Virus record (IMG/VR): IMGVR_UViG_2563366915_000004
From: a virus
Lineage: Duplodnaviria > Heunggongvirae > Uroviricota > Caudoviricetes
Direction: 5' to 3' (one strand)
Length of the DNA: 36,067 nt
In this document: piece after piece, positions 1 to 36,067 of the stretch
How positions within the stretch are numbered: the stretch's first letter is position 1
Layout: every line of letters starts with the position of its first letter
Program-made: the position numbers and the translations under genes
The notes under the pieces: generated by a model
The model's input: the letters and a program-made list of their open reading frames with translations, nothing else
The model's database searches: none
Told to the model about the DNA's origin: nothing

Positions 1-720
1 CAAATCGTTGCAAATCCCCGTAAAGGCAGATGCGTGCCATGCCCGGTGACGCCAGAGGGAGTGTGTGCGTCGCTGCCATTTGTCGGTGTACCTCTCTCGT
101 TTACTCAGTTGTTCAGGAATATGGTGCAGCAGCTCGCCGTCGCCACAGTAAATGGCGGCATGATTCGGCACCGATGAACCAAAACAGCACAGCAGCACAT
201 CGCCCGGCTGGGCCGCTGACAACGGCACCTGATACAACCCCGTTGCCTCCATATTATCCAGATAGAGATTCTGGCCGTGACGCCACCAGTCATCCCCGCG
301 ATGAAAATCCGGCATCTCAATTCCCGCCAGATGGTAAGCGTCCCGGAACAGCGTGTAACAGTCCGTCACCCCGTGCTCAAAGCGCCGCCCGGTGAGATGC
401 GGCACACAGCGGAATTTATGAATCGCCCCCCGGCAGACCAGCCACCACGGCAAATCACTCTGCACCTGCAGCCGCCGGTCGGCCTCACTCAGCCAGGGCA
501 GACCACCGGGGTGGCTGTGGACCAGCGCCACAATCTCTCCCTGCATTTCTGCACTCAGCCAGTCCTCCGGCGACATCCGGAAATACGCCTCCGGCTCACC
601 AGAGATATTCACGCAGGGAAAATATCTTTCCCCCTCCGGTGTTCTCACCACGAAGCCGCACGACTCCGCTGGCGCACATCGCCGGGCGTGCGCCAGAATC
701 GCTGATTCTGTCTCTGTCAT
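1..720 (-). CDS. tail tip assembly protein K (partial; C-terminus runs off the window start)
   Basis: Minus-strand frame opening with ATG at 718-720 and no stop before position 1. Translation MTETESAILAHARRCAPAESCGFVV...HSHPGGLPWLSEAD carries a JAB/MPN-like HxH...S..D motif followed by a Cys/His NlpC/P60-like region; sits immediately downstream of L as in the lambda tail operon. Confidence 0.8.
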   Translation of the reverse strand, partial: MTETESAILAHARRCAPAESCGFVVRTPEGERYFPCVNISGEPEAYFRMSPEDWLSAEMQGEIVALVHSHPGGLPWLSEADRRLQVQSDLPWWLVCRGAIHKFRCVPHLTGRRFEHGVTDCYTLFRDAYHLAGIEMPDFHRGDDWWRHGQNLYLDNMEATGLYQVPLSAAQPGDVLLCCFGSSVPNHAAIYCGDGELLHHIPEQLSKRERYTDKWQRRTHSLWRHRAWHASAFTGICNDL

Positions 721-725
721 GGGAT

Positions 726-1424
726 TCACTGCGAAAGTTTGTTAATGGAAAGGAAGCCGCCAAAGTTGCCGACGTTATTGCGAAACTTACAGCCGCTCAG
801 GCATTTGCTGCATTTATCCTTCGTGATATCGGACGTCGGCTGATCATATTCATCCGCGACCGCCGGACCGTGATAACCGCACTCGTCACCGCGATAGGTC
901 CAGGTGCAGGTGTTGGCCAGCATGATGCGCCCCGGAAAAACGGCACCGTCCGTTTCCGTCGGCGTGGACAGTACAAAAGAGGCACTCACCGCGCTCAGTT
1001 CGCTGCACTGCTCGATGCGCCAGCGGCTGATCACCTCCTGCTCAGGATCGGCGTCACTGTTTCCGTTGACGAAGTTCACCGCATCCAGAAAACGGGCGTA
1101 AACCTTACGCCTGACCACCGTTCCGCCGACCAGACTCTGCAGATCTTCCGCCATCCCGGTGACCATGCCGTGCAGGTTAGAAACCGTCAGTGTCGGACGG
1201 GCAGCACTGCCCTTGCCATTCAGTTCAAATCCCGTCCCCTGAATGGGGTATGCCTGATACTGCCGCCCCTGCCAGGTAACCGGCTCACCTTTTTCGTTCT
1301 GCTCATTACAGAAAAAATAACGTTCACCACCGACCTCTGTCAGATCGATTTCCCAGAGCACCACCTGGGCTGACTGAGTGAGGCGTGTCGTCTCATGATG
1401 TGTTTCCTGTGGAATATCCTGCAT
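726..1424 (-). CDS. minor tail protein L
   Basis: 232-aa ORF MQDIPQETHHETTRLTQSAQVVLWEIDLTEVGGERYFFCNEQNEKGEP... near-collinear with lambda gpL as recalled; AGGAGG-type RBS upstream of the ATG; gene order M-L-K. Confidence 0.9.
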   Translation of the reverse strand: MQDIPQETHHETTRLTQSAQVVLWEIDLTEVGGERYFFCNEQNEKGEPVTWQGRQYQAYPIQGTGFELNGKGSAARPTLTVSNLHGMVTGMAEDLQSLVGGTVVRRKVYARFLDAVNFVNGNSDADPEQEVISRWRIEQCSELSAVSASFVLSTPTETDGAVFPGRIMLANTCTWTYRGDECGYHGPAVADEYDQPTSDITKDKCSKCLSGCKFRNNVGNFGGFLSINKLSQ

Positions 1425-1433
1425 CAGAGCCTC

Positions 1434-1763
1434 CTATGCCACGACCTGTTCAAAATCTGCCGTTATGGTTACCCACAACGCCCCCACGCTTGCCGACCAT
1501 TTACGACAAACCACCCTGATCGGCTTCCAGTCATAAGGTGGCGTCCACTGAAATGCGCGGACGCCACCGTGCCGTTCCAGAAAGGCTTTTAAAGATGGGT
1601 GTTCACATTTACGAACACGTATCGTCACGCTGTAAGTCGACAACTGGTTATTCAGTCCCGCCGCACGACGCTGTTCATAACCATCGCCAAGCTTCACTGT
1701 CACCACTTTCGGCTCTGATACCACATTCATATCCGGGCGCACTTTCCAGTGAAACGTCTCCAT
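1434..1763 (-). CDS. minor tail protein M
   Basis: 109-aa ORF METFHWKVRPDMNVVSEPKVVTVKLGDGYEQ..., the lambda gpM length and sequence pattern; start overlaps the H stop (TAATG). Confidence 0.9.
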   Translation of the reverse strand: METFHWKVRPDMNVVSEPKVVTVKLGDGYEQRRAAGLNNQLSTYSVTIRVRKCEHPSLKAFLERHGGVRAFQWTPPYDWKPIRVVCRKWSASVGALWVTITADFEQVVA

Positions 1764-4700
1764 TACCGATATGCTCCACTTAACCGACCACCATCACGGG
1801 CCTGCTGTTGCATAAAGTCCGCTGCCGCTTTTTTCCCGAGGTCATAAACCGCCTTCAGGGCAGCCGGACCTATCTGCCCGTTCGTGCCATCGTTATTGAT
1901 CTCGATGTTGTACTGCGGGGAAAACATCGCCATACCTGAACCCCCAATATCCGCCACAACCCCCAGCTTACCGTCAGCACCACGACGCAATGGCAGAATG
2001 GCTTCAGGTCCCGCTTCCCCCATCACACCCGCGCCTTTTGCAAAAGCAAAAAACGTCGGACGGTTAACCACCGTGCCACTGTAACGACTCAAATCAGCAG
2101 ACTGATAAATCCCCCCATTGGCATTCAGGGAAAGGCTGCTGAGATCAAATCCCAGCACACTGCCAATCCCTTTTATCGATTTCATCATGGTTGCCTGCGC
2201 CAGGATTTTCGCCATATCTGACAGCACAGAAGAGGTGAAGGATTTGAAATTGAGTTTGCCGGTAGTGACAAAAGTTGCCAGGCCATTTCCCATGTTGCTG
2301 AAGGCTGACGAGAACACCTGTTCTGCTGTTCCTGCCGTATTATCTGCATCCACGGTAAAATCCTGAAATGCACGCAGGACTCCGTTTTTCCAGTTACCCT
2401 GCACAACTTCAAGCTGTTGCCAGTAACGGCGATTCTCATTCAGTTGTCGGTTCAGGCTCTCCGTCAGCGCCTGCTCGGCCTTTCTGTAGTCATCCGTGTT
2501 ATATGTTCCTTTCTGCTCACTATCCCGCCTCAACTGCTCCAGCTGTTGCTGGTATTTCTGGCGAAGACTCAGTTGTACCTGATATCGCTGCCGCTGCTGA
2601 TCACCCATACCCACCGTGGCGATATCCAGGTCATGTTGCTGACGCTGAGCGCGCTCTTCTTCAGCCAGTTGACTGGTCAGCTGAATTGTTTTTTTCTTCA
2701 GCTCGTTGAGTGCCGTCTGTTTCTGAAGCTCCTGCTGTTTTACATCCAGCAGCGTCAGTGCCTGAATCAGTTCATCTTTACGGGCCAGCACACTCTTTTC
2801 ATCTGCCGTCAGTTTTTTCCCGTCCAGGTCGCTGATGCGCTGCTGCAGAGCCAGAAGCTGTTTATGCGCTTCTGTCATCCTTTCCGTGGCAATGCCTGCT
2901 GACTGTCTGGCAGCAGCAATCTGTCCTTCCACCTGTGCCTGTTGCTGACTGTACTGCAGCAATAACCGGGTGGCCTCATCATTACGGGGTTCGCGTGTTT
3001 TTTTCTTACCGGATGCCAGGGCTTTCTCGTAACGTTCATTTTCACGTTGTATCGCTGCATCCCTGACAGCCTGATCGGCGTACTGCATGGAATTAATACG
3101 CGCAATTTCACGCTGATGTCGTGCTGCTTCCGTTTCATTCATCCGGTTCAGTGCAGCATTTTCAGCATTACGTCGTTTCTGTTGCTCCTGATAATTCCGC
3201 TCTGCCTGCTCTTTTGCATCCTGCAAATCCTTCTGGCGTTTTTTCTCCTGAAGATCGTTAAGACGCTGCTGATCGTATTCAACCTGAGAAGATGATGCCG
3301 TCCAGGGGAGTCTTTTCGCCCGCGACACTTTCTCCTGTAAAGCGGCAATCTGTTCATCCAGCGAGTCTTCACGACCAATATTCATGGCCGCATCCCAGAA
3401 ACGACTCCACAAATCAGACAGATACTTCAGCGTACTGCCAAGCGCATTGAGGTTATTATCAATATCCGCAGTACGCCGACCGGTTTCCTCTGCCAGTGCA
3501 GACATGGCTATCCGTGCAGCATCACTGGACCGTCCCTGATCCCCAAGGACACGTATCTGCTCAAGCTGAGTGGCAGTAAGAAAATGCAGCTCATTGTCCA
3601 GAGCCTTCGCGGCATTTACAGGATCATCCTTCAGCCGCTTAAACTGATTTATGGTATCGCTGACCGACTGGCCAACCGATCGCTCCATCTGTGCGGCAGC
3701 TCTCGCCACCATACCGATATCGTTTCCACGAAATGCACCACTCCCCACCACCTGAGCCAGCGCACCGGCTGCAGCATGTTGCGTGATACCATTCCCGGAA
3801 ATAGCACGACTGAGCGTCCACAGCTGCCCGGCAGTGACTCCGGCATAATGCCCCGTCAGCGACAACTGGCGGTTAAATTCTTCCCCCTCCTTCTGACCGT
3901 CATACCAGGCTTTACCCAGACCATAGACGGACGCGGCAATACCGCCAATAACCCCGCCAAGCATCATGCCTTTCGGTGACATCAGAGTGTCTATCCATCC
4001 GGCACGGTTAGCCAGCGTTATCCCGGATCCCCTCAGCGCCCCTAAATTGCCGCGGGCCAGTTCACCTATCAGAACGCCAATCTCCTGGCGGGCCGCTGCA
4101 CTTTTCAGACCCAGCGAATGCGTGGCTTTTCCTGCCTGCTCCATTTTGCGGATATACACTTCTGCAGCACTGCTTACCCCCAGCTGGGCAGCCTTAGCAC
4201 GAAGCAACTCAGAAGAAGAAAGATTCTGGCGGGTTGCCTGCTCTTTAAGCTGACGGATAAACGCCACTTTCTGTCGGGTAGCCTCTTCCTCAGCCTGCGT
4301 AAGAACACGGGTTTTCGCCGTAACCTCAGAAATCAGCGCCAGATAATCCTGCTGACCAATCCCGCCACTGTTTCTGGCCTGTCGGATCTGCTGCTGAATA
4401 CGCTGTAATTCCTGCAGCCCCGCACTGGCCTGTTTCACACTGTCAATCTGACGATAAAACGCGGCAGCCGCTTTATCCTGAGCCTCCGCCAGAGCCATGG
4501 CCTGCGCCTGTTCCTCGCGCATTTTCTGGCTCAGTGCCTCCATACGCTGGCGGGTTTGCTCCACCTCGCGGGCCATGCGTTCATGAGCCTGTGCGCTCTT
4601 CTCCACCGTCTGCGCATGGACGGATGCGGCTGTTGCAGCCGAAGAAGCCGCCTGCATTGTCTGCCGGGCGGCCTGAGTCTGACGCTCCATAAAACGCTGC

Positions 4701-4828
4701 ATACGGGCAGAAGACCGTTCTGCATCGCTGGCTGCACCATTCAGAAGGTTTTTGATACGGGGAATTTCATTTTTAAACTCTGCCGCATCAATCCCCAAAT
4801 CAATGACCAGGTTGGCTATCTGGTCCAT
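1763..4828 (-). CDS. tail tape measure protein (lambda H-like)
   Basis: Long ORF (track 1763..4858); start moved to internal Met MDQIANLVIDLGIDAAEF, which aligns with the lambda H N-terminus and is preceded by a GGAGGTG RBS. Coiled-coil-rich Q/A/E/R middle region; C-terminus ...NNDGTNGQIGPAALKAVYDLGKKAA resembles lambda H. About 1021 aa, longer than lambda H. Confidence 0.88.
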   Translation of the reverse strand: MDQIANLVIDLGIDAAEFKNEIPRIKNLLNGAASDAERSSARMQRFMERQTQAARQTMQAASSAATAASVHAQTVEKSAQAHERMAREVEQTRQRMEALSQKMREEQAQAMALAEAQDKAAAAFYRQIDSVKQASAGLQELQRIQQQIRQARNSGGIGQQDYLALISEVTAKTRVLTQAEEEATRQKVAFIRQLKEQATRQNLSSSELLRAKAAQLGVSSAAEVYIRKMEQAGKATHSLGLKSAAARQEIGVLIGELARGNLGALRGSGITLANRAGWIDTLMSPKGMMLGGVIGGIAASVYGLGKAWYDGQKEGEEFNRQLSLTGHYAGVTAGQLWTLSRAISGNGITQHAAAGALAQVVGSGAFRGNDIGMVARAAAQMERSVGQSVSDTINQFKRLKDDPVNAAKALDNELHFLTATQLEQIRVLGDQGRSSDAARIAMSALAEETGRRTADIDNNLNALGSTLKYLSDLWSRFWDAAMNIGREDSLDEQIAALQEKVSRAKRLPWTASSSQVEYDQQRLNDLQEKKRQKDLQDAKEQAERNYQEQQKRRNAENAALNRMNETEAARHQREIARINSMQYADQAVRDAAIQRENERYEKALASGKKKTREPRNDEATRLLLQYSQQQAQVEGQIAAARQSAGIATERMTEAHKQLLALQQRISDLDGKKLTADEKSVLARKDELIQALTLLDVKQQELQKQTALNELKKKTIQLTSQLAEEERAQRQQHDLDIATVGMGDQQRQRYQVQLSLRQKYQQQLEQLRRDSEQKGTYNTDDYRKAEQALTESLNRQLNENRRYWQQLEVVQGNWKNGVLRAFQDFTVDADNTAGTAEQVFSSAFSNMGNGLATFVTTGKLNFKSFTSSVLSDMAKILAQATMMKSIKGIGSVLGFDLSSLSLNANGGIYQSADLSRYSGTVVNRPTFFAFAKGAGVMGEAGPEAILPLRRGADGKLGVVADIGGSGMAMFSPQYNIEINNDGTNGQIGPAALKAVYDLGKKAAADFMQQQARDGGRLSGAYR

Positions 4829-5527
4829 AACGCACACCTCCGGAAATACCTTCCCCAAGATGCATCAGTTCTTCGTCCGTTCGCTCCGGTATCCCGTTCT
4901 CTTCCGGTAAAAGGCTGAAATCAGCCACCGCAGCATCACTGCTACCGGACACCATTCTCACGATCAATGCCTTCAGCGAGGCAAACTGCGCATCCATCCA
5001 CACATCACTGAAGCTCTGCATCCGGAAATAATCGCCCCACTCACCAAGCTCAGTGGCCGACATTTCCGACAGCATCCGCCGCCAGTCTGCCCGCCGGAAC
5101 TCCCGGGCAAGCCGCATGACAAACTGCATTTCCCGCGTCAGGACTTTTCCGGCGTCAGCACCTCATGCTCCAAATCCCCGGCATTCTCAATGACTCCCAT
5201 ACCGCTCAGCGACAGAACCATCTCCGCCCCCGCTCCCAGGGCATCATACGACCATGTTGTAATAACGGATGCGCAAAGCGTCTCAACATCCTGAGACTGT
5301 TCCGCATTCCACAGTGAGCGGGAAACCAGCCAGGCATTGATATCCATCCCCATCCGCAGAAAAGCAATCTGTCGTTCAGCCTCCGGCAGTTCTCCCTCTT
5401 CGGCATCAAACTTTGCCGTTCGCTGCTGAACAAACGCCAGATATTCAATTCTCTGCAGCCCGGACAGCTCACTGAGCACCACGGACTGCTTTTCATAATT
5501 AAACGTGCCCTGTTTCAGAAACATCAT
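4800..5527 (-). CDS. tail assembly chaperone G-T fusion, made by programmed -1 ribosomal frameshift near the end of G (about 5144-5152)
   Basis: ORF 4800..5129 is in the -1 frame relative to G and has no RBS of its own; reading from the last G codons (CCG GAA AAG TCC TGA) in the -1 frame gives V-L-T-R-E-MQFVMRLAREF..., continuous with the T ORF. Position between V and H matches the conserved G/GT arrangement. Confidence 0.7.
5138..5527 (-). CDS. tail assembly chaperone G
   Basis: ORF track 5138..5566; start placed at the internal ATG ATG (MMFLKQGTFNYEKQ...) preceded by GGTGGAG, because the upstream part of the track ORF overlaps a terminator-like hairpin. Acidic C-terminus typical of gpG. 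Confidence 0.75.
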   Translation of the reverse strand: MMFLKQGTFNYEKQSVVLSELSGLQRIEYLAFVQQRTAKFDAEEGELPEAERQIAFLRMGMDINAWLVSRSLWNAEQSQDVETLCASVITTWSYDALGAGAEMVLSLSGMGVIENAGDLEHEVLTPEKS

Positions 5528-5540
5528 GTTCTCCACCTGC

Positions 5541-5564
5541 AAAAAAGCCCCGGATAACCGGGGC
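5541..5564 (-). terminator. intrinsic terminator or attenuator between major tail gene V and G
   Basis: Perfect inverted repeat GCCCCGG-ttat-CCGGGGC followed on the minus strand by TTTTTTG, located between the V stop (5585) and the G RBS. Confidence 0.5.
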
Positions 5565-5584
5565 AAATGATGAGTATCGTCCTG

Positions 5585-6328
5585 TTAACCTGCGGCGCTG
5601 ACAGCCACCGCAGCCACTGCCACAAAATCGCCGTCAGAAGTCATGCCCACAATGCTGACACTGCCCTGCTTCACGCCTTTCACCGTGGCCACAAGCCCGT
5701 TCAGGGTCACCGTGGCAGTCTGTGGATCTGTCGAATGCACACTGATCGCTTTGTCACTGGCTCCGTCAGGTTTTACTGTAAAGGTCAGCGTGGTGGTTGC
5801 TCCCACTTTTACACTGGCAGATGCCGGTGCCACCGTCAGCCCGGTAACGCTCACTGTTTCAGTGCCTTCCTCTGCCAGATACGGACGCCCCACACCGCTG
5901 ATTTTCACTGTGCGGGTCATCACGTCTTTTGAGGCAATGGTTTTACCCAGTGAGCTCAGCCAGCCACGGAAAACATCAACAGTGCCGTTGGGATATTTGA
6001 TACGAAACGCGCAGACTTCACCGGAGTCGAACAACTGAACCAGTTTTTTCTGCCCGCTGTCACCCGGACGCCAGGCCAGCGTCGCCGAAGTATCACCGAC
6101 GGATTTCTGCCCCTGGGTTGTCGTTTTCCAGTCTGCATCTTCATCATCGAGATAAGTGTCATCTTCTGCATCAGCGGTCATTTCGCCAGGTTGCAGATCC
6201 TTCACCATCGCAAGACGCAGCCAGTCAGTGTCCGATAAAGGGTTCGCAAACGCATCGCCCTTGCCGGTGTACATCCAGAACGTCGTTCCCGCACCTTTCG
6301 TTTTTGCCAGTGGATTTGGTGTGGTCAT
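5585..6328 (-). CDS. major tail protein V (with C-terminal Ig-like domain)
   Basis: ORF track start is GTG; moved to the internal ATG (MTTPNPLAKTKGAGTTFW...) preceded by AAAGGAGGTG. Sequence resembles lambda gpV (KGAGTT...ANPLSD...YLDDEDADW...NGTVDVFRGW) with a Big_2-like C-terminal region. Confidence 0.9.
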   Translation of the reverse strand: MTTPNPLAKTKGAGTTFWMYTGKGDAFANPLSDTDWLRLAMVKDLQPGEMTADAEDDTYLDDEDADWKTTTQGQKSVGDTSATLAWRPGDSGQKKLVQLFDSGEVCAFRIKYPNGTVDVFRGWLSSLGKTIASKDVMTRTVKISGVGRPYLAEEGTETVSVTGLTVAPASASVKVGATTTLTFTVKPDGASDKAISVHSTDPQTATVTLNGLVATVKGVKQGSVSIVGMTSDGDFVAVAAVAVSAAG

Positions 6329-6339
6329 TGCCACCTCCT

Positions 6340-6741
6340 TTAATTCGTGTACGTGATCTGGTACGTGATTTCCGCCATCGCCCAGGTGGCCATCTCATTA
6401 TCACGTTGATAGTTAAAACCGAGAGGGATCAGGGTGTCGATGAGTCCGGAAAGTGCCGGTATATCATTCAGGGCCGGGAAAATGGTGCTCTCCATCCACA
6501 TATCCAGCTCTGAATCCGGTGCCTGTGCCCGGATGAAGACAGCAATATGCAGAACAGCCTGCCAGTCATCTTCATCCGTCATTTTTCCGGTGTACTGAGC
6601 ATCACTCAGCCACACCGCCACGGCAGGCAGTTCCTGCGCATCAATAAATGCCGGAAGCCCGTCAAAAAACGTGGCGCTGTCTCCACACTGTTCCCGAAGG
6701 CGTGCCAGTACGGCCTGGCGGATTTGTGTATGTCGGTTCAT
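6340..6741 (-). CDS. tail terminator protein U
   Basis: ORF 6340..6753; MNRHTQIRQAVLARL...ATFFDG...PAVAV...WQAVLHI...PDSELD.WMES aligns with lambda gpU as recalled. Start chosen at the internal Met forming an ATGA overlap with the Z stop; the upstream ATG at 6753 is an alternative. Confidence 0.8.
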   Translation of the reverse strand: MNRHTQIRQAVLARLREQCGDSATFFDGLPAFIDAQELPAVAVWLSDAQYTGKMTDEDDWQAVLHIAVFIRAQAPDSELDMWMESTIFPALNDIPALSGLIDTLIPLGFNYQRDNEMATWAMAEITYQITYTN

Positions 6742-7316
6742 CGGGTCAGCCATAACCTCAGTTGTTGTTTCAGTGCATACCCCAGCTGTTTCGGCATTTC
6801 CGCAGCAATAATGCGGTCGCGGGCATCTTCAAATGCCTGTGTCAGCGGTCCGGACAGCGGGACTTTCACCACATCAATGGGGTAACGATTTTTGCCATCA
6901 ATACGCCGCATCACATGCCAGCGACCATTCGCCAGTTGCTGAATAAACGCATCCCGGAAAAGATATTTACCCACCTTCAGCACACTGCCACGGTACTGCA
7001 GTTTTCCACCACGCCGGGCCAGTCTGACCCGGGCTGTCCCCAGCTTAATAGCGGGCAGATTGCCCCGGTTAACGCGGATCCTGGCCGTCATTTTTCCTGA
7101 CGGACTGGCTTTAAACACCCGGACACGCTGACGTACCAGTTTCAGGGGGATCCCTTTCACCTGGTTATCTCCCGCAACGGTATTCCCGGCAACCTGCCGG
7201 GTGGCGACCGAGACCGCTTTCTGTGCCACACGGTTTATCGCCCATGCGCTGGCCTGTGGCACCATACGGGTATCAAGGCTGTTCAGATTACGGATGGCAT
7301 TCTCAAGCCCCTTCAT
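6738..7316 (-). CDS. tail completion protein Z
   Basis: 192-aa ORF MKGLENAIRNLNSLDTRMVPQASAWAINRVAQKA..., same length and N-terminus pattern as lambda gpZ; AGAGGTG RBS upstream. Confidence 0.8.
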   Translation of the reverse strand: MKGLENAIRNLNSLDTRMVPQASAWAINRVAQKAVSVATRQVAGNTVAGDNQVKGIPLKLVRQRVRVFKASPSGKMTARIRVNRGNLPAIKLGTARVRLARRGGKLQYRGSVLKVGKYLFRDAFIQQLANGRWHVMRRIDGKNRYPIDVVKVPLSGPLTQAFEDARDRIIAAEMPKQLGYALKQQLRLWLTR

Positions 7317-7327
7317 CCCACACCTCT

Positions 7328-7603
7328 TTACTCAATAAAGATCATTGGCTTACCGTTAAAACGTTCATGCCGTGTGACCGTCCATTGTTGTCCGTCATAA
7401 ACAACGCGATCCCCGCGCCGTGGGCGGTATCCCGAAGAAAACACCACCAGAGAGACCGCAGGTCCGGACAGAGCATTCAGCTCTGCCAGTGTTTCTCCCG
7501 GGATCACAGTCATATCGACATCATTAATCGAGGCTGTCTTTCCCATCTTTCTGACCGTGATAGCATCCATACGCGCTGCCAGCCGGGAAAAGGGATCAGA
7601 CAT
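7328..7603 (-). CDS. small head-tail joining/adaptor protein (FII-position; family not recognised)
   Basis: 91-aa ORF between the capsid-associated genes and Z; start overlaps the stop of the upstream gene (ATGTCTGA); assignment is by synteny only. Confidence 0.45.
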   Translation of the reverse strand: MSDPFSRLAARMDAITVRKMGKTASINDVDMTVIPGETLAELNALSGPAVSLVVFSSGYRPRRGDRVVYDGQQWTVTRHERFNGKPMIFIE

Positions 7604-7919
7604 TGAGTTTTACCGGCACTTCTTCTGCACTGGTTCCGGCATCTGCCCAGACAACCCCGACCAGCGGATCAGAGCCGCTGTTAGTCAGCTGAACTTTTCC
7701 GGACTTCAGATAAACCTTCTTACCCGTTTTCATGTCATCCGTTTTCAGCTTAGGCAGCATAAACACACCTTCGGTCATGCCGTCGCCTGTTTCACCCTGT
7801 GGAATATCGGTCAGCGCCACCGCAAAAACATCGCCCACCTGCACCAGATCTCCGCTGCTGATGGCTGCACTGGCAACAATCGCCACCGTTTTTCCTTCTT
7901 CTACAAAATTCTTTGCCAT
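7596..7919 (-). CDS. small capsid-associated protein (DUF2190-like, putative decoration/cement protein)
   Basis: Track ORF 7596..7964; start placed at internal ATG (MAKNFVEEGKTVAIVASAAISSGDLVQVGDVFAVAL...) preceded by GGAGACAGTT. About 107 aa, encoded directly after the major capsid gene, as is typical for DUF2190 proteins. Confidence 0.5.
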   Translation of the reverse strand: MAKNFVEEGKTVAIVASAAISSGDLVQVGDVFAVALTDIPQGETGDGMTEGVFMLPKLKTDDMKTGKKVYLKSGKVQLTNSGSDPLVGVVWADAGTSAEEVPVKLNV

Positions 7920-7932
7920 AACTGTCTCCGCA

Positions 7933-7981
7933 CAGCCCCGTTCAGGGGCTGATTTCAGGTACAAAAAAAGCCCTTACGGGC
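7933..7981 (-). terminator. two stem-loops, one with a U7 tract, immediately downstream of the capsid gene (putative partial terminator)
   Basis: Minus strand: GCCC-gtaa-GGGC followed by TTTTTTT (about 7963-7981), then a stronger hairpin CAGCCCC-tgaac-GGGGCTG (about 7933-7951) just before the RBS of the next gene. Confidence 0.4.
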
Positions 7982-8005
7982 CATCAGAGTTGTTGTCTGC
8001 GACGT

Positions 8006-9964
8006 TTACGCCGTACATTTCACCAGACCGCGGTGATCAACTGGCGCGACACCGGCGTCAATACGCACTTTCGTTGTCACGCCATCCACACTGAAGCCCT
8101 CCATCTGATCAATATATGGCGTATCCACACCGTTGAGATAAGCCACTTCAATCGTATCGGAGCCTTTTGACGCAGCCAGGTAGAAGGTGGTCTGGCTGTT
8201 ATCATCAAGACGAGGCTCTGCAATAACGGTCGCAAAATCTTTCACCGGGTTAATAATACCGGCGTTAATGTCAGCCCCCTTGACACTTGAGGAGCGAATG
8301 ACCTGGTTAGCAACAGACTCCATCGCCGTCGGTACCAGTACGAACGCAGGACGAATATTCAGATGACGCTCCCCCTCTTTCTGAACGCGCATCAACTGGC
8401 GGGCTTTATCCAGCGATGCCACGTCCATTGCAGCGCTCTCCAGTACGTTTGCATGTTTCGCTTTATCGAACAGACTTACATTATCTGTGGAGATTTTCGG
8501 GTTAGACGTCAGAATGGCATAAACCAGATCGGCAATAGTGGATTTCGCCGCACGGCCCAGTTTCATCGGGACATCGGTCAGCATATTCAGATCATCATTG
8601 ATAATGGCCTGACGGGTGATACTGAACAGCTCGCCATAGGTCGCCAGTGCAATAGTGGCCTGTTTATCTCCGGTGGTGACGTATTTATATTCCGCCCCTT
8701 CACGCACCTGACGTAGAGCACTGAAGCCCCCCATACCCACACGATGGGCAATTTTAAAATCAGACAACTGACCTTTCCGCGTCCACTGTTCATAGGTTTC
8801 AGGGGCATCTTCCCAGCCCTGCAGAATGGCTTTGTTCGCAACATCCAGCAGAATATTACCGAAGTCAGACGTACTGTGTGTGAACGCCGCACCGACCATC
8901 TGCATCGGGTTATAACCGGAAACCCCAATACCCCGTTCAGTTAGTGACATACGGGCATATTCACGCAGGGTCATCCCGTTGTAGACATTATCACGTTCGG
9001 TTTTTTCAAATCCGGCACGCGCCATCAGCGCCTGGCGAATCCCGTCCCCCACAAAATTACCGTTACCGGCATAAATATGAGCCGGGGTATTTTTATTGGA
9101 TGGCGTGGACTCGCGCCCCATCTCGTTCAACAGCTTTTCACGGGCCTGCTCCAGCGAACATTCAGGATCGGCAAGACACTGGGCCTGCAGCGTCTGATAA
9201 CGCCCGCCAAACATGGCAAACAGATCATTAATACCGTTTACACGCGCTTTTTGCTCTGCCAGTACCTGCGCACGGATACTGTTTTCATCCACCACGGGTG
9301 CTGCTGCCTGCACTGGCGTCCGGGAGGCTGCAGGTTCATCATCCTGTACGCGTGGAGCACTGTTGCGTGGCGGAGTAATCATGTTTCGAATGGATTCCGG
9401 CATCTTTTTAAATTCCTCTGTACGTTTTGACTGAATACATGCCATTGCCTTAACGGCTGGTGTCACCTGATCAGCAAATCCCTGTGCCAGACATTCGGCA
9501 CCGGACATCCAGGTCTCATCCGCCAGCATGGCAGCAATTTCATCGGTGGTTTTCCCGGTTTTCTGTGCATAAGCGGGTAACAGAACCGCCTCAACTTTAT
9601 CGAGCAGGTCGGCATAGGTGCGCATGTCCTCCGCATCACCGCCCGTAAAGCCAAATGGTTTATGAATCATCATGAAGGAGTTTTCCGGCATAATGACCGG
9701 GTTTCCCACCATCGCAATGACCGACGCCATTGACGCCGCCACACCGTCGACATAAACGGTAATGGACGCACCATGTGTTTTCAGTGCATTAAAAATGGCG
9801 ATGCCTTCAAAGACATCGCCACCCGGTGAATTAATATGGAGATTAATGTGGGTGATATCGCCCAGTGCATTCAGATCACTGATAAACTGCTTCGCTGTAA
9901 CACCCCAGAAACCAATCTCGTCATAAATATAAATATCCGCGTCACTCTGGTGACCTGCCTGCAT
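8006..9964 (-). CDS. prohead protease (ClpP/S14-like) fused to major capsid protein
   Basis: Track ORF 8006..10225 overlaps the portal; start moved to internal Met MQAGHQSDADIYIYDEIGFWGV just after the portal stop. N-terminal part has ClpP-like motifs (INSPGGDV, GVAASMASVIAMVG); the C-terminal roughly 400 aa looks like an HK97-fold capsid protein; a single ORF of about 652 aa. Confidence 0.8.
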   Translation of the reverse strand: MQAGHQSDADIYIYDEIGFWGVTAKQFISDLNALGDITHINLHINSPGGDVFEGIAIFNALKTHGASITVYVDGVAASMASVIAMVGNPVIMPENSFMMIHKPFGFTGGDAEDMRTYADLLDKVEAVLLPAYAQKTGKTTDEIAAMLADETWMSGAECLAQGFADQVTPAVKAMACIQSKRTEEFKKMPESIRNMITPPRNSAPRVQDDEPAASRTPVQAAAPVVDENSIRAQVLAEQKARVNGINDLFAMFGGRYQTLQAQCLADPECSLEQAREKLLNEMGRESTPSNKNTPAHIYAGNGNFVGDGIRQALMARAGFEKTERDNVYNGMTLREYARMSLTERGIGVSGYNPMQMVGAAFTHSTSDFGNILLDVANKAILQGWEDAPETYEQWTRKGQLSDFKIAHRVGMGGFSALRQVREGAEYKYVTTGDKQATIALATYGELFSITRQAIINDDLNMLTDVPMKLGRAAKSTIADLVYAILTSNPKISTDNVSLFDKAKHANVLESAAMDVASLDKARQLMRVQKEGERHLNIRPAFVLVPTAMESVANQVIRSSSVKGADINAGIINPVKDFATVIAEPRLDDNSQTTFYLAASKGSDTIEVAYLNGVDTPYIDQMEGFSVDGVTTKVRIDAGVAPVDHRGLVKCTA

Positions 9965-9977
9965 CCTGAACCAGGAA

Positions 9978-11486
9978 TTATTCTTCGGACTGGTCGTCGG
10001 TGTGCTGCGGCTCCTGTCGTTTCGTTGCGGCACTGCTGCCTCCTTTATCACTGGCCGGATCGGTATCAAATACCAGATCCAGCTTGCGGTTTTCATCAAT
10101 TTCGGCCTTGCGCCGACGTTTGACATCATCCGGATTACGACCACCTGCACGTACCCAGTCTGATTCTGTCGCCGCTCCACCACGAATCTGAATTTTCCAG
10201 GCCTCAGCCTCCTTAACAGGGTCAATCCACGGCATCACCGGTCCGGAATACACCGCGGTATACAGTGAAGAACGATCAAGATCGCGGGGTAGCCTGATAA
10301 CACCGGATGCCACAGCCTGTTTCAGCCAGGCACGATACATCGGGCGGGTGACGGCACCAATAAACCAGTCCTGCAGGATCAGGTAGCCATCAGTGGATTC
10401 AACCAGCTCCTGACGCTGGGCGCTGTAAGTGCCGTTATAGTTGCGTGCCGTACTGGAAAAACTCAGACGACTGCCCGCCGCCACGGCACGCAACTGACCA
10501 TTACGAAAAGTTTCAAGGTTAGGATTGGGACGATCCGACTTCACCATTCCGATTTCTTCGCCGGGTTTCAGATCGTCGTAAATAATGCCTGGCTGAATGG
10601 TAAGCTCGCGTTCATTCTCCTTGCTGCCATTACCATCCGGTTCATAGCTCTGCCCGTCGCCTTTCCGGATGTACATCCCCAGAGCAGCGGCGATCCTTGC
10701 TGCAGTCAGCTCAGAATCTTCATACTCTTTCAGGGCACTGAGGCGGATCAGCACACCGGACAACAAAGACGTCCCGCGCATCTGGTGCAGACGGCGAACA
10801 AATTTAAGATGCAGCATTCGCTCTGCATCCACTTCTTTGGTTTCCATCTGCCGCCCGGATACGGGACGGCTTTTATACACCAGATATTTTTCGGGACGCC
10901 CCCAGTCATCAACAAACACGCCCTGATTCAGCCTGTTGCTCTCATCACTGGTCATGGGAATAAAGTCCGGCTCGAGCGCCTCCAGCCAGAAATGAACACC
11001 GGCAGAAGGCGTCAGGCTGTTTATGCGCCCGGAAACCATCTGGGCAAACACCTCACCATCGCGCAGCCAGGTACGCAGCATCAGACGTTCCAGCATCGGA
11101 CGGGTAAACTGCCCGGTGACTTCCGGACTGACAGACCATTCACTCCATCGGGTGCGTATCTCCGCTGCCAGATCACGGGCAATGGCCCCATTGCGTAATA
11201 CCGGATGTGGCTCGACAATAATCCCGTTTTTCCCCACCACCCGTTCTTCCAGCTTGTCAAATACACCAATAACCAGATCGTGGTTGTTATCAAGGTAACG
11301 GGCCTGCTCACGTAACGACACGGCCCCGTACTGGCTTAACTGGTCGGCAGTTCGGTTTTCCCGCCGGGCTTTGTGTGTCCGTGTCGTTTTTACGGCCTCA
11401 TAAGCCTGGATCACCGCACGGGAACGCAGCCTTGCCGCTTTCCATCCTGGTGAAAAAACGCCAATCACATCATCAAGAATTGCCAT
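9978..11486 (-). CDS. portal protein (lambda-family)
   Basis: Track ORF 9978..11558; start moved to internal Met MAILDDVIGVFSPGWKAARL, which forms an ATGA overlap with the W-like gene stop; about 500 aa, between the W-like gene and the protease/capsid gene. Confidence 0.85.
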   Translation of the reverse strand: MAILDDVIGVFSPGWKAARLRSRAVIQAYEAVKTTRTHKARRENRTADQLSQYGAVSLREQARYLDNNHDLVIGVFDKLEERVVGKNGIIVEPHPVLRNGAIARDLAAEIRTRWSEWSVSPEVTGQFTRPMLERLMLRTWLRDGEVFAQMVSGRINSLTPSAGVHFWLEALEPDFIPMTSDESNRLNQGVFVDDWGRPEKYLVYKSRPVSGRQMETKEVDAERMLHLKFVRRLHQMRGTSLLSGVLIRLSALKEYEDSELTAARIAAALGMYIRKGDGQSYEPDGNGSKENERELTIQPGIIYDDLKPGEEIGMVKSDRPNPNLETFRNGQLRAVAAGSRLSFSSTARNYNGTYSAQRQELVESTDGYLILQDWFIGAVTRPMYRAWLKQAVASGVIRLPRDLDRSSLYTAVYSGPVMPWIDPVKEAEAWKIQIRGGAATESDWVRAGGRNPDDVKRRRKAEIDENRKLDLVFDTDPASDKGGSSAATKRQEPQHTDDQSEE

Positions 11487-11698
11487 CAGAACCTCGCCAG
11501 CCGGTACCCGGGATGCCCCCGTCGTCGTGTAATCAGAGCCGCAAGGCGGCGCTCCCACTCCTGCCGTCCCTGCCGGATCTCAGATAAGTTTTCCATGGTC
11601 ATCTGCTGACCATTAAAGGTGACGGATTTTCCGTCCAGCACCGCCATTTCAGCTTCCGTATAACGCTGAATCATGGCTTCGATATCATTCTGGTTCAT
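11486..11698 (-). CDS. head-tail connector protein (gpW-like)
   Basis: About 70 aa, MNQNDIEAMIQRYTEAEMAVLDGKSVTFNGQQMT...RRRGHPGYRLARF, a gpW-like size and C-terminus; GGAGG RBS; overlaps the terminase stop (ATGA). Confidence 0.7.
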   Translation of the reverse strand: MNQNDIEAMIQRYTEAEMAVLDGKSVTFNGQQMTMENLSEIRQGRQEWERRLAALITRRRGHPGYRLARF

Positions 11699-13797
11699 AA
11701 CCATCCTCCGGAAGTCAGCCAGGGGTTAACATCGTCAGTTACTGTTTTCTTCCGTTTTTGTTTTTTAACAGGCGTGGATACCGGTTCCGGTGTGGGTGAC
11801 GGTTCGGTACTGTCCGGGACACACTCCAGCCAGGTTTCCCGGCTCGCCCACTCCGGTGCATCCGGCCAGCGGATCTTTTCGTATCCATGCAGAATGACCA
11901 GAGCCTCGGCATACACCATCAGGTCAAAAGCTTCGTTGGCACCGCGACCCGGCTTACTCCATTTCCCGTCACTGCTCCGCTCTTCATACGTCAGTTCGTC
12001 GTAAAACCAGCTCCCCAGCCAGTCAGGGAAATGCACATAGCCGGGACCTGGCGAGTCACGCCATAACGCGTTATTCACCCGGTCTTTCAGGGCATCCGTC
12101 TGAAGAAGCCAGAGCGGCACATCACCTGCGGCCTGCGCCCGGCGGCCCGTTCGTCCGGTGTTATCAGGGAATGTACGGCTGATCAGTTTTGCGCGCCGGA
12201 TGCTGTCACCCTTAAACAGGTAAATACGTTTACCAAGGCCATCACGACGGCAACGACGCCAGAATTTATAGGCATTATCAGTGACCCCGTCTTCACCGCC
12301 GGAGTCCACCGCCATTGCCATCAGTCGCATTTGTTGAGAAGGATCGGAGGCCAGCGGCCAGCTTTTATGAAAAACATCCGTCAGCAGGACATCCCAGTCT
12401 TCCGGATAGCTGGCCGGATCAATTCGCTGGCTCTCCCCGTCGCTGTCACCGCGCAATGACTGCGTGATGTTGTAACGATCAATAATCCAGCGTTCGCCAC
12501 GGCTGCCATAGCCCGTTACCTGAACCACAAAACGGCGATGACGTCCCGCCTGCACATCCACTGTCGCCACAAGGAAATTAACGCCATCCGGCACACTGCG
12601 GGAAGGAACTGGCTCTGCCCGCTGCTCAAGCAATTCACTTTTTCGTTGCTCCATGCTGGCGCGGGGAAGATAAGGTAATCCCCAGTCGGTATTGATAACC
12701 GTCTTGAGTGTCTCTTCACTTCCGGTTGTCTCGTATTCCTGTTCTGCAGTAAGCAGTTTGTAAACGAGTTGCGAGAGTGTCTGATAAGCAGCTGCCGGAC
12801 CCTCCATCCAGAATGACGCAATACGTGAACGCCGGGGATCACCATAACGACTGCCATCTGCATTGATGGATTCACCATCCCGTAACCAGACCCCACGTCC
12901 GTTCAGCTCGCGTTTTTGTTCAGGCAAAATCCGTCCTGAACAGGAAGGACACTGAATATAAGCCGCCTCACTTGCCAGCACAGGATCGGCAATATCACGG
13001 AAACCAGCAACCACATCGCCGCAGGGCTGAAAATACTCACCACAGTGTGGACAGGGCCAGTACCAGCGACGGCGATCGCCACGGTTATAGAGCGACAGGA
13101 TCCCCGTGGTTGGTGGAGCCTCATGCGGTGAAGTCCGTCGCCATTTCACATCCTTCACATCCCTGCCGGGGGAACTCTCCACCAGCGTCATACCACTGGA
13201 CATAAATGTGGTGGTACGTTTTGAGGCAAGAGAGAAGGCATCCCCCTCACCATCAATATCTTCCGGAAAACGGTCATAATCCGTCAGCGCCACGCATTTA
13301 TAATCTGATGAAGACATGATATTGACTGACGGCCAGCCGATTTTCAGGTAGTTGCCAGCAAGGAATGTTCTGTCATAAACGTTGTTGTCATTTTTGTTCG
13401 GACTCAGGCGACTGACCACTTCCGGGCTGACGCGAAACGTTCTGGCGAGTCGTTTTTTGGAGTGTTCGCGGGCTTTTTCCTCCGTCATCTGAATGATCAG
13501 CATATCAGCAGGATCGCAAATCACGTTGTAAATCACCCAGCCGTCAATCAGGCCGATAGTCTTGCCGGTTCGTGCCGGGCCAACAAATATCACTGCGTCG
13601 TATTCACGCGAGGCCAGGCAGTTCATAGGCTCAATAACATACGGTGCCACCAGCGGATCCCACGGGACTGAGTTCCCTGCCCCCATAGGCACCCGCATAT
13701 ACTGAGCAACGGCATCAGCAACCCGCATTCGTCTCGGTGCGCGAAGGATATAACCTGAATCGGTTCGTGCTGCCTTTGCGGTTTCCTGATTCAGCAT
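11695..13797 (-). CDS. terminase large subunit (lambda gpA-like)
   Basis: 700-aa ORF with Walker A-like VGPARTGKT, an acidic ATPase region and a C-terminal nuclease-like region; lies between the small terminase and W/portal. Confidence 0.9.
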   Translation of the reverse strand: MLNQETAKAARTDSGYILRAPRRMRVADAVAQYMRVPMGAGNSVPWDPLVAPYVIEPMNCLASREYDAVIFVGPARTGKTIGLIDGWVIYNVICDPADMLIIQMTEEKAREHSKKRLARTFRVSPEVVSRLSPNKNDNNVYDRTFLAGNYLKIGWPSVNIMSSSDYKCVALTDYDRFPEDIDGEGDAFSLASKRTTTFMSSGMTLVESSPGRDVKDVKWRRTSPHEAPPTTGILSLYNRGDRRRWYWPCPHCGEYFQPCGDVVAGFRDIADPVLASEAAYIQCPSCSGRILPEQKRELNGRGVWLRDGESINADGSRYGDPRRSRIASFWMEGPAAAYQTLSQLVYKLLTAEQEYETTGSEETLKTVINTDWGLPYLPRASMEQRKSELLEQRAEPVPSRSVPDGVNFLVATVDVQAGRHRRFVVQVTGYGSRGERWIIDRYNITQSLRGDSDGESQRIDPASYPEDWDVLLTDVFHKSWPLASDPSQQMRLMAMAVDSGGEDGVTDNAYKFWRRCRRDGLGKRIYLFKGDSIRRAKLISRTFPDNTGRTGRRAQAAGDVPLWLLQTDALKDRVNNALWRDSPGPGYVHFPDWLGSWFYDELTYEERSSDGKWSKPGRGANEAFDLMVYAEALVILHGYEKIRWPDAPEWASRETWLECVPDSTEPSPTPEPVSTPVKKQKRKKTVTDDVNPWLTSGGWL

Positions 13798-14291
13798 TAC
13801 TCCTCCTGCTGTAATTCCTCCTCATCATCCGCACCTGCTTCAGTCACCCGCAGGGCTATCTGATCGCGCAGATCATCAATAATGGACTGAACACGGCTCA
13901 CAGCGGCAGGCTGCAGACCGCAGTCACGTTCAAGAATATCCGGTAATGTCTCCAGCACCTGCACGACCGCTTTTGCCCAGATGGCAAACTCCCGTCTGAC
14001 ATCACTGGCCGGAATGAGTTGTGCCGTTTCCTGTTCGAACTTAAGACGCTCACGTTCAGACTGATACCAGGCTTTGCGCTCATGCGCGTCCATTTCGCCT
14101 TCTGCAACCGGCGGTGGTAATGCCAGAAATGCCGACACAATATCAACCACCCGATAAAGCTTGAGGTTGCTTTCATGCCCCCCTGCAACGGGTAGATTTT
14201 GCAGCCTTGCCGCAGCAGTCTGGCGATGTACACCTGACAATGCCGCCAGTTGACTGATATTCAGCGTCAGATTTTTTAACTCTCGATCCAT
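13797..14291 (-). CDS. terminase small subunit (Nu1 position, N-terminal HTH)
   Basis: 164-aa ORF with N-terminal helix-turn-helix LNISQLAALSGVHRQTAAARLQ and an acidic C-terminus; stop overlaps the terminase large subunit start; GGAG RBS. Confidence 0.7.
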   Translation of the reverse strand: MDRELKNLTLNISQLAALSGVHRQTAAARLQNLPVAGGHESNLKLYRVVDIVSAFLALPPPVAEGEMDAHERKAWYQSERERLKFEQETAQLIPASDVRREFAIWAKAVVQVLETLPDILERDCGLQPAAVSRVQSIIDDLRDQIALRVTEAGADDEEELQQEE

Positions 14292-14460
14292 ACCCGCTCC
14301 AGAATGTTTTAAACATGCATCTTGCGAACAACTTTAGGCAAACGGTGTTAGTGATGAACAAAAAACAATCAGAATCGACACCATAAAAATAAATCCACTG
14401 TAATATCAATCAATTACAGTAGTGGTGATGACGAATAAAATTTCAAAAACTAGCCTTTTT

Positions 14461-14540
14461 CCGCGACGCTCCCGCCCCGTGGCAGGGGCCCCCACCGGGA
14501 GGACCCGACAGCCTGACAGCCTGACAGCCGTGACGAGCAT
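14461..14540. other. candidate cos / terminase recognition region (GC-rich island with tandem 8-bp repeats)
   Basis: GC-rich segment with hairpin GCCCC-gtggca-GGGGC and tandem repeats cGACAGCC-TGACAGCC-TGACAGCC-GTGACGAG upstream of the small terminase gene; further TGACAG / CTGTCA inverted copies near 14785-14818. Placement is analogous to lambda cosN/cosB. Confidence 0.3.
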
Positions 14541-14853
14541 CTGATACAGCGCTTTACATAATGGCATAGGAATAATTCAGAAGGACATCACAGCATGCCC
14601 ACACAAATTAGTGTGAGTGTCCTGTTTCTTCCTACGCACAGGACTGACGAGCATGAGGGGAAAATATGCGAACCATAAATGCCTCATCTTCAGCAATGCA
14701 GCCGGCATCCGAACAGGACGATATTGTAAATTCACCTAATTACGAGGACATTGCAGTAGTTGAATTGCAGCTCTGTATTAGCCTGACAGTGACAGAATGC
14801 GATATTGACTCTGTCACAGGTGAAATAGTTTGAATGATTAGCAGTTATGGTGC

Positions 14854-15060
14854 TCAGTCAACCACCAGGGAATAATCCTTCGAATTCTTATCGTGCTTCA
14901 CCAACGCTGCCTCAATTGCCCTGAATGCTTCCAGAGACACCTGATGTTCTATACATGCAATTACAACATCCGGGTAACTCATAGAAATGGTGCTATTAAG
15001 CATATTTTTTACACGAATCAGATCCAACGAGAGTTCATCAGCAGATTGTTCTTTATTCAT
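14854..15060 (-). CDS. small moron protein (YbcW/YnfO-like)
   Basis: 68-aa ORF in the AT-rich region between the lysis and packaging genes; size and position match ybcW/ynfO of E. coli cryptic prophages. Confidence 0.5.
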
Positions 15061-15360
15061 TTTGTCGCTCCATGCGTTTGCTCGTCATCTAGCGGTTAAA
15101 ATATTACTTCAAATCTTACTGCATAAAAGAGGAAAAGTATGAAAGTTTGAGTACATCGACCTTACATACATCTGTCGGTTGCATATCCCTCCTGGATGCC
15201 AGCAAGGCTCAATTTTGTTACGCAATCAACACTATTCATTAAAAACAGGCTTAATATTTGACATAAATCATCAACAAAACACAAAGAGGTCAGACCAGAT
15301 TAAAACAATAAACACGATAATGCAAACTACGCGCCATCGTATCACATGGAAGGTTTACCA

Positions 15361-15771
15361 ATGGCTCAGGCTGCCATTTTTAAAGAAATATTCGATCAAG
15401 TGCGTAAAGATTTAAACTGTGAATTATTTTATTCTGAGCTAAAACGTCACAATATCTCACTTTATATTTACTATTTAGCCACAGATAATATTCACATTGT
15501 GTTAGAAAACGACAACATAGTGTTAGTAAAAGGACTCAAAAAGGTTGTAAATGTTAAATTCTCCAGAAACAAACATCTTATAGAGACCTCCTATAATAAG
15601 TTGAAATCAAAAGAAATCACATTTCAACAATACAGGGAAAATCTTGCTAAAGCAGGAGTTTTCCGATGGGTTACAAATATCCAGGAACACCAAAGATATT
15701 ACTATGCCTTTGATAACTCATTACTATTTACTGAAAGCATCCAGAAAACTACACAGATCTTACCACGCTAA
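15361..15771 (+). CDS. DUF1398-family protein (YbcV/YdfO-like)
   Basis: Track ORF 15346..15771; start moved to internal ATG ([18 protein letters not shown]...) preceded by GGAAGGT, giving 136 aa as in YbcV; AT-rich moron context. Confidence 0.7.
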
Positions 15772-15779
15772 ACCATAAC

Positions 15780-15815
15780 GTCCGGCTTCTCTCACTCCTG
15801 AGCCGGACTGCATTG
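15780..15815 (+). terminator. putative terminator downstream of the DUF1398 gene
   Basis: Inverted repeat GTCCGGCT-N13-AGCCGGAC followed by a T-rich stretch. Confidence 0.3.
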
Positions 15816-15922
15816 GTTTAATAAAAACCATCAACAATTGTGATTTAGATATTCGGAACCATTCAAATATAACAAAACCCCGTAAAAACGAGGTTTATGG
15901 ATAAATTTTATTATTGAATACA

Positions 15923-16096
15923 TCAGATTAAATTAATCTTGACATCATAGCTTTCAAGACCCGTCATTTTTTCCCGTGCGGTAAACTGAATACTGGTAAC
16001 TTCTTTCCCGGTCTTTTTCTTAAGTTCAATAATTTTTTTTGTTATATATTCAGAAATATCTGCTTCTGCTTTTGTTTTTAAGTTTTCAATATTCAT
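15923..16096 (-). CDS. gnsB: GnsA/GnsB-family protein
   Basis: 57-aa ORF below the track's length cutoff: MNIENLKTKAEADISEYITKKIIELKKKTGKEVTSIQFTAREKMTGLESYDVKINLI, closely resembling GnsB; AGAGGA RBS; sits in the same position as gnsB in Qin. Confidence 0.7.
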   Translation of the reverse strand: MNIENLKTKAEADISEYITKKIIELKKKTGKEVTSIQFTAREKMTGLESYDVKINLI

Positions 16097-16267
16097 CATT
16101 TCCTCTTTTAGTCTGTTATGACTTTCCAGTTACACAGTAAGTCGATTATATGGTGCAAACGTGTAAAAGATAAGATGAAACATCGCAATAATCAACATAC
16201 GATAGTCTAAATTTTACACAAACAGACAAAGAGAATTTTCCTGAATTATCAATACAATAGCATCAAA

Positions 16268-16498
16268 TCAACTCAAGAGCCTTATTGCTGCTTCCAGAAT
16301 TTCTTCTGAAGTAACATGTCGATCCGCGGCTACATAAATGACTTTATGATCTCCGGTCAGAGATGGAAACCCTGCGGCCATTACAGTAAGGTGTGTTTTT
16401 TCGCCATTTGGATATTCACGCATGATGGTGTTAACTCCAGTCATCGCTGGCACTACCACTGCTGGTTCAGAGTTAAAAAAAACTATGATTTTTTTCAT
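16268..16498 (-). CDS. hypothetical small protein (YnfN-position)
   Basis: Track ORF 16268..16540; start placed at internal Met MKKIIVFFN... because a terminator-like hairpin occupies 16541-16563; no strong RBS. Confidence 0.4.
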   Translation of the reverse strand: MKKIIVFFNSEPAVVVPAMTGVNTIMREYPNGEKTHLTVMAAGFPSLTGDHKVIYVAADRHVTSEEILEAAIRLLS

Positions 16499-16540
16499 GA
16501 TGTTACCGTAGTATGTGAGTATCCATCGAATAGATACCAA

Positions 16541-16563
16541 GCAAAAAAGCTCCCGAAGGAGCC
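16541..16563 (-). terminator. putative intrinsic terminator (minus strand) upstream of the YnfN-position gene and downstream of the cspI-like gene
   Basis: Minus strand GGCTCC-ttcg-GGAGCT followed by TTTTTTGC. Confidence 0.4.
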
Positions 16564-16769
16564 TTCATTTTCACTTTTTTAAATCCAACGACAGACGGCT
16601 GGCATTTAAGTATTGTGAAATATTATCAAATGTAATCATCATTGATTTACAAAAGATACATTTTGCCCCGAAAGGATTCATGTCAGAAACATCAAAAGAT
16701 GATGTTCTATACTGGGAACCATGACAACACGGGCATCTAAAGTGAATATGGTTTGTAATATTGTCTACC

Positions 16770-16982
16770 TCAAAGCGCCACTACATGAACAGCGGCAGGA
16801 CCTTTAGGTCCGTTCTCAATACCAAATTCAACTTCCTGATTCTCAGTTAATGTTTTGAAATCGTTGCTCTGAATTGCTGAGAAATGGACAAACACATCTT
16901 TGCTGCCATCTTTCGGCGTGATGAAACCAAAACCTTTTTCAGGGTTAAACCATTTCACTAAACCAGTCATTTTGTTAGACAT
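16770..16982 (-). CDS. cspI: cold shock protein (CspI-like)
   Basis: 70-aa [73 protein letters not shown] with RNP1/RNP2 CSD motifs (KGFGFI, VFVHF). Confidence 0.9.
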
Positions 16983-17345
16983 AATTATTACCTTTTGAAG
17001 AAATTAGCCCTTGGGCAGAATGGTCCGAAAAAAAATATCAGAGAGAAAAACCAACAAGGAAATCTCAAGAGGTACAAATAATAAAATTATAACAATGACT
17101 GCTTCAGATAAATTTGTAACAAACCAGAACACCATTAACGCATGATTAACCACCCATAGCAAGGATTACTTTTGTAAAGAAAAACACAGCAATGAAAGAA
17201 TAGCTTTATTTATTAATAATAACGTGTCATTCTGATTAAGACCTTTTATCTTACCCTTAAGATTTCAGGAATTTTGGCTCATGGAAGAGTCCTTTTTATT
17301 TAAATTTTACATTCCGCGATGTAAATGTTCCGATTTAATATTACC

Positions 17346-18369
<1,024 letters not shown>

Positions 18370-18373
<4 letters not shown>

Positions 18374-18657
18374 ATATATTTATGATGAGGACGCTCGTGC
18401 TTATTGGCAGGATTTTCAATCTTAAAGGAGTACTGATGCTGCAGATAAGACTCAACTTTTTCTGACAATTTTTCTGCTACTTCCAGGAAGACTTGCCGGA
18501 CGCTCCTTCTGGCTGCTGCCTCATAAAACTCCAGCGCAGCTCCTTCAACACGGTCCATGGCGACATCCAGGTCAAAAATTTCACCGTCAAAGCGTTCTTT
18601 GTCCTGTAAGGCTACAGTTACCGTAACTTTATTCTCAAAATTACGGACTCCTTTCAC
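18370..18657 (-). CDS. DUF1327-like protein (YdfR-position)
   Basis: 95-aa non-hydrophobic ORF between holin and endolysin, the same place as ydfR in Qin; ATGA overlap with the lysozyme start. Confidence 0.55.
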
Positions 18658-18685
18658 AACCAGTTCATAGTCTTGAGTCGTTGGA

Positions 18686-18901
18686 TTACTCTCCTCTCGC
18701 AGCCTTACGCCTGTCTTCTTTAATCTTGAAATAAAGATTTGTCAGATACGTCAGCAGGCCAAAAACCAGGCTACCCAGCACACCGATTGCAGCCCACTGT
18801 GACGGAGTTACTTTATCGAGTAACTGCAATGCCCAGAAACCAGCATTACCCGCCGATGTGCCATAGGCAACACCTGTTGTTAACTTATCCATTGATTTCA
18901 T
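18686..18901 (-). CDS. holin, phage-21 S-type pinholin with dual-start motif
   Basis: Track ORF 18686..18976; start moved to internal Met: [71 protein letters not shown] (71 aa). MKSM dual start, two transmembrane segments and a charged C-terminus; GGTGAGGAT RBS. Confidence 0.85.
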
Positions 18902-19120
18902 ATCCTCACCCCGATGTACACGGATGGTGCAATATGTTTGAAAAGATCGGAGTCTACGGGGTAGTTTTGACAGCACACGTTGTTCTCAACGGCGCTAAAA
19001 AAACATACACATTAAAAATGTGGGTAATTATTTTGAAAGAAAGTCATATATAAAATAATAATACGAGAAATGTTTTCATATTTAGTGTACTGTATACGGC
19101 CATTTATACAGGAAAAGCCT

Positions 19121-19291
19121 ATGTCAGAACGTAAAAACTCAAAATCACGCCGTAATTATCTCGTTAAATGTTCCTGCCCAAACTGCACCCAAGAGTCAGA
19201 ACACAGTTTTTCAAGAGTACAAAAAGGTGCCCTTTTGATCTGCCCTCATTGCAACAAAGTATTCCAGACAAATCTTAAAGCTGTAGCCTGA
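19121..19291 (+). CDS. small zinc-ribbon protein (possibly YnfU-like)
   Basis: Track ORF 19070..19291; start moved to internal ATG (MSERKNSKSRRNYLVKCSCPNCTQESEHSFSRVQKGALLICPHCNKVFQTNLKAVA, 56 aa); CPNC...CPHC motif; AGGAAAAG RBS. Confidence 0.55.
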   Translation: MSERKNSKSRRNYLVKCSCPNCTQESEHSFSRVQKGALLICPHCNKVFQTNLKAVA

Positions 19292-19344
19292 TTGATTTTA
19301 TTAGTAACAAGTATTTTTTATATTTTAATAATATATTTAAAGCA

Positions 19345-19376
19345 GATAATAAAAAACCCGCCTGAGCGGGTTTGAG
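19345..19376. terminator. bidirectional intrinsic terminator
   Basis: AAAAAACCCGC-ctga-GCGGGTTT: stem flanked by an A-run upstream and T-run downstream; serves the zinc-ribbon gene (+) and the cspB transcript (-). Confidence 0.5.
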
Positions 19377-19654
19377 ATTGTGGTGCTTTTTGTGGGAGTC
19401 ATCCACTTACGCACTTTGTTTTGCCATGCCAGCAGTTAGCTTCTGCTGTAAAACTATTCATGCAGCAAACCTGCACTTCACCACAATGGTTAGCATACTT
19501 TTCCTGATTAAGATTTTGCCAAATATGCTAGCCATTGTTTCATGTATTGGACCTCCTTACTTTTTATTAAAGAGATCCAATATTCACTACTCTGTCCGTA
19601 TCTCTACTCAGGCATCAGCCTTCTTCGTTATCGTATACAGACGAGCGATGAATT

Positions 19655-19870
19655 TTAATCAGTAATGATGACATTTGCTGCTGCAGGACCTTTAGCACCA
19701 CTCTCTATAGAGAAGGTAACCTTTTGACCTTCAAATAAGGTTCGATAATTATCATTCTGAATCGCAGAAAAATGCACAAACACATCTTTACTACCATCAA
19801 CAGGAGAAATAAAGCCGAAACCTTTATCAGCGTTAAACCATTTTACTAAACCAGTCATTTTATTTGACAT
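19655..19870 (-). CDS. cspB: cold shock protein (CspB-like)
   Basis: 71-aa [70 protein letters not shown]..., with CSD RNP motifs. Confidence 0.9.
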
Positions 19871-20170
19871 TCTACATTCCTTAACTTGAGCCTTTCGGCA
19901 TAAATGGTTTGCATAACAGAAACGACTTCGTACTTAATTGGAGAGACTCAAAGAAGGAATAAGTGAATAACACCTGAAATGAGAACTGCTTTAGTAAACT
20001 ACTTCGTATATCGTCTGTTCTTCAAACCGACGCAATCATTAACGCATAGTTGAACATATGAAGCAATGTTTATTTTAGACATCCAGCCATCTTCAACCCC
20101 ATCAAAAAACTATAGCTTTCTTCAGGAACGTGTGTATAGTGCGCCAAGTTATCAGTATTAAGGAATTTTT

Positions 20171-20383
20171 TTGTCCCGTAAAATGACAGGAATTGTCAAA
20201 ACCTTTGACGGCAAAAGCGGCAAGGGTCTTATCACCCCATCCGATGGTCGTATCGATGTCCAGCTTCATGTTTCAGCGCTCAATCTCCGCGATGCAGAAG
20301 AAATTACCACCGGATTACGCGTGGAATTTTGCCGGATAAATGGTCTGCGTGGCCCTTCAGCTGCCAATGTTTACCTTTCATGA
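20171..20383 (+). CDS. cspF: cold shock protein-like (CspF/CspH-like)
   Basis: 70-aa [73 protein letters not shown]; divergent from cspB as in Qin. Confidence 0.85.
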
Positions 20384-20437
20384 GCTATATTAAAGCTTTA
20401 ATTTCAGGCCCCATCGGATCACACATGGAGAGTTTTT

Positions 20438-20527
20438 ATGAATAACCCCGTCTGTCTTGATGACTGGTTGATTGGCTTTAAAAGCTTATGCTGTACTTTG
20501 GCCGTAATAGCTCTGCTAATAATATAA
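20438..20527 (+). CDS. possible 29-aa hydrophobic small protein
   Basis: ATG preceded by GGAGAG; [29 protein letters not shown]; below the ORF-track cutoff; coding status unproven. Confidence 0.25.
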
Positions 20528-20675
20528 TAAGCAGACTCATTGTGTTTAGGGACATTGTACTGGAAGAAAATATTTTAAACATCAGGCAAATAACCAAGTC
20601 ACCAGCTAAATAATAAGTTAACAGACATGAGTCCCGGGATGAGATTCAACATTACCATTGCCCCATTTAAAGCAC

Positions 20676-20712
20676 AAAACCCGCTCATCAGCGGGTTTTC
20701 TACTTTTTCTTA
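20676..20712. terminator. intrinsic terminator downstream of cspF (plus strand); candidate tR' for the late transcript (minus strand)
   Basis: AAACCCGCT-catca-GCGGGTTTTCTACTTTTTC on plus; on minus the same stem is followed by TTTTGTGCTTT. Confidence 0.5.
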
Positions 20713-20744
20713 ACGTCGGGTATACAAAGCCCATCGTTGAAAAA

Positions 20745-20773
20745 ATTTTATCCATATTTTTTGAAAAATGCAA
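20745..20773 (-). promoter_or_regulatory. candidate late promoter pR' (sigma70 -35/-10) downstream of Q
   Basis: Minus strand TTGCAT - 17 bp - TAAAAT, about 30-60 nt downstream of the Q stop and about 50 nt upstream of the tR'-like hairpin; the arrangement is analogous to lambda/phage-82 pR'-qut-tR'. Confidence 0.4.
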
Positions 20774-20804
20774 ACATCATGTCGCCATCTTCAGCAAAAA
20801 TCAT

Positions 20805-21557
20805 TTATCTCGTCACCTTCCTCAATTGCGCTTCCGCGTATGCTTCTTCCTGCCAGCACTTTGTTACCAGTTTATCAATGACGTCCGCATACCCCTTATA
20901 CCACTGATAATCGGTCAGGTCTGGTACCAGCTTCTGGACATGACGTCGTGCCAGCGTGGTCGGTAAACGACTAAATCGGTTTCCATTACAACGCCCACAA
21001 ATCTTATATACCGGTACGCCATGAAACCGGGTTCTTTTTTCATCCAGAACAATCCCTTTACCCTTACACCCTCTGCACGCTGTGCTGACTTCGCCCTTAC
21101 CATGGCAATGCTGACATAGTTCCTTCACCCATTCTTCCTTGATTACAGATTCCCCGCGTCTGTAGTGTTTCACCACTTCGCGCAATACATTATAAAATCC
21201 CGTACCTGAACAATGCTCACAGCGAGCCTTACTTGCCGCAGACCTGGAGTAATCAGCAAAGGCAAAATTCACAAGGTAAGGAATAATCTGTAACCGGATT
21301 TCTTCACTCAATTTGTTCAATGTCGGGTTATCCAGTGCCATCGCGTAATTTAGCAGGCCTTCAATCGCAAACTGAGGGTCCTGAACACCAACTTTTGCCA
21401 GAAATAAGGCCAACCCAAGTGGTGCTTTCGACTGCACCATCCCCTGCGCTGCCATTACATCCGTAATTGTTAAACAACCGGTGCCTGTCGCTGGAGCGTC
21501 ATCGCTCAATTTTGGAGATTTTGGGGAGTAATATTTTGGTAAGGCTTCAAGGTTCAT
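20805..21557 (-). CDS. late-gene antitermination protein Q (phage 82 / QuuQ-type)
   Basis: 250-aa ORF with Cys-rich zinc-binding region (CEHCSGTG...CQHCHGKGE...CRGCKGKG...CGRCNGN) typical of 82-type Q; lies upstream of the lysis cassette. Confidence 0.88.
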   Translation of the reverse strand: MNLEALPKYYSPKSPKLSDDAPATGTGCLTITDVMAAQGMVQSKAPLGLALFLAKVGVQDPQFAIEGLLNYAMALDNPTLNKLSEEIRLQIIPYLVNFAFADYSRSAASKARCEHCSGTGFYNVLREVVKHYRRGESVIKEEWVKELCQHCHGKGEVSTACRGCKGKGIVLDEKRTRFHGVPVYKICGRCNGNRFSRLPTTLARRHVQKLVPDLTDYQWYKGYADVIDKLVTKCWQEEAYAEAQLRKVTR

Positions 21558-21570
21558 GCTCGTTCTCCAC

Positions 21571-22659
21571 TTACGCCAGTACGCCAGTTGCCAGCGCGCG
21601 ATCGATAAAACGAAATATCAGCTCCAGTTGGGAGCCATACTTCTCTTCAAATGCCACTGTATCCGTATGCAGCTCGTTGTGATGCTTTCTGCACAAAGGC
21701 AACACAAAGAGATCATGTGCTTTTGTTCCCATTCCGCCCTGCCCGTGACCAATCAGATGATGCGGATCGTCGGCTGGCATACCGCAGCAAGCACACGGCT
21801 GTGTCTTAACCCAACGAGTGTATTTCTCCTTAACCCAGCGGCGACGTTTAGGCAGCTTCATGAAAGATTCCGGAGACTCTGGATCAACGGTGATGCTTAC
21901 CACCGTCTTTTCCTGTGGTGGTTTTTGTTGCTGGTGGGCGTAAGGCAACGGTGCAAGATTTTCTGTGCGTTGTTTCAATATGCTGGTGGCGGTCTGCTCT
22001 CCCTGTACGATGTCGCTTTCGCGGTACACCGAGCAGATTTTTTCCGCTGGTAATCCCAGCGAACGACGCGATACAGCCTCAGGTAGTGCATCCACCACCT
22101 GATTGCAGACCGCCCACCAGGATAATTCAGCCAAAGATAATTCCCGCTCCTGCGTACCGCTTATTGCGTGACGGATGACGTCAATCACCCATGCTGTCAG
22201 ATTTTGTTGAGCAAGCAGCTCCAGTGATTCCGATGTCTGGTCACGCAGTTGGTTGTCGCAGTGCCAGCACAACACCATTGCGCCGGTACCATAACGGTGA
22301 ATGACTGTTTCAGTGTGATGGTAATCGCCATTAGGCCACTGGCAGGATGTAACATGACGTAATAGCCAGTCAGACAATGCGCCAACGCCGCCAGTAGCAC
22401 GAATCACCCGTTCGTTACTAAAAAACGGCAGCAATGTTTTGTCTTCTGCCAGCGGCTGGCGAACGGCAGGAACGACTCCGGATGGCAGATTTCGCATGCT
22501 TTTTGGTTCCGGTTCCACCAGCACTCGAGGATTATGAAATATCTGTATGGATTCACGGCCCGGCTTAAGGACCACCAGCCCAAGCTCAGGCACCAGAACA
22601 GGTCTAAGTAATACCCGCACGTTACCTCCAGATCCGTTGCTGGAAAGTGCGGGACGCAC
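21571..22659 (-). CDS. DUF968-family protein (YdfU-like) with C-terminal HNH-like Cys/His motif
   Basis: 362-aa ORF (track start is GTG; true start uncertain, possibly an internal codon); C-terminus ...CACCGMPADDPHHLIGHGQGG...CRKHHNELH; same position as ydfU next to Q. Confidence 0.65.
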   Translation of the reverse strand: MRPALSSNGSGGNVRVLLRPVLVPELGLVVLKPGRESIQIFHNPRVLVEPEPKSMRNLPSGVVPAVRQPLAEDKTLLPFFSNERVIRATGGVGALSDWLLRHVTSCQWPNGDYHHTETVIHRYGTGAMVLCWHCDNQLRDQTSESLELLAQQNLTAWVIDVIRHAISGTQERELSLAELSWWAVCNQVVDALPEAVSRRSLGLPAEKICSVYRESDIVQGEQTATSILKQRTENLAPLPYAHQQQKPPQEKTVVSITVDPESPESFMKLPKRRRWVKEKYTRWVKTQPCACCGMPADDPHHLIGHGQGGMGTKAHDLFVLPLCRKHHNELHTDTVAFEEKYGSQLELIFRFIDRALATGVLA

Positions 22660-22900
22660 GTGGTGGGCGTTCGGAATAAGGCAGCCTGACAGAGATTATC
22701 CAGTGCCGATAGTCGAGACTGAGAGCTTTCTTAACCTCGAACCCGCGCCTGCGGTAAGAATGAATCAGCCATTCGGCCTGTTCTGCAGTGCATGGAGGGT
22801 GCTGGAACCATTCAGACTTGAATGCGTGAGAATACCGCCCGTGCGTGCAGGCAAGAACGGGCGAATTATCAGAATTGTAATATTTTACGTTGCGTGCCAT
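22622..22900 (-). CDS. hypothetical 92-aa ORF overlapping the start of the DUF968 gene
   Basis: ORF in the rem-DUF968 interval; not low-complexity, but no family recognised; may be a spurious ORF or a frame-shifted N-terminal part of the DUF968 gene. Confidence 0.3.
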   Translation of the reverse strand: MARNVKYYNSDNSPVLACTHGRYSHAFKSEWFQHPPCTAEQAEWLIHSYRRRGFEVKKALSLDYRHWIISVRLPYSERPPRASRTFQQRIWR

Positions 22901-22966
22901 CGGTTTTCTCCGGTGGCACGGTGTTACTCAGCGGGAGTTCAGCCCCGCGCAAGATTGTAGATGAGT

Positions 22967-23218
22967 TTATTCTTCTGCAAAAGCAGAAAAGCCAGCTTTT
23001 ATTCCGATCTCTTTCAATGCCTGTAATGAAGTGACAAACTCACCTTCGCGCAAGATAAATCCGTCCGTGACCCGAGCATCCACAAAATTAATTAACGCAG
23101 CCCCATTCTTTCGCAAACACATAATGCGGTAATGACTAACAAGATTTCCATTTTCAACGCACACAGCATAGAGGCCATCTTCACAAAAAATTTTACGCAG
23201 TTCTTCGATGTTCATCAT
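22967..23218 (-). CDS. rem: Rem-like small protein
   Basis: 83-aa ORF MMNIEELRKIFCEDGLYAVCVENGNLVSHYRIMCLRKNGAALINFVDARVTDGFILREGEFVTSLQALKEIGIKAGFSAFAEE; position next to hok as in Qin. Confidence 0.7.
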   Translation of the reverse strand: MMNIEELRKIFCEDGLYAVCVENGNLVSHYRIMCLRKNGAALINFVDARVTDGFILREGEFVTSLQALKEIGIKAGFSAFAEE

Positions 23219-23334
23219 CAGAATCCTTCCGGATAATTAGCTCTCCCCTTTAAGGGACCATCCCTCTTATCCCTGCGCGCTACTTAAGTATTTTTGATTC
23301 TATTCCGGCACCGTCCAGATCTTCAAACGCGTTG

Positions 23335-23368
23335 AAAATAAAAACAAAAACCCGCCGAAGCGGGTTAA
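23335..23368 (-). terminator. intrinsic terminator ending the hok transcript
   Basis: Minus strand AACCCGC-ttcg-GCGGGTT followed by TTTTGTTTTTATTTTC. Confidence 0.55.
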
Positions 23369-23434
23369 GTGCGGGTGCGTTGAGGATGCCTGCCACATCA
23401 GAGGTGGCGAGGGATTTCTCCCTCGCCGGGTCTC

Positions 23435-23590
23435 TTACTCCTCAGGTTCGTAAGCTGTGAAGACAGCGACCTCCGTCTGGCCGGTTCGGATTCGTACCTC
23501 GCAGAGGTCTTTCCTCGTTACCAGTGCCGTCACTATGACGGTTAAACAGATGACGATCAGGGCGATTAACATCGCCTTTTGCTGCTTCAT
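23435..23590 (-). CDS. hokD: Hok/Gef-family type I toxin
   Basis: 51-aa ORF MKQQKAMLIALIVICLTVIVTALVTRKDLCEVRIRTGQTEVAVFTAYEPEE: single transmembrane helix plus conserved Cys and periplasmic tail; AAGGAG RBS inside the overlapping mok frame. Confidence 0.9.
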   Translation of the reverse strand: MKQQKAMLIALIVICLTVIVTALVTRKDLCEVRIRTGQTEVAVFTAYEPEE

Positions 23591-23647
23591 AGCCTGCTTC
23601 TCCTTGCCTTTCGGCTCGTAAGAGGCTAACCTACATGTGTCTAGCAT
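23435..23647 (-). CDS. mok (modulation of killing) reading frame overlapping hok
   Basis: ORF MLDTCRLASYEPKGKEKQA... begins upstream and runs in the hok frame region, as in hok/sok loci where mok translation is needed for hok translation. Confidence 0.5.
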   Translation of the reverse strand: MLDTCRLASYEPKGKEKQAMKQQKAMLIALIVICLTVIVTALVTRKDLCEVRIRTGQTEVAVFTAYEPEE

Positions 23648-23720
23648 GAAATTGGCCTCAGATTAATGTTAAGCGTCTTGCAGGACGCGTAATGTTAACT
23701 GGGGCTTTTCTCTATCTGCC
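23640..23720 (+). ncRNA. candidate Sok-type antisense RNA region (boundaries not determined)
   Basis: Inferred from hok/mok architecture: an antisense RNA complementary to the mok translation initiation region is expected here; possible -35/-10 TTGCCT-17-TAACCT near 23603-23631 on plus. No direct evidence of the transcript. Confidence 0.3.
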
Positions 23721-24264
23721 TTTGGTGTTCATGCCCGAGGCAGATAGCCTCAAGCACCCGCAGCCATTCTACTTAACTACCGTTACCTCGCCAATATGAA
23801 ATCAGTCAGAAAGGCGATCCATAAGAACAATAGCAAGACAATAAATCGCCATTACAGCCGTAATAGCCAGCGCACATTTGAGAACCAGCACCACAACCTC
23901 CTGTATTGGACGTAGACCAGTCCTGATGAATATGAGGCTGTCTCGTCAGTGATTCAATACAACTATTGGGTATAGTTTCTCTGATTTTTTCTGTGGAAAT
24001 GGGGCACAACCACTAGTCACCACCAGCACTTCTTTTAATACGCAAAGTCCGACACAAGCTAACCTTCTAGTCCGCTTTGAGCGAAAAACAGCCATAATTT
24101 AGTGCCACGTATATAATGATAGAGCTATTCAAGCTAGCAATTCACATGTAAAAATTCAGAGGGTAGAAGCACATAGTTATAAATGTTGGCTCCATCGACA
24201 AATTGCGGTCTCAAGTACATTTATTAATGTTGCCCCCGCATTAACAAATCATCAAGGTGACGAC

Positions 24265-26052
24265 ATGGACGATATTAATATCAGCCTCGACGAACTTAAC
24301 ACTATTGATTTATCCCCCTTAATCCAGAGTAAGCTGCCAGTTACCTGCTTTGATATCACAAAGTATCTTTCTAGCCTAGGTGATGGAAGAGCGGAGATAA
24401 GACTGCTAACCCATATTTGCGGTTTTCACTTTCGTCCCGAAAATCCACAGGTACCATTTGGTCCGTGCTTTCAAAGCAGCCAAGGTAGATCTGCAATTCC
24501 GGATGACATTAACGGGTTGTCGCTGGAGGTACTTTCTCAATTTTGCCCGACGATAGAGCTACCCGAACTTCAAGCTCGTATTGCTGATACACTTTGGGTT
24601 CGTAAAATTGGTGGAATCCGTTTTCCTTTGCTGGCAGTCCGTGCTTATTATGCGTCCAGTATAGCTATTATGACATCGCAAGGGACGTGGGTTAGTGCTT
24701 TAGAACGCCTAGAGCGTGCGCTTAGGCTGTGTTGTTTTTTTCGAAAGAATACTGATTTCAGGGATGAATTTGATCAGCTTTCGGCACATCTACTAGCAGA
24801 GTATGAACGTACCAGAGAACAAGGCGATTCACCTTATCCGCTGCGACTCCTGCAACTCGATATCGACTGTAAAGTGAGTGAGCCATCTTTTATTGCCCAG
24901 GAACTCCTGTTTCTGACAAAAAACTATCTGGCTCAAAAATTATTTTCATTTGCCGTCGATGCCTGTAAAACCGCAATCACGATTGCGAATAGGTGCTGTG
25001 ACAGAGATACACAGTTTGAATTCTGGCGGCTTCTTGCCGATACACATCTGGAAGAGTCAAAATTCCAAGATGGCGGTATGATTTCGGCAGCCTGCATGCA
25101 GAATGCTATTGAAGCACTGGCTAATATTCCAGGAACCCGAATAGAACGTCTTGCGCTGTATGAAGAAATGCGTGATTACCAAATCGAATCCCGTCACCAG
25201 ATGTCTATCCTTCAGTCTCCCCCTCAAGATATTAGTGAGATTGTCCATCAAGCCAAGAGTCGGGTAGTCGGAAGAGATATGTTTGATATGGTTTTCAGAC
25301 TTGCGATGCTGGTCTGTCGGCCAACCAGCATTGAGAGACTTAAGGCTCAAGCAATAGAACAAAAGGCCAACAGCATAGCTTGGATGTTTGGATCAACACA
25401 TATTGATCATGAGGGAATGACACTTGCTCGCATACCCGCAGGATTGGGGATTGATGATGCAAATGGGGCAGTTATTTGGCCCATAATGATGACGAGAATG
25501 CGTATCGACCATGAGTTGGCAGTAGCTGGGCAAATTATTCCTGCTACAGATGAGATCACAATGAAATATCCAATCTCGGAGGCGTTTTTTCGCGATATGT
25601 TCATCAATCATCCCTTCATCCCGTTTGGGCATGAAGAGTTTTTCATCAAGGGTATGGTTTGCGGTTTCAATGGAGATTTTATGACGGCATGCCACGTGTT
25701 GATTCCCCAGATCGAAAATAGTCTGAGATATGTGGCTAAAATTAAAGGTGAGGAACCATCGCAGCTTCACGGGGACGGTTCGCAAGAGCGAAATGGACTC
25801 AAGGGATTACTAGATAATCCACTGATTATTGAAGCTTTCGGCGTAGACATAATTGGCAATCTTCAGGCCTTACTGGTAGATAAAATCTATGGTGATTTAC
25901 GAAATCAACTAGCTCACGGATATGTGCCTGCCGGTTACTACAATCAACCTCCCTGCATTTTTGCATGGTGGCTTGTATTGCACATTCTAATGAACCCTAC
26001 GGCGAGATACTGGCAAGCCACTTATGGCCAAGAGAGTGAGGCTCAGACTTAA
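24265..26052 (+). CDS. 595-aa protein with C-terminal HEPN-type Rx4HxY motif (candidate RNase-type defence/abortive-infection effector); N-terminal roughly 500 aa of unknown family
   Basis: Long ORF with AAGGTGA RBS 5 nt upstream of the ATG; opposite orientation to all flanking prophage genes; motif GDLRNQLAHGY (R546-x4-H551-x-Y553, nt about 25891-25923) about 45 aa from the C-terminus. Confidence 0.75.
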   Translation: MDDINISLDELNTIDLSPLIQSKLPVTCFDITKYLSSLGDGRAEIRLLTHICGFHFRPENPQVPFGPCFQSSQGRSAIPDDINGLSLEVLSQFCPTIELPELQARIADTLWVRKIGGIRFPLLAVRAYYASSIAIMTSQGTWVSALERLERALRLCCFFRKNTDFRDEFDQLSAHLLAEYERTREQGDSPYPLRLLQLDIDCKVSEPSFIAQELLFLTKNYLAQKLFSFAVDACKTAITIANRCCDRDTQFEFWRLLADTHLEESKFQDGGMISAACMQNAIEALANIPGTRIERLALYEEMRDYQIESRHQMSILQSPPQDISEIVHQAKSRVVGRDMFDMVFRLAMLVCRPTSIERLKAQAIEQKANSIAWMFGSTHIDHEGMTLARIPAGLGIDDANGAVIWPIMMTRMRIDHELAVAGQIIPATDEITMKYPISEAFFRDMFINHPFIPFGHEEFFIKGMVCGFNGDFMTACHVLIPQIENSLRYVAKIKGEEPSQLHGDGSQERNGLKGLLDNPLIIEAFGVDIIGNLQALLVDKIYGDLRNQLAHGYVPAGYYNQPPCIFAWWLVLHILMNPTARYWQATYGQESEAQT

Positions 26053-26270
26053 AGTGAATAAGTTTACGAAGTTGGCACTTCCGGATGCATGTCCATATGA
26101 GTTGAGGCGATTTGGTTAATAAGGTTGAGTGCTGCTGAAATTATTCGATGTCCGCTTTTGGCACAAAGCGGACAACCACGCCAGATCTACCCTGTGCCAT
26201 GAAAAATGAGAATGTCAATTCACTCCTGAACTAATGCTTTTTAATCTAGTAACGTCTAAAATACCTAACA

Positions 26271-26672
26271 TTATCCCTGATAAAATGCCAGTATGCGCTG
26301 CATAACTTCACTCATCCGGCACTCGCGACAGATTATGTTTAGGCGACTGTCGTAGCGACGTATTTCTCCATCAGGTAACGACCAGATAAGGTCCGGATCA
26401 ACCACAGCTGTTTTCTTCACCTTTGCCCTCGAGAGTTTTTTGCGGGCGTTTTGCCAGTCCTTACGCGCCTGTTCAGACGGGAATAACCCGTAGCCGGAGT
26501 TGTATACATCGCCACTGGCTACCAGCTCTCTGGCAAGAACGCTCATCAGATATCTAGTCGCACCTGTTTTAGCTTCCAGTTGCCGTAACGTCTCACGACC
26601 GCTCTGGCGCACGAGTTCCACCACCTGCCCTTTAATTTTTTCCCGCTCTTCTTGTGTAAAAACTTTTGCCAC
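26271..26672 (-). CDS. hypothetical protein (133 aa) downstream of the replication initiator
   Basis: ORF with GTG start preceded by AAGGGGG; possible winged-helix-like N-terminus and CxxC near the C-terminus; family not recognised. Confidence 0.5.
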   Translation of the reverse strand: MAKVFTQEEREKIKGQVVELVRQSGRETLRQLEAKTGATRYLMSVLARELVASGDVYNSGYGLFPSEQARKDWQNARKKLSRAKVKKTAVVDPDLIWSLPDGEIRRYDSRLNIICRECRMSEVMQRILAFYQG

Positions 26673-26712
26673 AAGTCCCCCTTAAAATTACCTCATGACC
26701 TGAAATCAAAAC

Positions 26713-27678
26713 TTATCCTCTGAAACCAGGCGGAATTTCTGTATCCGGTTCAGAAATATGATTAACACAACGCTGTACAGGTGAACGCCCCAGGCGGATG
26801 ACCAGTTCGTCCCATTTTTCGCGGAGCTTTGACGGGCTCATGATGTTTTTTACCCAGAATGGATCCCGCTGTACCCGACCAAACATTTCACAAATTTGTC
26901 TGTGGCTTCTGCCATCCAGCATCCGCATTGTGCGCACATCATTGGCCCAGACAGTCCAGTTAGGCTCTTTTGGTCGCATGATCTCGCCATCATCACTGGC
27001 GGCCTGTTCGTAGAGACCCACGATCCGCCCCCATATCCACTGCGCACACGCCAGATCCTCCTGGCTACCCCACTGGCGTTTTTTCGCACTAAACACAACT
27101 GCGCCAGGGTGCCGGATTAAAAAATCCTGTTCAGCCGTCTGCGGGTCCGGTTGCGAAGCTTCCGGACGAAAAGTGTTTTTATTCTCTGTAGTAATCTCTG
27201 TTGTATTCTCTGTAGGATCATCGGGCCATTTTGACCCGATGACATTGGGTCGTTTTGAACCAATGGAGCGTTTCATTTTGACCTCTTCCATCGTGTCATT
27301 TTGACCTGATGGAGCGGCGCATTTTGAACCGATGGATTCGCTCAATTTGCCATCATCTAAAAGCTCGCTTCCATAGTTAATCGTGTAGAAATTGGTCATA
27401 TCGCGCTTTGATTTATTGAGCTTTTCACAACGCAAAAGCCCCAGCGTTTTCAGACTTGCAAACGCGCGCTTTAACGTTGACTCTGACCAGAATGGGAACT
27501 GTTCCAGCCATTGTTCCGTTGTGTTGTAAATCCAGCGAACACCATCACATTCCATGCCGGAATTGGTATCTCTCAACCAGTAATGCAACTGCTGCAACAC
27601 AATGGCTTCATTTAAGCCAATCTTCATCGCAAGCTGTGTGTTTATAACCAGTGGGCGTTCAGCAAAAAGAAGGCTCAT
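26713..27678 (-). CDS. replication initiator (lambda O-like / replisome organiser) containing the origin iterons
   Basis: Track ORF 26713..27732; start moved to internal Met MSLLFAERPLVINTQLAMKIGLNEAIVLQQLHYWL...; the central region encodes a repeated IGSK motif coinciding with DNA iterons; position downstream of the cro-like and cII-position genes. Confidence 0.75.
   Translation of the reverse strand: MSLLFAERPLVINTQLAMKIGLNEAIVLQQLHYWLRDTNSGMECDGVRWIYNTTEQWLEQFPFWSESTLKRAFASLKTLGLLRCEKLNKSKRDMTNFYTINYGSELLDDGKLSESIGSKCAAPSGQNDTMEEVKMKRSIGSKRPNVIGSKWPDDPTENTTEITTENKNTFRPEASQPDPQTAEQDFLIRHPGAVVFSAKKRQWGSQEDLACAQWIWGRIVGLYEQAASDDGEIMRPKEPNWTVWANDVRTMRMLDGRSHRQICEMFGRVQRDPFWVKNIMSPSKLREKWDELVIRLGRSPVQRCVNHISEPDTEIPPGFRG
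27226..27351. repeat. origin-like iterons: 5-6 direct repeats with about 23-bp periodicity (consensus cATTTTGAcC...GATGG) inside the initiator gene
   Basis: Repeats near 27228, 27252, 27275, 27298, 27321 and a degenerate copy near 27344, followed by an AT-richer stretch; analogous to lambda ori within O. Confidence 0.65.
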
Positions 27679-28180
27679 AATTCCATCCAGCTTTTTGTTG
27701 GTATTGCTGTCGATACGCAAGTTTGAAAGCAATTGCTTTTTCTATAAGTTCGTCAGTTTCACGATCCACTACGGCAGGATCAGCAAAAAGCAGTCCGGAC
27801 TCCACCACATCGCCATATTCTTTGTTTAACCCGGCGATCATGTACGTGATGCTTTTTCCGTCACTAATTTCACGATACAACCTGAAATCATTAATCCGGA
27901 TAGCCTCCATAATTGCAGGCACTAGCGCCGTGAACTTTTCACGCTTATCCCTGGTGTCGATAGCCTTCCAGCGTTCGAATATCTTCACTCGATTAACGCC
28001 AAGCGCTCGCTGATCAACCGCGCCACCTTCATCTGTGACACGCTGAACATCGATGTTCGGGCGCTCTTTCAAAGCCCAGAATGCTTCAGTGATTAATATC
28101 GTCGCCTGCTCCTGTGTCATTCCTGGTCGACATATCCAGGCATCCAGAGCCTCACGAGCCTGTTCAGGAGTGATTTTCAT
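27659..28180 (-). CDS. YdaT-like protein (cII-position regulatory protein)
   Basis: 173-aa ORF between the cro-like gene and the initiator; segment KREKFTALVPAIMEAI resembles the YdaT family as recalled; overlaps neighbours by a few codons. Confidence 0.5.
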   Translation of the reverse strand: MKITPEQAREALDAWICRPGMTQEQATILITEAFWALKERPNIDVQRVTDEGGAVDQRALGVNRVKIFERWKAIDTRDKREKFTALVPAIMEAIRINDFRLYREISDGKSITYMIAGLNKEYGDVVESGLLFADPAVVDRETDELIEKAIAFKLAYRQQYQQKAGWNYEPSFC

Positions 28181-28391
28181 TGTTCAACCGCCCCGCCCGC
28201 TTCGTCTTACGATATTCGTCATAAACCTTGGGATCATACAGAAGCTCGCCGCCAGATGCCTCCTGTAGACGCATCGCGCGACCTTCAGGAACCAGCTCTT
28301 GCCATTGAGAAACAGCAGATGGGTCAACGCCAGCAGCTTTCGCTACTTTGGCTTTCGTACCGTAAAAATTAATTACGTCTGATTTAAACAT
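28164..28391 (-). CDS. dicC: Cro-like repressor DicC homolog
   Basis: Track ORF 28164..28418; start at internal Met MFKSDVINFYGTKAKVAKAAGVDPSAVSQWQ...PEGRAMRLQEASGGELLYDPKVYDEYRKTKRAGRLNNENHS (HTH); GGAGGTG RBS; divergent from dicA. Confidence 0.8.
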   Translation of the reverse strand: MFKSDVINFYGTKAKVAKAAGVDPSAVSQWQELVPEGRAMRLQEASGGELLYDPKVYDEYRKTKRAGRLNNENHS

Positions 28392-28404
28392 CGCACCTCC
28401 AGTA

Positions 28405-28418
28405 TTGAGTTTTCTCAA
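28405..28418. promoter_or_regulatory. palindromic operator TTGAGTTTTCTCAA in the dicA/dicC divergent promoter region
   Basis: Perfect 14-bp palindrome between the divergent repressor genes; a near-identical copy lies upstream of ydfA. Confidence 0.5.
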
Positions 28419-28468
28419 TGCTAATCACTCAAGGAATCTCAAGTCAAGGGTTATTAAGATATCTAAAT

Positions 28469-28876
28469 ATGAACGAGAAAACTTTAGGTCAACGCATTAG
28501 AGAAAGACGTAAGCAGGTAGGTTTAAGTCAAAACGGTTTAAGCAAAGCTGCTGGCGTATCTGGCTCATCAATTTCATTATGGGAAAGTGACCATACAGCC
28601 CCGCGCGGGCAAAATTTGCATCGCCTCGCCGAGGTATTGCAATGTTCACCAACCTGGATACTGTTTGGCGACGAGGACAAAACACCAGCTCCCCCTGTTT
28701 CACTCGATAGTGCCTTAGACTTATCGGAAGATGAGTTAGAGATGCTGCGTTTGTATCGCGCACTTCCTAAATCAGAGCAACAAGCACAACTCAGCGAACT
28801 CCGCGCCCGCGTTGAGAATTTTAATCGCCTGTTCACCGAGCTATTAGAGGCTCGCAAACGCAACAAGCATCAATAA
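28469..28876 (+). CDS. dicA: cI-like repressor DicA homolog (XRE-family HTH)
   Basis: Track ORF 28418..28876; start at internal Met MNEKTLGQRIRERRKQVGLSQNGLSKAAGVSGSSISLWESDHTAPRGQNLHRLAEVLQCSPTWILFGDED...; no obvious SD, possibly a short-leader transcript. Confidence 0.85.
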   Translation: MNEKTLGQRIRERRKQVGLSQNGLSKAAGVSGSSISLWESDHTAPRGQNLHRLAEVLQCSPTWILFGDEDKTPAPPVSLDSALDLSEDELEMLRLYRALPKSEQQAQLSELRARVENFNRLFTELLEARKRNKHQ

Positions 28877-28940
28877 TCATCCCTTCACAAAATTTTAAAG
28901 CCTTACATTTCAATGTATTGGCTTTATCTTGCGCCAATAC

Positions 28941-28992
28941 TTGAGTTTTCTCATCAAAAAGCCTTGACGAAAAATAATGAGAAAACTAAATT
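28941..28992 (+). promoter_or_regulatory. candidate dicB-operon promoter with second operator copy
   Basis: TTGAGTTTTCTCA (28941-28953) followed by TTGACG - 17 bp - TAAATT (about 28964-28992) upstream of ydfA. Confidence 0.45.
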
Positions 28993-29068
28993 ACCTCCAT
29001 CAACACACCGCACGGTGTTCTCAGCAAACAGTTCCGCTACCCCGGCGTTAAGGGGAAATGAGGTCAGC

Positions 29069-29224
29069 ATGGATACTATCGATCTTGGCAACAACGAATC
29101 TCTGGTGTACGGCGTGTTTCCAAACCAGGACGGCACGTTCACCGCAATGACGTATACCAAAAGCAAAACGTTTAAAACCGAAAATGGTGCCCGTCGCTGG
29201 CTGGAAAGAAACTCAGGTGAGTGA
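29069..29224 (+). CDS. ydfA: YdfA-like small protein (DUF1391)
   Basis: Track ORF 28913..29224; start at internal ATG with GAGG RBS: MDTIDLGNNESLVYGVFPNQDGTFTAMTYTKSKTFKTENGARRWLERNSGE (51 aa). Confidence 0.8.
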   Translation: MDTIDLGNNESLVYGVFPNQDGTFTAMTYTKSKTFKTENGARRWLERNSGE

Positions 29225-29225
29225 T

Positions 29226-29801
29226 ATGGATTTCGACACAATCATGGAAAAGGCTTACGAAGAATACTTCGAAGGCCTTGCCGAAGGCGAAGAAGCTCTC
29301 AGCTTCAGTGAGTTTAAACAGGCACTCAGAATAAGAATGCGCTCTCACAATGACGCGGAGCACAAATATGAGAAGCAAAATCAGACCGCAGAAAATTTTG
29401 TTCTGGAACCCGGAGAAACGCTTTTCAAAATTCCCGTTACGTGCCCCATTTGCGGTTTTACATCAGAAGAACTTGACGACTCCTGTAACAATCAGGAAAC
29501 AACCAAGTATGTCGAAGATGATACCGAGTGCGCACGAAGAACGATTATATCCACGAGTCCAAACTCCAGGACCAATAAATCTCACTTTGAGAGGGTGATT
29601 AATCCACTCCCCCAAACCAATAAAAAAGATGCCGGAGGACAAAAAAACCAATGGAACAACGGGATATCTGTCAAAAAAAGACGTTCCATTAAAGACAAAC
29701 AACGCAGCGCCAACAACTGTAAGCGCTTTATACCAGTAATCAATTTTCATGTTCTTAAGCGGATTTATTGGTGGTTGCGACATTGCTTAATGAATCCTTA
29801 A
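29226..29801 (+). CDS. YdfB-like N-terminus extended into a longer ORF (possible ydfB/ydfC region); true extent uncertain
   Basis: Starts MDFDTIMEKAYEEYFEGLAEGEEALSFSEFKQAL... right after the ydfA stop; contains CPICGF...C motif; the distal third is low-complexity and may be non-coding. An alternative-frame ORF exists at 29350..29598. Confidence 0.35.
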   Translation: MDFDTIMEKAYEEYFEGLAEGEEALSFSEFKQALRIRMRSHNDAEHKYEKQNQTAENFVLEPGETLFKIPVTCPICGFTSEELDDSCNNQETTKYVEDDTECARRTIISTSPNSRTNKSHFERVINPLPQTNKKDAGGQKNQWNNGISVKKRRSIKDKQRSANNCKRFIPVINFHVLKRIYWWLRHCLMNP

Positions 29802-30060
29802 AACTGTGGTGATTTTAAGGATACCACCTCGCCTGACGTGGTTAAAAGCAGGCACACAACACGAAAGCGCACGGCGAAGTTCGTCTCACTGTACGGTGTC
29901 GTCAAATTTAATTCGACCGTGCGCTTCCGGTTGTGGCAACCCGCGAAATGGCGCGGCGGTAAGTATGGCGGGGTTATTCCTTCCCCGTTGAGGACACCGA
30001 GTTGTCAGGTTGACCATACGCTTAAGCGACAACCCCGCTGCAACGCCCTCTGTTATCAAT

Positions 30061-30113
30061 TTTCTGGTGACGTTTGGCGGTATCAGTTTTACTCCGTGAC
30101 TGCTCTGCCGCCG
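30061..30113 (+). ncRNA. dicF: DicF small RNA (Hfq-dependent sRNA from the dicB operon)
   Basis: Sequence TTTCTGGTGACGTTTGGCGGTATCAGTTTTACTCCGTGACTGCTCTGCCGCC followed by GTTTTT matches the 53-nt DicF sequence as remembered; lies between the ydfB/C region and dicB. Confidence 0.75.
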
Positions 30114-30287
30114 TTTTTAAAGTGAATTTTGTGATGCGGTGAATGCGGCTAAGCGCACGCGGAACAGTTAAAACCAAAAACAGTGTTATGGGTGGATTCT
30201 CTGTATCCGGCGTTAATTGTTAACTGGTTAACGTCACCTGGAGGCACCAGGCACTGCATCACAAAATTCATTGTTGAGGACGCGATA

Positions 30288-30476
30288 ATGAAAACGTTAT
30301 TACCAAACGTTAATACGTCTGAAGGTTGTTTTGAAATTGGTGTCACTATCAGTAACCCTGTATTTACTGAAGATGCCATTAACAAGAGAAAACAAGAACG
30401 GGAGCTATTAAATAAAATATGCATTGTTTCAATGCTGGCTCGTTTACGTCTGATGCCAAAAGGATGTGCACAATGA
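30288..30476 (+). CDS. dicB: cell division inhibitor DicB
   Basis: Track ORF 30183..30476; start at internal ATG with GAGGA RBS: MKTLLPNVNTSEGCFEIGVTISNPVFTEDAINKRKQERELLNKICIVSMLARLRLMPKGCAQ (62 aa). Confidence 0.85.
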   Translation: MKTLLPNVNTSEGCFEIGVTISNPVFTEDAINKRKQERELLNKICIVSMLARLRLMPKGCAQ

Positions 30477-30664
30477 ATTCAGCATTTGCGCTTGTTCTGA
30501 CAGTTTTTCTTGTTTCCGGAGAGCCAGTTGATATTGCAGTCAGTGTTCACAGGACAATGCAGGAGTGTATGACTGCAGCAACCGAACAGAAAATTCCCGG
30601 TAACTGTTACCCGGTCGATAAAGTTATTCACCAGTATAATATCGAAATCCCGGCAGGTCTTTAA
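30473..30664 (+). CDS. ydfD: YdfD-like small lysis protein
   Basis: Track ORF 30419..30664; start at internal Met (ATGA overlap with the dicB stop): MNSAFALVLTVFLVSGEPVDIAVSVHRTMQECMTAATEQKIPGNCYPVDKVIHQYNIEIPAGL (63 aa), hydrophobic N-terminus. Confidence 0.8.
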   Translation: MNSAFALVLTVFLVSGEPVDIAVSVHRTMQECMTAATEQKIPGNCYPVDKVIHQYNIEIPAGL

Positions 30665-30757
30665 AACAGTTCCGTAATAAATATCCGGTTTCATTCTTAT
30701 ATGCCAGCAATGGCAGGGATTTGTTCATCCTTAAATCTGTCATGAGGTTAAAACAAA

Positions 30758-33229
30758 ATGAGTAAAGTCTTTATTTGCGCCGCTATTCCTGACGAACTGG
30801 CAACAAGGGAAGAAGGCGCTGTGGCTGTAGCCACAGCCATTGAAGCTGGCGACGAACGCCGTGCTCGAGCAAAATTTCACTGGCAATTCCTGGAACATTA
30901 TCCGGCTGCTCAGGACTGCGCTTATAAATTTATTGTCTGCGAGGATAAACCTGGCATACCCCGCCCTGCCCTCGATTCATGGGATGCTGAATATATGCAG
31001 GAAAACCGCTGGGATGAGGAGTCTGCTTCTTTTGTCCCGGTTGAGACTGAATCCGATCCGATGAACGTCACTTTTGACAAGCTGGCCCCTGAAGTACAGA
31101 ACGCTGTCATGGTTAAGTTCGACACATGTGAAAACATCACCGTTGATATGGTTATTAGCGCACAGGAATTGTTGCAGGAAGACATGGCAACATTCGACGG
31201 ACATATCGTTGAAGCGTTGATGAAAATGCCAGAAGTTAACGCCATGTATCCGGAGCTTAAGTTGCACGCCATTGGGTGGGTTAAGCATAAATGTATTCCT
31301 GGTGCTAAATGGCCCGAAATTCAGGCAGAGATGCGCATCTGGAAAAAACGTCGCGAAGGTGAACGCAAGGAAACCGGAAAATACACGTCTGTTGTTGATC
31401 TCGCCCGCGCCAGAGCCAATCAACAGTACACTGAAAATTCAACAGGAAAAATCAGCCCGGTCATTGCTGCCATTCATCGCGAATACAAGCAGACATGGAA
31501 AACACTGGATGACGAACTGGCCTACGCTCTCTGGCCTGGTGATGTGGATGCCGGAAACATTGACGGCAGCATCCATCGCTGGGCAAAAAATGAAGTTATC
31601 GATAACGACCGCGAAGACTGGAAGCGTATCTCGGCATCAATGCGCAAACAGCCTGATGCCCTTCGCTACGACCGCCAAACTATTTTTGGCCTTGTCCGTG
31701 AACGTCCGATCGACATTCACAAAGATCCCGTAGCACTGAACAAATATATCTGCGAATACCTGACGACAAAGGGCGTGTTTGAGAATGAAGAAACAGACCT
31801 GGGCACTGTTGATGTTCTCCAGTCATCAGAAACACAAACTGATGCAGTGGAAACTGAGGTATCTGATATCCCAAAAAATGAAACCGCGCCGGAAGCTGAA
31901 CCATCTGTAGAGCGTGAGGGGCCGTTCTATTTCCTCTTCGCAGATAAGGACGGAGAAAAATACGGTCGCGCAAACAAACTTTCTGGTCTGGATAAGGCAC
32001 TGGCTGCTGGCGCCACTGAAATCACAAAAGAAGAATATTTTGCCCGAAAAAATGGCACATACACGGGCTTACCGCAAAATGTAGATACCGCTGAAGATTC
32101 AGAACAACCAGAGCCGATAAAAGTTACCGCTGACGAAGTAAACAAAATTATGCAGGCAGCCAATATCATCCAGCCTGACGCCGATAAGTTGCTTGCTGCA
32201 TCACGTGGTGAATTTGTTGAAGGGATTAGTGACCCGAATGATCCGAAATGGGTTAAGGGGATCCAGACCCGCGATTCTGTGAACCAGAACCAGCATGAAT
32301 CGGAACGGAACTACCAAAAAGCGGAACAAAACAGCCCAAATGCGTTACAAAACGAGCCAGAAACGAAACAGCCTGAATCAGTGGCGCAACAGGAAGTGGA
32401 AAAAGTCTGCACCGCCTGCGGTCAGACCGGCGGCGGCAACTGCCCTGATTGTGGCGCGGTAATGGGCGACGCAACATACCAGGAAACATTCGATGAAGAG
32501 TATCAGGTTGAAGTTCAGGAAGATGATCCGGAGAAAATGGAAGGCGCTGAACATCCACACAAGGAGAACACTGGCGGCAATCAGCATCACGATAGCGATA
32601 ATGAAACTGGCGAGACGGCAGATCACTCAATTAAGGTGAACGGTCATCACGAAATCACATCCACCAGCAGGACGTGTGACCATCTAATGATCGACCTTGA
32701 AACCATGGGAAAAAATCCTGATGCCCCGATCATCTCAATAGGTGCAATATTTTTCGATCCGCAAACCGGAGATATGGGACCGGAATTTATTAAGACTATC
32801 GATCTGGAAACTGCTGGCGGAGTCATTGATCGGGACACCATTAAATGGTGGTTTAAGCAATCACGCGAAGCGCAATCTGCCATTATGACCGATGAAATCC
32901 CGTTAGATGATGCACTGTTACAATTGCGGGAATTTATCGACGAAAACTCCGGTGAATTTTTTGTTCAGGTCTGGGGAAATGGAGCCAACTTCGACAACAC
33001 GATTTTGCGCCGTTCATACGAACGGCAGGGGATCCCCTGCCCGTGGCGTTACTACAACGATCGCGATGTACGCACAATCGTTGAGCTGGGGAAAGCCATA
33101 GACTTCGATGCCAGAACGGCTATTCAATTCGAAGGTGAGCGCCATAATGCACTTGATGACGCCCGTTACCAGGCAAAATACGTTTCAGTTATCTGGCAAA
33201 AACTGATCCCGAGTCAGGCTGATTCTTAA
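30758..33229 (+). CDS. ydfE: full-length YdfE-like protein (823 aa) with zinc-ribbon and C-terminal DEDDh 3'-5' exonuclease domain
   Basis: N-terminus MSKVFICAAIPDELATREEGAVAVATAIEAGDERRARAKFHWQFLEHYP as in YdfE; acidic middle region; CTACGQTGGGNCPDCG zinc ribbon; C-terminal Exo motifs LMIDLETMG, WGNGANFDN, HNALDDARY. Confidence 0.8.
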   Translation: MSKVFICAAIPDELATREEGAVAVATAIEAGDERRARAKFHWQFLEHYPAAQDCAYKFIVCEDKPGIPRPALDSWDAEYMQENRWDEESASFVPVETESDPMNVTFDKLAPEVQNAVMVKFDTCENITVDMVISAQELLQEDMATFDGHIVEALMKMPEVNAMYPELKLHAIGWVKHKCIPGAKWPEIQAEMRIWKKRREGERKETGKYTSVVDLARARANQQYTENSTGKISPVIAAIHREYKQTWKTLDDELAYALWPGDVDAGNIDGSIHRWAKNEVIDNDREDWKRISASMRKQPDALRYDRQTIFGLVRERPIDIHKDPVALNKYICEYLTTKGVFENEETDLGTVDVLQSSETQTDAVETEVSDIPKNETAPEAEPSVEREGPFYFLFADKDGEKYGRANKLSGLDKALAAGATEITKEEYFARKNGTYTGLPQNVDTAEDSEQPEPIKVTADEVNKIMQAANIIQPDADKLLAASRGEFVEGISDPNDPKWVKGIQTRDSVNQNQHESERNYQKAEQNSPNALQNEPETKQPESVAQQEVEKVCTACGQTGGGNCPDCGAVMGDATYQETFDEEYQVEVQEDDPEKMEGAEHPHKENTGGNQHHDSDNETGETADHSIKVNGHHEITSTSRTCDHLMIDLETMGKNPDAPIISIGAIFFDPQTGDMGPEFIKTIDLETAGGVIDRDTIKWWFKQSREAQSAIMTDEIPLDDALLQLREFIDENSGEFFVQVWGNGANFDNTILRRSYERQGIPCPWRYYNDRDVRTIVELGKAIDFDARTAIQFEGERHNALDDARYQAKYVSVIWQKLIPSQADS

Positions 33230-33281
33230 TGTTCAACTGTCGCCGGTTGTGACTGGTATTCTGCAACCGGCGCTCGTCTAA

Positions 33282-34476
<1,195 letters not shown>

Positions 34477-34500
34477 CTAATATAAGAGATAAAGAAATCG

Positions 34501-34752
34501 ATGAGCGAAGTAATCATGATTGTCTCTCCCGGCAAATGGGTATCCGAAGAGCAGTTAATTGCGCTGAAAGGAATAAAAAAAGGTACGTTAAAAAAGGCCC
34601 GGGAAAAATCGTTTATGGAAGGAAGGGAATATAAGCATGTCGCTCATGACGGTATGCCATGGGATAACAGTCCATGCTTTTACAACCTGGAAGAAATTGA
34701 TCGCTGGATTGAGCGCCAGGCATCAGCAAGACCAAGACGTCATCTTACTTGA
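34501..34752 (+). CDS. excisionase-like protein (DUF1233-type Xis)
   Basis: 83-aa ORF MSEVIMIVSPGKWVSEEQLIALKGIKKGTLKKAREKSFMEGREYKHVAHDGMPWDNSPCFYNLEEIDRWIERQ... immediately upstream of the integrase, same strand. Confidence 0.6.
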   Translation: MSEVIMIVSPGKWVSEEQLIALKGIKKGTLKKAREKSFMEGREYKHVAHDGMPWDNSPCFYNLEEIDRWIERQASARPRRHLT

Positions 34753-34771
34753 CTAAAAGCCACACTAACTA

Positions 34772-36067
34772 ATGAGAGAAGTTGAAATGAAATATCCGAC
34801 AGGCGTGGAAAACCATGGAGGGAAATTACGTATCTGGTTTGTTTATAAAGGCGTAAGAGTCAGGGAAAACCTGGGGGTTCCTGACACAGCAAAAAACAGG
34901 CGCGTTGCAGGTGAGCTACGCGCCTCTGTTTGTTACGCAATAAAAACTGGTGTTTTCGACTATGCAAAACAGTTTCCCTCCTCACGCAATCTGGAAAAAT
35001 TTGGTGAGGCCCGACAAGATTTAACCATAAAAGAACTGGCTGAAAAATTTCTGGCACTGAAAGAAACTGAAGTCGCAAAAACATCACTCAACACATACCG
35101 TGCCGTCATCAAAAATATCCTGAGCATAATCGGTGAAAAAAATCTTGCCTCATCGATTAATAAAGAAAAATTACTGGAGGTTCGTAAAGAGCTACTGACT
35201 GGATACCAGATCCCCAAAAGTAACTATATTGTTACACAACCAGGGAGATCGGCTGTAACTGTAAATAATTACATGACAAATCTTAACGCCGTGTTCCAGT
35301 TTGGTGTTGATAACGGTTACCTGGTAGATAACCCGTTTAAGGGGATCTCGCCATTAAAGGAATCAAGAACCATTCCGGATCCTCTTTCGCGGGAGGAATT
35401 CATCCGTCTTATCGATGCGTGCAGAAATCAGCAAGCCAAAAATTTATGGTGTGTTTCTGTTTATACTGGCGTTCGCCCTGGTGAGCTGTGTGCACTTGGA
35501 TGGGAGGACATAGATCTGAAAAATGGAACAATGATGATCAGGAGAAATTTAGCAAAAGACCGTTTCACGGTACCAAAAACACAGGCGGGAACCAATCGGG
35601 TCATTCATCTTATTAAGCCAGCAATCGACGCTCTCCGGAGTCAGATGACATTAACGAGACTGAGCAAAGAGCATATCATTGATGTTCACCTCAGAGAGTA
35701 TGGCAGAACAGAAAAACAAAAATGCACCTTTGTTTTTCAACCTGAAGTGTCAGCGAGAGTAAAAAATTATGGTGACCATTTTACCGTTGACTCAATAAGG
35801 CAGATGTGGGACGCAGCGATAAAACGTGCCGGACTCCGCCATCGAAAATCATATCAGTCGAGACATACTTATGCCTGCTGGTCGCTGACAGCTGGTGCTA
35901 ACCCGGCATTTATAGCAAACCAGATGGGCCATGCAGATGCGCAAATGGTATTTCAGGTATACGGAAAATGGATGTCTGAAAACAATAATGCACAGGTAGC
36001 TTTGTTAAATACACAGTTAAGCGAGTTTGCCCCAACCATGCCCCATAACGAAGCAATGAAAAATTAA
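34772..36067 (+). CDS. tyrosine-type phage integrase
   Basis: 431-aa ORF ending at the window edge; C-terminal catalytic region with R...HxxR...Y pattern (RHTYACWSLTAGANPAFIANQMGHADAQMVFQVYGKW); start may be the internal ATG at 34787 (MKYPTGVEN...). Confidence 0.85.
   Translation: MREVEMKYPTGVENHGGKLRIWFVYKGVRVRENLGVPDTAKNRRVAGELRASVCYAIKTGVFDYAKQFPSSRNLEKFGEARQDLTIKELAEKFLALKETEVAKTSLNTYRAVIKNILSIIGEKNLASSINKEKLLEVRKELLTGYQIPKSNYIVTQPGRSAVTVNNYMTNLNAVFQFGVDNGYLVDNPFKGISPLKESRTIPDPLSREEFIRLIDACRNQQAKNLWCVSVYTGVRPGELCALGWEDIDLKNGTMMIRRNLAKDRFTVPKTQAGTNRVIHLIKPAIDALRSQMTLTRLSKEHIIDVHLREYGRTEKQKCTFVFQPEVSARVKNYGDHFTVDSIRQMWDAAIKRAGLRHRKSYQSRHTYACWSLTAGANPAFIANQMGHADAQMVFQVYGKWMSENNNAQVALLNTQLSEFAPTMPHNEAMKN

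What the first reader, a model, noticed from the sequence alone, without database searches (positions are those of the whole stretch)
4800..5566. G/G-T tail chaperone pair with a -1 frameshift at a non-canonical slippery sequence, preceded by a terminator-like hairpin
The T frame is -1 relative to G and lacks its own start context, so a G-T fusion by programmed frameshift is expected, but the sequence at the end of G (CCGGAAAAGTCC) does not match the lambda G GGA AAG heptamer exactly. Separately, a perfect hairpin plus U6 lies between V and G, suggesting attenuation between the major tail protein and downstream genes.
Basis: partly seen in the sequence, partly recalled or inferred. Interest (0 to 1): 0.4.

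Follow-up and report, generated by a model that had tools for sequence, protein, structure and literature searches.

The report
Ordinary lambdoid G/GT tail-chaperone frameshift
This is the standard tail-assembly chaperone gene pair of a very common E. coli lambda-like prophage, with a ribosome-slip sequence (GGAAAAG) and a hairpin after the major tail gene that are both already annotated in related phages, so it is ordinary.

Summary
V ends at 5585. A perfect 7-bp G+C hairpin plus T6 lies at 5564-5541. G runs 5527-5138. The T frame is -1 to G and is open for only 25 nt before the G stop. The only slip-prone sequence in that overlap is G_GAA_AAG (5150-5144).

The region is 97-99.7% identical to phages Ayreon, mEp460 and cdtI. 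It occurs in 1849 of 5426 complete E. coli genomes.

GGAAAAG is not an oddity. It sits at the homologous position in 21 of 29 divergent G/T pairs and in all 66 distinct G proteins of a second sample. Lambda's GGGAAAG is the minority form. The N15 GenBank record labels GGAAAAG "slippery sequence for -1 translational frameshift" and marks a stem-loop between its V and G homologues as a putative terminator.

The first G of the heptamer is kept across five different codons. This suggests that P-site tRNA-Glu re-pairing (GAA to GGA) matters, although an in vitro study used this same sequence as its poorly slippery control.

I found no conserved stimulatory structure or SD-like element. The hairpin is a credible intrinsic terminator, but a Q antiterminator gene is present, so attenuation is unproven.

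Verdict: already known, low interest.

The parts
5585..6328 (-). Major tail tube protein gene (V homologue), 247 aa, stop TAA 5587-5585
   Evidence: Pfam Phage_TTP_12 E 6e-67 plus Big_2. 99% identical to mEp460 V.
5541..5564 (-). Terminator-like element between V and G: stem GCCCCGG (5564-5558), loop TTAT, stem CCGGGGC (5553-5547), then T6 (5546-5541)
   Evidence: Sequence. Fold -16.2 kcal/mol, z -2.25. Top hit of the terminator scan. Annotated as a rho-independent terminator in mEp460 and Ayreon.
5531..5537 (-). Shine-Dalgarno GGTGGAG for G
   Evidence: Sequence. Spacing is 3 nt to ATG 5527 and 6 nt to ATG 5524. Homologues begin MFLK, which favours 5524.
5138..5527 (-). Tail assembly chaperone G (129 aa from ATG 5527; 128 aa from ATG 5524), stop TGA 5140-5138
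   Evidence: Pfam Phage_TAC_2 E 7e-40. phrog_42 E 2e-51. 33% identical to lambda G.
5163..5165 (-). TGA stop in the -1 (T) frame. It sets the upstream limit of the 25-nt window in which a productive -1 shift can occur.
   Evidence: Translation of the T frame.
5144..5150 (-). Slip heptamer G_GAA_AAG (zero-frame codons GAA 5149-5147 and AAG 5146-5144). After the shift the ribosome reads GTC at 5144-5142.
   Evidence: Sequence. Same heptamer at the homologous position in 21/29 and 66/66 relatives. Annotated as the slippery sequence in N15.
4800..5144 (-). T part of the GT fusion: 114 codons read in the -1 frame from GTC 5144 to CAT 4805-4803, stop TGA 4802-4800
   Evidence: Pfam Phage_tail_T E 5e-15. 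phrog_39 E 8e-43. 38% identical to lambda T.
4800..5527 (-). Predicted GT fusion product: 128 + 114 = 242 aa (241 aa from the second ATG), with junction ...VLTPEK|VLTREMQF...
   Evidence: Single ungapped-at-junction BLASTP alignment with lambda GT (E 8e-43) and N15 GT (E 1e-37). G and T map to positions 1-112 and 136-252 of the fused family phrog_32165.
5127..5129 (-). ATG used by database annotators as an independent T start (rival reading)
   Evidence: mEp460 and RefSeq annotation. No spaced SD (sequence). Not conserved in Gifsy-2, phi80 or N15.
1766..4828 (-). Tape measure protein gene (H homologue). Its ATG at 4828-4826 overlaps the end of T.
   Evidence: 98% identical to mEp460 H. Annotation.
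20808..21557 (-). Q-type late antiterminator gene (context for reading the hairpin)
   Evidence: 95% identical to the mEp460 late gene regulator. Pfam Antiterm E 8e-55.

Best explanation
This is the tail-assembly chaperone pair of an mEp460/cdtI/Ayreon-type lambdoid prophage.

How the frameshift most likely works:
- Most ribosomes translate G (5527/5524-5138) and stop at TGA 5140-5138.
- A small fraction slip back one base on G_GAA_AAG (5150-5144). At that moment GAA (tRNA-Glu) is in the P site and AAG (tRNA-Lys) is in the A site.
- tRNA-Lys re-pairs perfectly with AAA.
- tRNA-Glu re-pairs with GGA through Watson-Crick pairs at codon positions 1 and 3 and a G.U pair at position 2.
- Translation continues in the T frame from GTC 5144 to the stop at 4802-4800. 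The product is a 242-aa GT fusion.
- By analogy with lambda, the G part of GT would bind the tape measure protein and the T part would bind the tail tube protein.

What is shown here: gene identities and order; the -1 geometry with a 25-nt overlap; family-wide conservation of the heptamer, including its first G; colinearity of the conceptual fusion with lambda GT; and the absence of a conserved downstream structure or SD-like stimulator.

What is inferred: that the shift happens, its rate, and that both tRNAs re-pair.

The hairpin plus U6 after V (5564-5541) has the anatomy of an intrinsic terminator. The late operon is served by a Q antiterminator. My best guess (inference) is therefore that late transcription mostly reads through it. 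In that case it would act as a weak attenuator and/or as a 3' hairpin that stabilises processed V mRNA. Either effect would favour the abundant tail tube protein over the genes downstream.
For: - Pfam: V Phage_TTP_12 E 6e-67, G Phage_TAC_2 E 7e-40, T Phage_tail_T E 5e-15. PHROGs, including the fused family phrog_32165 that covers G and T colinearly.
- The T frame opens only 25 nt before the G stop, and the only Z_ZZN or heptamer motif there is G_GAA_AAG.
- The conceptual GT aligns in a single alignment through the junction with lambda GT (E 8e-43) and N15 GT (E 1e-37). This includes the residues VLTRE upstream of the annotated T ATG.
- Heptamer survey of 29 divergent G/T pairs: GGAAAAG 21, GGGAAAG 7, AAAAAAG 1. 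Position 1 is G even though it sits in CCG, GCG, CTG, ACG or GTG. Neighbouring third positions vary. The one lineage with A at position 1 has A at positions 1-3.
- Second sample: 80 loci, 66 distinct G proteins, 27 flank contexts, all GGAAAAG.
- The N15 record annotates GGAAAAG as the 'slippery sequence for -1 translational frameshift'. Gifsy-2 annotates a G+G' frameshift hybrid.
- Literature: A_AAG is the most shift-prone tetramer in E. coli (PMC4066793). NNA_AAG sites are used productively, for example by IS1222 (PMC5009743). Lambda shifts about 4% of the time and the G:GT ratio matters (PMC3296357; PMC5009743).
- Hairpin: annotated. G+C hairpins recur in 36 of 66 distinct V-G junctions. Q gene.
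Against: - There is no direct evidence of a GT protein for this phage or, as far as I could find, for any GGAAAAG phage.
- In a reconstituted E. coli system AUG_GAA_AAG gave mainly zero-frame product. It was used as the 'unfavourable' control because of the second-position mismatch (PMC6924986).
- I found no stimulatory element. Downstream folding z is -0.8 for the window and averages -0.24 over 34 relatives. The SD-like GAGGTG 8 nt upstream is not conserved, and 20% of windows within G pair with the anti-SD at least as well.
- Within the closely related clade, the lower diversity of the overlap (1 of 28 sites variable against 12% in the body of G) is not statistically significant.
- For the hairpin: many relatives, including lambda and phi80, have no V-G hairpin. 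Several of the hairpins that do occur lack a U tract. Termination, read-through and RNA stabilisation are all untested.
Confidence: 0.85

Rival explanations
1. T is made as a separate protein from its own ATG at 5129, as GenBank and RefSeq annotate it, and there is no frameshift.
For: An in-frame ATG exists, and the mEp460 and RefSeq records start a 109-aa T there.
Against: - There is no properly spaced SD; GGGAA abuts the ATG.
- The ATG is not conserved in Gifsy-2, phi80, N15 or mEp043. Their first Met lies well inside the conserved T domain.
- The residues encoded between the heptamer and the ATG (VLTRE) align with lambda GT (VFDGE).
- The heptamer and the -1 geometry are conserved family-wide.
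- In lambda the T frame is expressed as the gpGT fusion by this frameshift (PMC5009743).
Confidence: 0.07
2. The shift is a single-tRNA event on the A_AAG tetramer only. tRNA-Glu in the P site does not re-pair, so the upstream 'G GA' is irrelevant.
For: - A_AAG alone is the best tetramer in E. coli.
- NNA_AAG motifs work with unrelated first codons, for example CGA_AAG.
Against: - Heptamer position 1 is G in every GGAAAAG and GGGAAAG lineage, across five different codons, while adjacent third positions vary.
- The one exception changed positions 1-3 together to AAA.
- That pattern is expected if the P-site tRNA must re-pair at codon position 1.
- The lineages are phylogenetically related, and NNG codons are common in E. 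coli. The argument is therefore suggestive, not proof.
Confidence: 0.25
3. The frame change is made by RNA polymerase slippage on the A run, not by the ribosome.
For: There is a run of four A residues at the site.
Against: - Known transcriptional slippage needs much longer homopolymer runs, typically 7-9 or more (established knowledge, reviewed in PMC5009743).
- The conserved unit is the in-frame heptamer ending in G, in a fixed codon register. That fits tRNA re-pairing.
Confidence: 0.02
4. The V-G hairpin is an efficient terminator that truly attenuates transcription into G, T, H and the distal tail genes.
For: It has a canonical intrinsic terminator anatomy: a 7-bp all-G-C stem, a 4-nt loop and U6. 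A second, similar site lies just after the capsid gene.
Against: - A Q antiterminator is encoded upstream.
- All essential distal tail genes (H, M, L, K, I, J) lie downstream on the same strand, so strong termination would be harmful.
- Relatives manage without the hairpin, or with hairpins that lack U tracts.
Confidence: 0.25

Closest known systems
Bacteriophage lambda G / G-T programmed -1 frameshift (Levin, Hendrix and Casjens 1993; reviewed in PMC5009743)
   Same: - Gene order V-G-T-H.
- G and T belong to the same Pfam families (33% and 38% identity).
- T is in the -1 frame and overlaps the 3' end of G.
- The slip is at a Lys AAG codon near the end of G, and the fusion is colinear.
- No evident stimulatory structure.
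   Different: - The heptamer is G_GAA_AAG, not G_GGA_AAG. The P-site tRNA is Glu rather than Gly, with a second-position G.U after the shift instead of a third-position one.
- The G stop is 1 codon after the heptamer (5 in lambda), and the overlap is 25 nt (64 in lambda).
- Lambda has a 15-nt V-G spacer with no hairpin.
Phage N15 genes 13-14-15 (GenBank NC_001901)
   Same: - The same heptamer, GGAAAAG, in the same codon register. The record annotates it as the 'slippery sequence for -1 translational frameshift'.
- A G+C stem-loop between the major tail gene and the G homologue, annotated as a putative rho-independent terminator.
   Different: - Only about 35% protein identity.
- The N15 hairpin (CCGGGGC GCGA GCCCCG) has a different sequence and no U tract.
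- The G stop is 5 codons after the heptamer.
Phages mEp460, cdtI, Ayreon and Gifsy-2
   Same: - mEp460, cdtI and Ayreon are 97-99.7% identical in DNA over the whole region, with the same heptamer and hairpin. The terminator is annotated in mEp460 and Ayreon.
- Gifsy-2 (55% identity in G) has the same CCG GAA AAG TCC TGA and is annotated as a G+G' frameshift hybrid.
   Different: None of substance for mEp460 and Ayreon. Those records list G and T as separate CDS without a ribosomal-slippage join.
NNA_AAG / A_AAG low-level -1 shift sites (IS1222 G_CGA_AAG, Bacillus cdd A_CGA_AAG; PMC5009743) and dnaX A_AAA_AAG
   Same: tRNA-Lys slips from AAG to AAA in the A site, with imperfect or no cognate re-pairing of the P-site tRNA.
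   Different: - Here position 1 is conserved in a way that suggests partial P-site re-pairing.
- There is no pseudoknot, hairpin or SD stimulator of the kind found in IS elements and dnaX.

Membership tests
Lambda-type G/GT tail assembly chaperone pair | Upstream ORF is a gpG-family chaperone | tested here: met
   Pfam Phage_TAC_2 E 7e-40 against a cutoff of 27 bits. phrog_42 E 2e-51.
Lambda-type G/GT tail assembly chaperone pair | Downstream ORF is a T-family domain in the -1 frame that overlaps the 3' end of G | tested here: met
   Pfam Phage_tail_T E 5e-15. The -1 frame opens 25 nt before the G stop.
Lambda-type G/GT tail assembly chaperone pair | Located between the major tail tube gene and the tape measure gene | tested here: met
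   V at 6328-5585 and H from 4828, both on the same strand.
Lambda-type G/GT tail assembly chaperone pair | A slip-prone sequence in the correct register inside the overlap, conserved in relatives | tested here: met
   G_GAA_AAG at 5150-5144. Same position and register in 21/29 and 66/66 relatives.
Lambda-type G/GT tail assembly chaperone pair | A GT fusion protein is actually made at a low fixed ratio and is needed for tail assembly | not testable with these tools
   This needs proteomics or reporter assays. Only colinearity of the conceptual fusion with lambda GT is shown.
Canonical X_XXY_YYZ tandem-slip heptamer | Positions 1-3 identical and positions 4-6 identical | tested here: not met
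   G-G-A at positions 1-3, so position 3 breaks the rule. It fits the Z_ZZN tetramer A_AAG and the NNA_AAG class instead. It also appears to fit PRFect's 'twofour' motif class, judging from the motif's name, because its definition is in a supplementary figure I did not read.
Z_ZZN tetramer shift site (A_AAG) | A_AAG in the zero-frame register within the overlap | tested here: met
   A(5147) AAG(5146-5144), with AAG as a zero-frame codon.
Stimulated bacterial -1 PRF signal (dnaX / IS3 type) | Downstream hairpin or pseudoknot 5-9 nt from the site and/or an SD-like element 6-17 nt upstream, conserved in relatives | tested here: not met
   Downstream fold z is -0.8, with a mean of -0.24 over 34 relatives. 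GAGGTG 8 nt upstream pairs at -6.9 kcal/mol; 20% of windows within G do as well, and it is absent from most relatives.
Rho-independent (intrinsic) terminator | G+C-rich stem-loop immediately followed by a U tract, on the transcribed strand, in an intergenic position | tested here: met
   7 G-C pairs, 4-nt loop and T6 at 5564-5541, between V and G on the minus strand.
Rho-independent (intrinsic) terminator | Transcripts actually end there | not testable with these tools
   No transcript data are available. A Q antiterminator is present, so read-through is expected in the late phase.

The most novel reading that the evidence does not exclude
G_GAA_AAG is a selected two-tRNA slip heptamer. tRNA-Glu re-pairs to GGA through a second-position G.U pair. 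Both shifting tRNAs (Glu and Lys) carry the mnm5s2U34 modification. The site reaches a lambda-like rate of a few percent in vivo with no stimulator, although reconstituted translation treats the same sequence as essentially non-slippery. That would point to an in vivo determinant that current -1 frameshift rules miss. It would also make these very common prophages doubly sensitive to the host tRNA thiolation pathway.
Probability: 0.3. Interest if true: 0.4.

Novelty: already known. Interest (0 to 1): 0.2.

Why it matters
Its importance is mainly practical. This prophage module is present in about a third of complete E. coli genomes. Current GenBank and RefSeq records still list G and T as two separate genes, so the 242-aa GT fusion is usually missing from protein sets. 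Motif-based frameshift finders that accept only X_XXY_YYZ will miss it.

There is also a modest mechanistic point. Comparative data show that GGAAAAG, not lambda's GGGAAAG, is the commonest slip site in this chaperone family, with its first G conserved. A biochemical study chose the same sequence as its poorly slippery control. A simple reporter series would resolve that contrast.

The hairpins after the major capsid and major tail genes fit a familiar pattern of structural-gene punctuation. They do not change any picture.

Tried and rejected
1. Downstream stimulatory RNA structure. The fold of 5150-5040 gives z -0.8. A 60-nt window after the heptamer in 34 relatives gives a mean z of -0.24. 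Rejected.
2. Upstream SD-like stimulator. GAGGTG (5164-5159) is 8 nt before the heptamer, but it is no stronger than 20% of windows in G and is absent from most relatives. Not supported.
3. A nearby zero-frame stop as a stimulator. The distance to the stop is 1 codon in some lineages and 5 in others. It is not a conserved feature.
4. A known RNA family at the hairpin or the slip site. Rfam gave nothing above noise.
5. Reduced polymorphism at the overlap within the near-identical clade. There is 1 variable site in 28, against 12% in the body of G. That is too few sites to be significant. The ends of that ungapped comparison are spoiled by indels.
6. Compensatory changes in the hairpin within the close clade. 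I saw only single changes, mostly at the loop-closing pair. Support for structure comes instead from different-sequence hairpins in other lineages.
7. Literature. Xu, Hendrix and Duda 2004 and Licznar et al. 2003 could not be read. What they say about GGAAAAG and GAA_AAG is therefore not cited. Two sequence-string searches were mostly noise.
8. I did not run the large protein-database searches or structure prediction. Family membership was already unambiguous.
Full report
**What is there.**
All the genes in the finding are on the minus strand.
- The major tail tube gene V runs from ATG 6328 to TAA 5587-5585 (Pfam Phage_TTP_12, E 6e-67).
- After a 57-nt spacer comes G, from ATG 5527 or 5524 to TGA 5140-5138 (Phage_TAC_2, E 7e-40).
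- The frame that encodes a Phage_tail_T domain (E 5e-15) is -1 relative to G. It is closed by TGA at 5165-5163 and open from 5162 to the stop at 4802-4800.
- The tape measure gene H starts at ATG 4828.
- G and T therefore share only 25 nt: GTG CTG ACG CCG GAA AAG TCC TGA. The only slip-prone sequence in it is G_GAA_AAG at 5150-5144.
- The V-G spacer holds a perfect hairpin, GCCCCGG-TTAT-CCGGGGC (5564-5547), followed by T6 (5546-5541). Its fold is -16.2 kcal/mol, and it is the best terminator-like site in the first 20 kb.

The one qualification is that the T frame does contain an ATG (5129), which annotators use as a start.

**Where it comes from.**
The 1-kb region is 97-99.7% identical to phages Ayreon, mEp460, cdtI and relatives. 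The whole left arm of the window is colinear with mEp460, from the terminase genes to K, and the window also carries a Q homologue. The same 811 bases occur in 1849 of 5426 complete E. coli genomes, nearly all at 95% identity or more. This is one of the commonest prophage tail modules in E. coli.

**Is it a G/GT frameshift?**
The conceptual product reads G through Lys128, steps back one base and continues from GTC 5144. It is 242 aa long. It aligns in a single BLASTP alignment, with no gap at the junction, with lambda GT (E 8e-43) and N15 GT (E 1e-37). The junctions correspond as TPEK|VLTREMQF (window), SAGK|VFDGELSF (lambda) and TAEK|ALASELKF (N15). The residues between the heptamer and the annotated T ATG are part of that alignment. 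The ATG itself is missing in Gifsy-2, phi80, mEp043 and N15. G and T also map to positions 1-112 and 136-252 of one PHROG family of fused proteins (phrog_32165). Independent initiation of T is therefore unlikely.

**Is the heptamer unusual?**
It differs from lambda's G_GGA_AAG by one base and breaks the X_XXY_YYZ rule. It is nevertheless the norm for this family.
- I took 29 divergent G/T pairs from annotated phages and from one-genome-per-species bacterial contigs. The heptamer at the homologous position is GGAAAAG in 21. These come from Escherichia, Salmonella Gifsy-2, Klebsiella, Enterobacter, Xenorhabdus, Atlantibacter, Trabulsiella, Pluralibacter, Phytobacter, Buttiauxella, phi80 and N15.
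- It is GGGAAAG in 7, forming two separate clades: lambda-like phages, and Serratia/Symbiopectobacterium.
- It is AAAAAAG in 1, VT1-Sakai.
- A second sample of 80 viral contigs (66 distinct G proteins, 27 distinct flanking contexts) was GGAAAAG throughout.
- The N15 GenBank record marks exactly GGAAAAG as the 'slippery sequence for -1 translational frameshift'. Gifsy-2 is annotated as a G+G' frameshift hybrid.

**Mechanism.**
Positions 4-7 (A_AAG) are invariant. A_AAG is the most shift-prone tetramer in E. coli (PMC4066793). NNA_AAG sites are used by IS1222 and occur in Bacillus cdd (PMC5009743).

Position 1 is G wherever positions 2-3 are GA or GG. This holds although it is the third base of five different codons (CCG, GCG, CTG, ACG, GTG), while the third bases of the preceding codons vary freely. 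The single lineage with A at position 1 has AAA at positions 1-3. The -1 frame is not translated upstream of the shift, so this conservation cannot be a T-frame coding constraint.

The pattern fits tandem slippage. tRNA-Lys moves from AAG to AAA. tRNA-Glu moves from GAA to GGA, keeping positions 1 and 3 and forming a G.U pair at position 2. PRFect's authors discuss the same GAA-to-GGA re-pairing (PMC10885494). This step is an inference. The lineages are related and NNG codons are common, so a tetramer-only slip remains possible.

A reconstituted E. coli system used AUG_GAA_AAG as its unfavourable control and saw mainly zero-frame product (PMC6924986). In vivo proteomics finds -1 shifting to be more permissive than the textbook rules (PMC10861913).

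I found no stimulator:
- Downstream folding is unremarkable, both in the window (z -0.8) and across 34 relatives (mean z -0.24).
- The SD-like GAGGTG 8 nt upstream is neither exceptional nor conserved.
- The distance to the G stop differs between lineages.

The rate is unknown. Lambda's is about 4% (PMC3296357).

**The hairpin.**
It has textbook intrinsic-terminator anatomy, and the mEp460 and Ayreon records annotate it as a terminator. N15 carries an annotated stem-loop at the same junction.

Across 66 distinct V-G junctions, 36 have a strong G+C hairpin, usually with a GGGGC/GCCCC core and often with GNRA- or UNCG-like loops. The other 30, lambda and phi80 among them, mostly have a 10-15-nt spacer and no strong hairpin. 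Several of the hairpins lack a U tract. The stem sequences differ between lineages, and the window's stem is the strand-swapped form. What recurs is therefore a structure, not a sequence.

The window encodes a Q antiterminator (21557-20808, Pfam Antiterm E 8e-55). All essential distal tail genes lie downstream on the same strand. Strong termination during late transcription is therefore unlikely. Partial attenuation or stabilisation of V mRNA is the most reasonable reading, but nothing here tests it. A matching hairpin plus U7 follows the protease-capsid fusion gene (7982-7969), also annotated in mEp460.

**Verdict.**
- The frameshift interpretation is well supported by comparison but unproven biochemically.
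- The 'non-canonical' label is technically right, but the sequence is the family's usual and already annotated slip site.
- The attenuation idea is plausible and untested.
- Nothing here is new in kind.

The one point worth a small experiment is why GGAAAAG, treated as poorly slippery in vitro, is the preferred G-T slip site, and whether its conserved first G reflects tRNA-Glu re-pairing.

Noticed in passing
window 7969-7982 (-), plus 7932-7950 (-): A second terminator-like hairpin, GGCCC-GUAA-GGGCU plus U7, lies just after the 652-aa ClpP-protease/capsid fusion gene (9964-8009). It is followed by another G+C hairpin (CAGCCCC-TGAA-CGGGGCTG) before the next gene (ATG 7919). The two most abundant structural genes, capsid and tail tube, are therefore each followed by such a hairpin. 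mEp460 annotates the first as a terminator.
   Followed up: partly
window 8009-9964 (-): The head gene is a single 652-aa ORF. It joins a Clp protease domain (residues 23-168) to a capsid domain (Phage_capsid_4, residues 357-649). The mEp460 record calls it only 'protease/scaffold protein'.
   Followed up: partly
window 19354-19373 (-): A strong terminator-like site, AAACCCGC-TCAG-GCGGGTTT plus a T-rich tail, lies between the Q gene (ends 20808) and the holin homologue (about 18934). It is a candidate for the tR'-type terminator on which Q acts. I did not examine it further.
   Followed up: no
window 5522-5527 (-): G has two adjacent ATG codons. The SD spacing (6 nt) and the MFLK start of all homologues favour the second (5524), as in RefSeq. 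The phage GenBank records use the first.
   Followed up: partly
window 4909-4926 (-): mEp460 annotates a second 'rho-independent terminator' inside the T coding region (GGCTGA-TT-TCAGCC plus TTTT). The loop is only 2 nt and the element lies inside an essential ORF, so it is probably a prediction artefact.
   Followed up: no
L113-L126 (genome-contig hits): A dozen hits from unrelated bacteria (Neobacillus, Pseudomonas, Kitasatospora, Shewanella, Paenibacillus and others) are identical to phage lambda in the sequence around the G stop that was compared. Many lie on short or very low-coverage contigs. They look like lambda DNA contamination of those assemblies rather than real prophages.
   Followed up: no
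L099 and L101 (Symbiopectobacterium), V-G spacer: These relatives carry two consecutive hairpins in a 77-nt V-G spacer. The first has a U7 tract. They use GGGAAAG in a CCG GGA AAG TCT TAG context that otherwise mirrors the window's CCG GAA AAG TCC TGA. This shows that the two heptamers interconvert by one transition.
   Followed up: partly

Follow-up and report, generated by a model that had tools for sequence, protein, structure and literature searches.

The viral sequence IMGVR_UViG_2563366915_000004 (36,067 nt, hereafter the window; all coordinates are in window numbering) carries a short GC-rich island upstream of its small-terminase gene, and the question raised by this locus is where the chromosome is cut for packaging and which of the elements around the island take part. 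The original prediction had proposed the interval as a candidate cos and terminase-binding site, different in sequence from lambda cos, and had pointed to a GC hairpin, to tandem GACAGCC repeats and to TGACAG/CTGTCA copies further on. We conclude, with a probability of roughly 90%, that 14344-14506 on the minus strand is the cohesive-end site (cos) of a lambda-like, Qin-type prophage with the layout cosQ, cosN, I2 and cosB. What is shown comes from homology and conservation of the sequence, from gene families and from the ends of deposited records; the exact positions of the nicks, the R and IHF assignments and the lack of a function of the repeats are inferred. The interval aligned with the right and left ends of lambda, and the proposed location of cos was supported; the tandem repeats and the distant TGACAG/CTGTCA copies, to which the function had been ascribed, lie outside the site.

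Genomic context and composition of the interval

All genes flanking the interval are on the minus strand (Table 1). The Qin-type cargo between the lysis genes and cos (~15100-19000) comprised cspI, ymcF, ynfR, ynfN, gnsB and the DUF1398 gene. At roughly 5300-7400 a ClpP-like prohead protease and a major capsid protein are encoded as one fused protein; a protease-capsid fusion has been reported for Gifsy-2 (PMC12315714). A 349-bp query (14292-14640) showed 100% identity to DNA of a lambdoid prophage of the Qin-like kind in E. coli 118UI and was matched in 2113 of 5426 complete E. coli genomes, so that a cos located here gives the position of the chromosome ends for a prophage type present in that many of them; RefSeq has no annotation over the 14292-14640 stretch. 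As the original prediction had it, the island is set within AT-richer DNA, with a GC content of 75.6% at 14460-14537 as against 33.9% on the terminase side (14292-14459) and 43.4% on the other flank (14538-14853). Judged by its sequence, the island is the cosQ-cosN core together with a flanking array of 8-bp repeats, the latter recovered by Tandem Repeats Finder as had been described.

Table 1. Features of the window around the predicted cos site. Positions given as bp take window 14477, the predicted left end, as bp 1; slashes mark predicted nicks.
Feature	Coordinates	Strand	Sequence or remarks
Lysis genes	18657-17346	minus	
Cold-shock and other cargo genes, then DUF1398 gene	between lysis genes and ybcW-like gene	minus	
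ybcW-like gene	15060-14854	minus	
562-bp interval containing the GC island	14292-14853		between ybcW-like gene and small-terminase start (14291)
8-bp repeats	14507-14534	minus	GGCTGTCA GGCTGTCA GGCTGTC(G); period 8, 3.4 copies (Tandem Repeats Finder)
cosQ	14500-14506	minus	GGGTCCT; identical to lambda 48473-48479; packaging-termination signal
cosN	14464-14479	minus	CG/GGGCGGGAGCGT/CG; 12/16 identity to lambda cosN
I2-like segment	14444-14463	minus	CGGAAAAAGGCTAGTTTTTG; A5 and T5 tracts; about bp 15-34
Candidate R3	14424-14431	minus	TCATCACC; bp 47-54, forward; motif TCRWCAC
Candidate I1 (IHF)	14404-14416	plus	TATCAATCAATTA; bp 62-74; exact match to WATCAANNNNTTR
Candidate R2	14375-14382	plus	TCGACACC; bp 96-103; inverted relative to R3 and R1
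Candidate R1	14350-14357	minus	TCATCACT; bp 121-128, forward
Small terminase gene	13797-14291	minus	164 aa; Pfam DUF1441; phrog_141 'terminase small subunit', E 7e-74
Large terminase gene	11695-13797	minus	700 aa, gpA type; Pfam GpA_ATPase E 1.6e-71, GpA_nuclease E 1.1e-85
Lambda-family portal gene	after large terminase in gene order	minus	

A lambda-type cosQ-cosN core in the GC island

Read on the minus strand, the island runs GGCTGTCA GGCTGTCA GGCTGTC GGGTCCT CCCGGTGGGGGCCCCTGCCACG / GGGCGGGAGCGT / CGCGGAAAAAGGCTAGTTTTTG, and it aligned base for base with the joined right and left ends of lambda (...ACGGGTCCT TTCCGGTGATCCGACAGGTTACG / GGGCGGCGACCT / CGCGGGTTTTCGC...). Contrary to what had been proposed, the island is therefore not unlike lambda cos: GGGTCCT was identical at 7/7 positions, the 16-bp nicking site at 12/16 and cohesive-end positions 1-6 at 6/6. 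The GGGCGG left half with CG flanks at both nick positions was present at 14479-14464, and the 7-bp cosQ lay at a short fixed distance upstream of cosN, the spacing between cosQ and the nick being 22 nt here and 23 nt in lambda. We take GGGTCCT to be cosQ, as reportedly described by Wieczorek and Feiss (2001); in the literature searched, no paper was found that writes out the sequence of cosQ. The 7-bp cosQ is described as highly conserved (PMC4669245).

By analogy with lambda, nicks are predicted at 14478/14477 on the minus strand and 14466/14465 on the plus strand, which would leave the 12-nt 5′ cohesive end GGGCGGGAGCGT (14477 to 14466). Differences from the cohesive end of lambda were confined to positions 7, 8, 9 and 11, and the flanking CG pairs were kept. 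In lambda-like phages natural variation falls on cohesive-end positions 7-12, with conservation of the left half and of the flanks (PMC4669245; PMC9303873), and the Gifsy-1 end differs at positions 8, 9 and 11 (PMC4669245). A paper of its own has been devoted to natural cosN variation in this group (Vahanian et al., 2017, as cited in PMC12315714). A literature search for the exact 12-mer GGGCGGGAGCGT returned unrelated mammalian papers only.

The ends of deposited records point to the same position. The records of phages Tritos (OV696610) and cdtI (AB285204) start with GGGCGGGAGCGTCGCGG, opening with GGGCGGGAGCGT, and end with ...CTGCCACG (...CCACG), which corresponds to a cut at window 14478/14477, these record ends having been either measured or set by analogy with lambda; a literature search for a paper on phage Tritos found none. 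In addition, the linear assembly of mEp460_4F5 (LR595868.1), whose cosB is of the same type as that of the window, is broken near the predicted nick. This record starts with CCACGGGGCGGGAGCG-CGG, with 3 nt missing inside the cohesive-end 12-mer, and it ends 5 nt before the predicted nick; the break and the 3-nt defect probably arose when the assembly ran into a physical end of the DNA.

Conservation of the core across relatives

Two sets of relatives were used to assess how far the core is conserved. The first was collected from IMG/VR with a 20-mer across the nick and gave 121 usable sites among the matches listed; as these sites were picked by an exact cosN 20-mer, their cosN is conserved by construction. 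Among these listed matches GGGTCCT was exact in 118/121 sites and the 22-nt spacing between cosQ and the nick was found in 114/121. Because this set had been chosen through cosN itself, a second, cosN-independent set was built with the large-terminase protein in species-representative genomes, giving 80 loci with 61-99% protein identity. In 34 of the 80 loci an exact GGGTCCT preceded the large-terminase gene by 630-746 bp; in the other 46 it was absent from the expected place, exact matches only being counted. The same 34 loci showed GGGTCCT, a 21-23 nt spacer, a CCACG/GGGCGG-type (or CCGAG/GGGG-type) site and then CGCGGAAAACGGCTAGTTTT, and they came from Escherichia, Kluyvera, Citrobacter, Enterobacter, Klebsiella, Kosakonia, Pantoea, Serratia, Sodalis, Tatumella, Rosenbergiella, Rouxiella and others. 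When the large-terminase relatives were aligned, similarity between lineages started at cosQ, and the DNA to the left of it fell into unrelated families.

On the right side, the I2-like segment preceded every cosB class in conserved form and was identical in at least four of them (CGCGGAAAACGGCTAGTTTT being its cross-genus form), such that one cosQ-cosN-I2 core is common to at least four cosB/small-terminase classes. The junction of this mosaic could be placed in the named phages: the window is identical to Tritos through 34 bp past the nick and to cdtI through 33 bp, after which both diverge fully into a different cosB and small-terminase class.

The probable cosB, the small terminase and the proposed course of packaging

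cosB is most likely formed by the 175 bp of AT-rich DNA that separate the cut site from the small-terminase gene. In lambda-like phages cosB is located between cosN and the small-terminase gene (PMC4669245), and the layout R3-I1-R2-R1 is found in lambda, phi80, 21 and Gifsy-1, with R3 of lambda at bp 50-65 (PMC9026076). In the window, counting from the predicted left end, the ATG of the small terminase falls on bp 187, the Nu1 start of lambda being at bp 191, and the DNA between cosN and this gene carries candidate elements in the order R3, I1, inverted R2 and R1, whose order and positions, read from the sequence, would match the R3-I1-R2-R1 architecture. A large terminase of the gpA type and a small terminase with an N-terminal winged helix-turn-helix are encoded immediately downstream.

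The candidate R sites were recognized by the motif TCRWCAC, which occurs three times within 81 bp of cosB as against 26 times in the whole 36 kb, an enrichment that reads optimistically since the motif was defined after inspection of the sequence. In 42 distinct sequences of the window's cosB class, the R3 candidate TCATCACC was near-invariant, and changes were concentrated in the DNA separating the motifs and at N positions of the IHF consensus; the R2 candidate kept GTGTCGATT within the class. Relatives from other classes of this small-terminase family carried TCATCATC at the R3 position, an inverted TCGACATC at the R2 position and TCAYCATC at the R1 position. All three candidate R sites thus have CAC in the window's class and CAT in other classes, and a difference that is uniform at three sites fits recognition of all three by one protein. 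The match at bp 62-74 was the only exact match to the IHF consensus WATCAANNNNTTR in the 36-kb window; in relatives the I1 candidate varied on N positions of the consensus, and an ATTGAT core at this position was kept across genera.

An AT-rich palindrome is centred on the IHF match (ACTGTAAT-N8-ATTACAGT, 14397-14420; in minus-strand form CTACTGTAAT-N8-ATTACAGTGG, 14395-14422). Together with the T-rich run after it, this palindrome, situated just upstream of the small-terminase gene, looked terminator-like in a simple scan, and it was the sole 'terminator' in a promoter and terminator scan that otherwise gave weak consensus matches only. In relatives either arm showed A-to-G changes, with which an RNA would still pair through G-U whereas the symmetry of the DNA would be lost.

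The small terminase itself is of another family than that of lambda. BLASTP of this protein against lambda Nu1 showed no similarity (E 20), a sequence search against PDB chains gave nothing useful, and an hhalign alignment of its domain on Nu1 residues 2-48 was weak (probability 13%). The protein belongs to DUF1441 and had no Phage_Nu1 match, and the TCRWCAC motifs are unlike the repeated sequence between the lambda left end and the Nu1 start. A DUF1441 small terminase and R motifs that are not those of lambda point to a different initiation-specificity class, and the site very probably works like lambda cos in that other class; the suggestion that the packaging specificity might differ from that of lambda was in this respect, that of initiation, very probably correct.

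By analogy with lambda, initiation would begin with binding of the winged-helix N-terminal domain of the DUF1441 small terminase to R3 (forward), R2 (inverted) and R1 (forward), with IHF probably bending the DNA between R3 and R2. The gpA-type large terminase would thereby be placed on CG/GGGCGGGAGCGT/CG and would introduce nicks 12 nt apart, yielding 5′ cohesive ends. At termination, the translocating enzyme would recognize GGGTCCT 22 nt ahead of the next cut site.

The 8-bp repeats and other DNA left of cosQ

The repeat array (Tandem Repeats Finder unit GACAGCCT) abuts cosQ on its left; counted from the right end predicted for the virion chromosome, it occupies bp -30 to -57. Its copy number proved to be variable. 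Among the IMG/VR matches listed (121 sites), 31 had no unit, 3 had one, 75 had two and 9 had three. Sorted by class, again among the matches listed, the window's cosB class had 0 units in 16 sites, 1 in 1, 2 in 33 and 3 in 1; the class of Tritos and cdtI had 0 in 11, 2 in 25 and 3 in 7; and a third cosB class had 0, 1 and 2 units. Unit number therefore assorted independently of the cosB/small-terminase class, and repeats adjoined three classes, among the matches listed. The repeats were absent in phage cdtI and in all non-Escherichia large-terminase relatives. Versions with two and with three units had identical flanks over the 90 nt compared, as expected of replication slippage. In a functional, iteron-like protein-binding array, number and sequence of the units would be expected to be kept among elements with the same cognate protein, and the spread of 0-3 units within one small-terminase class does not fit this. 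A copy number of 0-3 that is independent of class and limited to one lineage indicates that the array is probably dispensable, and we infer that it is probably not needed for cos function. Most likely, slippage has generated a copy-number polymorphism here, the DNA at this right-hand extremity of the phage chromosome being non-essential.

Two units were the commonest state (75/121 among the matches listed), and for this reason the array may have some function, possibly a minor accessory role. One reading of this kind makes the array an accessory element of the right end, acting in modulation of termination, in ejection or in end protection, as an alternative to a palindrome found at this place in other phages, and we consider it improbable. 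At least two units were present in 84/121 IMG/VR sites among the matches listed, and a conserved palindrome lies left of cosQ in lambda, in cdtI and in 12/34 large-terminase relatives, 18-22 nt away from it, so that in many lineages the DNA directly left of cosQ is other than random. Against this stand the 31/121 unit-less sites and the finding that 20/30 classified unit-less sites also lacked the palindrome, both among the matches listed, as well as the variation of unit number between identical flanks that slippage predicts; no protein is known to bind the motif, and nothing in the literature searched calls for sequence left of cosQ.

The palindrome is TGATAATCATTATCA in lambda (bp 48452-48466, 18-22 nt left of cosQ), and it resembles the Fur-box consensus. 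Palindromes of this type with <=3 mismatches at the same offset were those found in the 12 of 34 relatives and in cdtI, while shuffled flanks reached <=3 mismatches to TGATAATCATTATCA in 0.2% of trials. At window 14507-14534 the 8-bp repeats stand in its place, and in lambda it falls within the 48446-182 fragment used as a complete cos. One could regard the DNA left of cosQ as a second, interchangeable functional module of lambda-like cos, made up of the palindrome TGATAATCATTATCA at its fixed offset in lambda, cdtI and many enterobacterial relatives and of the GGCTGTCA array in the present Escherichia lineage, a proposal which we judge distinctly unlikely; if it were true, a factor of host or phage origin could be bound by either element and act in the termination of packaging or at the chromosome end that is injected first.

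The view of the original prediction, in which the GACAGCC repeats and the distant TGACAG/CTGTCA copies are small-terminase binding sites and the functional equivalent of cosB, is less probable still and would have to be called very unlikely. The repeats are real and adjoin the cut site, and a fourth TCGTCAC motif is located just left of them (14530-14536). They are, however, on the far side of cosQ, to its left, at the chromosome end from which terminase moves away, and cosB of lambda-like phages is elsewhere (PMC4669245). From 0 to 3 units occurred beside one and the same nicking site within the window's class, repeats were also found beside two other cosB classes, and cdtI with an identical cut site has none, nor have the non-Escherichia relatives.

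The inverted TGACAG/CTGTCA copies were indeed found, at 14784-14817, about 40-70 bp downstream of the ybcW-like gene. On the minus strand they read GTGACAGAG-N-TCTGTCAC and correspond to lambda 47981-48008, about 465 bp left of cosQ in lambda. A 238-bp lambda fragment, 48446-182, includes cosQ, cosN and cosB (PMC4856287); the inverted repeat is outside this sufficient fragment and so is not part of cos as currently defined, which argues against its proposed role in packaging. Its stems (8-9 bp) were invariant in 11 distinct sequences and its loop had diverged by several substitutions and an indel; as the stems never vary, covariation says nothing for or against a structure. The 10-mer AGCCTGACAG recurs identically at 14780, and TGACAG had 28 matches in the window compared with 17.8 +/- 4.4 expected, an enrichment that was not significant.

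A 55-aa ORF (14666-14833, plus strand, antisense to the late operon) overlaps this inverted repeat. It gave a full-length match to phrog_4035 (E 1.2e-41) and no Pfam match. In the homologous lambda DNA the 5′ part has diverged and two 1-nt indels offset each other, and the phrog_4035 family may therefore be an annotation artefact of conserved non-coding DNA.

That the GC island is instead a hairpin terminator, an RNA or a remnant of coding sequence, with packaging by a headful mechanism, has a negligible probability: the island does contain an imperfect palindrome and is overlapped by a 53-aa ORF (14567-14406, minus strand), but the predicted 'GC hairpin' had a single-stranded DNA fold of -16.6 kcal/mol as against -15.6 +/- 2.2 for shuffles (z = -0.45), for which reason the hairpin was dropped, its centre GGGGCCCC was not kept in relatives, Rfam gave no match over 14000-15400 on both strands at E up to 1, no ORF overlapping the island (the 53-aa ORF included) had a Pfam match, the large terminase is of the gpA type and accompanied by a lambda-family portal, and the island aligned with the lambda ends. 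Headful (pac) packaging was likewise rejected, the large terminase being of the gpA type and a lambda-type cosQ-cosN being present.

Relation to known phages

The site is of an ordinary, already known kind, the lambda-type cos of a common E. coli prophage. It shares with lambda cos the order and spacing of the subsites, the identical GGGTCCT, a 12-nt 5′ end starting with GGGCGG between CG flanks, the A/T-tract segment that follows, and an IHF consensus between forward and inverted small-terminase sites with a third forward site after them (the latter as candidates here), as well as the gpA-type large terminase and the lambda-family portal. It differs from lambda in that cosN has 8 rotationally symmetric positions where lambda has 10, in that the candidate R motifs are unrelated and a DUF1441 protein takes the place of Nu1, and in that the 8-bp array is found where lambda has its palindrome left of cosQ.

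The components of the site are also already known from other phages, the cosQ-cosN core at the deposited ends of cdtI and Tritos, and the small-terminase/cosB type in mEp460 and Ayreon. With cdtI and Tritos the window has cosQ, the 12-nt end GGGCGGGAGCGT and the I2 segment all in common; in the 423 bp to the left of the nick, where all three repeat units are shared, Tritos and the window were 99.8% identical. Both, in contrast, belong to another cosB/small-terminase class, with 42% protein identity and DNA that diverges 34 bp past the nick, and cdtI carries a TGATAATCAC-type palindrome in place of the 8-bp repeats. The small terminases of mEp460 and Ayreon were 99.4-100% identical to that of the window, and mEp460 and mEp460_4F5 share its cosB; records of the mEp460 type differ in having two imperfect repeat units (AGCTGTCAGGCTGAC), compared with three in the window. 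More distant small terminases of the same family are found in Gifsy-2 (47%) and Fels-1 (41%). The putative cos of mEp213 and LLS, GGGCGGCGCGCT (PMC12315714), belongs to the same lambda-like family of 12-nt ends with a variable right half; this end was also found in three large-terminase relatives, and the small terminase of mEp213 and LLS was 57% identical to that of the window.

The present site thus adds one more natural lambda-type cosN variant with a variable right half, which is nothing unexpected biologically, and it follows the known mosaic pattern in which a single cosQ-cosN core is joined to several cosB/small-terminase classes. As a by-product, the analysis yields a testable R3-I1-R2-R1 assignment for the DUF1441 small-terminase family, for which the contrast between CAT and CAC is a supporting clue. 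For want of a located cos, the record of phage Ayreon starts at its small-terminase gene (PMC5764929), and the likely cohesive-end sequence given here helps in opening and orienting phage genome records such as this one. Near-identical enterobacterial prophage terminase regions were also seen on contigs (e.g., JAEWTL010000010.1) labelled as Bacillota, Geobacteraceae or Saccharibacteria MAGs, and these contigs are probably binning contamination.

What the first reader, a model, noticed from the sequence alone, without database searches (positions are those of the whole stretch)
23335..23765. Intact hok/mok/sok-type type I toxin-antitoxin locus with fold-back (fbi) complementarity between mRNA ends
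A 51-aa Hok toxin ORF is overlapped by a mok frame starting about 57 nt upstream. The predicted mRNA 5' region (minus strand, about 23755-23762, GCGGGTGC) is complementary to a 3'-UTR element (about 23372-23379, GCACCCGC) just before a strong terminator, the arrangement that keeps full-length hok mRNA inactive in plasmid hok/sok systems. A stable 9-bp 3' hairpin (GGCGAGGGA-tttc-TCCCTCGCC, about 23405-23426) is also present. The locus directly abuts the candidate defence gene, forming a small toxin/defence island.
Basis: partly seen in the sequence, partly recalled or inferred. Interest (0 to 1): 0.5.

Follow-up and report, generated by a model that had tools for sequence, protein, structure and literature searches.

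The report
Intact prophage hokD/sok toxin-antitoxin locus
This is an ordinary, already annotated hok/sok-type RNA-controlled toxin gene cassette (hokD) carried by a Qin-like lambdoid prophage of E. coli, with every regulatory element of the textbook system in place; it is correct as described but not new.

Summary
Window 23340-23794 (minus strand) is a complete hok/mok/sok type I toxin-antitoxin cassette. It contains a promoter, a ~415-nt hok mRNA, a 51-aa Hok ORF and an upstream mok start. It also contains an antisense Sok gene, a 5'/3' tac-fbi pairing, a 3' stem-loop and a terminator.

The 531-nt locus is 100% identical to DNA annotated "hokD" in many RefSeq E. coli genomes. It is about 94% identical to hokW-sokW of phage Sp5, which has been characterised experimentally. 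E. coli K-12 hokD (relF) is the truncated derivative: identical from the hok Shine-Dalgarno onward, with relBE replacing the leader.

Folding reproduces the published R1 switch. In the full-length RNA, tac pairs with fbi and the mok SD is sequestered. After the 3' end is trimmed, tac pairs with ucb and the mok SD pairs with dcb. Across 40 loci from six or more genera the tac-fbi pairing is kept, with compensatory changes at four positions.

Corrections:
- Coordinates are off by one.
- mok is in frame with hok, giving a 70-aa extended Hok, as in mokC and mokW.
- The linkage to the neighbouring DUF4209/PDC-S39 gene is not conserved (1 of 80 related loci).

Verdict: already known, low interest.

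The parts
23766..23794 (-). hok promoter: -35 TTGGCG (23794-23789), 17-nt spacer, -10 TAGAAT (23771-23766)
   Evidence: Promoter scan, 9/12 match. The -10 is TAGAAT in most of the 66 unique HokD-type variants and the -35 is TTGGCG or TTTGCG.
23345..23759 (-). Full-length hok (mok-hok) mRNA, about 415 nt. The 5' end is inferred from -10 spacing and Rfam model position 1; the 3' end is inferred from the terminator.
   Evidence: Rfam RF01794 covers 23759-23585, 116 bits. MFE is -174.1 kcal/mol, z=-8.65. Ends were not mapped experimentally.
23748..23759 (-). tac (translational activator) element, GGGUGCUUGAGG, mRNA nt 1-12
   Evidence: Pairs with fbi in the full-length fold (P=0.995). Pairs with ucb in the nascent and 3'-trimmed RNA. 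Invariant in 66 variants.
23701..23759 (-). 5' hairpin (nt 1-59): a tac/ucb stem enclosing hairpin 13-48. It forms in the nascent transcript (metastable structure) and again after 3' processing.
   Evidence: Folds of nt 1-60, 1-75, 1-110 and 1-140. Same pairs as the Rfam consensus structure.
23701..23705 (-). ucb / anti-SD, GCCCC (nt 55-59)
   Evidence: Pairs with the mok SD in the full-length RNA (P=0.99). Pairs with tac after 3' trimming (P=0.66-0.97). Invariant.
23656..23659 (-). mok Shine-Dalgarno GAGG (nt 101-104), 8 nt upstream of the mok ATG
   Evidence: Sequence. Sequestered by ucb in the full-length fold and paired with dcb in the trimmed fold.
23435..23647 (-). mok reading frame, ATG 23647. 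It is in frame with hok and gives a 70-aa product, MLDTCRLASYEPKGKEKQA+Hok.
   Evidence: ORF list. Same in-frame layout is annotated for K-12 mokC and VT2-Sakai mokW. Of 66 variants, 58 keep it and 8 have a 19-aa Mok ending in an ATGA overlap.
23622..23626 (-). dcb, GCCUC (nt 134-138). It pairs with the mok SD in the processed RNA to form the Sok-target hairpin (nt 101-138).
   Evidence: Folds of 3'-trimmed RNAs. Invariant.
23604..23632 (+). Sok promoter: -35 TTGCCT (23604-23609), 17-nt spacer, -10 TAACCT (23627-23632)
   Evidence: Read from the sequence. Hexamers are identical to those upstream of the annotated sokW and conserved in 53/66 variants; the others have TTGACC/TAATCT. It is too weak for the consensus scan (7/12) and was not found.
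23639..23709 (+). Sok antisense RNA, about 71 nt: a 9-nt single-stranded 5' tail, a long hairpin and a U-rich 3' end. It is complementary to the mok SD/start region.
   Evidence: Ends transferred from the sokW misc_RNA of AP000422 through a pairwise alignment. Fold is -30.3 kcal/mol. K-12 sokC starts at the equivalent position.
23435..23590 (-). hok toxin ORF, 51 aa (MKQQKAMLIALIVICLTVIVTALVTRKDLCEVRIRTGQTEVAVFTAYEPEE), with SD AGGAG at 23604-23600
   Evidence: Pfam PF01848, 81.6 bits. The DNA is identical to K-12 hokD/relF. RefSeq annotates it as 'type I toxin-antitoxin system toxin HokD', WP_000813254.1.
23450..23452 (-). Tyr47 codon UAC in a UACG context. This is the position where hokD mRNA is reported to be A-to-I edited (Tyr to Cys) at low level in K-12.
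   Evidence: Sequence is identical to K-12 hokD here. Editing of hokC/hokD/hokE is reported in PMC12214031. Editing was not tested here.
23406..23427 (-). 3' stem-loop GGCGAGGGA-GAAA-UCCCUCGCC (nt 333-354). It is the counterpart of the R1 stem-loop that protects the processed mRNA from 3' exonucleases.
   Evidence: Present in all folds. Maintained through wobble and compensatory changes in variants and in hokW. The role is taken from PMC9841398.
23373..23385 (-). fbi (fold-back inhibitory) element, CCUCAA-c-GCACCC (nt 375-387)
   Evidence: It lies 49 nt after the stop codon, the family-typical position. Covariation with tac is seen at positions 4, 7, 11 and 12 across the family.
23340..23366 (-). 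Intrinsic terminator AACCCGC-UUCG-GCGGGUU followed by a U run
   Evidence: Terminator scan: 7 pairs, 5 of them G-C. Homology among related loci ends just after it.

Best explanation
The region is the intact form of the hokD locus: a hok/mok/sok-family type I toxin-antitoxin cassette in the region between the replication genes and the Q antiterminator of a Qin-like lambdoid prophage of E. coli.

Proposed mechanism, by homology with plasmid R1 hok/sok and phage Sp5 hokW-sokW:
1. A sigma-70 promoter makes a stable ~415-nt mRNA.
2. While the RNA is nascent, its 5' end (tac) is locked in a local hairpin with the anti-SD box (ucb).
3. In the finished RNA, tac pairs instead with fbi near the 3' end, and ucb sequesters the mok Shine-Dalgarno. 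The RNA can then be neither translated nor bound by Sok.
4. Slow 3' exonucleolytic trimming removes the terminator and fbi and stops at the GGCGAGGGA stem-loop.
5. tac then re-pairs with ucb. The mok SD moves into a weaker hairpin with dcb that presents the mok start region.
6. An unstable ~71-nt antisense Sok RNA is made constitutively from the opposite strand. It binds this region, blocks mok translation and so blocks hok translation, and the duplex is cleaved by RNase III.
7. When Sok disappears (loss of the element, transcription shut-off, or prophage induction), ribosomes starting at mok read into hok. In this variant mok and hok are in frame. The membrane toxin is made and the cell is killed or permeabilised.

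The likely benefit to the prophage is maintenance and/or faster lysis and release on induction.

Shown here: all sequence elements, their conservation, and the thermodynamic switch. Inferred: transcript ends, processing, Sok expression, toxicity and biological role.
For: Identity:
- The 531 nt are 100% identical to loci annotated hokD in at least 25 listed RefSeq genomes. 3807 of 5426 complete E. coli genomes hold a place covering at least 80% of the query.
- The context is rem-ydfU-ydfT(Q)-cspF-cspB on one side and replication/dicA-type genes on the other.
- A 99.3% identical copy lies in the same position in the isolated phage HannyBb.

Family membership:
- Pfam HOK_GEF, 81.6 bits.
- Rfam RF01794, 116 bits over the full model.

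Relation to K-12:
- K-12 hokD is identical from AGGAGAAGCAGGCTATG through the terminator. Upstream of that point relBE replaces the leader.
- 78 of 80 viral contigs with an identical Hok carry the full leader; 2 carry the relE junction.

RNA switch:
- Full-length RNA: P(tac:fbi)=0.995 and P(ucb:SDmok)=0.99.
- 3' end trimmed to nt 366-374: P(tac:ucb)=0.66-0.97 and the SDmok/dcb hairpin forms.
- The nascent RNA forms the tac/ucb hairpin.
- An R1-type mRNA behaves the same way under the same procedure.

tac/fbi covariation across Escherichia, Kluyvera, Photorhabdus, Pantoea, Erwinia and Citrobacter:
- Position 4: U-A to C-G, with U-G intermediates.
- Position 7: U-A to C-G.
- Positions 11 and 12: G-C to A-U.

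Sok:
- Promoter hexamers, start and end match the annotated sokW.
- The fold is tail plus hairpin plus U tract.

Experimental data on the closest relative:
- hokW-sokW is 93.8% identical in nucleotides, and HokW matches at 46 of 51 residues.
- HokW is toxic, and sokW counteracts it with partial dependence on RNase III and Hfq.
- sokW disappears on mitomycin C induction, and deleting the locus halves phage release (PMC8621323).
- The element definitions come from PMC9841398.
Against: - Nothing here was tested experimentally for this allele. The transcript ends, the 3' processing site and Sok expression are all inferred.
- The Sok promoter is weak by consensus (7/12) and was missed by the scan.
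- The duplex energy of the 5' end with the 3' UTR is not by itself exceptional: 39/2000 dinucleotide shuffles match it, and 480/7600 across the family.
- The predicted switch depends on where trimming stops. With 3' ends at nt 354-358 or nt 380 the closed form is again favoured.
- Within the HokD clade, tac, ucb, dcb and fbi are invariant, so they give no covariation evidence there.
- Chromosomal hokA, hokB and hokC loci were reported not to mediate post-segregational killing and not to be activated by rifampicin (as summarised in preprint 10.1101/2025.08.07.668861). Sequence integrity therefore does not guarantee activity.
Confidence: 0.9

Rival explanations
1. The locus is intact in sequence but physiologically silent. 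On this view it is a hitch-hiking remnant that prophage recombination keeps copying. Its toxin is never released at a meaningful level, so it has no maintenance, lysis or defence role.
For: - Chromosomal hokA, hokB and hokC loci were reported unable to mediate post-segregational killing or to be activated by rifampicin (cited in preprint 10.1101/2025.08.07.668861).
- K-12 tolerates a decapitated hokD.
- One related contig (L081) has a ~1.1-kb insertion between leader and ORF.
- HokD needs low-level A-to-I editing to gain the conserved Cys (PMC12214031).
Against: - Every regulatory element is invariant across 66 variants, while flanking DNA and the Sok-recognition stretch vary freely. That pattern indicates purifying selection on the RNA switch.
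- 78/80 loci keep the full leader.
- The ~94% identical hokW-sokW has measurable phenotypes (PMC8621323).
Confidence: 0.15
2. The cassette works together with the adjacent DUF7380/DUF4209 (HEPN-type, PADLOC PDC-S39) gene as a two-part anti-phage island. Hok would act as an abortive-infection effector when an infecting phage shuts off host transcription and Sok decays.
For: - The neighbour at 24265-26052(+) matches PDC-S39 at 343 bits.
- It carries DUF4209, which has been classed as a HEPN RNase domain (PMC3710099).
- Prophage accessory slots often hold defence genes.
- To my knowledge (not checked here), R1 hok/sok has been reported to exclude T4.
Against: - Only 1 of 80 viral contigs with an identical Hok has the DUF4209 gene. 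K-12 has relBE at that place, and HannyBb has a methyltransferase and hypothetical genes.
- Homology among related loci starts at the hok -35 and ends after the terminator, so the cassette moves on its own.
- Hok gives no PADLOC hit.
- No enrichment of hok near defence systems was found (preprint).
- The two genes are divergent and 470 bp apart.
Confidence: 0.05
3. The functional toxin of this variant is the 70-aa in-frame Mok-Hok fusion made from the mok start, rather than the 51-aa Hok made by coupled re-initiation. The 19-residue extension would modulate membrane insertion or toxicity.
For: - mok and hok share a frame with no intervening stop.
- 58/66 variants keep this layout.
- mokC and mokW are annotated the same way.
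Against: - 8/66 variants with an identical Hok have mok shifted by one base. Their 19-aa Mok stops in an ATGA overlap with the hok start, so the fusion is dispensable.
- Residues 2-5 of the extension are hypervariable because they overlap the Sok-recognition stretch.
- hok keeps its own strong SD, AGGAG, 9 nt upstream.
- In R1, translation of mok matters rather than its product (PMC9841398).
- The 51-aa HokW expressed alone is toxic (PMC8621323).
Confidence: 0.1

Closest known systems
hokW-mokW-sokW of Sakai prophage 5 / phage VT2-Sakai (AP000422; Takada et al. 2021, PMC8621323)
   Same: - 93.8% nucleotide identity over 90% of the locus.
- Identical tac, ucb, SDmok, dcb, Sok promoter hexamers, SDhok and fbi.
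- 70-aa in-frame mok and 51-aa hok.
- 71-nt Sok at the equivalent position.
- Carried by a lambdoid prophage.
   Different: - Five C-terminal residues of Hok differ: VFTAYEPEE here, VFVDYESEK in HokW.
- About 6 substitutions lie in the Sok 5'-tail/mok-start stretch.
- Sequence diverges after fbi, where hokW has a different 3' end/terminator.
- The position in the phage genome and the neighbouring genes differ.
E. coli K-12 hokD (relF), third gene of the relBEF operon in cryptic prophage Qin
   Same: - DNA is identical apart from two substitutions, from the hok SD through ORF, 3' stem-loop, fbi and terminator and on into rem.
- Same prophage backbone: rem, ydfU, ydfT, cspF/cspB, dicF.
   Different: - K-12 lacks the promoter, tac, ucb, mok and sok. 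relBE is joined about 16 nt upstream of the hok ATG, leaving an orphan fbi.
- The window has the complete cassette. It is the common form: 78/80 viral contigs.
hok/mok/sok (parB) of plasmid R1, the paradigm
   Same: - Same set and order of elements.
- Same predicted switch from tac:fbi plus ucb:SDmok to tac:ucb.
- Same Rfam family: an R1-type locus scores 87 bits.
- Homologous Sok promoter position.
   Different: - By the hokW paper's figures, Hok of the hokW type shares about 44% identity with R1 Hok.
- In R1, tac/fbi is 7 bp (GGCGCUU/AAGCGCC); here it is 12 bp with a bulge.
- In R1, mok is out of frame with hok; here it is in frame.
- The Sok hairpin here carries an extra ~17-nt insertion relative to the Rfam consensus.
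- R1 is a plasmid, with post-segregational killing shown; this locus is in a prophage.
E. coli chromosomal hokC/mokC/sokC (gef)
   Same: - In-frame mok: mokC and hokC share a stop codon and differ by 57 nt.
- About 75% nucleotide identity over the whole locus.
- Same tac. The fbi is CUUCAACGCACCC in strains without IS186.
   Different: - Core-chromosome location next to dnaJ rather than in a prophage.
- Interrupted downstream by IS186 in K-12.
- Shorter Sok hairpin.

Membership tests
hok/sok (Hok/Gef) type I toxin-antitoxin family | Small (~50 aa) hydrophobic Hok/Gef-family toxin ORF | tested here: met
   Pfam PF01848 at 81.6 bits against a cut-off of 22. The protein is identical to RefSeq HokD WP_000813254.1. 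NCBIfam Hok-family hits fall below their strict cut-offs.
hok/sok (Hok/Gef) type I toxin-antitoxin family | hok mRNA leader with the family's conserved sequence and structure | tested here: met
   Rfam RF01794 at 116 bits against a gathering score of 59, full model 1-157, on the hok sense strand. The same model hits 38 of the 40 other family loci scanned.
hok/sok (Hok/Gef) type I toxin-antitoxin family | Upstream mok reading frame with its own SD that runs into hok (translational coupling) | tested here: met
   GAGG, 8 nt, then ATG at 23647, with the ORF reading through the hok start. It is conserved as either an in-frame 70-aa form or a 19-aa form with an ATGA overlap. Coupling itself is not testable with these tools.
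hok/sok (Hok/Gef) type I toxin-antitoxin family | cis-encoded antisense Sok RNA complementary to the mok translation-initiation region | tested here: inconclusive
   The promoter-like hexamers, start and end coincide with the annotated sokW and sokC. The RNA folds as tail plus hairpin plus U tract. The promoter is weak by consensus, and expression cannot be tested here.
hok/sok (Hok/Gef) type I toxin-antitoxin family | Long-range tac/fbi pairing of the mRNA 5' end with the 3' UTR | tested here: met
   12 bp with one bulge, P=0.995. Same position and compensatory changes across the family.
hok/sok (Hok/Gef) type I toxin-antitoxin family | mok SD sequestered by ucb in full-length RNA; refolding to tac/ucb and SDmok/dcb after 3' processing; metastable 5' hairpin in nascent RNA | tested here: met
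   Tested in silico only. The positive control with an R1-type mRNA behaves alike. The result depends on the assumed processing site.
hok/sok (Hok/Gef) type I toxin-antitoxin family | Toxicity of Hok, neutralisation by Sok, RNase III cleavage, differential RNA stability | not testable with these tools
   These are shown for the ~94% identical hokW-sokW (PMC8621323). They were not tested for this allele.
K-12-type truncated hokD (relBEF operon) | hok joined directly downstream of relE, without its own promoter, mok or sok | tested here: not met
   The window carries the complete leader. The alignment with K-12 breaks about 16 nt upstream of the hok ATG. No RelB/RelE is encoded nearby.
Toxin/defence island with PDC-S39 (DUF7380/DUF4209) | Conserved genetic linkage of the two components | tested here: not met
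   The DUF4209 gene is present next to hokD in 1 of 80 viral contigs. Other genes occupy that slot in K-12 and in phage HannyBb.

The most novel reading that the evidence does not exclude
The 16-nt stretch that forms the Sok 5' tail and its target around the mok start (window 23654-23639) is under diversifying selection. This would keep the up to 12 co-resident hok/sok copies in one E. coli genome mutually orthogonal. Each prophage's Sok would then protect only against its own Hok, and loss or induction of one prophage would be sensed individually. The window's allele would be one 'specificity type' in such a system.
Probability: 0.3. Interest if true: 0.4.

Novelty: already known. Interest (0 to 1): 0.1.

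Why it matters
It matters little as a discovery. The locus is annotated in RefSeq, belongs to the best-studied type I toxin-antitoxin family, and has an experimentally characterised near-identical relative (hokW-sokW).

Its practical value is for annotation. It shows that the K-12 reference 'hokD/relF' is a decapitated copy and that the complete mok/sok-bearing form is the norm in E. coli prophages. It also provides coordinates for the unannotated Sok RNA, mok frame and RNA-switch elements in this window.

The check also shows that adjacency to a candidate defence gene is not evidence of a functional island.

Tried and rejected
1. The consensus promoter scan found the hok promoter but not the Sok promoter. 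Sok was located instead by homology to annotated sokW and sokC.
2. Covariation within the HokD clade (66 unique variants) was uninformative because tac, ucb, dcb and fbi never vary. I therefore fetched more distant loci from genome contigs and used Rfam hits to define their 5' ends.
3. RNA duplexfold on hokC initially picked a non-homologous partner. With the 13-nt 5' segment it found the homologous fbi.
4. A shuffle test of the 5'/3' duplex alone gave only p of about 0.02. It cannot carry the argument on its own.
5. The choice of trimming point matters. Cuts at nt 380 or at nt 354-358 keep the closed form. I do not claim a processing site.
6. PADLOC gave no hit for Hok/Mok, and NCBIfam Hok models stayed below their cut-offs.
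7. The defence-island idea was tested by tblastn of the neighbours against 80 related loci and rejected.
8. A literature search for 'sokD' returned nothing relevant. I found no open-access paper that names the intact locus hokD/sokD. I know Pedersen & Gerdes 1999 only from memory and through citations.
9. The large protein-database searches and structure prediction were not used, because nothing in the question depended on them.
Full report
**What is in the sequence**

Reading the minus strand of 23200-23950 gives these features, in order:
- A sigma-70-type promoter, TTGGCG-17-TAGAAT, at 23794-23766.
- A G-rich start, GGGUGCUUGAGG, at 23759.
- A leader of about 170 nt.
- An ATG at 23647, preceded by GAGG.
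- A second ATG at 23590, preceded by AGGAG.
- A 51-codon ORF ending at 23435.
- A 9-bp stem-loop at 23427-23406.
- The sequence CCUCAACGCACCC at 23385-23373.
- An intrinsic terminator at 23366-23349 with a T run.

Its 'mok frame' is the 70-aa ORF 23647-23435, which is in the same frame as hok.

**Identification**

- Rfam's RF01794 matches 23759-23585 at 116 bits (E=6e-26) over the whole model. The hit is on the hok sense strand and ends in the hok AUG. The model called 'sok' is therefore really the hok leader, which contains the Sok-complementary segment. The same orientation held for the family loci that matched in the later scans.
- The ORF matches Pfam HOK_GEF at 81.6 bits.
- A megablast of 531 nt against 5426 complete E. 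coli genomes found 100% identical copies annotated 'hokD: type I toxin-antitoxin system toxin HokD'. It also found places covering at least 80% of the query in 3807 genomes.
- In strain 118UI the neighbours are rem, ydfU, ydfT (Q-like antiterminator), cspF and cspB downstream. Upstream lie a DUF4209 protein, then DUF977, YdaT, Cro/CI-type and ydfA genes.
- Together with the cspA-type and DicF Rfam hits elsewhere in the window, this places the locus in a Qin-like lambdoid prophage, between the replication genes and Q.
- A 99.3% identical copy lies in the same slot of the isolated phage HannyBb.

**Relation to the K-12 reference**

- K-12 hokD (relF) aligns without gaps and with only two substitutions from AGGAGAAGCAGGCTATG through the ORF, stem-loop, fbi and terminator and on into rem.
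- Upstream of that point the similarity stops, and relE/relB take the place of the leader.
- K-12 therefore holds a decapitated copy with an orphan fbi.
- Among 80 IMG/VR contigs encoding an identical Hok, 78 have the complete leader and 2 have the relE junction.
- The window thus carries the usual, complete form.
- The literature describes K-12 hokD as inactivated by rearrangement (PMC12214031).

**The antisense gene**

- On the plus strand, TTGCCT (23604-23609), 17 nt and TAACCT (23627-23632) precede a start near 23639.
- This promoter scores only 7/12 against consensus, and the scan did not report it.
- The hexamers are nevertheless identical to those of phage VT2-Sakai, whose record annotates sokW (71 nt), mokW (70 aa, in frame) and hokW (51 aa).
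- Transferring the sokW ends through the pairwise alignment gives Sok = 23639-23709.
- K-12 sokC starts at the equivalent position, 9 nt inside mokC.
- The predicted Sok folds into a 9-nt free tail, a long hairpin and a U-rich end (-30.3 kcal/mol).

**The RNA switch**

The definitions of tac, fbi, ucb, dcb, the metastable hairpin and the protective 3' stem-loop were taken from PMC9841398.

- Full-length 415-nt RNA: MFE -174.1 kcal/mol, z=-8.65.
  - nt 1-12 pair with nt 375-387, mean pair probability 0.995.
  - GCCCC (nt 55-59, ucb) pairs with the mok SD, P=0.99.
- Nascent RNAs of 60-140 nt put tac into a hairpin with ucb. These are the same pairs as in the Rfam consensus structure.
- With the 3' end moved to nt 366-374, removing fbi and the terminator:
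  - tac:ucb rises to 0.66-0.97 and ucb:SDmok falls to 0.02-0.34.
  - The mok SD pairs with GCCUC (nt 134-138, dcb) in a hairpin that presents the mok start.
- An R1-type hok mRNA treated the same way makes the same change of partners.
- The outcome depends on the assumed trimming point. Ends at nt 380 or at nt 354-358 favour the closed form. I do not claim a processing site.

**Is the 5'/3' pairing more than chance?**

- Taken alone, the duplex energy is matched by 39 of 2000 dinucleotide shuffles of the 3' UTR.
- Within the HokD clade, tac and fbi are almost invariant, which says nothing either way.
- I therefore fetched 53 loci from one-genome-per-species assemblies and took the Rfam model start as the 5' end.
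- In 38 of 40 loci the first 12 nt can pair with an element 45-56 nt after the stop codon. The loci come from Escherichia, Kluyvera, Photorhabdus, Pantoea, Erwinia, Citrobacter and others.
- Across 16 distinct tac/fbi combinations:
  - Position 4 is U-A, C-G or U-G.
  - Position 7 is U-A or C-G.
  - Position 11 is G-C, A-U or G-U.
  - Position 12 is G-C, A-U or G-U.
- To my knowledge this repeats the published covariation analysis of the family (Gultyaev, Franch & Gerdes 1997, recalled from memory). It places the window's fbi at the canonical site.

**The mok frame**

- mok is in frame with hok here, in K-12 mokC and in mokW.
- Among 66 unique HokD-type variants, 58 keep the 57-nt in-frame arrangement.
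- The other 8 have the mok ATG 56 nt upstream, giving a 19-aa peptide whose stop overlaps the hok start (ATGA).
- Both layouts drive ribosomes across the hok initiation region. This fits the R1 finding that mok translation, not the Mok product, matters (PMC9841398).

**Function**

- The closest characterised relative is hokW-sokW: 93.8% nucleotide identity, and Hok identical at 46 of 51 residues.
- HokW is toxic.
- sokW neutralises it, with partial dependence on RNase III and Hfq.
- sokW disappears on mitomycin C induction while hokW mRNA persists.
- HokW appears about an hour before the endolysin.
- Deletion delays growth arrest and halves phage release (PMC8621323).
- I take this as the most likely role for the locus in the window, together with prophage maintenance.
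- Against this, chromosomal hokA/B/C loci were reported inactive in post-segregational killing assays (preprint 10.1101/2025.08.07.668861).

**The 'defence island' remark**

- The gene at 24265-26052(+) has DUF7380 and DUF4209 domains.
- It matches PADLOC candidate PDC-S39 at 343 bits.
- DUF4209 has been classed as a HEPN domain (PMC3710099).
- The gene is divergent from hok and 470 bp away.
- It accompanies hokD in only 1 of 80 related contigs.
- Homology between related loci begins at the hok -35 and ends just after the terminator, so the ~450-bp cassette is an independent module.
- The survey preprint found hok enriched in prophages but not near defence systems.

**Verdict**

The finding is correct and well described, but it concerns a known, annotated member of a textbook family. 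Novelty: already known. Interest: low.

Noticed in passing
window 23802-23894 (-), likely start GTG 23891: An unannotated 29-30-aa ORF (VLVLKCALAITAVMAIYCLAIVLMDRLSD) follows an AGGAGG and has one predicted membrane helix. It ends 7 nt before the hok -35. It is present upstream of hokD in 19 of 80 related viral contigs. These include a 47%-identical 34-aa orthologue with AAGGAGG plus ATG (MSDDISLAMEGALAVIAVVGVYCLVVFLMDRLGN), which suggests a real small membrane protein. No Pfam, NCBIfam or PADLOC hit.
   Followed up: partly
window 24265-26052 (+): A 595-aa protein with DUF7380 and DUF4209 (HEPN-type) domains matches PADLOC phage-defence candidate PDC-S39 at 343 bits. It occupies the slot that holds relBE-ydfV-flxA in K-12 Qin.
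   Followed up: partly
window 23639-23654 (mRNA nt 106-121; Sok 5' tail and mok start): This stretch is the variation hot-spot of the cassette: 0.85 bits per column, against 0-0.3 bits in the other elements, across 66 variants. Co-resident copies in one genome (E. coli ECMA0423, S. flexneri SFBU1023) carry different versions. This could reflect selection against cross-talk between Sok RNAs.
   Followed up: partly
L006, L016, L025, L028, L042, L057, L061, L082 (leader upstream of hok): Eight HokD-type variants have mok shifted by one base. The result is a 19-aa Mok (MRHIEISLLRTERSRRSRL) whose stop codon overlaps the hok start as ATGA. In the other 58 variants mok is in frame with hok.
   Followed up: yes
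window 23585-23759 and loci L085-L141: Rfam family RF01794 is named 'sok antitoxin', but it matches the hok sense strand in every case and ends at the hok AUG. A hit to it is evidence for the hok leader, not directly for the antisense RNA.
   Followed up: yes
L002 2404-2775 (E. coli K-12 hokD): K-12 hokD keeps the 3' stem-loop, fbi and terminator although its tac partner is gone. It is an orphan fold-back element downstream of relBE.
   Followed up: yes
L081 about 1891-3000: In one viral contig the hok leader (1712-1891) is separated from the hok ORF (3001) by about 1.1 kb. This is probably an insertion that inactivates the locus.
   Followed up: no
L137 250-397 and L139 362-389: In Erwinia sp. 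CGal63 and Kalamiella sp., CRISPR-DR4 repeats lie about 100 nt upstream of a hok leader.
   Followed up: no
L123 556-703 and 1185-1333: Photorhabdus temperata has two hok leaders in tandem about 630 nt apart. Several Photorhabdus genomes hold many hok copies.
   Followed up: no
window 16743-17128 (-), 19639-20031 (-), 30062-30113 (+): There are two cspA-type thermoregulator leaders (cspB/cspF-like genes) and a DicF sRNA. These mark the window as a Qin-like prophage that, unlike K-12 Qin, appears to retain large structural-gene ORFs.
   Followed up: no
window 23450-23452 (-): Hok Tyr47 is encoded by UAC in a UACG context. K-12 hokD is identical in DNA here and is reported to be A-to-I edited at about 6%, recoding Tyr to the Cys conserved in other Hok proteins (PMC12214031).
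   Followed up: no

What the first reader, a model, noticed from the sequence alone, without database searches (positions are those of the whole stretch)
24265..26052. Opposite-strand cargo gene for a 595-aa protein with a C-terminal HEPN Rx4HxY motif: candidate undescribed single-gene defence effector
The gene sits between the hok toxin locus and the replication module, on the opposite strand to every neighbouring prophage gene, with its own strong RBS and a flanking palindrome. In the Qin layout this interval holds relBE-type cargo, so it is a variable slot. The C-terminus carries GDLRNQLAHGY, an exact fit to the Rx4HxY signature of HEPN RNases such as HepT and Abi-type effectors, about 45 residues from the end, where that motif sits in HEPN domains. 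I could not assign the N-terminal roughly 500 residues to any family, and no partner gene is obvious.
Basis: partly seen in the sequence, partly recalled or inferred. Interest (0 to 1): 0.85.

Follow-up and report, generated by a model that had tools for sequence, protein, structure and literature searches.

The report
Catalogued HEPN defence candidate (PDC-S39)
The gene is real and does end in a HEPN RNase domain, but it belongs to a large family already listed as an untested anti-phage candidate (PADLOC PDC-S39, Pfam DUF7380+DUF4209), carried here on a small hairpin-bounded cassette in a variable prophage slot.

Summary
A 595-aa ORF lies at 24265-26052 (+), antiparallel to its Qin-like prophage neighbours, with an AAGGTG ribosome-binding site and RNQLAHGY near the C-terminus.

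The HEPN reading is confirmed:
- R546, H551 and G552 are invariant across homologues down to 24% identity.
- The rest of the HEPN active-site signature is also invariant: N/H after the Arg, and an upstream E484-x3-R488.

The trailing Tyr is not conserved and no MNT partner exists, so it is not HepT-like.

"Undescribed" is wrong:
- The protein hits PADLOC PDC-S39 nearly full length (E 8e-103).
- It carries Pfam DUF7380 and DUF4209, the "C6orf70" HEPN family described in 2013.
- E. coli DUF4209 proteins are scored "predicted novel defense gene" by DefensePredictor.
- I found no experimental test of the family.

Context supports defence. The same slot holds Kiwa, PDC-S06 or SIR2 in sister prophages, and PDC-S39 relatives sit in the validated P2 gpA-gpQ hotspot. 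The slot also holds non-defence cargo.

New here: the "flanking palindrome" is one of two GTCCGCTTT-N6-AAAGCGGAC hairpins that bound a 2.1-kb cassette. That cassette is shared with Klebsiella plasmids.

The parts
24070..26173 (+). Whole mobile cassette: hairpin, promoter region, gene, hairpin (about 2.1 kb)
   Evidence: About 97% homology with Klebsiella IncF plasmid NZ_CP031801 starts at the left hairpin and ends at the right hairpin. Sister prophages with other cargo diverge at the same two points. The same 2080-bp hairpin spacing occurs in 9 IMG/VR contigs.
24070..24093 (.). Left boundary hairpin, decayed copy (GTCCGCTTT-GAGCGA-AAACAGCC, 3 mismatches)
   Evidence: It is intact in L005 and on the Klebsiella plasmid. 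It does not fold in this window.
24094..24264 (+). 171-nt upstream region that travels with the gene; weak sigma-70-like candidates TTCAGA-17-TATAAA (24155-24183) and CAGCCA-17-TATAAT (24089-24117)
   Evidence: It is conserved with the plasmid copy. The candidates score 9/12 in my own scan, and the tool's stricter scan did not call them. Promoter function is inferred.
24254..24259 (+). Ribosome-binding site AAGGTG, 5 nt before the ATG
24265..26052 (+). 595-aa ORF; PDC-S39 family; RefSeq WP_000340970.1 'DUF4209 domain-containing protein'
24274..24762 (+). DUF7380 domain (aa 4-166)
   Evidence: Pfam E 2e-34. Near-invariant L102, A104, R105, D108, A124, Y128, R151-L155.
24514..25200 (+). TPR-like alpha-solenoid (helices aa ~84-312; overlaps the C-terminal part of DUF7380)
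25234..25632 (+). Helical and beta-hairpin linker region (aa 324-456) with conserved G384, P426-A427, PF-P (450-453)
   Evidence: No assignment was made.
25633..26049 (+). HEPN domain (aa ~457-595; Pfam DUF4209 covers aa 484-573)
25714..25728 (+). E484-N-S-L-R488: the upstream Ex3[K/R] element of the HEPN active site
   Evidence: Q482, E484, S486 and R488 are invariant in 41 sequences. The definition is in PMC3710099.
25900..25917 (+). R546-N-Q-L-A-H551: the Rx4H catalytic motif, followed by invariant G552
   Evidence: R546, H551 and G552 are invariant. Position 547 is N or H. Y553 varies (Y/F/L/R).
26150..26173 (.). Right boundary hairpin, perfect (GTCCGCTTT-TGGCAC-AAAGCGGAC)
   Evidence: 2 matches in the window against 0.01 expected. 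Fold energy is -15.4 kcal/mol on the + strand and -19.6 on the - strand. It is conserved in sister prophages with other cargo.

Best explanation
The gene encodes a one-protein, sensor-coupled HEPN ribonuclease of the PDC-S39 family. A lysogen expresses it from its own promoter, on the strand opposite the repressed prophage operons.

Shown:
- The C-terminal ~140 residues adopt the HEPN fold.
- They carry a complete, invariant HEPN active-site signature: Ex3R, then R-N-x3-H.
- The N-terminal ~320 residues are DUF7380 merging into a TPR-like solenoid.
- The gene is a self-contained mobile cassette with no partner gene.
- The cassette sits in a prophage slot that carries Kiwa, PDC-S06 or SIR2 genes in other strains.

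Inferred:
- In uninfected cells the RNase is held inactive by its own N-terminal domains. No antitoxin is available.
- During infection by another phage, the DUF7380/TPR module binds a phage-derived protein or peptide.
- That binding allows HEPN domains to pair into a composite active site.
- The enzyme then cuts RNA (tRNA, rRNA or mRNA) without metal, leaving 2',3'-cyclic phosphate ends. Translation stops and the infection aborts.
For: Family membership:
- PADLOC PDC-S39, E 8e-103, over aa 43-581.
- Pfam DUF7380 and DUF4209.
- DUF4209 is the C6orf70 HEPN family, noted as fused to TPR and found in R-M operons.

Active site:
- Invariant R546, H551, G552 and Q482, E484, S486, R488 across 41 homologues at 24-97% identity.
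- These fit the published HEPN definition: Rx4-6H, polar N/D/H after the R, upstream Ex3[KR].

Fold:
- The central region is TPR-like.

Context:
- The same slot holds KwaA+KwaB (E 1e-101 and 3e-159), PDC-S06 and SIR2 in sister prophages.
- PDC-S39 members (E 8.5e-85 and 2e-67) lie between gpA and gpQ of P2-like phages. Experiments showed that locus to be a defence hotspot.
- The gene is patchy and mobile. It is >=99% identical in all 152 of the 5426 complete E. coli genomes that carry it. A 97% identical copy sits on conjugative Klebsiella plasmids.
- Distant homologues are solo insertions with no conserved neighbour.

Independent prediction:
- DefensePredictor scores E. coli DUF4209 proteins as defensive, with mean log-odds 4.3-8.1.

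Precedent:
- Other single-protein HEPN systems lose defence when the Rx4-6H His or other HEPN catalytic residues are mutated: HEC-08 and DS-11.
Against: - I found no experiment on any PDC-S39 or DUF4209 protein. PDCs are described as untested. DUF4209 is absent from DefensePredictor's screened and validated tables.
- The hairpin-bounded slot also carries cargo with no defence signature: LysR+GNAT, NmrA+HxlR, HTH-cupin+GNAT, HAD+NUDIX. Position alone is therefore weaker evidence than in the P2 hotspot.
- Dimerisation, the trigger, the RNA target and autoinhibition are all inference.
- Eukaryotic family members (ERMARD/C6orf70) are predicted to act in ER-associated RNA degradation, not immunity.
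Confidence: 0.6

Rival explanations
1. It is a prophage or plasmid maintenance (addiction) toxin rather than an anti-phage system. A HEPN RNase would stabilise the element that carries it, like the neighbouring hok/sok locus and the relBE pair that occupies this interval in K-12.
For: hokD and sok lie immediately next door. relE-relB fill the interval in K-12-type Qin. The closest structural relatives are HEPN toxins of toxin-antitoxin systems. Copies sit on conjugative plasmids. Several copies are disrupted by IS elements, which would fit a costly toxin.
Against: The 2.1-kb cassette contains no antitoxin-sized partner ORF. No neighbour is conserved among distant homologues. The Tyr that MNT antitoxins AMPylate in HepT is not conserved. 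A 595-aa multidomain protein with a repeat-type binding module is unlike small TA toxins. Addiction and defence roles also do not exclude each other.
Confidence: 0.12
2. It is a regulated RNA-processing or stress-response RNase that serves host or prophage physiology, like the role predicted for eukaryotic ERMARD/C6orf70 or the known role of Las1. It would have no immune function.
For: The family was predicted to reach back to the last eukaryotic common ancestor, with a proposed ER-associated RNA-decay role. The same hairpin-bounded slot carries regulators and GNAT acetyltransferases that look physiological.
Against: Only 152 of 5426 complete E. coli genomes carry it, all at >=99% identity, which indicates recent horizontal spread. 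It occurs only on mobile elements or as small islets. PDC-S39 was built from genes embedded in BREX, DISARM or type I RM loci. A sequence-based classifier scores it as defensive.
Confidence: 0.13
3. The HEPN domain is catalytically silent and acts as a ligand-binding or scaffold module, as in nucleotidyltransferase-associated HEPN domains or MtlR. The protein would then be an adaptor or regulator.
Against: Non-catalytic HEPN families have typically lost the Rx4-6H motif. Here R, the following N/H, H and the upstream Ex3R are all invariant across a family of more than 5,000 clusters.
Confidence: 0.07
4. It is a counter-defence or inter-phage competition factor used by the prophage during its own lytic growth, not a lysogen-protecting gene.
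For: It is phage-borne in two unrelated temperate phage families.
Against: It is transcribed against the direction of the prophage early operon and carries its own upstream region onto plasmids. That fits expression in the lysogen, not in the lytic programme. Many homologues lie in chromosomes with no phage context.
Confidence: 0.05

Closest known systems
PADLOC phage defence candidate PDC-S39 (Payne et al., bioRxiv 10.1101/2024.01.29.577857)
   Same: Near full-length HMM match (E 8e-103, aa 43-581 of 595). It is a single-gene system with the same ~600-aa DUF7380+DUF4209 architecture.
   Different: Nothing separates it from the family. This copy sits in a lambdoid prophage cassette, whereas the family was seeded from genes embedded in BREX, DISARM or type I RM loci. 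The family is untested.
C6orf70/ERMARD (DUF4209) family of the HEPN superfamily (Anantharaman et al. 2013, PMC3710099)
   Same: It has the same C-terminal domain, a conserved Rx4-6H motif and a TPR fusion, and the family is associated with R-M loci in bacteria.
   Different: The eukaryotic members carry a transmembrane segment and are predicted to act at the ER. This protein has no plausible membrane-spanning segment: its hydrophobic WW helix is only ~13 residues and packs into the model.
HepT/HEPN toxins of HEPN-MNT toxin-antitoxin systems (PDB 7ae2, 5yep, 8xdj)
   Different: There is no MNT gene. The Tyr is not conserved in the family. The protein is four times larger and has a sensor-like N-terminus.
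Validated single-protein HEPN defence systems: HEC-08 (DUF3644 HEPN + zinc ribbons), DS-11 (CBS + HEPN), DS-38/PD-T7-4 (HEPN + zinc finger), ApeA
   Same: Each is one polypeptide that joins a HEPN nuclease to a different accessory or sensor domain. Mutating HEPN catalytic residues abolishes defence in HEC-08 and DS-11.
   Different: The accessory module here is DUF7380 plus a TPR-like solenoid. PADLOC found no match to those systems' models. This family has no experimental data.
AbiJ (C-terminal HEPN)
   Same: It is the nearest known defence protein by HHblits in the DefensePredictor tables (probability 62-73%).
   Different: The similarity is weak and below usual confidence thresholds. The N-terminal domains are unrelated.
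Variable accessory-gene hotspots of temperate phages (P2 gpA-gpQ tin/old locus; lambdoid 'morons')
   Same: It is a self-contained gene with its own upstream region, in a slot whose content differs between otherwise similar prophages. PDC-S39 relatives occupy the P2 hotspot.
   Different: Two copies of a specific 24-nt hairpin bound this slot, and the unit between them also occurs on plasmids. I found no description of this.

Membership tests
HEPN superfamily | Four-helix up-and-down HEPN fold with an insert between helices 2 and 3 | tested here: met
HEPN superfamily | Rx4-6H motif | tested here: met
   R546-x4-H551 is invariant in 41 homologues down to 24% identity.
HEPN superfamily | Polar residue (N/D/H) immediately after the Arg | tested here: met
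   N547 here; N or H in all aligned homologues.
HEPN superfamily | Upstream conserved acidic residue, typically Ex3[K/R] | tested here: met
   E484-NSL-R488, with both E and R invariant.
HEPN superfamily | Metal-independent RNase activity | not testable with these tools
   This needs biochemistry.
HEPN superfamily | Dimerisation that forms a composite active site | not tested
PADLOC PDC-S39 | Near full-length match to the family HMMs | tested here: met
   PDLC05012 at E 8.4e-103 (aa 43-581 against profile 54-602 of 615). PDLC05011 at E 2.6e-102.
PADLOC PDC-S39 | Single-gene system with no obligatory partner | tested here: met
   It is the only ORF of the cassette that plasmid and prophage share. 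No neighbour is conserved in Vibrio, Pseudomonas or cyanobacterial loci.
PADLOC PDC-S39 | Anti-phage activity | not testable with these tools
   The literature describes PDCs as untested. I found no assay.
Pfam DUF7380 + DUF4209 architecture | Both domains score above the Pfam gathering threshold, in N-to-C order | tested here: met
   DUF7380 scores 119.3 bits (cut-off 27) and DUF4209 scores 34 bits (cut-off 22.3).
HepT / HEPN-MNT type VII toxin-antitoxin | Adjacent MNT nucleotidyltransferase antitoxin | tested here: not met
   No such gene lies in or next to the cassette, or next to distant homologues.
HepT / HEPN-MNT type VII toxin-antitoxin | Conserved Tyr two residues after the catalytic His (AMPylation site) | tested here: not met
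   Position 553 is Y, F, L or R across the family.
Type II toxin-antitoxin cargo (as relBE in K-12 Qin) | Small co-transcribed antitoxin gene | tested here: not met
   No ORF of 40 aa or more lies in 24094-24264 or 26053-26149, apart from the last two residues of a 49-aa reverse-strand ORF (23946-24095).
Lambdoid 'moron' (promoter-gene-terminator unit) | Own promoter and a factor-independent terminator | tested here: inconclusive
   Only weak 9/12 promoter candidates were found. The flanking hairpins lack a T-run on either strand, and the scan did not call them terminators.

The most novel reading that the evidence does not exclude
The gene may be one payload of an undescribed cassette-exchange system. 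Paired GTCCGCTTT-N6-AAAGCGGAC hairpins delimit interchangeable 1.2-4 kb cassettes, some defence-related and some not. The cassettes lie in the replication-to-Q region of Qin-like prophages. Apparently empty sites exist, with hairpins 40-45 bp apart, and the same hairpin-to-hairpin unit recurs on Klebsiella conjugative plasmids.

The payload itself would be an antitoxin-free HEPN RNase, gated by a DUF7380/TPR sensor that recognises a phage protein directly. That would make it a non-STAND pattern-recognition effector and the prokaryotic counterpart of human ERMARD.
Probability: 0.2. Interest if true: 0.7.

Novelty: already known. Interest (0 to 1): 0.35.

Why it matters
The gene adds nothing to the catalogue. 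Standard tools (PADLOC, Pfam, RefSeq) already name it, and two independent computational studies already flag the family as a probable defence gene.

It still matters because the family is large and untested. The C-terminal domain is found in about 5,500 clusters at 50% identity. The family includes the human disease-linked protein ERMARD/C6orf70.

This E. coli copy is a convenient test case. It is a 2.1-kb self-contained cassette with its own upstream region, identified catalytic residues (E484, R546, H551) and natural IS-disrupted controls.

The hairpin-bounded cassette structure is the part I could not find described. If it reflects a specific exchange mechanism, it would explain how accessory genes move between lambdoid prophages and plasmids.

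Tried and rejected
- **Sequence searches against the PDB.** The single sequence, the full-length profile and the C-terminal profile gave nothing useful for the HEPN domain. Only weak TPR hits appeared.
- **NCBIfam.** No match.
- **PHROGs.** Only unknown-function families.
- **Pfam scan of 23 C-terminal domains at E <= 10.** It hit no other HEPN-clan family, so the link to HEPN rests on fold and motifs, not on HMM cross-hits.
- **HepT-like regulation by AMPylation.** Rejected: the Tyr is not conserved and there is no MNT gene.
- **Palindrome as a terminator.** Rejected: no T-run on either strand, and the scan did not call it.
- **Palindrome maintained by base-pair covariation.** Weak support: 4 compensatory changes against 55 broken pairs among 44 variants. 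At least 13 loop variants keep perfect consensus stems, so the arms look conserved in sequence rather than only in structure. The sample was seeded on the consensus and is biased.
- **Membrane anchor at the C-terminal WW helix.** Rejected: the hydrophobic run is too short and packs into the model.
- **Literature searches.** I searched DUF4209, DUF7380, PDC-S39, WP_000340970, P2-EC46 and ERMARD+HEPN and found no experimental work.
- **WP_021514655.1.** I could not confirm that this 595-aa entry in DefensePredictor is in the same 90% cluster as this protein. Only 15 of 402 members were listed.
Full report
**1. Observation**

- The ORF at 24265-26052 (+) encodes 595 aa from ATG to TAA. AAGGTG lies 5 nt upstream of the start.
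- An identical copy in E. coli 118UI is annotated WP_000340970.1, 'DUF4209 domain-containing protein'. It lies in a Qin-like prophage next to rspB/ynfA.
- The flanking genes are all on the opposite strand. hokD, rem and ydfU are on one side. DUF977, an O-like gene, ydaT and cro are on the other.
- RNQLAHGY is at aa 546-553.
- The pattern alone is weak evidence. Rx4H appears in 61% of shuffles of this protein, and a second copy sits at aa 411. Rx4HxY appears in 2.4% of shuffles.

**2. What the protein is**

Family assignments:
- Pfam gives DUF7380 (aa 4-166, E 2e-34) and DUF4209 (aa 484-573, E 3e-8).
- PADLOC gives PDC-S39 at E 8e-103 over nearly the whole length.
- NCBIfam has nothing, and PHROGs gives only unknown-function families.

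Homologues and conservation:
- Homologues of ~600 aa with the same two domains occur in Enterobacterales, Vibrio, Pseudomonas, Aeromonas, cyanobacteria and others.
- An exhaustive profile search with the C-terminal 160 residues finds 5,506 clusters at E <= 1e-3. Most are ~600 aa with the domain at the C-terminus.
- In a 41-sequence alignment reaching 24% identity, twelve columns are invariant: Q306, G384, G463, L479, Q482, E484, S486, R488, R546, H551, G552 and W569.
- The family motifs are PQxENSLR and LR[N/H]xxxHG. The Tyr after HG varies (Y/F/L/R).

Fit to the HEPN definition:
- Anantharaman et al. 2013 define the HEPN active site as Rx4-6H, a polar N/D/H after the Arg, and an upstream acidic residue, usually Ex3[K/R].
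- All three elements are present and invariant here.
- The same paper already lists DUF4209 as the 'C6orf70' HEPN family. It notes a conserved motif, fusion to TPR, presence in bacteria more than in eukaryotes, and occurrence in R-M operons.

**3. Structure**

- The full-length AlphaFold2 model is confident (pLDDT 89.9, pTM 0.73) and almost entirely helical.
  - This assigns aa ~84-312 as a TPR-like solenoid.
  - It also masked the C-terminal domain.
- A separate model of aa 436-595 (pLDDT 90.3) gave a clear answer:
  - HEPN proteins 1ylm and 2hsb (8.0), and 8xdj (7.5).
  - Csm6 6tug and 8jbc (7.3 and 7.1), and the AbiA HEPN domain (7.2).
- The HEPN fold is therefore confirmed. No sequence-level relative exists in the PDB.

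**4. Context**

The hokD-DUF977 interval is variable.
- Of the 4827 complete E. coli genomes (of 5426) that match some part of the 4.9-kb query around the slot, only 145 share the whole arrangement.
- Sister prophages carry other cargo there:
  - a SIR2 protein;
  - a 798-aa ATPase that is PDC-S06 (E 0);
  - a complete Kiwa system, KwaA (E 1e-101) and KwaB (E 3e-159), plus QueH;
  - HAD with a PDC-S07-like NUDIX;
  - a DUF5677 protein.
- In all those cases the cargo is on the prophage strand. The DUF4209 gene is the exception.

Distant PDC-S39 members also sit in a P2 hotspot.
- They are 22-24% identical and hit PADLOC at E 8.5e-85 and 2e-67.
- They lie between gpA and gpQ of P2-like phages vB_EcoM-569R9 and P2-EC46.
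- Rousset et al. 2022 showed experimentally that this locus is a defence hotspot.

Other settings:
- A 97% identical copy is on conjugative IncF Klebsiella plasmids, beside an IS110 transposase, a group II intron and an anti-restriction gene.
- Homologues in V. cholerae, Pseudomonas and a cyanobacterium are solo insertions among housekeeping genes, with no shared neighbour.

**5. The palindrome**

The window has 2 matches against 0.01 expected.
- Sister prophages with different cargo lose similarity to the window exactly at these two sites.
- The Klebsiella plasmid copy shares sequence with the window from the left hairpin to the right hairpin and no further.
- The mobile unit is therefore hairpin, 171-nt upstream region, gene, 97 nt, hairpin.
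- The exact hairpin occurs in 67 IMG/VR contigs, and 40 of them have two or more copies.
- A GAGCGA-loop copy and a TGGCAC-loop copy typically bracket cassettes of discrete sizes:
  - 2080 bp: this gene, in 9 contigs;
  - 1466 bp: HAD+NUDIX;
  - 3489 bp: adenosine deaminase, Ham1 and a ThsA-like SIR2;
  - 1204 bp: an unknown protein;
  - 1418 bp: HTH-cupin+GNAT;
  - 1832 bp: NmrA+HxlR;
  - 1974 bp: LysR+GNAT.
- Some contigs have copies only 40-45 bp apart, which look like empty sites. Others have short arrays.
- The hairpins are not terminator-like.
- Their arms are conserved in sequence while the loops vary, and there is little covariation.
- I cannot say what they are.
- Because the cargo is mixed, the slot is a general accessory-gene site rich in defence genes, not an exclusive defence hotspot.

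**6. Prior knowledge**

- PDC-S39 is one of 145 'untested phage defence candidates'. They were derived from genes embedded in BREX, DISARM and type I RM systems.
- The papers that mention PDC-S39 only list it as a PADLOC hit.
- Other papers state that PDCs are unvalidated.
- DefensePredictor's tables list E. coli DUF4209 proteins as 'predicted novel defense gene':
  - a 595-aa protein (mean log-odds 4.3);
  - a 602-aa protein (7.4);
  - a 617-aa protein (8.1).
- AbiJ is their nearest known relative, at 62-73% HHblits probability.
- They are absent from the complete tables of screened units and validated domains.
- I found no experimental test of the family.

**7. Mechanism**

Shown:
- a catalytically intact HEPN domain, by sequence criteria;
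- a repeat-type N-terminal module;
- no partner gene;
- a mobile, lysogen-oriented cassette.

Inferred:
- The N-terminal DUF7380/TPR module keeps the RNase off and senses a phage product.
- Activation brings HEPN domains together.
- RNA cleavage arrests translation and aborts the infection.

Precedents are HEC-08 and DS-11. Both are single HEPN proteins with other accessory domains, and mutating HEPN catalytic residues abolishes defence in both.

Four independent IS insertions affect the cassette. IS4, ISEc23 and an IS21-type element split or truncate the gene. An IS3-type element lies between the left hairpin and the start codon. These fit a gene that is costly to keep, but this is anecdotal.

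Rivals are an addiction toxin, a physiological RNase, a silent HEPN scaffold and a lytic-cycle factor. Each is less well supported, for the reasons given in its entry.

**8. Verdict**

- The HEPN and cargo interpretations are right.
- 'Undescribed' is wrong.
- The family is catalogued and computationally predicted to be defensive, but it is experimentally open.
- The gene is ordinary as a discovery and useful as a test case.
- The hairpin-bounded cassette is the only element I could not match to prior description.

Noticed in passing
window 24070-24093 and 26150-26173; L005 1655-1678; L013 (Klebsiella plasmid) around 6810 and 8890; 67 IMG/VR loci L016-L082: A 24-nt hairpin, GTCCGCTTT-N6-AAAGCGGAC (often ATGTCCGC...GCGGACAT), occurs in pairs that bracket interchangeable cassettes of discrete sizes in Qin-like prophages. 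It also occurs nearly adjacent (40-45 bp apart, apparently empty sites) and in short arrays. The stems are conserved in sequence and the loops vary freely. It is not terminator-like, and I could not match it to a known element.
   Followed up: partly
H21 NZ_CP070048 (IS4), H22 NZ_CM149572 (ISEc23), L055 1800-5839 (IS21-type, protein cut to 553 aa), L072 5495-8911 (IS3-type between left hairpin and start codon): Four independent IS insertions inside the DUF4209 cassette. This could reflect selection against a costly or toxic gene, or it could be chance.
   Followed up: partly
L013 (NZ_CP031801, Klebsiella pneumoniae IncFIB/IncFII conjugative plasmid) 7001-8788: A 97% identical copy of the gene, with the same upstream region and hairpins, sits on conjugative plasmids. 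It lies beside an IS110 transposase, a group II intron and an anti-restriction gene.
   Followed up: partly
window ~23765-24069: A ~300-bp unannotated block lies between sok and the left hairpin. It is conserved in prophages that carry PDC-S06, HAD+NUDIX, DUF5677 or DUF4209 cargo. It is absent from the Kiwa variant and only partly retained in the SIR2 variant. It holds only short reverse-strand ORFs (67 and 49 aa). Its function is unknown.
   Followed up: no
L070 7522-11011: A low-GC (0.37) three-gene cassette in the same hairpin-bounded slot: adenosine deaminase (matches the PADLOC CARF_ADA model), a Ham1-family NTP pyrophosphatase and a ThsA-like SIR2 protein. It looks like an uncatalogued defence gene combination.
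   Followed up: partly
L011 9926-10348; L007 9958-10440: In a cyanobacterial locus, a 140-aa ORF with a weak PIN hit overlaps the stop of the PDC-S39 homologue by 4 nt. In V. cholerae, a 160-aa unknown ORF follows the homologue. These may be lineage-specific partners. Neither is conserved across the family.
   Followed up: no
window 23585-23759 (-), 30062-30113 (+), 16743-17128 (-), 19639-20031 (-): Rfam matches above the gathering score: sok antitoxin RNA next to hokD, DicF sRNA, and two cspA-type thermoregulator leaders upstream of the prophage cold-shock genes.
   Followed up: no
(precomputed Pfam labels): A newer Pfam release labels PF13910 as 'EMARD_N' rather than DUF4209. So the link to eukaryotic ERMARD is now built into the family name.
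   Followed up: no

Follow-up and report, generated by a model that had tools for sequence, protein, structure and literature searches.

A candidate lambda-type replication origin inside the O-like initiator gene of an mEp460-type lambdoid prophage, and a DnaT-like tail on its initiator

The stretch of viral DNA analyzed here, referred to as the window, is 36,067 nt long. An O-like replication initiator gene lies at 26713..27678 on the minus strand and its product has 321 aa when translated from the ATG at 27678. The ORF list extended this frame to a TTG at 27732; the deposited annotations of 98%-identical phages use the ATG at 27678. The initiator matched phrog_391 ("replication initiation O-like", E 3.5e-92), and no family in Pfam or NCBIfam scored above the threshold. 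Source annotations label it "hypothetical protein", and the RAST label "Primosomal protein I" was also seen, which reflects only the DnaT-like tail described below. According to Pfam/PHROG matches and deposited annotations, a cII/YdaT-like gene (27659-28180, minus) and a Cro gene (28164-28391, minus) are located upstream, together with a divergent repressor gene (28418-28876, plus). The cII/YdaT-like and Cro genes belong to the same early-right operon, and rightward early transcription would traverse the iteron array within the initiator gene. An IS5-family transposase gene was located between the exonuclease and integrase genes of the prophage.

On the other side, a 133-aa gene (26271..26672, minus) begins 40 nt after the initiator stop. 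The first-pass annotation had described it as the only gene following the initiator and as being of unknown family; it does follow the initiator, but its family is known. The homology search proposed at that time identified a DUF977/LygF/Ren-like protein, with matches to PF06163 (DUF977, E 6e-27) and PHROG 142 ("Ren-like"). No P-like (PF06992), DnaC-like, or DnaB-like gene is encoded in the window. The matching module in the deposited phage records mEp460_ev081 (98.3% identity) and HannyBb (98.0% identity, described as a complete genome sampled from bird poop) gave the same picture, as a loader gene is also missing from the annotation of the complete HannyBb genome and from that of the 20 kb of mEp460_ev081 surrounding the module. 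Homologues of 69% identity were likewise loader-less, with other downstream genes. Thus, the earlier statements that the module has no recognizable P-like or DnaC-like loader and differs from that of lambda, which has a P gene beside its initiator gene, held both in the window and in these free-phage annotations.

The initiator could be divided into an N-terminal domain, a linker, a C-terminal domain, and a short tail. The N-terminal part (~aa 1-105; 27364..27678, minus) is a putative origin-binding domain with a predicted winged helix. Over aa 3-139, it shared ~45% identity with initiators of Staphylococcus and Listeria phages, and the AF2 model contained helices and strands in this part with a pLDDT of ~60-73. 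Foldseek of the initiator model against PDB returned nothing at E <= 0.001; the best matches were winged-helix DNA binders, the first being the Rep-DNA complex 5kbj (E 0.088), and these non-significant matches are suggestive at most, as the mean pLDDT of the model was 54.8. The Pfam search gave no match to the N-terminal Phage_rep_O domain (PF04492) at E <= 0.01, while the controls lambda O (E 5.7e-36) and L023 (E 7.2e-30) were detected. RepA_N (PF06970) gave no Pfam match either, and the DUF1376 N-terminal domain, which is present in YdaU, was absent by Pfam search.

The C-terminal domain (aa 181-297; 26788..27138, minus) is homologous to that of lambda O. In tblastn, it was 36% identical to the O proteins of lambda, 933W, 434, and phi80 over aa 170-294, and phmmer with lambda O as the query against relatives of this domain gave E values down to 7.6e-25. 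The AF2 model of this domain was helical, with a pLDDT of 62-84. A divergent DnaT domain was also considered here and was ruled out by hhalign (probability 0.04).

The repeat search, TRF, and the layout in gene orientation revealed an array of six 23-bp iteron units at 27219-27357, in agreement with the five to six direct repeats of ~23 bp initially claimed for the O-like gene; the repeats in the span first given, 27226-27351, are real, but the array extends slightly further. The units were located at 27335-27357, 27312-27334, 27289-27311, 27266-27288, 27243-27265, and 27219-27241, the first being degenerate, and their gene-sense consensus was CATCrGGTCAAAATGACCCGATG. The start-to-start spacings of the 23-nt repeat families were 24, 23, 23, 23, and 23, and TRF reported a period of 23 with 3.7 copies and a score of 70 at 27253-27336. 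Counting of exact 9-mers was too crude for most arrays, and more of them were detected by TRF. The 36-kb window contained four copies of the exact core CATTTTGAMC, each of them within the array; they share one strand and a 23-bp phase. The 23-mer with up to three mismatches had two matches in the window, compared with 0.00 expected. The self-identity of the array at lag 23 was 0.552, a value reached elsewhere in the window in 5 of 347,263 window-by-lag tests, all at a single spot near 31750 where TRF found no tandem repeat. Neither the core-motif count nor the lag self-identity revealed a second comparable repeat cluster in the window.

The units are dyad-symmetric direct repeats spaced 23-24 bp apart, that is, about two helical turns. 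When compared with the palindrome CATCGGGTCAAAATGACCCGATG in gene orientation, units 3, 5, and 6 matched at 21/23, 19/23, and 22/23 positions, respectively, so that three of the six units are near-perfect palindromes (8-9/10 arm positions). Units 2 and 4 retained the core alone (18/23 and 15/23), and the degenerate unit 1 matched at 13/23. The array occupies nt 322-460 of the 966-nt gene and encodes part of a segment (aa 101-177) predicted by AF2 to be disordered. The six units are read in frames 0, 2, 1, 0, 2, and 2, and the use of all three frames therefore indicates that the peptide is not what maintains the repeat. It had been proposed that the repeats encode an IGSK motif; this applies to three units alone, and in the remaining units the 23-bp period changes the reading frame, which gives SGQN and EVKM. 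On this evidence, the repeat is a DNA-level element and not a peptide repeat.

An AT-rich segment, a candidate DNA-unwinding element, was found at 27177-27215 as the AT peak of the gene and as a TRF repeat of period 12. On the gene strand, it consists of three 12-mers, CTACAGAGAATA / CAACAGAGATTA / CTACAGAGAATA, plus AAAA, and its AT content is 69%, as is the purine content of the sense strand. Among the 40-nt windows of the gene, the most AT-rich one reached 72.5%, compared with a gene mean of 52%. It starts at nt 470, which is 10 nt past the end of the last iteron (nt 460) on the gene-3' side, corresponding to lower window coordinates, and this bears out the AT-richer segment noted earlier beyond the repeats. 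The copy number of the 12-mer varied among relatives (P0100 and L318).

Comparison with ~70%-identical homologues indicated that the array region is conserved as DNA. Third-codon-position identity was 0.80-0.87 for the array plus the AT-rich segment and 0.78-0.83 for the array by itself, versus 0.48-0.50 for the N-domain and 0.37-0.45 for the C-domain. The amino-acid identity of the array plus the AT-rich segment (0.68-0.73) was below that of the N-domain (0.77-0.79). Among conserved residues, identical codons were used at 39/42 versus 92/165 positions (Fisher p = 2e-6). The type of repeat varied with the N-domain. Genes with the window-type N-domain, including L122 with an unrelated C-domain, carried GGTCAAAATGA units with a period of 23, whereas genes with a 91-95% identical C-domain but a different N-domain carried TGACCCGTCAA units with a period of 15/30 at the same position. 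The AT-rich segment likewise co-occurred with the N-domain and the iterons, not with the C-domain. The window-type unit, with 22-24 bp spacing and in sense orientation at gene nt ~330-520, recurred inside N-domain homologues across phyla, including those of Staphylococcus, Lysinibacillus, Mitsuokella, Chloroflexota, Geobacteraceae, Acinetobacter, Pasteurella, and several Enterobacterales, and the linker peptides differed among distant homologues that share the same DNA unit. As judged from these genes, the iteron type follows the N-terminal domain and not the C-terminal one, even across phyla. DNA-level selection and co-variation of the iteron type with the N-domain are what is expected where an initiator and its iterons are cognate.

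The initiator ends in a tail, VQRCVNHISEPDTEIPPGFRG (26716..26778, minus), which copies the C-terminal 21 residues of host DnaT. Fifteen of the 21 residues were identical to E. coli DnaT 159-179, both stretches are at the C-terminus, and the conserved DnaT peptide …SEPD..IPPGFRG is present on the initiator. The tail was predicted by AF2 to be disordered. The terminal IPxGFRG was retained in 10/11 family members, and the preceding ~20 aa diverged. Compared with L025, the tail protein was 100% identical and the codons were identical at 12/21 positions, which indicates purifying selection at the protein level.

A scan for IPPGFRG followed by a stop gave 120 viral matches, all in frame at ORF ends (120/120), mostly of 260-410 aa. 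The carriers were replication-initiator-type ORFs of at least nine sequence kinds. The sole family member with another tail, P0034, was followed by a P-family gene, and the alternative tail …HWNSAEAWENTL also goes with a P-family gene (L211). A scan of viral sequences for the exact alternative tail DGWEDVL-stop gave two matches, both in 16-aa ORFs and probably due to chance; P-family loci were gathered instead by searching with the neighboring P-family protein. These loci are related, non-independent, and sampled by tail or by loader gene; with this limit, the 120 tail-bearing loci contained 60 DnaC-like, 0 P-family, and 0 DnaB-like genes, and all 33/33 P-family loci (P0034 plus 32 further) carried the second tail and 0 carried IPPGFRG. 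The second-tail pattern at the 32 further loci was [HD]WN[ST][AP]E[AG]W[EG].[TF]L. A lambda-O control set drawn from viral contigs was nearly clonal (99-100% identical) and is a weak control. The tail is also present on YdaU of Rac, whose gene lies just before that of the DnaC paralogue YdaV, an order that mirrors the host dnaT-dnaC operon. The idea that the tail replaces a loader was dropped, as the tail-bearing YdaU precedes YdaV and half of the tail loci encode a DnaC-like protein. We infer in its place that the tail marks the DnaC route.

According to the above results, the array very probably serves this mEp460-type lambdoid prophage as its replication origin. Counting against this reading, only three of the six units are good palindromes, and the AT-rich segment, with 69% AT, falls below the 80% of lambda. 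The N-terminal winged-helix domain would bind, probably as dimers, the 23-bp palindromic iterons, which sit in the DNA coding for the initiator's own disordered inter-domain linker. The nucleoprotein complex could then destabilize the adjoining AT-rich 12-mer segment. As homologues of P, DnaC, and DnaB are all missing from the phage, the host DnaB helicase would have to be delivered by host factors. Here the tail of the initiator would recruit the host DnaB-DnaC complex, the same output as that of DnaT in the primosome, and we put the chance of this step at about even. The module would correspond to a Rac-type ydaU-ydaV-ydaW module minus its own dnaC paralogue. Taken as a whole, an ori-lambda-like origin with a DnaT-type tail that recruits host DnaB-DnaC is likely to be the best explanation of the locus. 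The first-pass reading of the array as a lambda-type origin is supported as far as sequence analysis reaches, with origin function as what we infer from it. The locus is best viewed as an apparently ordinary lambda-type origin, with an uncharacterized initiator family and a tail that presumably recruits through the DnaC route. A more tentative suggestion, for which the chances fall somewhat short of even, is that the C-terminal peptide of phage initiators acts as a portable "address label" choosing the helicase-delivery route. Under such a code, and with the same reserve, …IPPGFRG would direct initiators to DnaC-type loaders, either those of the phage or, in O-only modules, that of the host, and …HWNSxExWExTL to P-type loaders. 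Possibly, a third label, …KTREGAL, marks initiators paired with a phage DnaB-type helicase.

What the tail contacts can also be read in another way. It might couple the initiator to the PriA-PriB primosome of the host, for example at the DnaT docking site on PriA, so that loading would proceed through the replication-restart machinery. The DnaT C-terminal domain docks on PriA via a conserved hydrophobic interface (PMC13377028), the IPPGF of the tail is hydrophobic and invariant, and some tail-bearing phage proteins keep the complete DnaT DNA-binding domain PF17948. However, most carriers have the tail without this three-helix domain, and the genomic partner of the tail, if there is any, is always a DnaC paralogue directly downstream. 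An input-side contact would also be unexpected, since the initiator's own origin-binding domain presumably replaces PriA/PriB-directed targeting. We therefore consider the PriA route rather unlikely. Published work on DnaT weighs against recruitment of DnaB-DnaC by the tail. The 2026 cryo-EM study proposed the N-terminal domain of DnaT, not its C-terminus, as a possible DnaB/DnaC recruiter, and the same preprimosome structure paper states that the mode of DnaB/DnaC recruitment "remains unknown" (PMC13377028). Removal of DnaT 154-179 weakened cooperative ssDNA binding only modestly (PMC4132743). Our literature search found nothing on a binding partner of DnaT residues 160-179, nor on the function of YdaU/DUF1376 or on DUF977.

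For the array, a role in autoregulation, copy control, or handcuffing through binding of the initiator, with the true origin elsewhere in the phage, is quite improbable. Plasmid iterons do also act in control, and the Rac-type YdaU genes have no comparable in-gene array, yet Rac has an active origin, oriJ (PMC3945230). Against this, the layout agrees with that of ori-lambda in every point, down to the AT-rich, purine-skewed segment that follows the array immediately on its 3' side, and no other comparable repeat cluster was found in the window. The third codon positions of the AT-rich segment were perfectly conserved in two of the three diverged homologues (identity 1.00 to L124 and L126, both ~70%-identical) and reached 0.85 in the third, L122.

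That the module is a decayed remnant, having lost a dnaC-like or P gene and no longer supporting self-replication of the prophage, is very improbable. Same-type modules with a loader do exist: in the C-domain class of the window, a DnaC-like gene lies 6 nt past the initiator stop at 21/37 loci and none is present at 16/37. In addition, the prophage carries the IS5-family transposase gene, and variants in E. coli genomes lack 31 linker residues and hence several iterons. However, the same module is present in the mEp460_ev081 and HannyBb records, and loader-less loci are frequent in viral contigs (16/37 and 22/27 in two classes). O-only modules account for 34/314 lambdoid phages (PMC12315714), and the tail bears the signs of protein-level purifying selection given above.

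We give little credence to the 133-aa DUF977 protein as the missing helicase loader or adaptor. It is encoded by the first gene after the initiator gene, and a DUF977/YdaW-like gene was found at 100/120 tail-bearing loci. In relatives with a DnaC-like or P gene, however, the DUF977 gene comes after that gene, which is the position of lambda ren, and other loader-less modules with an initiator of this family lack the DUF977 gene. The C-terminal 20 aa of the protein were 50% identical to lambda Ren, and no NTPase motif or loader-family match was found in it. By these features, it is a Ren-like protein and not a loader. Finally, that the array is a mere tandem peptide repeat of a flexible linker, in which the DNA plays no part, has next to no probability: IGSK does occur three times in the protein and low-complexity repeats are often found in linkers, but the other units with the core use the two remaining frames, the palindromic DNA is conserved better than the protein, and distant homologues carry the same DNA unit with different linker peptides.

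The origin itself has a textbook architecture in an initiator family without a database name, and its value lies chiefly in better annotation. The loader-less context matters more. O-only modules were found in 34 of 314 lambdoid phages (about 11%, Enterobacterales), and a 2025 survey described their replication as not understood, which leaves their replication mode as a gap; according to that survey, no O-only phage has been studied, and the LLS immunity genes have their closest relatives in mEp460-type phages (PMC12315714). The pairing of the DnaT-like tail strictly with DnaC-type or absent loaders, never with P-type ones, provides a concrete hypothesis that is cheap to test, and the tail may explain how this phage type replicates without its own helicase loader. 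If this is true, O-only lambdoid phages replicate by mimicking the DnaT tail, and the C-terminal tail of DnaT would be the long-sought element for DnaB-DnaC recruitment by the E. coli primosome, so that the hypothesis bears on an old question in replication restart. One iteron/N-domain pair is conserved very widely, in Firmicutes, Proteobacteria, and Chloroflexota, and is joined to differing C-terminal ends, which makes it a clean case of modular exchange of origin cassettes.

Among known systems, ori-lambda is similar in most respects, as the first-pass annotation had proposed. Both have dyad-symmetric iterons with ~20-24 bp spacing between the N- and C-domain codons of the initiator gene, in the inter-domain linker, at comparable positions (annotated iterons at nt 349-433 of lambda O and at nt 322-460 here). 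In both, the AT maximum of the gene lies directly 3' of the array and the sense strand is purine-rich; lambda reaches 80% AT at nt 436, after its iterons end at nt 433, and the present segment is lower at 69%. The C-terminal domains are homologous (36% identity), and both genes belong to an early-right operon after cro and cII. In contrast to lambda, the N-domain is not Phage_rep_O (PF04492), the iteron sequence differs, there are six units instead of four, the P gene is missing, and the initiator has a DnaT-like tail that lambda O does not have. The O-only modules, such as that of phage LLS, also consist of a lone O homologue with no helicase or loader, and iterons and a DnaT-like tail are absent from their description (PMC12315714).

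The Rac ydaU-ydaV-ydaW module, whose genes were described as without a determined function (PMC11014345), likewise has an initiator ending in IPPGFRG and closes with a DUF977-like gene (YdaW), and a YdaV-like gene is often found in the same position at loci with the C-domain type of the window. However, YdaU has a DUF1376 N-domain and no TRF-detectable in-gene array, and the DnaC paralogue YdaV, missing from the window, is retained in Rac. In the RepA_N plasmid pSK41, the Rep boxes bound by the N-terminal winged-helix domain of Rep also lie in the middle of the rep gene, contacts with replication proteins of the host are made by the C-terminal domain, and natural chimeras swap the N-domain and the origin together (PMC5703833); the top, weak fold match of our initiator was likewise a Rep-DNA complex. 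The pSK41 C-domain is DnaD-like and contacts the DnaG primase, whereas that of the window is lambda-O-like with a DnaT-like tail. Compared with E. coli DnaT, the initiator lacks both the PF17948 DNA-binding domain (Pfam; hhalign 0.04) and the DnaT N-terminal domain, but the last 21 residues are common to both, with 15/21 identical, and just as dnaT lies directly upstream of dnaC, tail-bearing phage initiators often lie directly upstream of a dnaC paralogue.

We identified the window as a lambdoid E. coli prophage with its early-right operon on the minus strand; its region 26200–28450 shares 98.3% identity with phage mEp460_ev081 and 98.0% with HannyBb. From the ORF list, Pfam/PHROG matches, and annotations of related phages, we assigned a repressor gene (28418–28876, plus strand), a Cro gene (28164–28391, minus), and a cII/YdaT-like gene (27659–28180, minus). 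The O-like initiator gene (26713–27678, minus; 321 aa from the annotated ATG) matched phrog_391, 'replication initiation O-like' (E 3.5e-92), and the 133-aa gene at 26271–26672 (minus) matched Pfam DUF977 and PHROG 'Ren-like'. Searches of Pfam and NCBIfam assigned the initiator to no family, and its only name in public sources is 'hypothetical protein'. The YdaT-like and initiator genes overlap by 20 nt, and the 448-aa database entries that fuse both proteins and carry a PF06254 match (P0002–P0004) could be either artefacts of gene calling or fusions created by a frameshift. Elsewhere, an IS5-family transposase gene (33428–34444, minus; 338 aa, DDE_Tnp_1 + DUF772) lies between the exonuclease (30758–33229) and integrase (34772–36067) genes, where related phages have an excisionase gene, so the prophage may be impaired in excision. 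The position following the DUF977 gene appears to be one for variable cargo or morons: here it holds a 595-aa DUF7380 + DUF4209 protein gene on the opposite strand (24265–26052, plus), in mEp460_ev081 another hypothetical gene (449 aa), and in HannyBb a methyltransferase gene with small ORFs.

The first-pass annotation had placed 23-bp repeats inside the initiator gene at 27226–27351. Repeat detection bore this out and gave six units in gene orientation at 27219–27357, the period being returned by both a direct-repeat search and TRF. Three units were near-perfect 23-bp palindromes with the consensus CATCGGGTCAAAATGACCCGATG, two retained the GGTCAAAATG core, and one was degenerate. All four copies of the exact 10-nt core in the 36 kb fall within the array, where they share one strand and keep phase. 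A 23-mer search of the window gave 2 matches against 0.00 expected, and of 347,263 tests on the rest of the window, 5 reached the self-identity of the array at lag 23 (0.552). At the only other site with equal short-lag self-identity, ~31745–31900 in the 823-aa exonuclease gene, TRF found no tandem repeat, so that signal probably reflects a biased composition of the exonuclease in its acidic middle part. The AT-richer segment reported beside the repeats was also present, as three 12-mers detected by TRF (27180–27215) on the gene-3' side of the array; they make up the 40-nt stretch of the gene that is richest in AT (72.5%; gene mean 52%). One natural initiator form has a fourth 12-mer, showing that copy number varies. 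In 290-aa initiator forms from several E. coli records (P0018–P0023), the exact block between the first and last IGSK was missing, a deletion of 31 residues equivalent to window 27242–27334 that removes most iterons. Recombination between direct repeats is its probable cause, and initiator copies of this form may have a defective origin.

The repeats had also been read as encoding an IGSK peptide motif, which holds for three occurrences; other units read SGQN and EVKM. Because the period of 23 is not divisible by three, the units fall in different reading frames (0, 2, 1, 0, 2, and 2). Conservation was measured against three ~70% identical homologues (L126, L124, and L122; for the C-domain L126 and L124 only, that of L122 being unrelated). 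Third-codon-position identity was 0.80–0.87 in the array and AT segment, 0.48–0.50 in the N-domain, and 0.37–0.45 in the C-domain, with amino-acid identities of 0.68–0.73, 0.77–0.79, and 0.69–0.70, respectively. Codons were identical at 39/42 conserved residues in the array and AT segment versus 92/165 in the two domains (Fisher p = 2e-6), and third positions of the 12-mer segment were 100% identical in two of the three homologue comparisons. A peptide repeat was rejected as the basis of the array, since the units lie in several frames and third positions are conserved above those of the flanking domains; the pattern of substitutions points to a DNA element. Residues 101–177, encoded by the array region, are predicted to be disordered in a low-confidence structure model, so the DNA could be constrained cheaply for the protein.

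The iterons followed the N-domain. Homologues with an N-domain at least 75% identical to that of the window had the CATCGGGTCAAAATGACCCGATG-type unit with period 23, including L122 despite its unrelated C-domain (Phg_2220_C). Those with a C-domain 91–95% identical but an HTH_36/DnaD_N N-domain had a different unit, TGACCCGTCAA, with period 15/30 at the same gene position. A pattern scan for two cores 23 bp apart, with one genome per bacterial species, gave 117 matches, 21 of them at loci encoding a homologue of the window's N-domain, a frequency that is not meaningful because the loci were chosen by pattern. In all 20 N-domain loci examined, the cores lay within the gene at nt ~330–520, in sense orientation and with 22–24 bp spacing, and it is meaningful that pattern, gene family, position, and orientation coincide. 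Hosts included Staphylococcus, Lysinibacillus, Mitsuokella, Chloroflexota, Geobacteraceae, Acinetobacter, Pasteurella, Gilliamella, and several Enterobacterales; the unnamed initiator family is very widespread. In lambdoid O proteins, origin specificity is set by the N-terminal part. At the sequence level, co-variation of this kind between iteron and N-domain classically marks a cognate initiator/iteron pair.

The module had been described as having no recognisable P-like or DnaC-like loader. Indeed, the non-structural region of the window encodes no P, DnaC, or DnaB homologue, and none is annotated in the complete HannyBb genome or the 20-kb mEp460_ev081 region around the module. The 133-aa gene, thought to be of unknown family, proved in the Pfam search to be DUF977. 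Its protein was rejected as a loader substitute because its C-terminus is similar to lambda Ren, its gene comes after the DnaC-like or P gene in relatives that have one, and unrelated genes replace it in other loader-less modules of the initiator's family. A published account counts O-only modules in 34/314 lambdoid phages, states that no such phage has yet been investigated, and describes their replication as a process that 'is not yet understood' (PMC12315714). The loader-less module is a recognised but unexplained variant.

The last 21 residues of the initiator, VQRCVNHISEPDTEIPPGFRG, were identical to E. coli DnaT 159–179 at 15/21 positions and are C-terminal in both proteins; no DnaT resemblance was found in the rest of the initiator. 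This tail explains the RAST label 'Primosomal protein I' on the gene. The terminal IPxGFRG was kept in 10 of 11 members of the family alignment, with the preceding ~20 residues diverging. Compared with locus L025, the tail protein was identical with only 12/21 codons shared, which argues that the peptide is under selection. Scanning viral contigs for IPPGFRG-stop gave at least 120 loci, and in 120/120 listed matches the motif stood in frame at the ORF end, most ORFs being 260–410 aa. Carriers were of at least nine kinds, including DUF1376, DUF1376 with a true DnaT domain, a DnaT domain behind a different N-terminus, HTH_36/DnaD_N with Phg_2220_C, Phage_rep_O, and the window type. Eight loci (L051, L060, L067, L075, L098, L112, L007, and L097) encode 270–290-aa phage proteins with a genuine DnaT DNA-binding domain (PF17948), the tail, and an N-terminus unlike that of DnaT (matching DUF1376 or nothing in Pfam), which look like phage-encoded DnaT-like initiators. 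A DnaC-like gene was absent nearby in 6/8 of these by summary count; all six loci without a DUF1376 N-terminus had none nearby, and the gene is present at L007 and absent at L097.

The 120 listed IPPGFRG-tail loci contained 60 DnaC-like genes and no P-family or DnaB-like gene. The 33 P-family loci (P-family by selection) all had an alternative tail and none IPPGFRG, with one weak, distant DnaC-like match and no DnaB-like gene. Among 80 nearly clonal lambda-O loci, with no ORF ending in the tail, 78 had a P-family gene and none a DnaC-like or DnaB-like gene. For mutually related loci sampled by tail or by loader, and in counts that ignore phylogeny, the tail/loader-type association is strong. 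A DUF977/YdaW-like gene closed the replication module in 100 of the 120 listed tail loci (L004–L123) versus 1/33 P-tail loci, an association with DnaT-tail modules that exceeds simple position; such a gene also closes the module of E. coli K-12 Rac (L130 4253–4813). In the window's C-domain class, 21/37 loci had a DnaC-like gene 6 nt past the initiator stop and then DUF977; the other 16/37 shared the window's arrangement, with DUF977 coming next at +40.

Of the aligned family members, only P0034 lacks the tail, ending …DWNSADGWEDVL; its context is Cro, YdaT, initiator, and DUF977 as in the window, but with a P-family gene (PF06992) after the initiator. Relatives of this P gene were found at 32 viral loci, and 32/32 upstream initiators end in a second tail of the P0034 kind, [HD]WN[ST][AP]E[AG]W[EG].[TF]L, which occurs on at least two unrelated C-domain types. 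Distant N-domain homologues on genome contigs (L248, L254, L264, L272, L294, and L361), with the same iterons and a DnaB-like helicase gene in the locus, share a conserved C-terminus, …W[RK]A.F[DE]Y…KT[RI]EGAL (…KTREGAL), and may form a third tail-to-partner class. As far as the accessible literature shows, this 'address label' pattern of DnaT tail and loader is undescribed; it is directly testable.

These comparisons establish a constrained cis element that is paired with the N-domain and arranged as in lambda, a module lacking a loader gene, and a tail associated with loader type. By analogy with established knowledge of lambda, initiator dimers would bind the iterons and the AT-rich 12-mers would open, perhaps aided by transcription running rightward across the region. 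The idea that the tail substitutes for a loader is wrong as stated, because the gene for Rac YdaU, which carries the tail, is followed by that for the DnaC paralogue YdaV. The chief alternative has the tail docking on PriA or PriB: 2026 preprimosome structures place the DnaT C-terminal domain on PriA, and there the DnaT N-domain as DnaB/DnaC recruiter is conjecture only, the recruitment mechanism being one that 'remains unknown' (PMC13377028). In another study, removing DnaT 154–179 did no more than halve ssDNA affinity (PMC4132743). Because the tail co-varies with loader type, we infer instead that it recruits DnaB-DnaC; its partner would be the DnaC paralogue in modules encoding one and host DnaC in the window's module. 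The host dnaT-dnaC arrangement is mirrored by the phage order of tailed initiator and dnaC paralogue.

With array, constraint, N-domain pairing, and layout taken together, the first-pass reading of the repeats as a candidate origin is correct, and its likeness to the lambda origin extends to array position, adjoining AT maximum, and homologous C-domain. Annotated iterons occupy nt 349–433 of lambda O and the array nt 322–460 of the window initiator; the AT maximum starts at nt 436 (80%) and nt 470, respectively, and in other initiator types it mostly lies 0–90 nt 3' of the array. A purine-rich sense strand of the AT segment is common to both phages, and the C-domains are homologous (36% identity), whereas the window's N-domain, unlike that of lambda O, is not Phage_rep_O. 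The candidate origin is an ordinary lambda-type design within an unnamed initiator family. Its three-part initiator also matches the design documented for RepA_N plasmids such as pSK41, with an N-domain, a dispensable origin-encoding linker, and a host-contacting C-domain, in which natural chimeras exchange the N-domain together with the origin (PMC5703833).

Follow-up and report, generated by a model that had tools for sequence, protein, structure and literature searches.

The DicA/DicC immunity region of Qin, a cryptic prophage in E. coli K-12, was described by Bejar et al. (1986), as cited in PMC10448788. In this region DicA binds the operator Oc, as demonstrated genetically, and single base changes are enough to abolish the binding (Yun et al. 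2012; PMC3441716). Oc overlaps the -10 of the dicC promoter, whose start was determined by 5'RACE; from Oc, DicA acts as a repressor of dicC and an activator of dicA (PMC3441716). Two further elements, Om and Oa, showed no DicA binding in the in vivo assay of the same study, where these data are not shown (PMC3441716). Operators are present at both dicCp and dicBp, DicA represses dicBp, Rem is the antirepressor of DicA, and bistability between DicA and DicC has been described (Ragunathan and Vanderpool 2023; PMC10448788). The partner protein, K-12 DicC, gives a ChIP-seq peak at the dicA/dicC promoter, with a palindrome of the form TTNG...CNAA, and represses dicA 48-84-fold (PMC11430063). In lambdoid phages, both proteins use common operators with different orders of preference (PMC10448788). 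The operators of phage P22 consist of TTAAG half-sites placed 4 bp apart (TTAAG-ATAT-CTTAA; consensus ATTTAAGATATCTTAAAT, PDB 2R1J), and V33 of the P22 repressor packs against half-site bases (PMC5175364).

The DNA analysed here, referred to as the window, is the complete 36,067-nt stretch of IMG/VR record IMGVR_UViG_2563366915_000004, and its sequence marks it as an E. coli prophage of the lambdoid, Qin-like kind. In the region under study it shares ~99.5% identity with mEp460_ev081, a temperate phage described as functional and as having dicA, dicC, dicB, dicF and rem (PMC10448788), and many complete E. coli chromosomes contain an identical copy of the region. For example, in strain 118UI it is annotated as encoding a YdaT-family protein, a Cro/CI protein, an HTH protein, ydfA, dicB, ydfD, an exonuclease, xis and int. 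The dicC-like gene (28164..28391, minus strand) encodes a Cro-type protein with 70% identity to K-12 DicC and a Pfam P22_Cro match spanning 28167-28391, and is followed by a YdaT-like gene. A gap of 77 bp separates it from the divergent dicA-like repressor gene (28469..28876, plus strand), which encodes a protein of 135 aa with 57% identity to K-12 DicA. It is in this gap that the first copy of the repeat discussed below lies, as the initial annotation had it. The dicB operon follows on the plus strand, with ydfA (DUF1391; 29069..29224) as its first gene, the DicF small RNA (30062..30113; Rfam RF00039, 72.5 bits) and the cell-division inhibitor gene dicB (30288..30476). A homologue of the gene for the Qin DicA antirepressor, rem (PMC10448788), is found at 22967..23218 on the minus strand; its product is 98% identical to K-12 Rem, although the two repressors share only 57%.

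The only Pfam family assigned to the dicA-like protein was HTH_3 (28469-28873); the Pfam search returned HTH families only, with no match to the Peptidase_S24 (autocleavage) domain. Among solved structures, it is closest to the N-terminal domain of P22 C2 (phmmer against PDB; 1ADR, E = 8e-16, and 2R1J, 4e-15, residues 1-72), and in tblastn against P22-type repressors the coverage was likewise residues 1-72 only. Compared with K-12 DicA, the C-terminal half is conserved and the divergence is concentrated in the helix-turn-helix.

The initial annotation had reported a perfect 14-bp palindrome between dicC and dicA, with a 13-bp copy ahead of ydfA. The duplication is borne out: within the 36-kb window, TTGAGTTTTCTCA is found as an exact 13-mer at two places, 28405-28417 and 28941-28953. 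The palindrome is not perfect, as TTGAGTTTTCTCAA reverse-complements to TTGAGAAAACTCAA; the central TTTT is asymmetric and the symmetry is restricted to the arms, which are 5 bp long, or 6 bp when taken as ATTGAG/CTCAAT. The picture of two sites, both of which are present, was also incomplete, since two further related sites had been overlooked. One of these, AATGAGAAAACTAAAT at 28976-28991, is a third, inverted copy that differs from the 13-mer at one position and lies over the -10 of the dicB-operon promoter. The other, ATTAAGATATCTAAAT at 28453-28468, is a weaker relative placed directly against the dicA ATG. A full-text literature search for the 13-mer of the window returned no paper.

We refer to the four sites as A1, A2, B1 and B2. 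Site A1, the equivalent of Oc (28404..28419), reads ATTGAG-TTTT-CTCAAT, in which the inverted arms measure 6 bp. It is centred 20.5 nt from the dicC ATG and at -57.5 relative to the dicA ATG, overlapping both the predicted start point of the dicC promoter and the end of its -10. Site A2, the equivalent of Oa (28453..28468), reads ATTAAG-ATAT-CTAAAT and is centred at -8.5 from the dicA ATG, where it likely overlaps the -10 and start of a leaderless dicA mRNA. In A2 an A or a T replaces the G of each half-site, at the same position in both halves. Site B1 (28940..28955), CTTGAG-TTTT-CTCATC, is located just 5' of the -35 of the dicB-operon promoter, and B2 (28976..28991), AATGAG-AAAA-CTAAAT, is inverted with respect to B1 and overlaps the -10 TAAATT. 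The B1-B2 pair, 36 bp apart from centre to centre, thus brackets the -35 TTGACG. There are two clear sites at each of the two promoters. A degenerate, Om-like middle element, CTCAAG-GAAT-CTCAAG, is present in the spacer of the dicC promoter (28428..28443); it has one good half-site only, matches 7/12 positions, which is below threshold, and is partly conserved. At dicBp, no third site was found at 9/12 or more half-site positions. A candidate fifth site within the dicA coding sequence (28472-28487, AACGAGAAAACTTTAG) was rejected as poorly symmetric and unconserved in Buttiauxella, where the corresponding sequence is ATGAATGAAATGACG.

The sigma70-like promoter that the initial annotation had proposed ahead of ydfA, TTGACG-17-TAAATT, is indeed found at that place and was also picked by a consensus scan. 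This dicB-operon promoter (dicBp, PL-like) occupies 28964..28992 on the plus strand, with TTGACG at 28964-28969, a 17-nt spacer and TAAATT at 28987-28992; the second copy of the 13-mer ends 10 nt 5' of TTGACG. The operon is predicted to start near A28999, in a conserved CATCAA that is invariant across the immunity types compared below. The folded start of its leader has an overall stability no higher than that of shuffled sequence (z = 0.19). The predicted dicC (PR-like) promoter is on the minus strand at 28418..28447, with TTGACT at 28447-28442, an 18-nt spacer and TAGCAT at 28423-28418; it runs into A1, and its -35 (GTCAAG on the plus strand) is invariant in 4 species. Behind dicA there is a hairpin (28896..28926, plus strand; -11.3 kcal/mol, z = -3.1) followed by UUUAUCUU, a weak terminator-like element with a loop, TTTCAATGT, that is conserved in Buttiauxella. 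This conserved block had been considered as a third operator 5' of B1, and was discarded as such on being recognised as the hairpin loop.

The dicA start had also been described as having no Shine-Dalgarno sequence, suggesting a short-leader transcript comparable to that of lambda cI, whose mRNA from PRM is leaderless. No GGAG-like Shine-Dalgarno is present within 20 nt of the dicA ATG; dicC, by contrast, has GGAGGT 5 nt before its ATG. The short-leader interpretation gains support from the homologous gene of K-12, since differential RNA-seq mapped only five leaderless mRNAs in E. coli, that of dicA among them (PMC4681348), and dicA is counted among the known leaderless genes (PMC8794815). The dicA mRNA of the window is thus probably leaderless as well, by analogy; as the promoter scan gave no recognisable -35 for dicA, its start is placed by homology to K-12 only.

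The layout of this region is that already described for K-12, and only the sequence and specificity of the sites differ. The two loci have the same gene order (the ydaT/ydfX-side operon, dicC, divergent dicA, ydfA, dicF, dicB), a 135-aa repressor without a cleavage domain, a P22_Cro-type partner and a dicA without Shine-Dalgarno. In both, the sites lie over the -10 and start of dicC, against the dicA ATG, and as a pair around the -35 of dicBp, with spacings of 49-50 bp and 35-36 bp, respectively. The K-12 Oc (TTGTTAGTCATAACTAACAA) is located just 5' of dicC, and the K-12 dicC promoter, TTGACT-17-TATCTT, is in the same place as that of the window. In contrast, the recognition helix is GSSISLWES in the window and HVSVSQWER in K-12, and the sites are ATTGAG-N4-CTCAAT in the window and TGTTAG-N6-CTAACA in K-12. 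Given these different sites, the two prophages are predicted to be heteroimmune. The window prophage is also the more complete of the two, with replication genes, an exonuclease, xis and int.

The sites themselves resemble those of P22, in that two 5-bp half-sites surround a 4-bp A/T centre (TTGAG-TTTT-CTCAA and TTAAG-ATAT-CTAAA), and the N-terminal DNA-binding domains are homologous, aligning from residue 1. A2 has TTAAGATATCT in common with the P22 consensus, whereas the half-site typical of the window, TTGAG, differs from TTAAG by its central base. The residues of the window repressor that align with N32-V33 and Q37 of P22 are G-S and L, a change in the helix that would be at least compatible with the change in the half-site. 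Unlike P22 C2, which is 216 aa long (PMC10448788), the 135-aa repressor is devoid of a C-terminal LexA/S24-type domain, and there are two clear sites per promoter, as opposed to three in P22. Since no autocleavage domain is present, induction cannot proceed by RecA-stimulated cleavage.

With lambda the locus shares divergent repressor and cro genes, operators over both promoters, a second cluster at the leftward early promoter, a repressor start without Shine-Dalgarno, and an operator over the start of the repressor gene itself, like OR3. Its operators, however, have no sequence relationship to those of lambda, and its repressor is not SOS-cleavable. Lambda has three adjacent operators at each of its two early promoters, to be compared with the two clear sites per promoter and the degenerate middle element described above. 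Moreover, the centre of A1 lies near -57 from the dicA start, compared with a position near -42 for OR2, so that activation of dicA by its own product would require either another contact or this middle element. By description, the locus is similar to the Gifsy GfoR/GfhR systems of Salmonella, where short non-cleavable repressors are relieved by small antirepressors (PMC10448788), and a rem homologue is present in the window.

To compare immunity types, heteroimmune diversity was drawn from genome contigs (8 loci) and from tblastn against phage records. Sites were located in eight loci with five recognition-helix types, a small set in which the types are phylogenetically non-independent: the window and two Buttiauxella loci, C. 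braakii (L007), K-12 (L002) and Citrobacter sp. NCU1 (L010), a PPompW-type prophage (L091) and phage BUCT709 (L092). K-12, NCU1, the PPompW-type prophage and BUCT709 have sites at the same four positions as the window, with a different sequence. The geometry varied little over the eight loci: the Oc-Oa spacing is 49-51 bp, the OB1-OB2 spacing is 34-37 bp, the centre of Oa is at -8.5 to -9.5 and the centre of Oc at -57.5 to -59.5 relative to the dicA ATG. An Oa-like site adjoins the dicA ATG in all types. The helix SSISLWES goes with the half-site TTGAG, HVSVSQWER with TGTTAG, and HVTISQWER/T with CTTAG or TGTTAG; on comparison of these sequences, the sites co-vary with the recognition helix of the repressor over the five immunity types. 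An arrangement with the A and B clusters in helical phase or looped together was considered and rejected, as the A1-B1 distance is not conserved (536 bp, vs 510 bp in K-12).

Conservation within the immunity type of the window follows the same sites. In the Buttiauxella loci, where the repressor is 74-76% identical and has the same SSISLWES helix, all four sites are kept and the adjacent bases have diverged; the core of A1 is unchanged there. An IMG/VR scan, from which the best 80 of 422 tblastn-confirmed loci were taken, gave repressors 96-100% identical and mostly near-identical loci, and this set is therefore useful for a SNP footprint and not for heteroimmune diversity. Among 68 near-identical loci, 2 of the 56 core positions were variable, compared with 30 of 213 other non-coding positions (one-sided Fisher p = 0.019), and the SNPs cluster immediately outside the 14-bp cores. 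The cores of both A1 and A2 were free of SNPs in these 68 loci. In a viral-contig group of 96% identity, the DNA between B1, the -35 and B2 has been rewritten and the sites have been retained. The A2 block is invariant in 4 species. The window shares it unchanged with L005, L006 and L007 (the C. braakii locus), and all of these have SAVSQW as the recognition helix of DicC. At the C. braakii locus, the DicA helix and the other three sites differ from those of the window, and A2 and the DicC helix are the same.

Where the sites lie with respect to promoter-like hexamers and start codons, how well they are conserved and how they co-vary with repressor type lead us to conclude, with a probability of roughly 0.85, that the repeats together form the operators of a DicA/DicC prophage immunity region of the Qin type, in a heteroimmune variant. 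The initial annotation had proposed that the dicA/dicC switch and the dicB-operon promoter are under the joint control of one repressor, and this would hold in this case. The proposal is supported by the gene order and site positions in common with K-12 and by the co-variation of sites and helix, and also by the published K-12 Qin model, in which DicA at Oc represses dicC and DicA represses dicBp (PMC3441716, PMC10448788). The site that represses the dicB promoter directly is most likely B2, over the -10, which had escaped the initial annotation.

A working model for binding, repression, autoregulation, leaderless translation and DicC preference can be derived from K-12 Qin, P22 and lambda. 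Sites of 14-16 bp, with two TTGAG-like half-sites 4 bp apart, would be recognised by the 135-aa repressor as a dimer. Occupancy of A1 would block the dicC promoter, and thus the lytic-side operon (dicC, the ydaT-like gene and the replication genes), and B1 and B2 would jointly shut off ydfA-dicF-dicB, with B2 covering the -10. A2, being weaker, is expected to provide negative autoregulation of dicA at high repressor levels. Shut-off of dicA by the Cro-like DicC would be expected to act mainly through A2, and these two roles together would amount to OR3-like behaviour. As the repressor has no LexA-type cleavage domain, induction would be expected to occur via the Rem antirepressor, encoded ~5 kb away, and via stochastic DicA/DicC flipping.

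Could the repeat be no operator at all? The 13-mer might have arisen in AT-rich intergenic DNA by chance or by a recombination-derived duplication and bind nothing, the apparent conservation reflecting promoter elements and recent ancestry. The statistics of the window by themselves are moderate. A 13-mer shared between two intergenic regions equals the maximum of 2000 shuffles (mean 7.3), and three or more approximate matches with up to 2 mismatches were reached in 8 of 100 window shuffles. Over the whole window, the half-site model was not enriched at 10/12 or more (3 sites, 2.2 expected from shuffles) and uninformative at 9/12 (14 found, 19 expected). It is also true that most of the best 80 viral loci are near-identical. 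The decisive evidence is positional and comparative: all four sites fall within two regulatory regions at fixed positions with respect to the promoters, they persist in Buttiauxella and in the 96% group where the neighbouring bases have diverged, and in heteroimmune relatives the same four positions are taken by inverted repeats of another sequence. In addition, the K-12 equivalent was validated experimentally with single-base changes (PMC3441716). An origin by chance is therefore extremely improbable, and the sites are in all likelihood functional. We regard as nearly as improbable a different start for the dicA-like gene, in which a leadered mRNA would be translated from the in-frame ATG at 28418 as a 152-aa ORF and A2 would be coding sequence. 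The reading frame from 28418 is uninterrupted, and an in-frame upstream ATG is also found at the B. gaviniae locus. However, the ATG at 28418 likewise has no Shine-Dalgarno and is located inside A1, it is replaced by ATA in B. ferragutiae, and in K-12 an in-frame TAG stands three codons before the dicA ATG. The 135-aa form is the one annotated in RefSeq, such forms can be aligned over their whole length with K-12 DicA, and with P22 C2 from residue 1, and the K-12 mRNA is leaderless at the homologous ATG (PMC4681348). Leaderless translation from the ATG at 28469 fits these observations, given the missing Shine-Dalgarno, the unconserved upstream ATG and the K-12 precedent.

A more serious alternative, possible although still the less probable one, is that the sites are mainly targets of the Cro-like DicC, or that they are split, with A2 bound by DicC only and A1, B1 and B2 either shared or bound by DicA only. 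The case is best for A2. Its invariance at the C. braakii locus, which has the same DicC helix but differs in the DicA helix and in the other three sites, supports A2 as the preferred DicC site and makes it better suited as a DicC site or promoter element than as a DicA operator. The finding that K-12 DicA bound Oc, and neither Om nor Oa (PMC3441716), points the same way, in that A2 may be no repressor site, as does the ChIP-seq peak of K-12 DicC at the dicA/dicC promoter together with its strong repression of dicA (PMC11430063). For the other sites the balance is different: K-12 DicA demonstrably binds Oc, the equivalent of A1 (PMC3441716), and at the C. braakii locus A1, B1 and B2 have changed along with the DicA helix while DicC has not. 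Moreover, lambdoid repressor/Cro pairs use the same operators and differ in the order of preference (PMC10448788). Given this evidence, a role for DicC refines the operator-set model at A2 and does not replace it. A bolder version, in which A2 (ATTAAGATATCTAAAT) would be a DicC target and leaderless-promoter element common to heteroimmune prophages of the window and C. braakii types, and not a repressor operator, seems to us rather doubtful.

If A2 were nevertheless such a shared target, the DicC of one prophage could silence the repressor gene of a heteroimmune co-resident prophage, and induction would be coupled between prophages that are formally immune-independent. The operator-set reading leaves the understanding of how such switches work unchanged. 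It does provide a testable operator definition for an immunity type that is predicted to control the toxic dicF/dicB cell-division inhibitors. The series of DicA-family repressors and operators (TTGAG, GTTAG and CTTAG, with changes at the positions of P22 N32, V33 and Q37) could also serve specificity studies or supply orthogonal repressor parts. The immunity type is found in mEp460_ev081 and is common in E. coli genomes, with at least 80% of the 1.2-kb region present in 777 of 5426 complete genomes.

Site A2, the predicted operator site that abuts the dicA ATG (window 28453-28468), has an identical sequence at four loci, the others being two Buttiauxella loci (L005, 1485-1500; L006, 586-601) and one from C. 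braakii (L007, 1485-1500). In C. braakii, the DicA recognition helix and the sites at the other three positions differ despite the shared A2, but the recognition helix of DicC, the Cro-like partner, is near-identical to that of the loci sharing A2. A2 thus follows DicC rather than DicA across these loci, which suggests that cross-talk between heteroimmune prophages is possible.

Halfway between A2 and A1, the other predicted site between dicC and dicA, at a distance of 24-25 bp, the spacer of the predicted dicC promoter carries a direct repeat, CTCAAG-GAAT-CTCAAG (28428-28443). It occupies the same position as the Om operator of the K-12 Qin prophage, has just one good half-site and is partially conserved in Buttiauxella.

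Shortly 3' of the dicA stop codon, on the plus strand, a hairpin (28896-28926) of -11.3 kcal/mol (z = -3.1) precedes UUUAUCUU and forms a weak terminator-like element between dicA and the dicB-operon promoter; its loop, TTTCAATGT, is kept in Buttiauxella. The first part of the dicB-operon leader (CATCAACACACCGCACGGTGTTCTCAGCAAACAGTTCCGCTACCCC..., 28998-29068, plus strand) is nearly identical in K-12, though the operators upstream differ. This segment contains a small hairpin, ACACCG-CA-CGGTGT, its overall fold being no more stable than that of shuffled sequence, and it could act as a signal for processing or antitermination.

One or other of the predicted sites bracketing the -35 of the dicB-operon promoter, B1 (28940-28955) or B2 (28976-28991), carries single base changes in a few otherwise near-identical prophage copies, all viral contigs (L015, L085, L086, L088 and L090), with variants such as ATTGAGCTTTCTCATT, TTTTATCATC, CATGATAAAACT and AAAACCAAATC. 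In two copies (L024 and L060) the -35 itself is damaged (CTGACA). Such changes may mean that, in cryptic copies, control of the dicB operon has decayed or been tuned. Among genome contigs, L003 and L004 encode a repressor 100% identical to that of the window, with the same flanks; the metagenome-assembled genomes to which they are assigned go by the names "Bacillota bacterium" and "Veillonella parvula". L008, a copy of the K-12 type, is filed under "Collinsella sp.". Mis-binning of E. coli prophage contigs is the most likely explanation for all three.

The homologue of the antirepressor Rem (22967-23218, minus strand) is 98% identical to K-12 Rem, whereas the repressors of the two prophages share only 57% identity and diverge mostly in the HTH. 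Rem may target the C-terminal half, which is conserved among DicA-family repressors, and may in this way act across immunity types.

RNA elements matched in Rfam, all on the minus strand, are two cspA-type 5' UTR thermoregulators (16743-17128 and 19639-20031), a sign that the prophage carries two cold-shock-protein paralogues, and a sok antitoxin RNA adjoining hokD (23585-23759).

Follow-up and report, generated by a model that had tools for sequence, protein, structure and literature searches.

DicF within the early-left operon of a nearly complete lambdoid prophage of the Qin/mEp460 type

What would a DicF gene do in a prophage that still carries most of a phage's genes? An earlier note on a 36,067-nt stretch of prophage DNA (hereafter "the window", to which all positions refer) placed DicF at 30061-30113, between the ydfB/C-like region and dicB, and expected it to be expressed there as part of normal early transcription, in contrast to the degraded Qin prophage of Escherichia coli K-12. 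The locus thus raises three linked questions: whether the sequence is an intact DicF, in what kind of operon and prophage it lies, and how the RNA would be made and would act.

Identity and fold of the DicF RNA

An Rfam cmscan covering the whole window returned four families above their gathering thresholds. Among them was DicF (RF00039), matched on the + strand at 30062-30113 along the full model (1-52 of 52) with 72.5 bits (gathering threshold 48 bits, E 2.7e-14) and 0 non-canonical pairs, and no second DicF match was found in the window at the gathering threshold. When the annotated K-12 gene is aligned to the + strand at 30061-30113, 52 of the 53 bases are identical, and the pairing regions, in which seed divergence was looked for, are unchanged. 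The two sequences compared are:

30061-30113, + strand: DicF sRNA, 53 nt, defined by the RF00039 match, the b1574 alignment and the fold, with a U-run at 30114-30118
NC_000913 1649382-1649434: the K-12 reference dicF (b1574), 53 nt

The sole mismatch is at nt 53 (C in K-12, G at 30113 in the window), nt 1-52 being identical. This substitution lies directly 3' of the terminator stem, outside the stem and outside both mapped pairing regions, i.e., the 5' end for xylR and the 3' part for ftsZ and pykA (PMC5069750). In a set of 100 distinct DicF loci, for which an exactly matching DicF core was the sole criterion and the flanks were left unconstrained, 81 have C at nt 53, 17 have G and two have A; the G of the window is a common allele.

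The predicted fold comprises 15 unpaired nt at the 5' end, a bulged stem-loop and then GUUUUUA, which bears out the 3' stem and U-tract described from the sequence at first sight. Minimum-free-energy and centroid structures are the same for the window and K-12 (-16.6 vs. -15.9 kcal/mol). A simple terminator scan left this hairpin unflagged, and since its stem is bulged and its loop is 9 nt long, the scan counts neither for nor against termination at this place. The predicted duplex with ftsZ covers ftsZ positions -28 to +26, with -38.9 kcal/mol for the window and -38.5 kcal/mol for the K-12 allele. As energies at least this good arose in 45 of 500 mononucleotide shuffles, this value is weakly significant, and the case for ftsZ targeting stands instead on identity to an RNA validated experimentally in K-12. 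Taken at the level of sequence and predicted fold, 30061-30113 is confirmed as a genuine, intact DicF gene.

The early-left operon and its regulators

Gene order in this part of the window runs from a DicA-like repressor through promoter and operators, ydfA, a ydfB remnant that encloses a membrane-protein gene in reverse orientation, and a leader of ~150 nt to DicF, and from there through a trailer of ~175 nt to dicB, ydfD, exo, IS5, xis and int. The features up to the end of ydfD, preceded by the antirepressor homologue encoded further upstream, are:

22967-23218, - strand: rem, encoding a homologue of the antirepressor of Qin, with 81 of 83 residues shared with K-12 Rem
28164-28391, - strand: DicC/Cro-type regulator, 75 aa, 70% identical to K-12 DicC
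28405-28417: third copy of TTGAGTTTTCTCA, between the cro-like and repressor genes (repeat search)
28469-28876, + strand: DicA-type short repressor, 135 aa, 57% identical to K-12 DicA over 127 aa
28941-28953: putative operator TTGAGTTTTCTCA, upstream of the -35 element (repeat search)
28964-28992, + strand: pL-like promoter, TTGACG-17 nt-TAAATT (consensus scan, 9/12 match)
28977-28991: putative operator, an inverted copy of TTGAGTTTTCTCA overlapping the -10 element (repeat search)
29069-29224, + strand: ydfA, 51 aa, first gene of dicBF-type operons, 100% identical to K-12 YdfA
29226-29801, + strand: 191-aa ORF called as "hypothetical protein" (PGAP; phrog_35040), with a YdfB-like start
29463-29783, - strand: 106-aa gene with three hydrophobic segments (homologues, hydropathy, codon-position test)
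29913-30060, + strand: conserved non-coding leader, 99% identical to K-12
30114-30287, + strand: conserved non-coding trailer, i.e., the dicB 5' UTR, with a sub-threshold STnc100 match
30288-30476, + strand: dicB, cell-division inhibitor, 62 aa, 100% identical to K-12 DicB and annotated in the CFSAN061770 genome
30473-30664, + strand: ydfD, small lysis protein, 63 aa, 97% identical to K-12 YdfD
30702-30725, + strand: terminator-like hairpin with a T-rich tail after ydfD (consensus scan)

The repressor carries Pfam HTH_3 alone and, like DicA, has no S24 cleavage domain; it and the Cro-like gene are divergently arranged. Its likely target is the pL-like promoter ~1.06 kb upstream of DicF (K-12 has TTGACC-17-TAATCT at the equivalent position), from which we infer a transcription start near 29000, and between which and DicF the consensus scan found no terminator-like site on the + strand. 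Two copies of the 13-nt motif TTGAGTTTTCTCA bracket a putative operator region at 28941-28991, and the K-12 DicA operators at the equivalent positions differ from these copies in sequence, in keeping with another immunity type. From position 28998, just upstream of the start proposed here, the window is again homologous to K-12. On these comparisons, the immunity module was exchanged and the transcribed early-left region retained, which is classical lambdoid modularity. The dicBF transcripts of K-12 measure 1,146 and 1,608 nt (PMC10448788), sizes that likely fit a start at the homologous position, with the 1,608-nt class ending at the equivalent of the hairpin at 30702-30725.

In K-12, Rem derepresses the dicBF promoter (PMC10448788), and because repressor and operators of the window differ from DicA and its sites, control of this promoter by the Rem homologue is an assumption. 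No match to the LexA-box core CTGT-N8-ACAG occurs in the window, against a chance expectation of 0.47, and the sequence therefore gives no support for SOS control of rem or of other genes; the K-12 dicBF promoter is reported to be unresponsive to mitomycin C (PMC10448788).

The position of DicF "between the ydfB/C-like region and dicB", as first described, holds on the downstream side and in part upstream: dicB follows, and what precedes is ydfA with the initial 34 codons of ydfB, ydfC being absent. Where K-12 has ydfC and the 3' end of ydfB, the window has the reverse membrane-protein gene. The 191-aa ORF annotated on the + strand across this interval shows 85% identity to YdfB over residues 1-41, the clear likeness being that of its first 34 residues. 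For the 106-aa gene on the opposite strand, homologues along its whole length (40-58% identity) occur in Yersinia, Herminiimonas and Reinekea, and it adjoins the repressor, in opposite orientation, in each of five other lambdoid prophage loci. Between pairs of homologues, substitutions at codon positions 1/2/3 of the minus-strand frame number 38/22/55, 41/24/59 and 26/18/51, and amino-acid identity is 0.51-0.67 in this frame vs. 0.36-0.41 in the codon-aligned antisense frame. Codon-position pattern and frame identities together indicate that the minus-strand gene is the real one, and both argue against the 191-aa ORF as a real gene upstream of DicF. The rest of that ORF is probably a shadow frame of the opposite-strand gene, which is itself probably a lysogeny-expressed moron that replaced ydfC.

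Completeness of the prophage and its relatives

The description of a "largely complete prophage" was largely right about gene content and needs two corrections. On the structural and late side, the window encodes terminase subunits, portal, a protease/capsid fusion, head-tail, tail shaft and tape measure proteins. It further carries Q, holin/lysozyme/Rz, an O-like protein, the DicA/DicC-type pair, rem, exo, xis and int. Its replication genes are an O-like initiator (phrog_391, E 3e-92), a CII-like/YdaT gene and a Ren-like/DUF977 gene; no separate helicase loader was recognised among the window proteins, and the isolated phage HannyBb, to which 85% of the window aligns, has the same three genes. 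The left end of the window falls within tail genes K/I, so that terminase through minor tail protein L is present and J, lom, side tail fibre (stf), tfa and pin lie outside it, and an IS5 element stands between exo and xis:

30758-33229, + strand: exonuclease gene (exo), 823 aa, intact, with a Pfam Rv2179c-like 3'-5' exonuclease domain
33282-34476, - strand: IS5, 1195 bp, with a 338-aa transposase, between exo and xis
34501-34752, + strand: excisionase gene (xis), 100% identical to CFSAN061770
34787-36067, + strand: tyrosine integrase gene (int), 100% identical to CFSAN061770, its stop codon being the window end

Much of what the window cuts off can be seen in E. coli CFSAN061770. Its prophage is 99.98-99.99% identical to window 1-11032 and 9000-33281 (four substitutions, 0 gaps), continues at 100% identity to 34477-36067, and contains J, lom, stf, tfa and pin. 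It sits between a truncated ydfJ and rspB, i.e., at the K-12 Qin site, and has 0 PGAP pseudogene flags, Q, holin, DUF1327, lysozyme and Rz included. IS5 is missing from it, and the flanks there abut with a 4-bp overlap; in the window, the CTAA target duplication stands at 33278-33281 and 34477-34480. Among the complete-genome matches listed, none aligned across IS5 in a single piece, and the element is annotated as such in matching records. The early-left operon of the window is thus interrupted by a mobile element. Overall, gene content and alignments support the window as a full-length, near-complete Qin/mEp460-type lambdoid prophage.

The contrast with Qin is borne out as well. K-12 Qin lacks head, tail and replication genes, of which the window keeps terminase through tail shaft and the O-like initiator; its exo is the IS2-truncated pseudogene ydfE and its int a pseudogene, whereas both are intact in the window, as is xis. 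The insertion in the early-left arm accordingly differs, IS5 in the window vs. IS2 in Qin, and a DUF4209/DUF7380 gene stands where Qin has relBE, ydfV and flxA. Immunity differs too, in repressor (57% identity to DicA) and operators. What the two share is extensive: a DicF with 52 of 53 bases identical set in leader and trailer sequences 99% identical; ydfA as first gene, dicB and ydfD downstream, a DicA/DicC-type pair and rem; a dicF-dicB-ydfD-ydfE' block 98.2% identical to the window; an 8.3-kb colinear late/cold-shock block from ydfO to hokD, 98.7% identical; and an intQ remnant 99% identical to the int region of the window, matched by the location of the CFSAN061770 prophage at the same chromosomal site. 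K-12 YdfX corresponds to the first 93 residues of the 173-aa YdaT/CII-like protein of the window.

Any novelty implied for DicF in a full prophage does not stand. Large or functional lambdoid prophages are already known to carry it, from copies in EHEC, from the database annotation of phage Tritos and from mEp460_evo81 in 2023. Tritos (OV696610; prophage 3 of AIEC LF82) is an infectious lambdoid phage, for which virion production and plaque formation have been reported (PMC9928086), and its DicF is annotated as misc_RNA. Its gene order is cI, three small ORFs, DicF, dicB, ydfD, exo VIII, xis and int; its DicF stretch of 71 nt matches that of the window at 100%, G at nt 53 included, and identity is 98.5% across window 29844-33279. 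It differs from the window in its immunity and replication modules, in keeping ydfB/ydfC-type ORFs and in having no IS5. The mEp460-type phages, with mEp460_ev081 (LR597641; "mEp460_evo81" in PMC10448788), are 98.5% identical to the structural region 1-14316. The DicF of mEp460_ev081 is 98.6% identical over 71 nt, and the early regions show mosaicism, 76% of window 29000-31500 being covered. The presence of dicB, dicF, dicAC and rem in this functional phage was brought out in 2023 (PMC10448788); the original mEp460 record, JQ182728, is absent among the 22 phage records in which the 71-nt query found DicF. EHEC O157:H7 lambdoid prophages (CP-933/Sp) bring several DicF copies per genome, upstream of a dicB-type gene (PMC5069750, PMC10448788). 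In PPompW, the sole such prophage aligned, dicB is ~70% identical and the upstream genes differ. An earlier count of ~2,000 phage genomes without DicF or DicB (Balasubramanian et al., 2016; PMC5069750) is overtaken.

The 71-nt query locates DicF in 3947 out of 5426 complete E. coli genomes, with as many as seven places per genome. An exact copy of the 71 nt of the window is present in 890 E. coli records, as well as in the phages Tritos and HannyBb. IMG/VR adds at least 120 contigs with DicF, many of them 35-55 kb long. Of the 5426 genomes, 347 have 80% or more of a 25-kb segment of the window (8001-33000) in one place, many of them at 100% identity. The arrangement of DicF within a full prophage is common in sequenced E. 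coli, and ordinary. In a scan of species-representative genomes, the DicF core was found outside Escherichia/Shigella in none but three MAGs binned to unlikely taxa, and this confinement leaves no divergent homologues for structure testing. Aeromonas phage AP1, considered as a cross-genus case, was rejected, as its record contains, 1.2 kb apart, two unrelated fragments of the present E. coli prophage.

Expression, function and the conserved block around DicF

We consider it highly probable (roughly 0.88) that DicF lies here in an early-left, pL-type operon and is made and acts as follows. In the lysogen, the short DicA-type repressor would sit on the operators flanking and overlapping the promoter at 28964-28992. 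Relief could come from the Rem antirepressor, from a changeover to the Cro-like protein or from stress, urea and heat being the stresses reported for K-12. Derepression would give a polycistronic transcript from near 29000. Some of these transcripts would terminate at the hairpin and U-run of DicF, their 5' side being trimmed to the 53-nt RNA first by RNase III and next by RNase E, and those that read through would carry dicB and ydfD. In K-12, RNase III generates a species of ~190 nt and RNase E the 5' end of the 53-nt RNA, the 3' end coming from termination or from RNase III (PMC5069750, PMC10448788). The flanks relevant to this processing are 99% identical between the window and K-12. By analogy, the leader at 29913-30060 would form part of the ~190-nt precursor, whose 5' end, placed by length, would fall near 29924, and the RNase E site making the DicF 5' end would lie at the 3' edge of the leader. 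The 3' part of DicF would pair with the ftsZ ribosome-binding region (and with pykA) and its 5' part with xylR, and together with DicB the RNA would halt host division in early phage development, as lambda kil does. The kil gene of lambda, likewise early-left (pL operon) and repressor-controlled, prevents FtsZ-dependent division while the phage develops. The parallel is one of function, kil being a protein and DicF an antisense RNA acting on ftsZ translation, with no sequence relationship between them. In the unrelated phage Evi, which is outside the 100-locus set, the gene after DicF is annotated Kil.

Identity, fold, gene order, promoter- and operator-like sites and near-completeness come from the present analysis; processing, Hfq dependence, targets, repression by DicA and relief by Rem come from experiments in K-12, and their operation here is by extension. 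The layout of the locus nevertheless supports well the expectation that DicF would be expressed with early-left transcription upon derepression. The prophage itself, given IS5 and the tail-tip and fibre genes lying outside the window, may not be inducible to virions, in which case the "normal early transcription" first envisaged would amount to an abortive induction, as in K-12.

Such an outcome bears on a second reading, in which DicF is, as argued for Qin, a host-side regulator (in stationary phase, at low oxygen and, with DicB, in phage exclusion) kept by a fixed and non-productive prophage. IS5 does split exo from xis and int, a near-identical prophage occupies the same chromosomal site as Qin, the 8.3-kb late/cold-shock region is 98.7% identical between the two, the 347 genomes with at least 80% of the 25-kb stretch, many of them at 100% identity, would fit vertical inheritance, and a benefit to the host has been argued from K-12 (PMC5069750). 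However, the near-identical prophage shows no PGAP pseudogene flags, IS5 is intergenic and missing from CFSAN061770, none of the matches listed aligning across it in a single piece, and Tritos, HannyBb and mEp460_ev081, which carry the same module, are isolated or infectious phages. Host and phage roles are moreover not mutually exclusive. We regard an essentially host-side DicF as unlikely.

The immediate surroundings of DicF are conserved in an uneven manner. Among the 100 loci, the upstream sequence 29641-29840 has less than 50% identity to the window in 87, and dicB (30288-30476) falls below 70% or is replaced in 29. The leader reaches at least 95% identity in 94 of these loci, and the trailer does so in 85. 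A non-coding block of ~375 nt around DicF, at about 95-100% identity over the 100 loci, is therefore far better conserved than the genes on both sides. This pattern is pertinent to a third reading, according to which the DicF element has chiefly a cis function, that of an intrinsic terminator or attenuator (tL-type) limiting expression of dicB, ydfD, exo, xis and int, with the sRNA a by-product that gained targets later. A hairpin with a U-run in mid-operon, the K-12 transcript class ending at or near dicF next to a longer read-through class (PMC10448788), and leader and trailer sequences at least 95% identical while flanking genes are swapped, which suggests constraints beyond the pairing regions, would all suit it. 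On the other hand, control of ftsZ, xylR and pykA by base pairing in trans has been demonstrated experimentally (PMC5069750), and the single-stranded 5' part, dispensable for termination, equals the hairpin in conservation. Action in cis does not preclude action in trans, and a mainly cis-acting element seems to us rather improbable. A chance or degenerate DicF-like sequence without function has a negligible likelihood, being refuted by the alignment (E 2.7e-14, 52/53 identity) and by the intact flanks and operon.

Returning to DicF as an early-left phage function, a tentative extension, which we hold to be doubtful, is that the unit maintained in phages is the ~375-nt cassette 29913-30287 (148-nt leader, DicF, 174-nt trailer) and not DicF alone. 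Its conservation could reflect functional constraint (processing, attenuation or a second RNA) or a role in recombination. The cassette could serve as a processing and attenuation hub gating early-left read-through into the division-inhibitor and recombination genes, might yield a second RNA product, or could be a homology linker where lambdoid modules are exchanged. For a second RNA, the trailer region offers a lead: 30111-30320 matches Rfam STnc100 (RF02076), a prophage sRNA family recently tied to PasD, over the full model length with 34.5 bits (E 5.5e-6, local), below the gathering score of 47, and is thus no more than a pointer to that family. Covariation analysis (RNAalifold and column inspection of 87 distinct cassette rows) found the trailer and DicF hairpins invariant or nearly so, and hence speaks neither for nor against any structure. 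For the precursor, a fold of 29895-30185 sought for an RNase III duplex had an energy like that of shuffled sequences (z -1.03), and its minimum-energy structure does not keep the DicF hairpin.

Beyond a correct annotation of this textbook sRNA, the import of the locus is slight. The gain in annotation is real, if small, as the RefSeq record of CFSAN061770 has no dicF feature and calls upstream of its position the 191-aa ORF, which is probably spurious. For the biology of the family, the comparison presents K-12 Qin as a deletion derivative of a phage type that is still circulating.

Genes and RNAs of the window compared with K-12 Qin

The features below are spread over the window, and several of them are set beside K-12 Qin in the text that follows (Rfam scores in bits).

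Features of the window discussed here
16743-17128, -, cspA-type thermoregulator 5' UTR at cspI (Rfam, 112.8 bits)
19639-20031, -, cspA-type thermoregulator 5' UTR at cspB (Rfam, 158.8 bits)
23585-23759, -, sok antitoxin RNA of the hokD locus (Rfam, 116 bits)
24265-26052, +, 595-aa DUF7380/DUF4209 protein, in an orientation opposed to its neighbours
27659-28180, -, 173-aa YdaT/CII-like protein
29463-29783, -, 106-aa ORF with three hydrophobic segments, antisense to the early-left operon and overlapping the annotated + strand ORF 29226-29801
30111-30320, +, sub-threshold match to STnc100 (RF02076) over the full model length (Rfam), in the DicF-dicB spacer
33282-34476, IS5 with a 338-aa transposase on the - strand and a CTAA target duplication, in the exo-xis intergenic region

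The 106-aa ORF occupies the place at which K-12 Qin carries ydfC. Its product shares 40-58% identity with homologues in distant Proteobacteria. At each of five further lambdoid prophage loci (L007-L011), the homologous gene adjoins the repressor gene in opposite orientation. This gene is probably a moron expressed during lysogeny, and its product is perhaps of the exclusion type. On the opposite strand, the "191-aa hypothetical protein" annotated by PGAP and PHROG looks like the N-terminus of YdfB joined to a shadow frame. In each of the three independent homologues examined (window 29463-29783, L007:4001-4321 and L010:605-925), the antisense frame that is codon-aligned with the membrane-protein gene contains no stop in any of its 107 codons, a property expected in only ~7% of genes of this length by a rough estimate from codon usage. 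Such a frame may result either from codon bias or from an overlapping frame.

With hokD/sok on one side and the replication genes on the other, the DUF7380/DUF4209 gene takes the position held by relBE, ydfV and flxA in K-12 Qin; it is a moron and a possible candidate for a defence function. The cold-shock morons cspB and cspI are common to both prophages. The first 93 residues of the YdaT/CII-like protein have their counterpart in K-12 YdfX (96 aa), at 98% identity, and ydfX is thus a truncated remnant.

An STnc100-like spacer and DicF matches in records assigned to other taxa

The match of the DicF-dicB spacer to STnc100, a prophage sRNA family with members near stx2 and Fels-1 genes, reached 34.5 bits (local E-value 5.5e-6), below the gathering score of 47. 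The hairpin motifs GGUGAAU and CCUGGAGGCACCAGG are common to the spacer and to STnc100.

DicF was also matched in records assigned to other taxa. In the 254-kb record of Aeromonas phage AP1 (L016, MT713136), two pieces of this E. coli prophage, unrelated to each other, lie 1.2 kb apart near the record end: the DicF cassette at 2997-3243 (247 nt, 100% identical) and part of the tape-measure gene at 4417-4654 (238 nt, 99.6% identical). This arrangement is almost certainly an assembly chimera. Three genome contigs (L020, L021 and L022) with the DicF core had been assigned to bins of Veillonella parvula, of Collinsella sp. and of a soil "Proteobacteria bacterium" MAG; most likely they come from Escherichia prophages and were mis-binned.

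Insertion sequences and dicB

Among the best matches listed from a collection of 5,426 genomes, none spanned the window IS5 (33282-34476) in a single piece. One related prophage, in strain PEC411, carries an ISKpn26-type relative of IS5 within a stretch of equal total length. Two prophages otherwise 100% identical (NZ_CP030768.1 and NZ_AP027563.1) have an IS5 at a position that coordinate arithmetic places at ~30308 of the window, i.e., inside dicB, and in a published ST131 genome an IS3 element interrupts dicB of an mEp460-type prophage. Taken together, the IS5 insertions in these two prophages and the IS3 insertion in the ST131 genome suggest that insertional inactivation of the toxic gene dicB is recurrent.
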